Position numbers and translations under genes: made by a program. Shown in pieces: positions 1 through 24,000 of a stretch of DNA of 24,000 nucleotides. Origin of the DNA: Streptomyces griseus (lineage in GTDB: Bacteria > Bdellovibrionota > Bdellovibrionia > Bdellovibrionales > Bdellovibrionaceae); assembly GCA_943330705.2 (NCBI GenBank), contig CALQIT020000030.1:740-24739 (forward strand), in the 5' to 3' direction. Each line of letters opens with the position of its first letter. Positions within the stretch are counted from its first letter, which is position 1. Under the pieces are notes generated by a model, which searched no databases, had not been told where the DNA came from, and worked only from the letters and a program-made list of their open reading frames with translations.

Positions 1-810
1 ATAAAACCCATCAACAAACCTCGGGATCTGGGCTTGAACTGGAGTATCGATCGCAATGTATCGACGACGGATTTGACAAGCACAATTAATGAAATTGCTG
101 GTTTGCCGACCATACCTCAAGCGAACGATCTATTTTCAGCGCAAACTTTGGCTCCGCTTCTGTTAAATCCAGGATCAGCTTACAACGGAACAAGATGGAT
201 CTACACAGAATCAGGATGGGCCGACTGGCAAGGCATTGGAAATATCCGGGTCGCGGTTCGCCAGGACCATTTAGTTTATCTGCATGACCAGCGGCCAACA
301 CTTTTTAATTCTTTGACCGACCGGTTTGAAACGAATCCAATTCAGATCAATGAAAAAAATGAATTCGTCTGGCGCGTTCGCGAGCAGCTAAAAAAAATGA
401 CGCTCGAGCCCTTTCGCCTTAGCCGTAAAGATCTTCCTGAACCCACTTTCGTCAGTGAAAAACTAAAAAAGTGTTATGATCTTTTTCATAAAAAAGAAGT
501 GAGCTCGATTGAAAAACGGAAATGCGAAGACCGCTTAACAATTGAACTTTATGATTGGTTTATCAACCTTCGCACTCAACCCGAGGAATCGATCACTGAA
601 GAGGCAAAGAAAAAGTTTTTGCGCAACTATGCAGTCTTTCTTGCCGATAAAAAAACAGCAGAGCGCAATGAAATTTTAGGAAGGGTCTGGGACATACCCA
701 ACCACTTTTACCTAGAGAAATCGGTGACCGAAGAAATCCTTAAAGGCCTTCAAAACGTCATCACTCCCAGCCAAAAAGGAACTTCCGACGCGTCAGCAAC
801 TAAACACTGA
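1..810 (+). CDS. Sulfatase-family (alkaline-phosphatase superfamily) protein, C-terminal fragment; the 5' end lies outside the window
   Basis: Frame 1 is open from base 1 (IKPINKPRDLG precedes the listed TTG at 34), so the gene is truncated by the window edge. The segment STTDLTSTINEIAGLPTIPQANDLFSAQTLAPLL...IYTESG...LFNSLTDRFETNPI resembles the C-terminal part of sulfatase domains (D-l-xPT-l-e-aGl ... G-sl-pll ... LyDl-xDp-E-xN). It is followed by a helical, charged extension of about 150 aa. The family call is from motif resemblance only. Confidence 0.45.
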   Translation: MKPINKPRDLGLNWSIDRNVSTTDLTSTINEIAGLPTIPQANDLFSAQTLAPLLLNPGSAYNGTRWIYTESGWADWQGIGNIRVAVRQDHLVYLHDQRPTLFNSLTDRFETNPIQINEKNEFVWRVREQLKKMTLEPFRLSRKDLPEPTFVSEKLKKCYDLFHKKEVSSIEKRKCEDRLTIELYDWFINLRTQPEESITEEAKKKFLRNYAVFLADKKTAERNEILGRVWDIPNHFYLEKSVTEEILKGLQNVITPSQKGTSDASATKH

Positions 811-1406
811 GTCATCGGTGTCATATCAGATTGCATCGCAGTAAAAAAAGAACTGGGAATATAACTTCGCTCTAATAAAGTGACAAAAGTATCCTTATCA
901 ATCTGCAAACTACCAGAATTAATTTGGCAATTCTTCTCAAGGCCCAATCCATAGGTTACCAAAGGACTGCCTTGATGCTTTTGCCAAGCCCAATCCAGTT
1001 CGTAGGCAATGGGCTGAAGTCCCCGTGGATTGCTGGCCAAAATATGGGGACCGCCAACCTGAGCCCACGACAAAGTATTTCCTTTTAGGAAAAAAGCCGA
1101 GCTCTCGATGATGACTTGATAGGAGTTTTTATTTTCTACTTTTAACAACTGATCGTTGGCGGCAGTCATTGCTGACTTCAGCTGAAAAACACTTTCTGAA
1201 ATCGAGTCCTTCGGGACGCCGACCCGGGTTGCTTCTTCGTCAAAGCCCTGCTGCAAGAAATCAAGAAGTAGTTGATTATTTCTTTGCGCGATCTCAGGAG
1301 GTCCCCAGGCCGTCGATATTACAAAAAGACCAGAGGACTCAAGCGCCAAGAACTGAGGTTTTGGACGAAAACTTTTGCCGGAATACGAACGCTCTTGAAT
1401 TTGCAT
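750..1406 (-). CDS. PP2C-like protein with substituted metal-binding residues (putative pseudophosphatase); last gene of the FHA operon
   Basis: The ORF track gives 750..1493, but its first 29 codons overlap the upstream gene. The ATG at 1406..1404 forms TAATG with the upstream stop (TAA 1408..1406), giving 218 aa. By-eye alignment to bacterial PP2C (PstP/Stp type) gives four matches. AFFLKGNTLSWAQVGGPHILA aligns with a-l-GN-L-x-vahvGDSRxyl. LFVISTAWGPPE sits at the vaDGMGGH position. DTFVTLLERSYIP sits at the GDxlLLCSDGL position. The C-terminal PFWLGVMTF sits at the DNiTvvvv position. The fold-like pattern is kept while the conserved Asp residues are replaced. Confidence 0.5.
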   Translation of the reverse strand: MQIQERSYSGKSFRPKPQFLALESSGLFVISTAWGPPEIAQRNNQLLLDFLQQGFDEEATRVGVPKDSISESVFQLKSAMTAANDQLLKVENKNSYQVIIESSAFFLKGNTLSWAQVGGPHILASNPRGLQPIAYELDWAWQKHQGSPLVTYGLGLEKNCQINSGSLQIDKDTFVTLLERSYIPSSFFTAMQSDMTPMTQCLVADASEVPFWLGVMTF

Positions 1407-3316
1407 TAGCGAAATCCATATTTCTTTAATTTCGCTTTTGCCAAACCATAGTGTTTTACCTCGGGAATACTTTGTTCGACTATTTTTTTCCATTTCAATT
1501 TTGCGGCTTCGACTTCGTTAACGCCTTCTTCGATAATCGATTCCTCCCAGATAGCCTTCATTTGCTTTTCGATTTCACGACTGATGTCGGTCATTTGGCC
1601 ACGCACGGCCTCATTGGTCGGATTGATTTCTAGGGCCTGCTTCAAAAGCTGGTGGGCCTTTTTCAGTTCGCCACGTTTGCGTGAAGCATCGGCCTGCTTT
1701 TCATAGTCTTGCTGTTTGTTTGTCAAATTTTGTTCGATCGAAGCTATTTTTCGTTTTGCTTGGGGTCTTAATTCGTCCGGATCCGGTAAGTTCGAGTTGA
1801 TAACTCTTTGGTAGTCTGAAATTGCATCCAAATAGCGGCCACTTTGTTCTGTTCTTGTCGCTTGTCTGAAAAGATCCTGTAATCTCTTTACTTTGACGGA
1901 ACGCTCGGCCTGCAACTGACGATTCTGCAATCTTTGAGCACTAAAATTTTCGACAGAGGCCTTCAAGGATTCAATCGCTGGATGATTGGGACCCAAGGCC
2001 AGCACTGAGGACAAGCACTGCTCTAGATCTTGCATTTCCAAACTGGGATTGAGCTTCTTTTTGCAATGCTCAGCCTGCTTGCGAATCTTCTCGTCGGTCT
2101 CTGCCATCTTAGCTGTTAGATCTTCTTGCTTGTGGCGGTCATTCATCGCATCAATTGCAACTTGGCAATAGCCTTCGAGTTCTTTCGAGTTCATGTAATA
2201 GGGAACAAGTTCATGGATTTTGATAATTTCTTGCCGCGCTAACTCATACTTGCCATCTTTAAAAAGCTTATCCGCCAGACGATAGCTGTCTGTAACAAAC
2301 TCCTTTTGCTCTTTTGAAAGCTTTGTTAATGGATCCATTCTATCGATTCCTGATTTTTTAGGATCCGACGTGTTCTCCTCGGGAAATAGGGCAAATAAAA
2401 TGGCAACCACAAGCCCTAAACCAATTCCCATTCGCACTAAATTTTTTCGTTTGCCCTTATTTAGAACAGCCAGAACCGCTGGTACCGCCATGGCCCCATA
2501 GGAAATTCGATTCTGAACTTCATATGATTCTGGCAAATAGTTGGGCTGCAAGTAAGGGTCTGCTTCTGGGACATACAGGGCTGGAGCCCGCATCTCTTCA
2601 GAGATCTGTCCAACACGATCTTCGAAACTGGTATCCCGCAATTCGAACTGCATCGTCCACGAAGACACCTGAATCGCATCGCCGCTGGCCAAAACTAACC
2701 ACTCATTGGGTGATAGCGACAGGCCATTCACCATGGTGCCATTTGCACTTTCTAGGTCCCGGACCTTGAAAACACCATCGAATCTTTGAACTTCAAAATG
2801 CCGCCGACTCATTTGCACATAATCTATAAAAATAGAATTTCCCGTATCGCGCCCGGCTATCCAAGATTGGCCCTCAAGGCGAAATACTTTCAGTAGCTCA
2901 TTGGCTTCGTTATAAATTTTTAAAAAAGGAACTTCAGTGGCAATTGCCGCAACGAATGTGCGATCTGAAAAATCATGGACAATTTCTTTGTTCTGATTGG
3001 CAGGATCAACACTTGGCAAGTGGGCTTCATCCACAAATTCGAATTCGTAAGGTGGAACACTAAATTTGGATTCGTGCTGCAAATCAAGCCCTGCGATTTT
3101 TTCTCCGTTTGCAAACAAGTCGCCATACCGCGAAAGAACTTCAACGATCCAACCAATACCCGTATGTCGAATCTTAAAGTGCTGCCGCGAAATTCGTTTA
3201 TCCGAGTCCAACATTAGGTCACACTGATTGCTGCGACCAGCGATATATTCACGCCCAATCTCTAAATTGAGCTCGGTTACCATTGCAGAGTTGAGTAGAA
3301 TTCTCAACTTAGGCAT
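1406..3316 (-). CDS. Membrane protein with tandem N-terminal FHA domains, one TM helix and a long C-terminal TPR-like/coiled-coil region
   Basis: 636 aa. FHA-a spans about res 18-95 (IAGRSNQCDLML...ISRQHFKI...LSRYGDLFANGEKI) and has a degenerate S-x-NG-T motif. FHA-b spans about res 144-226 (IAGRDTGNSIFI...MSRRHFEV...DLESANGTMVNG) and is canonical. The TM helix is about res 293-311 (LVRMGIGLGLVVAILFALF). The remaining 320 aa or so are helical repeats rich in K/E/Q (for example GKYELARQEIIKIHELVP, SGRYLDAISDYQRVINSNLPDP, LKKAHQLLKQALEINPTNEA). The start ATG at 3316 overlaps the upstream stop (TGATG). Confidence 0.85.
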   Translation of the reverse strand: MPKLRILLNSAMVTELNLEIGREYIAGRSNQCDLMLDSDKRISRQHFKIRHTGIGWIVEVLSRYGDLFANGEKIAGLDLQHESKFSVPPYEFEFVDEAHLPSVDPANQNKEIVHDFSDRTFVAAIATEVPFLKIYNEANELLKVFRLEGQSWIAGRDTGNSIFIDYVQMSRRHFEVQRFDGVFKVRDLESANGTMVNGLSLSPNEWLVLASGDAIQVSSWTMQFELRDTSFEDRVGQISEEMRAPALYVPEADPYLQPNYLPESYEVQNRISYGAMAVPAVLAVLNKGKRKNLVRMGIGLGLVVAILFALFPEENTSDPKKSGIDRMDPLTKLSKEQKEFVTDSYRLADKLFKDGKYELARQEIIKIHELVPYYMNSKELEGYCQVAIDAMNDRHKQEDLTAKMAETDEKIRKQAEHCKKKLNPSLEMQDLEQCLSSVLALGPNHPAIESLKASVENFSAQRLQNRQLQAERSVKVKRLQDLFRQATRTEQSGRYLDAISDYQRVINSNLPDPDELRPQAKRKIASIEQNLTNKQQDYEKQADASRKRGELKKAHQLLKQALEINPTNEAVRGQMTDISREIEKQMKAIWEESIIEEGVNEVEAAKLKWKKIVEQSIPEVKHYGLAKAKLKKYGFR

Positions 3317-4371
3317 CAGTAACCCCCTTCCATTTTAACTGTGCACTTATCGTAGCCCATCTTTGCTTCCCGATATTTAATATTGGTTGAATCCTTAATC
3401 ATTGTCATCGCGTTAGTAAAGGCCGCCCGGCACAGGCGATAATTGGTCTTATCCATATATTGCCGACCTTGCAAAAGATTGAAATCAACAACACCCTCAA
3501 ACTTTCGTTCGGCCTCTTGTTTGTACTTTTGCGCCAGCTGATGTTGTGGGTAGAAGGAAAGTGCCGCTTGAAAGGACTGAACTGCCCGGCCATATTGCCC
3601 CTGGCGATAATCACGAAAGCCCTGCTGATAGTGCTCATCGGAAATCTTAAAATTAATGCTCTCTTGACCTTTAAGACCCTTGATCTCATGCAACTTTTTC
3701 ACTTCCATTGCTGAGTCTTGGATTTCCTTTTCAATTTCAGAGTCACTGCGAATTTCTATAGCCCTCTTTTTTCCAGAATTTCCGCTAAACAATATTGCAG
3801 CACCAATAATAAGTACCGCGCCAATGACATACATTAAATTTTTATTTGAAGTCGACTCAGCTACCGGTGGCAAGTAGTTACTATGAGCTATCGGAGAATA
3901 CGTTGGGTTCGAAGTTGTGCCTCTAATCTCGGCGCTGGGTCGGACTTGCGGTTTCATAACAGGAATGGACCCGACGGCTTGCAATATGGGCTTAGTGACT
4001 TCTTTAGCAACACTAAGGTTTGAATTGCCACCACTAGCCACAGTGCTTGCGATCAAATTCTCAAAGTCCACCTGAACCTGCGTGTCACCGATCAGAAGAA
4101 CACTTCCATTGGTCAGCGAGCATTCTTCTTCCCGTTTGCCATTTACAAACAGTGCATTTTTTTGGCTGACGTTGCGGACCATTAGTCGGCCACTGTCAAT
4201 TCGAATAGCGGCATGGGTGCGGCTAACCTTTGAATCATGAATCAGGGCAATATCATTCTCTGGCCCACGGCCAATTGTAATTACAGCCTTATCAAAATTA
4301 TAACTTTTGTCGGTGCCTAAAATTTTGATTTTATATTTTAATGCCCGTGCCAAGATAGGGGCTGTACTCAT
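3316..4371 (-). CDS. FHA-domain membrane protein (FHA, one TM helix, C-terminal TPR-like domain)
   Basis: 351 aa. FHA spans about res 12-102 (ITIGRGPENDIAL...VSRTHAAIRID...NVSQKNALFVNGK). An S/T/P-rich linker follows. The TM helix is about res 178-196 (LMYVIGAVLIIGAAILFS). The C-terminal part is TPR-like (HYQQGFRDYRQGQYGRAVQSFQAALSFYPQHQLA). The start ATG at 4371 overlaps the upstream stop as ATGA. Confidence 0.85.
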   Translation of the reverse strand: MSTAPILARALKYKIKILGTDKSYNFDKAVITIGRGPENDIALIHDSKVSRTHAAIRIDSGRLMVRNVSQKNALFVNGKREEECSLTNGSVLLIGDTQVQVDFENLIASTVASGGNSNLSVAKEVTKPILQAVGSIPVMKPQVRPSAEIRGTTSNPTYSPIAHSNYLPPVAESTSNKNLMYVIGAVLIIGAAILFSGNSGKKRAIEIRSDSEIEKEIQDSAMEVKKLHEIKGLKGQESINFKISDEHYQQGFRDYRQGQYGRAVQSFQAALSFYPQHQLAQKYKQEAERKFEGVVDFNLLQGRQYMDKTNYRLCRAAFTNAMTMIKDSTNIKYREAKMGYDKCTVKMEGGY

Positions 4372-5975
4372 GCAGCGCCTCCTTGGACTTCATCCGCGGG
4401 ACTGAAGATGACCATGAAGTATTCGGGTTCGCCTGCTGATCCGCTGACGGATTGACAGCGAAGCAAAGCCTGGTTGCTATTGATTTCTAACTGGTCTTCG
4501 GCAATTTGCGAAGGATTGCGTTTGGCTCTATCTAACAGGTCGCCAATATTCTTCTGCAAGGCTTGGTCAGGAATGTAGTTAATACTCTGTCCTTGAATAC
4601 GTGCGGCCCCAACTGACGTTAGTCTTTCAAAGGCTTGATTGACGCCCAAAACAATTGAATCTCGACTGATTAACAGGGCGGGATAGCCAACCATAGATAA
4701 CACATTGCTAAGTTCTTGATCCTTTATCATGGAAGAGCCCATGGGTTTGGCCGAGTCACCGTGCAAGGATCGAGAAATTAAACTATTAACTGAAACAAGG
4801 ATTTCTTGCATGACCGGCAAACGAATATCGATGCTGGCTTGGTCCCGGCCTTCTCGCAAGGCCAGGTCCAACTCCTTTTTTAGCAATGAAAATGGGCGCT
4901 CAATTACTTTATACATAAAGAAAAAGATCAAAAAACCACAAAGGCTTGCTAGCATTAACATTTGCACAAATAGACTGACAGCTCGCCCATCATTAAAGGC
5001 TAAACTGCTGCTATCAAAAATCACCACCGCATAAGCCCGGGTCATATTTTCACCGATTTGGGGATCGTAAGCGACAATTGGGGCGCCAGCAGCGACTCGG
5101 CCGTCGGAAAGTTCTGCGGAATACTCCTTGGCTTGTGCCCTTAGCTTTTTGACGAATGCCAATTCCTTTTGCGGAGTGGTTCCGGTCAACGCTGGTGGCG
5201 CAAGAATATTTCCGTCCTTCGCTAAAATGTAAACTTGGTCGATGCCTTCTTCTTTGATAATTGGTTCAGAATCATATTCAGCAAACCGGCCATCTTTAAC
5301 CATTCGTGAATTGGCAGAAGCCAAAGACCGAGCAATGGTTAATGCCCGGCGCTTACTTTCTGAAGTGATACTTTCAGAGGTTATAAACTTCATTGGTAAA
5401 ATAGAAAGAAGCGTGACTAAAAGAACAAAAACAGTGGCAAATCCATAAATCACATTGCGGAACTCAAAGACCACCGGAAGGCGATAAACCGCAGGCAAGG
5501 CAACGTGTTCGATATAATGTTTGGCTTTTTCTAAATATCTTTCAACTGGACTGCCTGTTAACCCCGGTGAATTAACGGGTGACTCAACAGGTCCCGGCTG
5601 GGGAAAAGAGTGCTGGCCTGGCATTGCATAGGGTGAGACAGGTGCTCCTGCCGGCCGTAAAGTTGGCTGAGTCCCGACTTTGTCCTGGGCAAATATAATA
5701 TCAAATAGAATTTCGTGGACGCTCAGTTTATCACCAACTTTGGCGATGCTTGGCCGGTTGATCCGAACCCCATTAAGAAAGGTGCCATTACTGGATTGAA
5801 GATCCAAAATAACCAAGCGATCAGATAGGGCTTCGATCTCGAAATGTTCTTTAGAAATTCCTGTGCTTTGAAACTGAAAATCTGTTGTTGACCCGCGGCC
5901 AAACTTATTTTTGCCCTTTTTCAATTTGTAAATCTGGCCCGCTTGAGGGCCATTTAGCACCCTAATGGCCCACAT
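4368..5975 (-). CDS. FHA-domain sensor-type membrane protein: FHA, Pro-rich linker, TM, periplasmic loop of about 135 aa, TM, HAMP-like, PAS-like; no enzymatic output domain
   Basis: 535 aa. FHA spans res 1-95 (FGRGSTTDFQF...ISKEHFEIE...DLQSSNGTFLNG). The P-rich linker is res 100-145. TM1 is about res 174-195 (VIYGFATVFVLLVTLLSILPM). The extracytoplasmic loop is res 196-331 (YILAKDGNILAP...APIVAYDP...RAYAVVIFD, possibly Cache/PDC-like). TM2 is about res 332-355. The HAMP-like segment is KVIERPFSLLKKEL...MQEILVSVNSLISR. The PAS-like segment is about res 420-526 (ALLISRDSIVLGVNQAFERLTSVGAARIQGQSI). The protein ends right after the PAS-like region. The start overlaps the upstream DUF192 gene by 14 nt. 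Confidence 0.8.
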   Translation of the reverse strand: MWAIRVLNGPQAGQIYKLKKGKNKFGRGSTTDFQFQSTGISKEHFEIEALSDRLVILDLQSSNGTFLNGVRINRPSIAKVGDKLSVHEILFDIIFAQDKVGTQPTLRPAGAPVSPYAMPGQHSFPQPGPVESPVNSPGLTGSPVERYLEKAKHYIEHVALPAVYRLPVVFEFRNVIYGFATVFVLLVTLLSILPMKFITSESITSESKRRALTIARSLASANSRMVKDGRFAEYDSEPIIKEEGIDQVYILAKDGNILAPPALTGTTPQKELAFVKKLRAQAKEYSAELSDGRVAAGAPIVAYDPQIGENMTRAYAVVIFDSSSLAFNDGRAVSLFVQMLMLASLCGFLIFFFMYKVIERPFSLLKKELDLALREGRDQASIDIRLPVMQEILVSVNSLISRSLHGDSAKPMGSSMIKDQELSNVLSMVGYPALLISRDSIVLGVNQAFERLTSVGAARIQGQSINYIPDQALQKNIGDLLDRAKRNPSQIAEDQLEINSNQALLRCQSVSGSAGEPEYFMVIFSPADEVQGGAA

Positions 5976-6312
5976 ACAGCTCGTCTCCTGCTTGCAAATT
6001 TAGCTTCGCGGCAACACCCGCTTTGACCTCAACGACCGACGAAGCCCCCCAAATTGGGAACACCAATCGACCAGGTACGACGTTGCCTACAATTTTCTTA
6101 ACCCGCAAACTTGAATCAAGAAAAATGCAGTCGATTGCAAATTTCATAAAAAAAGTATGAATGCTATTGCAGTTGTGAATCCACAAACCGGATTGATTGC
6201 TTAATTCCGCCGTGCCCAATAAGCCTTTCATTCGTGGCCAAAAATTTTCTGCGACGTCAAGATCACCGATTAGAACTTCAGAATTAATTTTTTTCTTGAG
6301 TATTGCCATCAT
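5962..6312 (-). CDS. DUF192 (UPF0127/COG1430) family protein
   Basis: 116 aa. The pattern RMKGLLG...GLWIHNCNSIHTFFMKFAIDCIFLDSSLRVKKIV...SSVVEVKAGVAAKLNLQAGDEL matches the DUF192 signature (GLM-x...G-mlF...-v-FWMKNt-ipLDiiFld-xG-vv...yVLEl-aG...gi-xGd-v). No N-terminal signal peptide or TM helix is apparent. The start forms ATGA with the upstream TadC-like stop. Confidence 0.7.
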   Translation of the reverse strand: MMAILKKKINSEVLIGDLDVAENFWPRMKGLLGTAELSNQSGLWIHNCNSIHTFFMKFAIDCIFLDSSLRVKKIVGNVVPGRLVFPIWGASSVVEVKAGVAAKLNLQAGDELYVGH

Positions 6313-7211
6313 TTTCCACCGTAGTAGAAGCTAACGATAACCGGACCAAAGACGACCAGCATCACAGCCGGCATAATAAACAGCATCATTGGTACCAACA
6401 TAATTTGTGAAGCCCGGGCCCCTGCTTTTTCGGCCCGCACAAATCTTTCCAAACGAATTTGATTACTTTGATCCTTCAGCACCTTAGAAATACTTGCTCC
6501 CGTGGCATCGGCATCAACTAACACCGCAACAAAACTTGTGATGTCACCAATATCTAATCTTGTCGAAAGGCCCTTAAGGGCATCGGCCCTTGCCGATCCA
6601 AGCTTGATATCCTGCAATACGGTGCCAAGCTCCTGAGCCAAAACGCTATCACTTGCCTTGTCGACAATTTTTTGAATGGCTGCAATAAAGTCCAAACCAG
6701 CCTCAGTGGACAGGGCCAAAAGATCTGCAAAAAATGGTAGATCGGCGCGGACCGACATTTCCCGGCGGCCCTTTTCACTGCTGGCATAGATTCGTGGAAC
6801 CATCGCGCCCAGTGGAATTCCTAACAAACAAAAAAGCCAGGGTAACTCAAGATCAAGTCCGTAATTCAAGAAAGCAACAAAACCCGATACCAATATCGCC
6901 CAAAGAATCTGCAGGCCGATAAACTCATCAACATTTAGCTCTCGCGAAAGACCAGCCGTTAGTAAAATTTTTGCCACCCGTTTTCGGTAGTCGGGGCTTT
7001 TGATTCTGATGGCATGCTGAATTGTGAATACATGCACCAATGGGCGTGAAAAGTTGATCAAGGGGTTTTTCGATTTGGCGGGCTCGTTGCCACTGGCCCA
7101 TACCAACATTTCTTTGTCGTTGTTATTCGTAAGCATGGCAGACGTAAAAGTATAGACCGCCACTGCGGCCAAGAAGACGCCAAAAATTAAGAGTAAATCT
7201 GCGCTTCCCAT
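6309..7211 (-). CDS. TadC/TadB-like inner-membrane platform protein (type II secretion system F-domain family)
   Basis: The ORF track gives 6309..7241. I prefer the ATG at 7211 (MGSADLLLIFGVF...) because AGGGGAAG lies 5-6 nt upstream, whereas a 7241 start would overlap the divergent maf start. There is an N-terminal TM helix, then a central pair of TM helices. The T2SS-F-type core follows: LALSTEAGLDFIAAIQKIVDK...LAQELGTVLQDIKLGSARADALKGLSTRL...ITSFVAVLVDADATGASISKVLKDQSNQIRLERFVRAEKAGARASQIMLVPMMLFIMPAVMLVVFGP. Size (about 300 aa) and topology are typical of Flp/Tad pilus TadB/TadC. Confidence 0.8.
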   Translation of the reverse strand: MGSADLLLIFGVFLAAVAVYTFTSAMLTNNNDKEMLVWASGNEPAKSKNPLINFSRPLVHVFTIQHAIRIKSPDYRKRVAKILLTAGLSRELNVDEFIGLQILWAILVSGFVAFLNYGLDLELPWLFCLLGIPLGAMVPRIYASSEKGRREMSVRADLPFFADLLALSTEAGLDFIAAIQKIVDKASDSVLAQELGTVLQDIKLGSARADALKGLSTRLDIGDITSFVAVLVDADATGASISKVLKDQSNQIRLERFVRAEKAGARASQIMLVPMMLFIMPAVMLVVFGPVIVSFYYGGK

Positions 7212-7239
7212 TTTTCTTCCCCTGTGGTGAGTTAGTACC

Positions 7240-8520
7240 ATGCACCAACTCGTGTTAGCGTCAGAGTCGCCTCGCCGAAAACAACTGCTTTTGGAAGCAG
7301 GGTATTTTTTTGAGACTTTCTTAGTTAAAGTATCGGAACATCTTGAGAAAAACCTAAGTGTGGATGCGCAAATTCATGACATCGCCGGCAAAAAAGCTGA
7401 AGCCGCTTTTGCAGCATATAAGCCTTTGAAACAACAAGACTATTTACTGCTTTCTGCAGATACGATGGTTTGCCTTGAAGGACAGAATTTAGGCAAACCC
7501 CAAACCAAGGTCCAGGCCTGTCAATTTCTTCGACAACTTTCAGGTCGAGCCCACCAGGTCAAGACGGCCATTTGTTTGATCGAAGGACGTTGCCAAGGAG
7601 CAATTTTCTCAAGGGGGAAGACCCTATTTTCATTAGCGACCACCACCGTAAACTTTAGAAACTTATCGGATTCTGAAATTGAAAATTATGTTTCCAGCGG
7701 TGCCGCAATGGATAAAGCCGGCGGCTATGGAATTCAAGACAAGGGTGCTAATTTTGTAAGCTCTATCGACGGGCCCTATGACAACGTCGTTGGTTTGCCA
7801 CGAGATCTTTTGGCAACTTTACTTGGTGAAAATAATTTGCAGGTAGAAAAATCAATAATTTCGGTTGCGCAACAGATTCAAGCTCATGATCTTCGGCAAT
7901 GTGGCGCACAAATCGTCGCTGTTTCAAAATTACATTCCAGTGAAAAAGTTCGCGATCTTTACCAGAAAGGTCAGCATATTTTTGCAGAAAATTACGTGCA
8001 AGAAGCAATTTTAAAAATTGAAAACCTAAAAGACCTAGCACATATTCGTTGGCACTTTATTGGTCATTTACAAAAAAACAAAGTCAAATCTGTGGTCGGA
8101 CTATTTGATATAATTCACTCTGTAGATTCGGTTTTACTAGCTGAAATGATCGATCGAATCGCTCAGCAAAAAGGGCTTAAACAGAAAATATTAATTCAAG
8201 TCAACTTAGGAAACGAAGCCAGCAAAAGCGGATTTTCTGCAGAAAATCTGACCTCTGAAGTTGTTAAACTGAAGGATTTGAAGAACATTTGCGTCGTCGG
8301 TTGGATGGCGATGCCCCCCCCCTTTTCAATTCCGGAACAGGCCAGACCCTTTTTCTGTCAGTTGCGCAACCTGCGCGATCAATTTTTGCCATTGCTGCCC
8401 GAGGCCACAGCCCTGAGTATGGGGACCAGCTCGGATTATATAATTGCGGTTGAAGAAGGAGCTACTCTGGTTCGTCTTGGTACAATTATTTTTGGTGAAA
8501 GACCGCGCAAACAACCTTGA
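7240..8520 (+). CDS. Fusion protein: Maf-like nucleoside-triphosphate pyrophosphatase (N-terminal, about res 1-196) plus YggS-family PLP-binding protein (C-terminal, about res 205-424)
   Basis: Maf motifs: LVLASESPRRKQLLLEAG, LLSADTMV, MDKAGGYGIQDKG, GPYDNVVGLP. YggS motifs: IVAVSKLHS (PLP lysine), FAENYVQEA, IRWHFIGHLQKNKVK, IIHSVDS, LIQVNLGNEASKSGF, VVGWMAMPP, LSMGTSSDY, GATLVRLGTIIFGER. The ORF is a single uninterrupted 426 codons. Confidence 0.85.
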   Translation: MHQLVLASESPRRKQLLLEAGYFFETFLVKVSEHLEKNLSVDAQIHDIAGKKAEAAFAAYKPLKQQDYLLLSADTMVCLEGQNLGKPQTKVQACQFLRQLSGRAHQVKTAICLIEGRCQGAIFSRGKTLFSLATTTVNFRNLSDSEIENYVSSGAAMDKAGGYGIQDKGANFVSSIDGPYDNVVGLPRDLLATLLGENNLQVEKSIISVAQQIQAHDLRQCGAQIVAVSKLHSSEKVRDLYQKGQHIFAENYVQEAILKIENLKDLAHIRWHFIGHLQKNKVKSVVGLFDIIHSVDSVLLAEMIDRIAQQKGLKQKILIQVNLGNEASKSGFSAENLTSEVVKLKDLKNICVVGWMAMPPPFSIPEQARPFFCQLRNLRDQFLPLLPEATALSMGTSSDYIIAVEEGATLVRLGTIIFGERPRKQP

Positions 8521-8527
8521 TGCAGTC

Positions 8528-8556
8528 TTGCGTTGAGTTCAAAGAGGCCATACAAT
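8528..8556 (+). promoter_or_regulatory. Candidate sigma-70-type promoter for proC-divIVA-yggU (TTGCGT, 17 nt spacer, TACAAT)
   Basis: TTGCGT at 8528-8533, a 17-nt spacer, and TACAAT at 8551-8556. The element lies in the 105-nt gap after the maf-yggS stop and about 70 nt upstream of the proC start. This is sequence pattern only. Confidence 0.35.
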
Positions 8557-8625
8557 TTTTAAATAGAGAATCCGTTGCCAAACAAAGGGTCTCCGGATTT
8601 TTCAATATTCAAGTGGGAGCTTGCC

Positions 8626-9444
8626 TTGAAAATTCATCTTAAAATCGGCTTTATTGGCGTTGGTAACTTGGCCCAAACAGTGATTAAAGGTTTAATCGAA
8701 AACAAGGTTGTCGAGGCAAAATCAATATTTGGCTCTAATCGTTCCGACGGAAAATTACAAAAAATCGCAGACCTTTACGGTATAAATGCCTGTGCGACCA
8801 ACGAAGAAGTCGTCGACAAAGCTGATGTCATTGTCATAGCGACCAAACCGCAGGACCTGGCCGGGGCAATTGAACCCATTGCTTCGGTATTTACTGAAAA
8901 ACAAATGTTGATCTCGCTGGCGGCCGGCGTCACCCTTCGTCAGCTACGAAAAAAGTTGCCGCAATGTCGAATCGTTCGGCTAATGCCCAATACTCCGTCA
9001 CTTATTAGTCGTGGGGTCATTGGATTCGTCATGAATGAAGAGGACCCGGGATTGCAAACAATCGTCGAAGACCTGTTTGAGCCCCTTGGTTATGTTCTAA
9101 AGGTCGAAGATGAAGAAAAGTTTGAGGCACTGATGGTCTCTTGCTCGGCCGGTACTGGTTTTATTTTTGAGCTGATGATGTATTGGCAAGAGTGGATTGA
9201 AGAGCGCGGTTTTGATCCGGACACAGCTCGAAAAATGACTGTAGAAACTTTTCTAGGTGCCTCAATGCTGGCCTCGCAACAGAAAGAAGCTTCTTTGGAA
9301 GATCTGCTACTTAAGGTTTCTTCTAAAAAAGGTGTCACGGCAGCTGGACTTCAGTCCATGCGCGAGCTCGAAATTGAGCGAGCCCTGCGCTATTCTTTCG
9401 AAAAAGCAGCCCTTAGGAATCAGGAGCTTGCGAAAGAGACCTAA
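8626..9444 (+). CDS. proC: Pyrroline-5-carboxylate reductase
   Basis: KIGFIGVGNLAQTVIKGL is the Rossmann GxGxxA motif near the N-terminus. Other matches are VIVIATKPQD, LISLAAGV, VRLMPNTP and the C-terminal dimerisation region (SCSAGTGFIFELM..., SKKGVTAAGL). The ORF track starts at TTG 8575. I prefer the TTG at 8626 because GGGAG lies 6 nt upstream and it gives the usual short N-terminus. The exact start is uncertain. Confidence 0.9.
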   Translation: MKIHLKIGFIGVGNLAQTVIKGLIENKVVEAKSIFGSNRSDGKLQKIADLYGINACATNEEVVDKADVIVIATKPQDLAGAIEPIASVFTEKQMLISLAAGVTLRQLRKKLPQCRIVRLMPNTPSLISRGVIGFVMNEEDPGLQTIVEDLFEPLGYVLKVEDEEKFEALMVSCSAGTGFIFELMMYWQEWIEERGFDPDTARKMTVETFLGASMLASQQKEASLEDLLLKVSSKKGVTAAGLQSMRELEIERALRYSFEKAALRNQELAKET

Positions 9445-9496
9445 GCAGTCCTATCCTAATAAAGTGTGAATCAATTTTGCTTCAAGGAGGAGGCTC

Positions 9497-10042
9497 ATGA
9501 AAATCACTCCGATCGATATTGCCCATAAGGCTTTCAATAAAAAAATGTTTGGCCTGGATGAAAATCAAGTCCTTGACTTTTTGCAACAAATTGCCGCAAC
9601 CATGGAAGACCTTATTCATGAACGCAACAGCCTTAAAGAACTGGTGCGAGAAAAAGAGATTTCAGTCAATGAGTTGCGGGAACGTGATCAAATACTAAAA
9701 ACGACTATCGCTACAGCTTCGCAAATGGCCGACCGCCTTCGTCATGATGCCGACCGCGAAGCCAGATTGATTGTCGCTGATGCCCAGCAAAAATCTGAAA
9801 TCATTACTCGGGACGCAAGGGATTCTCTTAAAAAAACCTACACTGAGCTTTCTGAACTCAAGCGAGCCCGAATGCAGTTTGAAGCAAATCTGAAAGCGTT
9901 GGCACAGGCCCATATCACCTTACTTGAGCAAGGTGAAAAATTTATGCCAAATATAGGAATGCCCAATATGAACATTGAGGGCAGCCCAACTCTTGGACAT
10001 CGGACTACTGAAATTTCACCTTTGTCTTCCGAGCAACTGTGA
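9497..10042 (+). CDS. divIVA: DivIVA-domain protein
   Basis: The N-terminus MKITPIDIAHKAFNKKMFGLDENQVLDFLQQIA matches the DivIVA lipid-binding head (lTPxDIxxKxFxxxxrGYdxxEVDxFLdxv). Coiled-coil heptads follow. A strong RBS (AAGGAGGAGG) lies upstream of the ATG. Confidence 0.85.
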   Translation: MKITPIDIAHKAFNKKMFGLDENQVLDFLQQIAATMEDLIHERNSLKELVREKEISVNELRERDQILKTTIATASQMADRLRHDADREARLIVADAQQKSEIITRDARDSLKKTYTELSELKRARMQFEANLKALAQAHITLLEQGEKFMPNIGMPNMNIEGSPTLGHRTTEISPLSSEQL

Positions 10043-10326
10043 TTGTATCACGACCGGAGGGGGTTGTTGTCTCCCTCCATGTCGTTGCCAATGCCGCAAA
10101 AAATGAAATCATCGGCCCCTATAACAATGCCTTGAAAATAAAAATCAAGTCGCCACCGGTTGATGGCAAAGCCAATGCTGAAATCGAAAGCTTTCTTGCA
10201 AAAAAATTGGGAATCGCAAAAAGTCAGGTCAAAATTTTAAAAGGCGATAAATCAAAAATCAAAAAAGTTCTCATCCGCGGGGTCGCCATCGCTGCGGTCA
10301 CCAAGGCCTTCGGCCTCGATGGGTAA
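10039..10326 (+). CDS. yggU: YggU/DUF167 family protein
   Basis: 95 aa. VSLHVVANAAKNEIIG...LKIKIKSPPVDGKANAEIESFLAKKLGIAKSQVKILKGDKSKIKKVLI matches the DUF167 pattern (l-v-v-pxAkkxxi...l-v-v-apPvdGkANxxlixfLakxlxvxksxvxixxGxtsrxKxv-i). The GTG start forms GTGA with the divIVA stop. Confidence 0.8.
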   Translation: MIVSRPEGVVVSLHVVANAAKNEIIGPYNNALKIKIKSPPVDGKANAEIESFLAKKLGIAKSQVKILKGDKSKIKKVLIRGVAIAAVTKAFGLDG

Positions 10327-10358
10327 CCAGGCGAATTTGCTATAGGATGACCTTATCC

Positions 10359-10778
10359 TTAGTGACTTAAGGCTGACGAATTTATCTTTGCAGAGGAAAA
10401 AGTTCCCTTTAGCAGCGGTGTGAGAGGATTCTTTTGCATTCCAACTTTTGTTGGCTGCTTGCAATCCGGACTGCCATTATAAGGGCGTCCAGATCTTTTC
10501 TTAGCAAGTTCAACTTGGCTGTCTGGCTTCACGTAGCAAGTCATATTGCTTGGCGAATAACAACATTTCTCCGTCGAGTGCGAGCCCACTCCAAAGCATT
10601 GCCGCTTGCCAGAATCCGAGCAAACTTGGTCCACGCATGCTTCCACACATTCGGCGCACCGAGGATCACAAGGCAGTGCCGCCGCAGGGGTTGGCGTCGG
10701 AGTTGAAGAAAGTACCGGTGAAGCTTTCACGACAAAGCTCGCGCTCAAAACTAGTAATCCAAATAAAATAGCCTTCAT
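10359..10778 (-). CDS. Small secreted cysteine-rich protein of unknown function
   Basis: 139 aa. GGGAG RBS lies 6 nt upstream of the ATG. The Sec signal peptide is MKAILFGLLVLSASFVVKASP. A TPTPTP linker follows, then 10 Cys packed into about 70 residues (PCDPRCAECVEACVDQVCSDSGKRQCF...KCCYSPSNMTCY...SPDCK), then a basic tail. No family is recognised. Three long + strand ORFs overlap it, but they lack a signal peptide, an RBS or any recognisable features. Confidence 0.6.
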   Translation of the reverse strand: MKAILFGLLVLSASFVVKASPVLSSTPTPTPAAALPCDPRCAECVEACVDQVCSDSGKRQCFGVGSHSTEKCCYSPSNMTCYVKPDSQVELAKKRSGRPYNGSPDCKQPTKVGMQKNPLTPLLKGTFSSAKINSSALSH

Positions 10779-10967
10779 ATTTTTCTCCCATTCATAGATT
10801 AACTAGAACACCGTAACTGTCACCTTTACCGCGACTGCCAGCGCCACTGAAAAGATTCTAGGCACAAAGAAAAATGAATTCAATGGCTTTTCGGCCACCT
10901 CATCCACCTCATGGTGCTGATAGACCGCATTGATTTCATTGATCTTGGCCCGGGTCACAAAGAAAAT

Positions 10968-12329
10968 TTAGCGATTACCTGGAGTAACTTTCGCCGATTC
11001 AGCAGGGACTTTTTGCCGCAGTTGTTGGCAAACCGGGACTCTTGCTTTAATCGCTGGATGGGCCGACTTCTCCTCTTGAATTGAAACTAGAATTCCAGAA
11101 TCCTTTGGATCGGGCTGGGCCTTGTAGGTAATTCTATAATTTATAACCTCTTCAATCAAGTTGGTTTGAATACGGCGATCCTTGTCCCGACCGCTGAATA
11201 TCTTCCAACGTTTTAAAGCCATAACAAAATCAACTTCCCGGCCCAAAAGGCCTCGAATTTTTTCCTGAATATAGCATTGAGGCAAAAGCTCAGCGACCTG
11301 AGACACATTTTGTTTTTGCTCTAGCACGGTTGCGGGTCTCATCATCACTTGAAAAGCAAACTCAACGGAATTTCGTTTATTGAAGGTTGAGGCCTCAATT
11401 TCCAAGGCTTTGCGAAAACGCTCTTCCAGGGAAGTCTGTGCACTCAAGATCAATTCATTGTTCTTTTTTACAATTTCTTGTTCACTGAAATTGTCTTTAC
11501 ATTGAATGGGCAGATTTGCGTAAAGACCTAAAAAGCCGGCCTCGACGCAAGCAAAGTTCGAGCCCGTGCCAAATTTATCACCCTCTTTGACTTCATGAGC
11601 AGTTGAGACAACTCCAAGTGCTAGGCCGTCGATGGACAATATTGGTGAACCAGAATTTCCGCGAACAATCGGGCATTGCGACATAAATACCAGAGGACTG
11701 AAGTCATTTTTAAAGTGGGGGTTCATCATTGAATTCTGAACCGCCTTACAGCGAATGGTATTCATCACGCCACCATCTTTTGTAGGTGACATTCGTCGGA
11801 CCGTCAAAATTTCTTGATCTTTAATTCCCCTTCGTGAAACCGATATTGGTGGTCGAAAAAAGTCAGACTCTACTCGTAAAAAAGCATAATCCGGACGAAT
11901 TGAGCCCTCACTTATCGGTGGGCTAACATGAATAATCTCTTTGCACCAGCGACGCTCCTCTGGCCGTCCTCGAGTTTTTGGCATGATGATCAAAATTTTA
12001 TTAGCACACGCGGCTTTTTCTTTCCACAGGTCTTCGGGAATGCAGTGAAGATTGGTCGCCACCAGATCACGGCCGACAAGAAAAGCCGTGCAAACACCAT
12101 TCGGACGAATTAACGCGCCAACATTTATCTCGCATTCGCTGTCATCCGCGCAGCTTAAATTCCATTGTATCGCAGATGTCGCGGGCGGCGGGCTACCGAA
12201 GGAAGTCGGATCTTGCGCCGATGCATGCAATAGAACAACCGGAGGTTGCGCCTTGCCTTGGCTGTTTAAAAGAGCACTGATTACCAAGGCTTGAAGAAAA
12301 ATGACCGCTACAAAAAAATAATTGCGCAT
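10968..12329 (-). CDS. Secreted trypsin-like (S1/chymotrypsin-fold) serine protease with a C-terminal extension of about 180 aa of unknown function
   Basis: The signal peptide is MRNYFFVAVIFLQALVISALL. Catalytic-triad motifs appear in the correct order: VATNLHC (His ~95), RPDYAFLRV (Asp ~147) and RGNSGSPIL (Ser ~226). Residues ~275-453 resemble no family I recognise. A GAGGA RBS lies 7 nt upstream, immediately after the rhodanese stop. Confidence 0.75.
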   Translation of the reverse strand: MRNYFFVAVIFLQALVISALLNSQGKAQPPVVLLHASAQDPTSFGSPPPATSAIQWNLSCADDSECEINVGALIRPNGVCTAFLVGRDLVATNLHCIPEDLWKEKAACANKILIIMPKTRGRPEERRWCKEIIHVSPPISEGSIRPDYAFLRVESDFFRPPISVSRRGIKDQEILTVRRMSPTKDGGVMNTIRCKAVQNSMMNPHFKNDFSPLVFMSQCPIVRGNSGSPILSIDGLALGVVSTAHEVKEGDKFGTGSNFACVEAGFLGLYANLPIQCKDNFSEQEIVKKNNELILSAQTSLEERFRKALEIEASTFNKRNSVEFAFQVMMRPATVLEQKQNVSQVAELLPQCYIQEKIRGLLGREVDFVMALKRWKIFSGRDKDRRIQTNLIEEVINYRITYKAQPDPKDSGILVSIQEEKSAHPAIKARVPVCQQLRQKVPAESAKVTPGNR

Positions 12330-12340
12330 TTTAAAATCCT

Positions 12341-12694
12341 CTAAGGTTCGGCCTGAAGGCCCTTGATCCCACCTAGTATATAAAAGGAATTGATCAATCC
12401 TTTCGAGTCCAGTTCTTCAGCAATCGCTTGTGACAAAGTTCCAGTCTGGCAAACGACGACAATCGGGTAATGGTCAGGAAGTTTTCGCTGACTCACTTCC
12501 GCAAGAATTCTTGTTACGGCGGTAAGTTCGCTTTGCATTTCGAAATCAAAAACCAGCGACACTTTTTGGATATGCGAAAGATCTCTAGCATGACAACAAC
12601 CAGAGAAATCAAGACCCGGATGGACTAAAAGAAAGGGAATTTGCGCGCGCACTAAGTTATCAAATTGAAAAAAGCCAATAGGGGCGGCAGTCAT
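12341..12694 (-). CDS. Single-domain rhodanese-like protein
   Basis: 117 aa. PIVVVCQTGTLSQAIAEELDSKGLINSFYILGGIKGL matches the rhodanese active-site loop and C-terminus (vvvyC-x-x-G-x-x-S...L...Gf-nv-xl-GG), which is GlpE/PspE-like CxxGxxS. The start forms ATGA with the MFS stop. Confidence 0.65.
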   Translation of the reverse strand: MTAAPIGFFQFDNLVRAQIPFLLVHPGLDFSGCCHARDLSHIQKVSLVFDFEMQSELTAVTRILAEVSQRKLPDHYPIVVVCQTGTLSQAIAEELDSKGLINSFYILGGIKGLQAEP

Positions 12695-13950
12695 GCTCCC
12701 GCTCCCGCACTTTGCTTTTTTGCAGTTTCTGGCAACTGAGCAAATAAAAAAGTGGTGATCAAAAAGCCCAGTAATGCAATAAATCCCCCGGACAAAAATG
12801 GACTGCTCTGGGTGAAGTGTTGATAAAGAATACCGCCCAAAGCTGGGCCTAAAATCCGACCTAGGGATGCGGCACTTTGTGCAATTCCCAAAACTAGACC
12901 TTGCTCCTCAGCCCCACTTAATAAACTAATGCTGCCCAGAACTGAGGGGTTGGTGAAGCTATTACCGACACCTAAACAAGTCATCACCACCGCCAAACCG
13001 GCCAAGCTTGGGACAAAGGGAATTGCTGCGATACTTAATCCCAGTACCAAAAGGCCAAATACCATCATTCTGCGCTCGCCAACCACTGGTAGTAGTTTTC
13101 GTACCAAGTAACCCTGACAAAAAACTGAAATCAAACCCACGTAAGCAAACCCATAACTGACTTCGCGGATTCCCCATTGATATCGATCCCCTAAAAATAG
13201 AATTAGAGTTGCCTCCATGGTCGACATGGCAAAAGACGAAAGCAGATAGACAATAATCATGGGCCCAAGCAGCGGCCTGCCGACGTATTTAAAAAGCACC
13301 AGCAAGCGATTTTGACGCTTCTCTAAAGCGGGTTCGATGTGATGTTTTGCCCTTAGATGCAAGGACTCGGTCAAATACTTCAGTCCCAGAATGAAGATGA
13401 TCAAACAAAAGATAGAAACGAAAATTCCGGCAAAGCCCGTACCAAAATGTTTTTCAGAAGAAAACGTTTGACCCCATGTTGTAAGAAAACCACCCAGAGC
13501 CGGCCCAATTAGAAATCCTAGACCAAAGGCTGCCCCAATCAATGCCATGCCTTTTGAACGCTCTTTAGGCGGTGTGATATCCGAGATGTAGGCCGCGGCG
13601 GTCGAGATACTGCCCGCAAAAAATCCAGCTAAAATTCGTGATAGAAACAGCATCTCTAGACTTCTTGAAAAGGCAAACAAAAGATACGAAAGACCCTCGC
13701 CCAAAAGGCAAAACAAAAGAATGGGCTTGCGTCCCTTGCGGTCGCTGAGTCTTCCCCAAAATGGCGAAAAAATAAACTGGACGCCCGAATAAACCGACAT
13801 CAACAATCCAACCTGAAAAGCCGATGCACCAAAGTCCCGGGCTAAAAGCGGAATCATCGGGATAATTACACCGAACCCAACTAAATATAAGAATACGATC
13901 AAGAAAATGATCCTTAGTTGAGCACGTCTAGGATCTATGGAGTCCGTCAT
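12691..13950 (-). CDS. MFS transporter (DHA1/tetracycline-efflux-like)
   Basis: 419 aa with about 12 predicted TM segments. MFS motif A is present between TM2 and TM3 (GRLSDRKGRKPILL). The PALGG repeat is typical of the family. Confidence 0.85.
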   Translation of the reverse strand: MTDSIDPRRAQLRIIFLIVFLYLVGFGVIIPMIPLLARDFGASAFQVGLLMSVYSGVQFIFSPFWGRLSDRKGRKPILLFCLLGEGLSYLLFAFSRSLEMLFLSRILAGFFAGSISTAAAYISDITPPKERSKGMALIGAAFGLGFLIGPALGGFLTTWGQTFSSEKHFGTGFAGIFVSIFCLIIFILGLKYLTESLHLRAKHHIEPALEKRQNRLLVLFKYVGRPLLGPMIIVYLLSSFAMSTMEATLILFLGDRYQWGIREVSYGFAYVGLISVFCQGYLVRKLLPVVGERRMMVFGLLVLGLSIAAIPFVPSLAGLAVVMTCLGVGNSFTNPSVLGSISLLSGAEEQGLVLGIAQSAASLGRILGPALGGILYQHFTQSSPFLSGGFIALLGFLITTFLFAQLPETAKKQSAGAGA

Positions 13951-13986
13951 TGATTCCCTCGTATCTTCAAGCCATAATTGATAATT

Positions 13987-15069
13987 ATGACAAAGTCAGT
14001 GATTTACTTATTTTTTGCAACCTTGGTTTTGACAACTCTTCCTGCGAAGTCATGGGATGAATTCCGTGGTTACGACCCAGGCCTCTGGGACATGGAATTC
14101 CGCACGCAGTACTATAAAGCCACAGGCAATTATAGTCACGGTGGTGGTGAAGTAAATAGCTTAACAAGCGGAACATCCTATTCTTTGATGAATTTTGATC
14201 TTGGCGTGCGTTGGACTCCATCCGCCAGATGGGGATTCTTTGGACAGACGAATATCGCCAACTCAAGTTCAAGTGATGGACTTGTGAACCGCAACAATAG
14301 CAGTCTCACTAATTTCAAACTGGGAACTGACCTTCTTATCTTTTCTGGCGACCGCATTGAATGGGTCGCAGTTGGCTCATTTTTAATGCCCTTTAAAAAG
14401 ATTGATACCAAAGAAGACACCTCTGCCAATCAAGAAGGAACAACCGAGGTCGATGGACGTATTCTTGGAAGAATGTCGATTAAAAACTTTGTTCCATTTG
14501 GCTCAATCGGAGTCACCTATCGAACAGATGGCCGATCCACACTAGTACCTTATTCCTTAGGTACTGAATATGTCATGGGTAGCAGCGCGGTTGGCTTGGG
14601 GCTTGCTGGTTTCAATAGCGCCTTCCACTATGACGATAAATCAGGCTCAGCTCGTGGCGAACGCGAGCTCTACAACACAGCAAAGAATGGCGGCGCTTAC
14701 CGATTCTACGCTGTAAATCCAAACTATTTGGAGGCACAGCTTTGGTATCGCTATGATGGCGGTGGAATGCTGGGCTTTCAGTTGGGCTACGGCACAGGCG
14801 TAACTGGTCAAGATTACGCCGCTGGTTGGAATATTTTTGCGGGCCTGAACTTTCGCTTCAAAGATGACTCGCCACCGTCAAGCGGGCAAAGTAAAGAAAA
14901 GCGGCAGATCACAAGACCCGGCAAACAAGATGTTGAAAAATTTAAAGAAGAGAACTCTGATGGCGTAGATCAGCAGCTATTTGACCCGGACAACGTGAAT
15001 TCAGCAAGCCTGAAAGAAAATAAACAAGAGATTAAGGTTGAACTGAAAACCATTCGACCAAAAAAATAG
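13987..15069 (+). CDS. Putative outer-membrane beta-barrel protein with a charged C-terminal tail
   Basis: The signal peptide is MTKSVIYLFFATLVLTTLPAKS. Alternating aromatic/Gly-rich beta-strand patterns are present (YSLMNFDLGVRW, GSIGVTYR, AQLWYRYD, LGFQLGYG). A beta-signal-like NIFAGLNFRF is followed by 69 charged or polar residues. The ORF track starts at TTG 13978; I prefer the ATG at 13987. Confidence 0.55.
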   Translation: MTKSVIYLFFATLVLTTLPAKSWDEFRGYDPGLWDMEFRTQYYKATGNYSHGGGEVNSLTSGTSYSLMNFDLGVRWTPSARWGFFGQTNIANSSSSDGLVNRNNSSLTNFKLGTDLLIFSGDRIEWVAVGSFLMPFKKIDTKEDTSANQEGTTEVDGRILGRMSIKNFVPFGSIGVTYRTDGRSTLVPYSLGTEYVMGSSAVGLGLAGFNSAFHYDDKSGSARGERELYNTAKNGGAYRFYAVNPNYLEAQLWYRYDGGGMLGFQLGYGTGVTGQDYAAGWNIFAGLNFRFKDDSPPSSGQSKEKRQITRPGKQDVEKFKEENSDGVDQQLFDPDNVNSASLKENKQEIKVELKTIRPKK

Positions 15070-15110
15070 GGAGTTTCACTTTTACGTTACCTTCTTTGCG
15101 TGAGGCGCCA

Positions 15111-17807
15111 ATGTCAGAAGAACAATTAGACAAATTACAGATTTCCGACCGATACAACCCGCAAGAGGTTGAAAGTAGAATCTATGATTGGTGGGAAAAG
15201 GCAGGCTATTTTAAAGCGCTAGATCAATCCACCAAACCACCTTATTGCGTCATCTTGCCCCCTCCGAACGTCACAGGATTTTTACACATGGGTCATGCCA
15301 TGGATCACACCATTCAAGATTGCCTGATTCGCTGGAAACGCATGAACGGATTCAACGCACTTTGGTTACCTGGAACAGATCACGCAGGTATTGCGACCCA
15401 GACTGTCGTGGAAAAGGAATTGCGCAAAGAAGGTTTGAATCGGCACAAGTTAGGCCGAGAAAAGTTTGTCGAAAAAGTTTGGCAGTGGAAACATCAGTAT
15501 GGGGATCGCATTTACAAACAAATGCGACGACTGGGGGATTCCTGTGATTGGGACCGCGCGGTTTTCACTTTAGACGAAGGGGTCTCAAAGGCGGTTAAAA
15601 AAGTTTTTGTTAGTCTTTATAAGAAAAACGCCATTTACCGGGGCAAACGTTTAGTAAATTGGAGTGGACCTTTAGAAAGTGCAATTTCTGACCTTGAGGT
15701 CGAGCACCGCCAGGTCAAAGGTTTTATCTACCATCTTCGCTATCCTTTGGAAGACGGTAGTGGCTTTTTAGTTGTTGCAACAACTCGGCCCGAAACCCTA
15801 TTGGGCGACACTGCAGTTTGTGTGCATCCAGAAGATCCCCGCTATCAAAAACTAATCGGCAAGAATGTTATTCTGCCGCTATTAAATCGAAAAATTCCGA
15901 TCATTGCCGACACCTATGTCGATAAGGATTTTGGCTCAGGCGTTGTAAAAATCACACCTGCTCATGATTTCAATGACTATAAAATTGGAAAAACCCATGA
16001 CTTACCTTTCATTAATATTTTAACAAAAAAAGCAGAGCTCAATGAAAACGCAGGCCCCTACCAAGGACTTAAAGTTCAAGAGGCCAGAAAAAAAATCCTA
16101 GAGGACTTAAAAGCACTCGATCTTTTTGAAAAAGAAGAACCGCATGTTCTTAGTGTCGGCCATTGCTCGCGTTCAGGGGCGGTCGTGGAACCTTTTCTTT
16201 CTGAGCAGTGGTTTGTTAAAACTGAGCAATTGGCAATTCCAGCCAAACGGGTCGTCGAAAGTGGAACGATTCGCTTTGAGCCCGAGAGTTGGACAAAGAC
16301 TTACCTGCACTGGATGAACAACATTGAAGACTGGTGTATCTCACGCCAACTTTGGTGGGGTCATCGCATTCCTGCCTGGTACTGCCAGACTTGTGAACAT
16401 GTTATGGTTAGTGAAACTGATCTTAGCAAATGTGACAAATGCAATAGCCCCGAGGTTCATCAAGATGAAGATGTCCTGGACACTTGGTTTAGCTCTGCCC
16501 TTTGGCCATATAGCGCTATGGGCTGGCCTGCAGAAACCGAAACTTTAAAGACTTTCTATCCGACAAATGTTTTGGTCACTGGCCACGATATTATTTTCTT
16601 TTGGGTGGCCAGAATGATCATGCTGGGTCTGGAATTCATGCGTGATGTCCCCTTTCGTCAGGTTTATTTGCATGGCCTGATCCGAGATTCCCAAGGTCGA
16701 AAAATGTCGAAGTCCCTCGGCAACTCGATTGATCCTGTGGACATGATCGAAAAAAATGGCGCCGATGCTTTGCGCTTTTCATTTCTTGCGCATATCCACT
16801 CTGGAAAAGACATCAAGTTTAGCGAGCAACGACTTGAGGGCTACCGCAATTTCATGAATAAGATTTGGAATGGAACCCGTTTTGCGTTGAATTCTTTGCA
16901 AGGTTTTGACCCCTCTGCCGCCGCTAAACTTCCAGAATTGAAGGCCTCGCTGTCGACCTTCGATCAATGGATTATATTCAAGCTTGGTCAGGTCGAAAAA
17001 ACAGTGGAAGATTCCCTTGAGCAAGACCGATTTTCTGATGCGGCCGGGGCACTTTATCAATTTGTCTGGTATGAATTCTGCGATTGGTATATCGAATTTA
17101 TCAAACCCATTATGACTGGCTCCAATGCCCATGAAAAATTAGCAAGTCAAACGGTGCTGGCGCTTTCATTGAATCGAATTATGCGTCTATTGCATCCGTT
17201 TGCGCCGTTTATTACAGAAGAGCTTTATCAGAAGCTGCCCATTCGTGGCGCAGCATGCATCGTTGATCAATATCCCAACCCTAGAAACGATCGAGATTTT
17301 CTAAGCTTCGGGTCAGAGGCCGCCGCTTTTGAAATCGATATCGTCAAAGAAGTGATCGCCGCAATTCGCAACATCAGAGGCGAAAATCGAATTAACCCCG
17401 GAGCTAAAATAAATGTTCGCCTGGCTCCGAACGATGATCAGGTGCAAAAAATTCTTGGCACAAATAGAAATGCAATTGTTACTTTGGGTCGAATTGAGCA
17501 GCTCGAGATCCAGGCCGAAGGAAATCTTGCAAAGTGCGCGGTAACCCTAGTTACGATTAAGGATGCACGAGTCAAAGTTATCATTCCATTGGAAGGTCTA
17601 GTCGACTTGGCCGAAGAGATAACTCGCATCCAAAAAACCATTGAAAAGTTGGACCGAGAAATTACCACTCTTACTGCGCGCCTTGCGAACGAAAACTTCG
17701 TAAAAAATGCTGCCGAAGAAGTTGTGGAAACCGATCGTGGCTTGCTGGGCGAAGCATCCAGTAAGATTGGATCCTTAAGGGAAGCCCTTACGCGCCTGCA
17801 AAGCTAA
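15111..17807 (+). CDS. valS: Valine--tRNA ligase
   Basis: Class I aaRS motifs are present: PPPNVTGFLHMGHA (HIGH) and KMSKSLGN (KMSKS). Other ValRS-typical blocks are WLPGTDHAGIATQ, TTRPETLLGDTAV, ISRQLWWGHRIPAW and the C-terminal coiled coil. The ATG at 15111 (MSEEQ...) has GAGG 5 nt upstream. The track's TTG at 15096 is less likely. Confidence 0.97.
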   Translation: MSEEQLDKLQISDRYNPQEVESRIYDWWEKAGYFKALDQSTKPPYCVILPPPNVTGFLHMGHAMDHTIQDCLIRWKRMNGFNALWLPGTDHAGIATQTVVEKELRKEGLNRHKLGREKFVEKVWQWKHQYGDRIYKQMRRLGDSCDWDRAVFTLDEGVSKAVKKVFVSLYKKNAIYRGKRLVNWSGPLESAISDLEVEHRQVKGFIYHLRYPLEDGSGFLVVATTRPETLLGDTAVCVHPEDPRYQKLIGKNVILPLLNRKIPIIADTYVDKDFGSGVVKITPAHDFNDYKIGKTHDLPFINILTKKAELNENAGPYQGLKVQEARKKILEDLKALDLFEKEEPHVLSVGHCSRSGAVVEPFLSEQWFVKTEQLAIPAKRVVESGTIRFEPESWTKTYLHWMNNIEDWCISRQLWWGHRIPAWYCQTCEHVMVSETDLSKCDKCNSPEVHQDEDVLDTWFSSALWPYSAMGWPAETETLKTFYPTNVLVTGHDIIFFWVARMIMLGLEFMRDVPFRQVYLHGLIRDSQGRKMSKSLGNSIDPVDMIEKNGADALRFSFLAHIHSGKDIKFSEQRLEGYRNFMNKIWNGTRFALNSLQGFDPSAAAKLPELKASLSTFDQWIIFKLGQVEKTVEDSLEQDRFSDAAGALYQFVWYEFCDWYIEFIKPIMTGSNAHEKLASQTVLALSLNRIMRLLHPFAPFITEELYQKLPIRGAACIVDQYPNPRNDRDFLSFGSEAAAFEIDIVKEVIAAIRNIRGENRINPGAKINVRLAPNDDQVQKILGTNRNAIVTLGRIEQLEIQAEGNLAKCAVTLVTIKDARVKVIIPLEGLVDLAEEITRIQKTIEKLDREITTLTARLANENFVKNAAEEVVETDRGLLGEASSKIGSLREALTRLQS

Positions 17808-17814
17808 ATCCCCG

Positions 17815-18552
17815 CTATTCTAAAGTATGGCGGGAAATATCTATGATCTGGATCCGCTCATTATCGATAAATGAGAAATGGACGTCCCCATCAAAAATTC
17901 GGACGGCATGAGTCTCCCGATAGGGCGAAGCTTTGCCCTCATATCCGCGGTAGATCAATGGCCTAGGATCCAAGATCAGGGTTTCCTCGATCAATTGGCG
18001 CAAGTGAATTCGCCCGCTCTCTGACTGCCATTTCGCTAAAAACTCAAGCTGCTCATGACTCCAGAGGACGGTAATTTTTGTTTTTACAAGCTGCTCAGAC
18101 CAACCGGCTTTGGCCTCAGGAATTGCTTCAATCTCTGGCAAGTAGGGCTTAATATCCAGAACTGGAGTTCCATTGACCAGATCGATCCCGGAAACTACAA
18201 CCCCGTCGCTTTCAATAGATTCAATTTTTACCAGCGACAAGCCAATCGAGTTAGGTCGATGCGGACTTCGCGTGGCAAAAACGCCCATGTTTGCGCCGCC
18301 CAATCGAGGCGGATGAACTTTTGCGTGAAACCTAGAGTTCGTGTTCTGGTGAAATACAAAAATCACCCACAGGTGGGAAAATCCAGATAGGCCTTCCAAG
18401 GATTGCTGGGGATGCCATTCCTTTTGCAAATGGATTTTTCCCCACGAGCTTTTTACCAGGCCGGGCTGCCTTGGCGTTCCGAATCGATCCAGATAGCAGG
18501 ACTCGACAAAGCCAATGGCCTTCATAGAAAAATTGTGAGAATCAAGAGTCAT
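17815..18552 (-). CDS. trmO: tRNA (N6-threonylcarbamoyladenosine(37)-N6)-methyltransferase TrmO (YaeB/TsaA family)
   Basis: IGFVESCYLDRFGTPRQPGLV, FSHLWVIFVFH, GVFATRSPHRPNSIGLSLVKIESI and GIDLVNGTPVLDIKPY match YaeB/TsaA-family blocks. The start is uncertain (18552 or 18525). The 18591 start in the track adds an implausible Cys-rich leader. Confidence 0.85.
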   Translation of the reverse strand: MTLDSHNFSMKAIGFVESCYLDRFGTPRQPGLVKSSWGKIHLQKEWHPQQSLEGLSGFSHLWVIFVFHQNTNSRFHAKVHPPRLGGANMGVFATRSPHRPNSIGLSLVKIESIESDGVVVSGIDLVNGTPVLDIKPYLPEIEAIPEAKAGWSEQLVKTKITVLWSHEQLEFLAKWQSESGRIHLRQLIEETLILDPRPLIYRGYEGKASPYRETHAVRIFDGDVHFSFIDNERIQIIDISRHTLE

Positions 18553-18714
18553 ACAGATGCAAATATCGGAGATTACGCCACACAGCAACAATTATCCACA
18601 AGGCCGAGCATCAACAGATCCAACCTCGAGTGAAAAGCTATTCTCTGCCATTGACCGACAGAAATACCCAGCCTAAACCATTGGCAACTGCCCGCTTAAA
18701 AAAGGACTTAAAAT

Positions 18715-19734
18715 ATGAGACTTTTCAGACTCTTATGCCTTTCTCTGGTATCTTTCTTGGTATCTTTCTTGGCTTCTTTCTTGGCTTCTTCTTTGGCATC
18801 AGCCGCGCCATTAAAAGTTGGTTTGGTTTTAGATAAAGGTGGAAAAGATGACAGATCCTTCAATTCAGCAGCCTATGCCGGAGCAACAAAGGCCGAAAAG
18901 GAATTTGGCATAAAGCTAAAGTATGTTGAAGCAACAGATTCTAATTCCATTGAAATTCTACATCGATCCTTTGCAAAAAAAGACTTTGATCTAGTTATCG
19001 GAGTTGGTTTTGCGCAAGCCGAAGCGGTTAAGAAAATTGCCGACCAGTACCCACAGAAAAAATTTGCCATTGTTGATGGCGAGGTCACCGCTGCCAATGT
19101 CAAAAGCCTGTTATTCGAGGAACACGAAGGCGCTTACCTTGTTGGAGCACTTGCTGCACTTCAATCAAAGACCGGAAAAATTGGGTTCATTGGCGGAATG
19201 GATATTCCGATGATTCGTCGATTTGAAATGGGCTTTCGGGCCGGAGTTGAAAAAGTAAATCCAAAAGCAAAATTGATTTCAAACTTCATTGGCATCACTG
19301 GTGAAGCCTGGACCAATCCTCCAAAGGGTAAAGAACTTGCGTTGTCACAATTTGGCTCTGGGGTGGACGTTATCTTTGCAGCCGCAGGAGCCTCTGGGTC
19401 TGGGGTCTTTGATGCTGCTGAAGAACGAAAAAAATTCGCCATCGGGGTGGATTCAAATCAGAATTGGATGAAACCAGGCTTTATCCTGACCTCGATGCTT
19501 AAAAGGGTCGACGTCGCTGTTTATGATACAATTAAAGAGCTCAAAGACGGTCAGTTTCAAGGTGGCATTTACCGATTTGGATTAAAAAATAAGGGCGTCG
19601 ACTATGCCATCGATGAGCACAACCAAAAGCTAATCACCCCAGAAATGACAAAAAGAGTTGAAGAGCTAAAATCCAACATCATTGCTGGCAAAATTCTTGT
19701 CCCTGATTATTATAAGAAAGATGCAAAAAAATAG
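18715..19734 (+). CDS. BMP-family (PnrA/Med-like) ABC transporter substrate-binding protein
   Basis: LKVGLVLDKGGKDDRSFNSAAYAGATKAEKEFG, IGVGFAQAEAVKKIADQYP, FAIVDG, GFIGGMDIPMIRRFEMGFRAG, DVIFAAAGASGSGVF and AIGVDSNQ are typical of the basic-membrane-protein family. These proteins bind nucleosides or sugars. The N-terminal hydrophobic region is unusually long and internally repeated. Confidence 0.85.
   Translation: MRLFRLLCLSLVSFLVSFLASFLASSLASAAPLKVGLVLDKGGKDDRSFNSAAYAGATKAEKEFGIKLKYVEATDSNSIEILHRSFAKKDFDLVIGVGFAQAEAVKKIADQYPQKKFAIVDGEVTAANVKSLLFEEHEGAYLVGALAALQSKTGKIGFIGGMDIPMIRRFEMGFRAGVEKVNPKAKLISNFIGITGEAWTNPPKGKELALSQFGSGVDVIFAAAGASGSGVFDAAEERKKFAIGVDSNQNWMKPGFILTSMLKRVDVAVYDTIKELKDGQFQGGIYRFGLKNKGVDYAIDEHNQKLITPEMTKRVEELKSNIIAGKILVPDYYKKDAKK
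18751..18798 (+). repeat. In-frame 12-bp tandem repeat (4 copies, plus a diverged fifth at 18739-18750) inside the signal-peptide coding region
   Basis: The copies are tctttcttggta, tctttcttggct, tctttcttggct and tcttctttggca. They encode SFLV-SFLA-SFLA-SSLA and are preceded by ctttctctggta (LSLV). Confidence 0.9.
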
Positions 19735-21313
19735 GCCTACAAAACCGATCCAGAGTCGACCGGCAACTTATGTTCCGTCCGAACTTTTAGTTCTAAAAGG
19801 TGTCGGCAAACACTTTGGTTCGGTCAAGGCGAATTCTAAAGTCAGTTTTGCAATTGAAAAGGGCACAATTCATGCCCTGATTGGTGAAAATGGCGCCGGC
19901 AAATCAACTTGCGCTAAGATGATTTTCGGCATGTACCCGCCGGACGAAGGCGAAATATTTTTTAAAGGCCGTAAAGCCATCTTTTCTTCACCAGTTCAAG
20001 CCAAGATGGTCGGCATTGGGATGGTTCACCAACATTTTATGTTAGCCGGGCCTATTCCAGCCATAGATCACATTATTCTAGATGAAAACAAACCCTTTCG
20101 AACTTTTGTAGATTATTTGATTCCTTTGAATCGCTCGAAGAAAAAGAAGGAACTTAAAATCCTTTCTGAAAAGTACAATATGCCGGTGCCCTGGGACTCT
20201 TTGGTTGAAAATCTAAGTGTCGGGACTCAGCAAAGAATTGAAATTCTAAAGTTGCTACATGCGAATACCGATCTTTTGATTCTTGACGAACCGACAGCTG
20301 TTTTAAATCCACTTGAAATTGAAGCTTTTTTTAAACAATTGCGAATCCTGAAAGAGGCCGGAAAAACAATTATTATTATCACCCACAAACTTTCCGAAGT
20401 CCGGGCCATTGCTGATCAAGTGACTATTTTTCGCCAAGGACAAGTTGTCGGAACCTTCAAAACTTTTGAAAAATCAGCACAAGAACTTGCTGAACTTATG
20501 GTGGGTCGCGCCCTTATCGAGCAACATGTTCCCCGAGATAAAATGGGTTCTGGCAATCACACTTTATCCATTCGCGACTTAAGTTTGAATTTAAATGGCG
20601 TCACCAAGCTTGAAAAAGTTACCTTTTTTATGCGGCAAAAAGAAATCGTTGGCATCGCCGGCGTCGAAGGCAATGGACAGTCTGAACTTTTGAATAGTCT
20701 AATTCGACCACGGATCTATAAAGGAAGCTTAAAAGGAGTTATCGACTACAAAGAACACCTTATTACAGATCTTAGTTCTGATGAAATTCGAACGATGGGT
20801 ATTGCTTTTGTTCCCGAAGACCGACTTGCCCAAGCCATGGCTACCGAACTATCGGTTGAAGAAAACTTTATTCTGGGGCAGCAGCGCAGTTCGATGTTTA
20901 GCAAAATGGGAATTATTTTTTATCAAAAAGTTAGGGAAAAGCTGGCCCGAGCAACTAAAACATTTGATATCAGGCCTGCTAATGGATCCATGCCCGCCGG
21001 TCATCTTTCTGGTGGCAATCAACAAAAACTAATCATGGCCCGCGAGCTGATGTCCGATCCAGGGCTGCTTATTGTTGCACAACCCACCCGCGGCGTCGAC
21101 ATCGGGGCCAGTGAAAAAATTCATGAACAGATATTGAATGTAAAAAAGGAAGGTGGTTCAGTCCTTTTAGTTTCTTCAGATCTTGATGAGCTAAAAAAAC
21201 TTTGTGACCGAATTCTAGTAATGTATAGCGGGAAAATAGTTAGCCAATTTTATTATTATGAGTTTGACGATCGCTCGATTGGCGCAGCAATGGGTGGAGC
21301 ATCCCCGACATGA
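19721..21313 (+). CDS. ABC transporter ATP-binding protein with duplicated ATPase domains (BMP/ribose-type importer)
   Basis: Domain 1 has GENGAGKST (Walker A), LSVGTQQRIEILK (signature) and LLILDEPT (Walker B). Domain 2 has GVEGNGQSEL, LSGGNQQK and the family-typical LLIVAQPTRGVD in place of a canonical hhhhDEPT Walker B. The ATG at 19721 overlaps the upstream gene by 14 nt. The track's 19682 start is less likely. Confidence 0.9.
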   Translation: MQKNRPTKPIQSRPATYVPSELLVLKGVGKHFGSVKANSKVSFAIEKGTIHALIGENGAGKSTCAKMIFGMYPPDEGEIFFKGRKAIFSSPVQAKMVGIGMVHQHFMLAGPIPAIDHIILDENKPFRTFVDYLIPLNRSKKKKELKILSEKYNMPVPWDSLVENLSVGTQQRIEILKLLHANTDLLILDEPTAVLNPLEIEAFFKQLRILKEAGKTIIIITHKLSEVRAIADQVTIFRQGQVVGTFKTFEKSAQELAELMVGRALIEQHVPRDKMGSGNHTLSIRDLSLNLNGVTKLEKVTFFMRQKEIVGIAGVEGNGQSELLNSLIRPRIYKGSLKGVIDYKEHLITDLSSDEIRTMGIAFVPEDRLAQAMATELSVEENFILGQQRSSMFSKMGIIFYQKVREKLARATKTFDIRPANGSMPAGHLSGGNQQKLIMARELMSDPGLLIVAQPTRGVDIGASEKIHEQILNVKKEGGSVLLVSSDLDELKKLCDRILVMYSGKIVSQFYYYEFDDRSIGAAMGGASPT

Positions 21314-22362
21314 AAGCATTTTTTGGATTAGTTGTAGGTTTATTAATTTCATTGGGCTTAGCAAAGTTTGCCGGAGAAAGTCCTGCTCATGTTTTTGCAA
21401 TCATTAGCAAAAGTGCCTTTGGAACTTGGGAAGATCTATCCCAGACTTTGTTCTATACGACCTCGCTTATTTTCGCAGGACTTTCTGTTTCAATGGCTTT
21501 TCATGCTGGACTTTTCAATATCGGCGCCGAGGGGCAACTGACTGTCGCTGCGGCCGCGGCGACGGCTGTTGGCGTGCTTCTTCCTCAGGTGCCTTATCCA
21601 CTGGCGCCCCTACTTGCAATGCTTGCCGCACTACTTGCGGGAGCGTTCTGGGGATTTATTCCAGGAGTCCTAAAAGCCTATCGCGGCAGTCACGAAGTCA
21701 TTGTTACGATGATGATGAATTTTGTCGCTGGCGGCGTAACCAGTTGGTTGATTCAAGGCGCGCTTAAAAGTACGACAACGCAAAATCCCGAGTCCGCCAA
21801 AATTGGTGCTGGCTATCTGTTGGTCAAAGCAAAATTCATTGCGGATTCAGCCCCTAATTCACCAATGAATTCCTCGTTCTTTATCGCTATTTTCTTAGCC
21901 TTTGTTCTGTATTTTGTTTTGTACCATACCGTTTTTGGATATGGGCTTCGGGTCGTTGGCCAAAATGATGTGGCTGCCGAAATCAGCGGTATCAATACGA
22001 AAAAAGTTAAAATGCTTGCCCTGTCTATTGCTGGCGCCATTGCTGGATTTGTGGCGATGAATGAGATCTTGGGCTCGGCAGGTAAATTTCGTTTCGGCTT
22101 TTCCCCCGACTATGGATTCACTGGAATTGCTGTCGCCCTTCTGGCTAGAAATAATCCCCTGGCAATCCTTCTTTCGGCCTTTCTTTTCGGTATTCTGCAT
22201 AAAGGGGCATTGGATTTAGATATGGAAACACAAATGATCAATAAGGATTTCGCAAAAATTATTCAAGCTGTGATTATTTTCTCAGTCGCTAGTTTCTATT
22301 TTCTGGATAGTGCTTTGCTCGAAAAAATTAAGAAAGGGCTTCCGTGGAACAAGAGGGATTGA
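21310..22362 (+). CDS. ABC transporter permease (BPD_transp_2 type, YufP/NupB-like)
   Basis: About 350 aa and multi-TM. FNIGAEGQ, YRGSHEVIVTMMMNF and GYGLRVVGQNDVAAEISGIN are blocks typical of branched-chain/ribose-type permeases partnered with BMP binding proteins. The start forms ATGA with the ATPase stop. Confidence 0.85.
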   Translation: MKAFFGLVVGLLISLGLAKFAGESPAHVFAIISKSAFGTWEDLSQTLFYTTSLIFAGLSVSMAFHAGLFNIGAEGQLTVAAAAATAVGVLLPQVPYPLAPLLAMLAALLAGAFWGFIPGVLKAYRGSHEVIVTMMMNFVAGGVTSWLIQGALKSTTTQNPESAKIGAGYLLVKAKFIADSAPNSPMNSSFFIAIFLAFVLYFVLYHTVFGYGLRVVGQNDVAAEISGINTKKVKMLALSIAGAIAGFVAMNEILGSAGKFRFGFSPDYGFTGIAVALLARNNPLAILLSAFLFGILHKGALDLDMETQMINKDFAKIIQAVIIFSVASFYFLDSALLEKIKKGLPWNKRD

Positions 22363-23216
22363 TCTCGGCTGCTCTTTTTGTCAGTGCCCTTCGGGGCGCA
22401 ACACCGTTAATCTTGGCGGCGATGGGTGGCTTTTTAAGCGAACGCTCAGGAACTGTGCAAATTGGCCTAGAAGGAATGATGCTGGCTGGCGCCTTAGCCG
22501 GAGCCACGCACGCCCACTTTCATCACGCGCCATGGGTTTCCTTTTTCGTGGCTGGTTGTGCGGGAATGTTATTGGCATTTCTTTTAGCCATTTTTGTTAT
22601 TTCCATTCGCATTGATCAAATTGTCGCTGGCGCTGCCCTTAATATGCTGGCCTTTGGTATCGCGCCCTTTGTAACTAAACAATTATTTGACTCAACCGGA
22701 AGCACGCCTTCTTTGCCGCTTGAGTCGCGCTTTACCTTTGGTCCAATTGTGGTTTCAATAGCAGTGGCGGTGCTGATCACCTTTTGGTATCGGCAAACTC
22801 GCTCGGGTCTATTGCTACGTTTTGCTGGTGAACGTCCGGAAGCATTGGCAGCAGCTGGCTACAAACCACAAATGGTAAAATGGTGGGGTCTTTTGGGTTG
22901 CGGATTTTTGGCCGGCCTTGGCGGAGGTTCTCTTTCTTTATTTCTATCTTCGAGTTATTCGCCATCTATGACGGGGGGCCGGGGATTTATCGCGCTGGCT
23001 GCTTTAATCTTTGGCCGGTGGAAACCCTTTCCCACAATGTGTGCTTGTTTGTTTTTTGCCTTTGTCGACGCCATTCAAATGCGCTTGCAGGGCCAAGAAA
23101 CCGGCATTCCAATTCAATTTATACAAATTCTGCCCTACCTAGTGACAATCATTGCGTTAGCAGGATTCTTTGGAAAAAGTCGGGCCCCTCAAGCTTTAGG
23201 ACAACGACCGCAATAA
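22344..23216 (+). CDS. ABC transporter permease (second subunit, YufQ/NupC-like)
   Basis: LRGATPLILAAMGGFLSERSGTVQIGLEGMML is the characteristic N-terminal block, and GRGFIALAALIFGRWKP is the C-terminal block. The GTG start at 22344 overlaps the previous gene by 19 nt, with AAGAAAGGG upstream. Confidence 0.85.
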   Translation: MEQEGLISAALFVSALRGATPLILAAMGGFLSERSGTVQIGLEGMMLAGALAGATHAHFHHAPWVSFFVAGCAGMLLAFLLAIFVISIRIDQIVAGAALNMLAFGIAPFVTKQLFDSTGSTPSLPLESRFTFGPIVVSIAVAVLITFWYRQTRSGLLLRFAGERPEALAAAGYKPQMVKWWGLLGCGFLAGLGGGSLSLFLSSSYSPSMTGGRGFIALAALIFGRWKPFPTMCACLFFAFVDAIQMRLQGQETGIPIQFIQILPYLVTIIALAGFFGKSRAPQALGQRPQ

Positions 23217-23452
23217 CAGCGCCCCACATCGGGTGGAAGATCTAAAAATGGTTCTGTTGAGTTAATTAAATCAAACTTATGACAAGCGATATTGCCATTT
23301 GAATTTTTTTGGATTCAATTCAGGTGGAAATTTTGCGTTTCATCGGTGGCAAATACGAAGCTTTTCTAGCCAGGTAAAATCCAAAGAGGATACCAGCGCT
23401 TTGCAACGAAGTGGGACTAGTTTAGCTTGCTACATTCTATGCGCCCAGAACC

Positions 23453-23484
23453 AAAAAAAACCCCAGGTTTCCCTGGGGTTTTTG
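23453..23484. terminator. Bidirectional Rho-independent terminator
   Basis: AAAAAAAA-CCCCAGG-tttc-CCTGGGG-TTTTT: a perfect 7-bp GC-rich stem (23461-23467 / 23472-23478) with a 4-nt loop. It is flanked by an A-run on one side and a T-run on the other. It lies between the convergent ABC operon and the OMP gene. Confidence 0.85.
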
Positions 23485-23507
23485 CACTCTAAATTTAGAT
23501 CTTTAAA

Positions 23508-24000
23508 TTACCAGCGATAAGTCAAAGAAGACTGTGCTAGCAAACTGTTGCCGTTAACCGCACCAGTTGTTGCACCAGCAAGTGTTCCATCAAGTGTCAT
23601 TTTACCGAACTTGATGCCAGCGCCTGCAGCAACAGTTGTGTTGTCTGCGCGCGGAGAATCAGTGTTGGTAGCACCTTTAGTTGAACTTACCAAAACGTCT
23701 TGAGTGAGTGAACCACGTAGATTCAACCAAGAAGTCGCTTCTACTTCCATTCCAACGATTACATTCAATGCCGTAAGGTCAGTTTTTGCTTCTACGCCAG
23801 CAGGACTAGTTTTACTAGAATCCATCAGGTAAGTCGCGCCGTAGAAAAACTCGCCGCCTTCAACTTTAGAAGTGTTCACAGCACCAATTTTATTCACAGA
23901 CTGGGTAGCCTTATTCGTTTCTGTACCACCAGCCTCAAGTTTGCCGCCACCAGAAAACATGTTAGCAAACAAGTACATAGAATCCATCCAGTATCCACCA
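23508..24000 (-). CDS. Putative outer-membrane beta-barrel/porin-like protein, C-terminal fragment (the 5' end lies outside the window)
   Basis: The reading frame stays open past the listed Met to base 24000 (…GGYW-MDSMYLF…). The composition is Gly/Thr/Ala/Asn-rich with alternating beta-strand patterns. The C-terminal SSLTYRW ends in an aromatic residue, as an OMP beta-signal does. The bidirectional terminator lies 25 nt downstream of the stop. Confidence 0.6.
   Translation of the reverse strand, partial: GGYWMDSMYLFANMFSGGGKLEAGGTETNKATQSVNKIGAVNTSKVEGGEFFYGATYLMDSSKTSPAGVEAKTDLTALNVIVGMEVEATSWLNLRGSLTQDVLVSSTKGATNTDSPRADNTTVAAGAGIKFGKMTLDGTLAGATTGAVNGNSLLAQSSLTYRW

Follow-up and report, generated by a model that had tools for sequence, protein, structure and literature searches.

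The closest described relative of the locus analysed here is the Bd0470–Bd0475 gene set of Bdellovibrio bacteriovorus, described in the literature as one operon. Reciprocal best hits pair Bd0470 with KilH, and Bd0110 corresponds to KilG/TadB; tadC is essential in B. bacteriovorus, a TadC–mCherry fusion is polar, and the gene lies distant from tadB and the main tad locus, adjoining FHA, TPR and PAS genes. Predation requires both Bd0470 (TadC) and Bd0474 (two FHA domains plus TPR): Bd0470::tn mutants show no prey attachment, killing or rounding, and Bd0474::tn mutants attach to prey without killing or rounding it. For these transposon mutants, polar effects were not fully excluded and complementation depended on the Ptac promoter. 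Bd0474 binds the TPR protein Bd0075, whose N-terminal domain is GYF-like, in a two-hybrid assay, and AlphaFold-Multimer predicts a Bd0473–Bd0475 contact (ipTM 0.604). In Myxococcus xanthus Kil cluster 2 (MXAN_4648–4651), kilH, the ortholog of Bd0470, is likewise flanked by an FHA gene (MXAN_4649) and an FHA + TPR gene (MXAN_4648); killing needs KilD (FHA + TPR), and an FHA domain is also present in the KilF ATPase. A sequence-only reading of the present DNA had pointed to FHA proteins in the Kil clusters, and the literature bears this out.

The window, a 24,000-nucleotide stretch from a metagenome scaffold of an uncultured Pseudobdellovibrionaceae-like lineage, contains the ortholog of Bd0470–Bd0475, gene for gene. 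Six minus-strand genes (g1–g6) run from 7211 to 750 and overlap by 4, 14, 4, 1 and 1 nt: an ATGA at 6309–6312 (g1/g2), 14 nt at 5962–5975 (g2/g3), 4 nt at 4368–4371 (g3/g4), a TGATG at 3314–3318 (g4/g5) and a TAATG at 1404–1408 (g5/g6, with the g6 start at 1406). The chain of start/stop overlaps first noticed in the letters is confirmed by direct reading of the junctions and by an independently made gene prediction for the scaffold, whose six products likewise measure 300, 115, 535, 351, 636 and 218 aa. Shine-Dalgarno-like purine-rich stretches lie upstream of five of the six starts, and translational coupling would fit the junction geometry. Upstream, a maf gene fused to yggS diverges from tadC, as had been reported for maf; only 28 bp (7212–7239) separate the start codons of tadC (7211, −) and maf–yggS (7240, +), and the operon promoter must therefore sit within the maf coding sequence. 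Within the block, promoter-like and terminator-like matches are no more frequent than chance predicts and thus speak neither for nor against internal signals. At the other end, the 3′ end of g6 overlaps that of a convergent sulfatase gene by 61 nt (750–810); on the source scaffold these genes lie at 12966–13622 (+) and 13562–15175 (−), respectively. A search of the window for an ATPase, a second T2SSF gene, a secretin, a prepilin peptidase, an Flp motif or a Hanks kinase was negative, in line with the earlier statements that neither Tad core genes nor a Ser/Thr kinase accompany the platform gene.

The same order and strand of g1–g6 are found in 80/80 Bdellovibrionales species-level genomes with enough flank (four B. 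bacteriovorus strains are among these loci), although protein identity drops along the operon from g1 to g6 (64, 50, 40, 31, 35 and 30%). In most species the junctions overlap or stay within 5 nt, and the 14-nt g2/g3 overlap is kept in 65 of 73. This retained geometry suggests that TadC is made jointly with five dedicated accessory proteins. In B. bacteriovorus HD100, each of the six genes has its counterpart in the same position, on the same strand and with the same domains (TadC, DUF192, FHA–PAS, FHA–TPR, two FHA + TPR, small soluble protein), the junctions are similarly tight, and maf/proC/divIVA lie upstream and sulfatase and ExbB/ExbD genes downstream. The window proteins are slightly shorter (g5, 636 versus 680 aa; g4, 351 versus 384 aa), and the maf–yggS fusion lies directly beside tadC; in B. 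bacteriovorus additional ORFs intervene. The gene set is therefore not uncharacterised, as had been supposed: the operon, the roles of Bd0470 and Bd0474 and the Bd0474–Bd0075 binding are already published.

The first gene, g1 (6309–7211, −; 300 aa; Bd0470 ortholog), encodes a TadC (CpaH/KilH-type) inner-membrane platform subunit with a Pfam T2SSF match of 1.2e-17 and four predicted TM segments; homologs at 58–72% identity are named TadC or tight adherence protein C, and the start at 7211 agrees with the ortholog N-terminus MGSAELLL. These matches uphold the T2SS-F/TadC assignment, but g1 is no orphan. Orthology makes it the TadC subunit of the predator’s own Tad/Kil-like pilus machine, with the TadB partner, ATPase, secretin and pilins encoded at other loci, as the literature describes for B. 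bacteriovorus and as orthology indicates here.

Four FHA domains on three membrane proteins had been proposed, and Pfam matches in g3, g4 and g5 together with hydropathy TM segments agree. g3 (4368–5975, −; 535 aa; Bd0472 ortholog) comprises an FHA domain, a Pro-rich linker, a TM segment (aa 180–198 by hydropathy), a periplasmic domain of ~135 aa, a second TM segment (aa 335–353), a helical linker and a PAS domain. Its FHA domain (aa 5–86; 5718–5963, −; Pfam 6e-14; best PDB matches mycobacterial FHA domains, 6.6e-16) has the canonical pThr-binding residues G26, R27, S41, H44 and N63, all five of which are kept in 74/74 sequences. The C-terminal PAS-like domain (~aa 425–525; 4401–4703, −) is a weak profile match in the window sequence (0.022), with a weak PDB match to the sensor-protein PAS domain 3a0s, while PAS families are matched in 10–14 of 28 orthologs (best 1e-06). 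Thus, of the earlier FHA–HAMP–PAS description, the FHA and PAS parts stand and HAMP falls away, as it has no profile match in the window protein or any ortholog examined. g4 (3316–4371, −; 351 aa; Bd0473 ortholog) has a cytoplasmic FHA domain (aa 22–100; Pfam 2.4e-13), one TM segment (aa 179–197) and a periplasmic TPR-containing domain (TPR_2, 3e-05); G34, R35, H53 and N72 are kept in 70/71 sequences and S50 in 71/71. g5 (1406–3316, −; 636 aa; Bd0474 ortholog) has two cytoplasmic FHA domains (aa 16–97 and 152–217; Pfam 2.5e-24 in two stretches), one TM segment (aa 293–311) and a periplasmic helical/TPR domain (TPR_2, 1.1e-07). Its FHA1 keeps G, R, S and H in 62/62 sequences, with Asn replaced by Tyr or Phe; FHA2 keeps G, R and N in 62/62 and S in 61/62, and its His position is Gln in 41/62.

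Across the four FHA domains, the pThr-binding Arg and Ser are essentially invariant in 62–74 species at an overall identity of 31–40%, a degree of retention that would be difficult to account for if no phospho-ligand were bound; the papers searched contain no report of this invariance. The best PDB matches of the domains are mycobacterial TB39.8, GarA and OdhI (1e-11 to 1e-16), and on NCBIfam models the g4 and g5 domains score best on OdhI (2.1e-09 and 2.5e-15), likening them to the GarA/OdhI actinobacterial FHA regulators. In GarA, however, motif and FHA domain share one small soluble protein, whereas in the tadC operon they would lie on separate proteins, with phosphorylation hypothetical. 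We infer a pThr dependence of the operon from these conserved binding residues.

The last gene, g6 (750–1406, −; 218 aa; Bd0475 ortholog), encodes a soluble protein in which hydropathy finds no TM segment. Its single sequence has no match in Pfam or NCBIfam, and profile searches give PP2C proteins as top PDB matches (0.002–0.003). An AF2 model from a 60-sequence alignment (pLDDT 89.7, pTM 0.87) matches tPphA (2.4e-12, TM 0.68) and the T6SS phosphatase PppA (6jkv; 1.7e-11, TM 0.66) in a Foldseek search of the PDB, followed by PstP, Stp1, SpoIIE, RsbX and RssB. Every metal-binding Asp is gone, the metal-ligand positions being substituted across 58 orthologs, and on this model and alignment g6 would be unable to dephosphorylate; its earlier labelling as a dead PP2C is accordingly well founded. 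The protein belongs to a small family, with 346 cluster representatives in a set of 1.84 billion proteins, and its gene is always last in the tadC operon. Human TAB1 is another PP2C-like pseudophosphatase. As in the RssB C-terminal domain and the SpoIIE/RsbX partner-switch phosphatases, the PP2C fold may serve as a binding or regulatory module, though here as a stand-alone protein with its own small family. The P. aeruginosa T6SS (PpkA, PppA, Fha1) similarly encodes FHA and PP2C-fold proteins with an envelope machine, but the tadC operon differs in the loss of metal ligands, in having no nearby kinase and in placing four FHA domains on membrane proteins.

Thr60 of g6 (codon 1227–1229, −) is Thr in 57/58 orthologs and lies in a loop of consensus D-V-E-V-T-S-P-F-E-F within residues 51–70, a low-confidence stretch of the model (pLDDT 61–67); in the window protein the motif is degenerate (DEEATRVGV). 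We take the loop’s E-V-T-S-P-F to resemble the ETTSVF phospho-motif bound by the GarA FHA domain. Thr60 is thus a candidate phospho-acceptor and FHA ligand; it may instead be merely structural, because S-P-F-E has the form of an N-capping box for a helix. Bd0475 is called only a ‘hypothetical protein’ in the literature, and neither the pseudo-PP2C nature of its family nor the invariant Thr of the flexible loop was described in the papers searched.

On balance, we favour the reading that the window carries the tadC operon with an accessory FHA module of the predator’s Tad/Kil-like machine that gates a post-attachment step. Such a module with its core elsewhere, as first proposed, fits all findings once the terms orphan and uncharacterised and the HAMP domain are dropped. 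The inner-membrane proteins g3, g4 and g5 would dock phosphorylated partners through their cytoplasmic FHA domains at the platform face. On the periplasmic side, the TPR/helical domains of g4 and g5 may bind envelope partners, as the Bd0474–Bd0075 two-hybrid result supports, and g3 would be the likeliest signal input because it combines a periplasmic domain with a cytoplasmic PAS. As an adaptor, g6 might hold the phospho-site or itself be the FHA ligand via the Thr60 loop. Since the Bd0474 mutant attaches without killing or rounding, the gated step would be prey remodelling and invasion. The Myxococcus Kil clusters are comparably FHA-rich, with Tad genes divided between loci, but there kilH adjoins kilG (TadB), kilB and pilin genes, KilD has been assigned to the cytoplasm, the ATPase itself bears an FHA domain, and neither a DUF192 nor a PP2C-like protein is listed for these clusters; the likeness of g3–g5 to the MXAN proteins is drawn at the level of domain descriptions. 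Several observations weigh against the module. A search with a kinase query sequence found no Hanks-type kinase within 10 kb of tadC, either in the window or in any of 86 loci; no phosphosite has been described, and g5 FHA1 and FHA2 are partly non-canonical. The sole confirmed physical partner, Bd0075, is a non-Tad protein, and any contact of the FHA proteins with TadB, TadC or TadA is hypothetical.

An unlikely alternative is a phospho-independent, kinase-free scaffold, in which the FHA domains are structural as in T3SS SctD (YscD/PrgH/EscD), g3–g5 form a collar round the TadB–TadC platform with a TPR link to the periplasm, and g6 is a plain structural adaptor. All three proteins exceed the Pfam Yop-YscD_cpl threshold of 33.2 bits (g3 43.2, g4 43.7, g5 60.4), a family that works without phosphate; the order of N-terminal cytoplasmic FHA domain, one TM and periplasmic domain is the SctD topology, and MXAN_4649 beside kilH is annotated PrgH-like. 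The absence of a linked kinase (0/86 loci) and the apparently inactive g6 would fit as well. Yet the phosphate-contacting Arg and Ser are retained, the true pThr readers TB39.8, GarA and OdhI far outscore YscD (0.03) in the PDB, the score on the TIGR02500 SctD model, 16 bits, falls well short of the cut-off of 86, and the periplasmic parts are TPR/helical, with no ring-building domains found.

Improbable, in our view, is that the downstream genes are merely co-transcribed with tadC and serve another envelope machine, such as a gliding or TolA/GltG-like energy transducer at the invasive pole. In this scheme g5/Bd0474 and Bd0075 would mirror GltG (two FHA domains ahead of a TM, periplasmic part; binds the AglRQS motor) and GltJ (GYF, TM, periplasmic part). 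NCBIfam GltG matches occur in g3, g4 and g5, that of g4 (2.7e-10, residues 23–161) reaching past the FHA core, but they are weak, with 39 bits against a cut-off of 650, and the periplasmic parts contain TPRs rather than a TonB-C-like domain. As Bd0474 mutants attach to prey and TadC mutants do not, the downstream genes need not act via the pilus; against this stand the coupling to tadC kept in 80 species and the FHA genes that flank kilH in Myxococcus too. A conserved ExbB/ExbD pair just past the sulfatase gene would fit such a machine, but that convergent gene separates it from the operon. The notion that the six ORFs form no functional unit and overlap incidentally, with which the non-discriminating promoter- and terminator-like matches are compatible, is rejected as negligible, given order, strand and junction geometry conserved in 80 species at 30–64% protein identity, an independent gene caller that yields the same products, and published phenotypes for mutants of two of the genes.

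The second gene, g2 (5962–6312, −; 115–116 aa; Bd0471 ortholog), is the DUF192 gene originally assigned to this position (Pfam 1.6e-17). No signal peptide or TM segment is predicted, its best solved-structure match is the uncharacterised protein 3m7a, and identity is ~50% across Bdellovibrionales. Homologs of g2 lie within plasmid-borne Tad loci of Moraxella, Streptomyces and Alkaliphilus, so that DUF192 recurs in Tad loci of other phyla; the papers searched contain no report of this recurrence. DUF192, a small and presumably cytoplasmic protein, is thus probably a general, undescribed Tad assembly accessory.

Tad/Kil-type pili are contact weapons of bacterial predators, and the six minus-strand genes running from 7211 to 750 (g1 to g6 in order: TadC, DUF192, FHA-PAS, FHA-TPR, a protein with two FHA domains and TPR repeats, and a pseudo-PP2C) are one more instance of an operon family of such a predator lineage that is already known and in part characterised. 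A sequence-only reading had held the gene set to be uncharacterised; it is instead the ortholog of a published operon, Bd0470–Bd0475 of Bdellovibrio bacteriovorus HD100, for which experiments have established mutant phenotypes and one interaction. In reciprocal best-hit comparison Bd0470 pairs with KilH, the platform protein of the Tad-like Kil predation apparatus of Myxococcus, and Bd0110 is the counterpart of KilG/TadB (Seef et al. 2021). The Bd0470::tn mutant is unable to attach to, kill or round prey, and the Bd0474::tn mutant, affected in an FHA protein, attaches without killing or rounding; both were complemented (Duncan et al. 2019). A 2025 study described Bd0470–Bd0475 as one operon, assigned Bd0474 two FHA domains in the cytoplasm and a TPR domain outside it, confirmed Bd0474–Bd0075 binding by two-hybrid assay and predicted a Bd0473–Bd0475 contact (ipTM 0.604); it makes no mention of phosphatase, PP2C, kinase, DUF192 or TadC. 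According to a July 2026 preprint, tadC is essential, TadC-mCherry localises to the invasive pole, and tadC lies apart from tadB, beside TPR/FHA/PAS genes. The main text of the RomR proximity-network paper names none of these operon genes, and reviews as late as 2025 still treat the Tad/Kil FHA proteins as “promising candidates” for regulators, yet uncharacterised. What is new here is the pseudo-PP2C assignment, the order-wide conserved coupling, the residue-level predictions and the link between DUF192 and Tad loci.

Six minus-strand ORFs were found in the region, and the public gene calls on the source scaffold (a 454,870-bp ENA metagenome assembly, about 21 kb of which were read, with the same sequence also present in MAG GCA_943328825.2) concur, at 300, 115, 535, 351, 636 and 218 aa, with the called start of g2 one codon downstream of that used here. 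Successive genes overlap by 4, 14, 4, 1 and 1 nt. Every junction was read directly and matched the coordinates proposed earlier, so that the overlapping six-gene arrangement first seen in the sequence is confirmed both by this reading and by independent gene calls. Five of the six starts follow a purine-rich ribosome-binding stretch, and g6 starts at 1406. We place the start of the first gene at 7211 and not at 7241, because the orthologs begin MGSAELLL. Only 28 bp separate this start from that of the divergent maf gene (7240), and the promoter of each gene must hence sit within the coding sequence of the other. At the other end, g6 and a convergent sulfatase gene share 61 nt of their 3′ ends, so that the block has a limit on either side. 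Scans of the block for promoters (12 matches against 10.0 ± 2.8) and terminators (12 against 8.7 ± 2.7) stayed at chance level and are uninformative. The maf gene itself is a 426-aa ORF (7240–8520, plus strand) in which Maf (residues 3–196) is fused to a YggS-like PLP-binding domain (Ala_racemase_N, residues 216–422); four relative loci (L008, L029, L037 and L042) also match the fusion at 98–99% query coverage, and most other relatives match the Maf half only. B. bacteriovorus differs at this boundary, with extra ORFs between maf and tadC (8404–10085 in its locus, L051).

A scan for TadC with one genome per species yielded 80 loci, all from Bdellovibrionales; four B. bacteriovorus strains are among them, as are several complete Bdellovibrio genomes. 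When the window proteins were used as tblastn queries, the order and strand of g1–g6 were unchanged in every locus with enough flank; the block is thus syntenic across the order, as the sequence-only reading had proposed checking. Upstream, maf, proC and divIVA are also conserved in relatives. Identity drops along the operon, from about 64% for g1 through 50, 40, 31 and 35% to 30% for g6. The coupling is likewise retained: in most species the junctions overlap or lie at most 5 nt apart, and the 14-nt g2/g3 overlap recurs in 65 of 73. A tadC–FHA operon is therefore invariant across an entire order. B. bacteriovorus has the same six genes and, after them, shares the convergent sulfatase gene and an ExbB/ExbD pair. 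This pair, ExbB/MotA-like plus ExbD, lies past the sulfatase gene and just beyond the window’s left edge (15238–16281 in the source-scaffold locus, L001; 18685–19725 in L051), and is kept from this organism to B. bacteriovorus. In architecture g5 is like GltG, a protein that binds a TolQR-like motor, and a link to this pair would be conceivable.

The first gene encodes a protein of about 300 aa with four hydrophobic segments and a single T2SSF (GspF-like) domain (PF00482, 1.2e-17 over residues 171–298). It matches the B. bacteriovorus strains over its full length at 63–64% identity within conserved synteny, and homologs at 64–72% identity, named TadC by their sources, are abundant. Bd0470 is likewise named TadC in the literature, where it is the reciprocal best hit of both KilH and CC_2940. 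Neither the 24-kb window nor flanks of 10 kb showed tadB, tadA or other tad genes, and a scan for Flp pilin motifs gave one match, which we rejected for its location inside an ABC permease. The tadC gene of B. bacteriovorus is split from the other tad genes in the same way, so that the lack of tad neighbours is a lineage trait and no ground for excluding g1 from TadC. The earlier label of an orphan TadC-like protein therefore holds for the T2SSF/TadC identity and for the neighbourhood, whereas orphan status falls with the orthology to Bd0470 and its reciprocal relation to KilH. By sequence comparison, g1 is assigned as the TadC/CpaH/KilH platform subunit, predicted to be the machine’s own TadC.

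The second gene had been read as DUF192, and Pfam agrees above the gathering score (PF02643, 63.9 bits against a cut-off of 27, 1.6e-17; PDB 3m7a, 1.4e-06). We found no literature linking DUF192 to pili. Plasmids supplied 11 homologs of g2, each annotated as DUF192; the four inspected all sit in type IV filament loci (L087–L090), in a sample that is small and was picked by similarity to a Tad-linked query. In Moraxella bovis the order is cpaB, secretin, ATPase, T2SSF, T2SSF, DUF192 and TadE, with DUF192 directly after the second T2SSF gene. On two Streptomyces plasmids, CpaF and a T2SSF–T2SSF (TadB–TadC) pair are followed by a small ORF, two TadE genes, TadG, a LysM protein and, as last gene, DUF192; in Alkaliphilus the DUF192 gene directly follows that for the prepilin peptidase. 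These arrangements suggest that a Tad-associated DUF192 subfamily exists. If the occurrence of DUF192 in Tad loci of unrelated phyla is upheld genome-wide, it would be a new conserved accessory part of a widely studied pilus system.

The next three genes carry the four FHA domains. Pfam FHA scores are 52.7 bits for g3, 50.7 for g4 and, over two stretches, 85.9 for g5 (cut-off 20.7); Pfam also finds two FHA domains in g5 and TPR repeats in g4 and g5, and agrees with hydropathy on the earlier count of four FHA domains on three membrane proteins. By hydropathy, g1 has four TM segments, g3 two, and g4 and g5 one apiece, while g2 and g6 have none, a layout that places the FHA domains in the cytoplasm and the TPR parts outside it. 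The proposed FHA-HAMP-PAS architecture of g3 stands in part: FHA is matched above the cut-off, PAS is weak in the window protein and turns up in roughly half of the 28 orthologs examined (best 1e-06), and a HAMP profile matched neither the window protein, nor the 28 orthologs, nor the isolated linker. A single-sequence AlphaFold2 model of g3 residues 150–535 reached a pLDDT of 51.9 and was discarded as evidence on HAMP or on the periplasmic fold. Across 62–74 species, in which the overall identity of g3–g5 is only 31–40%, all four FHA domains preserve the Gly-Arg pair and the Ser of Ser-x-x-His in all or nearly all sequences. The g3 and g4 domains keep the canonical His and Asn; the first FHA domain of g5 has Tyr or Phe in place of Asn, and in 41 of 62 the second has Gln instead of His. 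Genuine pThr readers lead the PDB matches, namely mycobacterial TB39.8, GarA and OdhI (1e-11 to 1e-16). Together with the invariant Arg and Ser, these matches favour real phosphopeptide binding by g3–g5 over a purely structural FHA-like role. That second possibility, a phospho-independent SctD-like scaffold, is the main rival, and we consider it unlikely, since the phosphate-contact residues are conserved and the T3SS protein YscD matches at just 0.03. Membership of these proteins in T3SS SctD itself was rejected (TIGR02500, 16.4 bits against a cut-off of 86, over residues 2–51 only), as was membership in GltG (at most 39.4 bits against the NCBIfam equivalog cut-off of 650, with C-terminal parts that contain TPR and no TonB-C-like domain), both because full-length model scores fall far below the cut-offs. 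There is little chance, finally, that a GltG/TolA-like machine is what the downstream genes work for, with co-transcription as their only tie to tadC, as the GltG-like architecture of g5, a GYF-like domain in Bd0075 and the differing phenotypes of the Bd0470 and Bd0474 mutants might suggest.

The last gene of the operon was the only one left unannotated. As a single sequence, g6 has no Pfam or NCBIfam match, and a word-indexed homology search returned two proteins only. We therefore built a family alignment of 50 orthologs from the fetched related loci, and a renewed search with it gave a 60-sequence alignment. Against the PDB, the 50-ortholog profile matched PP2C phosphatases only, tPphA first (E 0.002–0.003) and then a SpoIIE-family protein. 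Sub-threshold Pfam matches among the 50 were to SpoIIE in nine and to PP2C_2 in four, with neither PP2C nor SpoIIE above the gathering score for the window protein. AlphaFold2 with the 60-sequence alignment gave a pLDDT of 89.7 and a pTM of 0.87, and Foldseek matched this model to 138 PDB entries at E ≤ 0.001, the best 50 of which are all PP2C-fold or SpoIIE family, led by tPphA (2.4e-12, TM 0.68) and the T6SS regulator PppA (1.7e-11), then PstP, Stp1, SpoIIE, RsbX and RssB. The predicted structure of g6 thus has a PP2C fold, a beta-sandwich with flanking helices. At the positions equivalent to the tPphA metal ligands D18, D34, D119, D193 and D231, no conserved Asp is found across 58 orthologs. 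D34 corresponds to Trp in 58 of 58 and D231 to Pro in 55 of 58, where we take the equivalents of D18, D34 and D231 by eye, from the secondary structure of the model and from PP2C motifs, with no superposition; the D119 (A/Q/C/S/G) and D193 (R/S/G/H) positions, read from the printed profile alignment, are variable. What is retained is only an Arg, Arg14 in g6, which we equate with the phosphate-contacting Arg of PP2C motifs (53 of 58). With its metal ligands lost, g6 is a pseudo-phosphatase outside the PPM/PP2C enzyme family, and the “dead PP2C” inferred at first sight is borne out. The family is small and self-contained: a search of 1.84 billion proteins gave 346 representatives at E ≤ 0.001; among the matches listed, most are full-length, at about 215–230 aa.

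One further residue of g6 stands out. Thr60 is invariant (57 of 58) and lies in a loop of low confidence (pLDDT 61–67), within the consensus D-V-E-V-T-S-P-F-E-F, where 47 of 58 have Phe at +3; the window’s own copy of the motif is degenerate (DEEATRVGV). The motif resembles ETTSVF, the phospho-motif read by the GarA/OdhI FHA domain. As a lead only, Thr60 is a candidate phospho-site or FHA ligand, and the loop could equally be explained as a helix-capping box. Outside the FHA cores, Thr63, Thr85 and Thr225 of g1 and Thr120 of g5, the latter in the linker between the two FHA domains (codon listed as window 1046–1048), are conserved in at least 97% of 62–79 species, and could be additional phospho-site candidates or just structural residues.

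A T6SS-type pathway combines a kinase with PP2C and FHA proteins, and no kinase turned up at this locus. With a PknB query, tblastn gave matches at chance level only in the window (E above 1), in agreement with the earlier statement that it holds no Ser/Thr kinase, and found no Hanks-type kinase at E ≤ 1e-3 within 10 kb of tadC in 86 loci. A literature search on Ser/Thr kinases in Bdellovibrio returned nothing usable. The Myxococcus system offers a parallel, and the earlier statement that Kil clusters contain FHA proteins proved correct: kilH is flanked by MXAN_4649 (FHA) and MXAN_4648 (FHA and TPR), KilD (FHA and TPR) is needed for killing, and the ATPase KilF bears an FHA domain. The likeness of MXAN_4648, MXAN_4649 and KilD to g3–g5 is taken from published domain tables only.

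Returning to phosphopeptide binding, we infer that the operon acts in a phospho-dependent manner and in contact with the Tad platform, with roles for both g6 and DUF192. In the mechanism that we favour for this Bdellovibrionales predator, TadC would be co-expressed with an inner-membrane accessory complex of g3–g5, whose cytoplasmic FHA domains would dock phosphorylated partners, while the periplasmic TPR domains of g4 and g5 would bind envelope partners such as a Bd0075 homolog. The most sensor-like member would be g3, the catalytically dead g6 would serve as adaptor or FHA ligand, and the module would gate a post-attachment step. The accessory module proposed from sequence is partly supported, through TadC orthology, FHA content and the dead PP2C, and loses its uncharacterised, orphan and HAMP elements. 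A joint reading goes further and is, in our estimate, rather improbable as a whole: a phospho-switch around a dead enzyme, in which g6, phosphorylated at Thr60 by a distant kinase or clamping a phospho-site via Arg14, would be read by one of the four membrane FHA domains and would switch a Tad machine already assembled at the pole from attachment to the remodelling and invasion of prey, with g3 as periplasmic prey-contact sensor and DUF192 as a general, unrecognised Tad assembly factor common to Actinomycetota, Bacillota and Pseudomonadota. With the order-wide conservation, the fold of g6 and named residues to mutate (the FHA Arg and Ser, and g6 Thr60), what was a vague “signalling module” becomes open to direct experiment in a tractable model.

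Elsewhere in the window, the minus-strand stretch 10359–12329 encodes a Cys-rich protein of 139 aa that matches no family and whose hydrophobic N-terminus resembles a signal peptide, adjoining the gene for a 453-aa trypsin-like protease, also with a hydrophobic N-terminus (Trypsin_2, 2.7e-09); the pair looks like typical predator hydrolase cargo. A small rhodanese-like protein (12341–12694, minus strand; weak match, 0.0011) is encoded with a 4-nt overlap with the gene for an MFS transporter (12691–13950, minus strand). A Bmp/PnrA-type ABC substrate-binding protein carries a short internal repeat in its signal peptide (18715–18810, plus strand; SFLVSFLASFLASSLASA).
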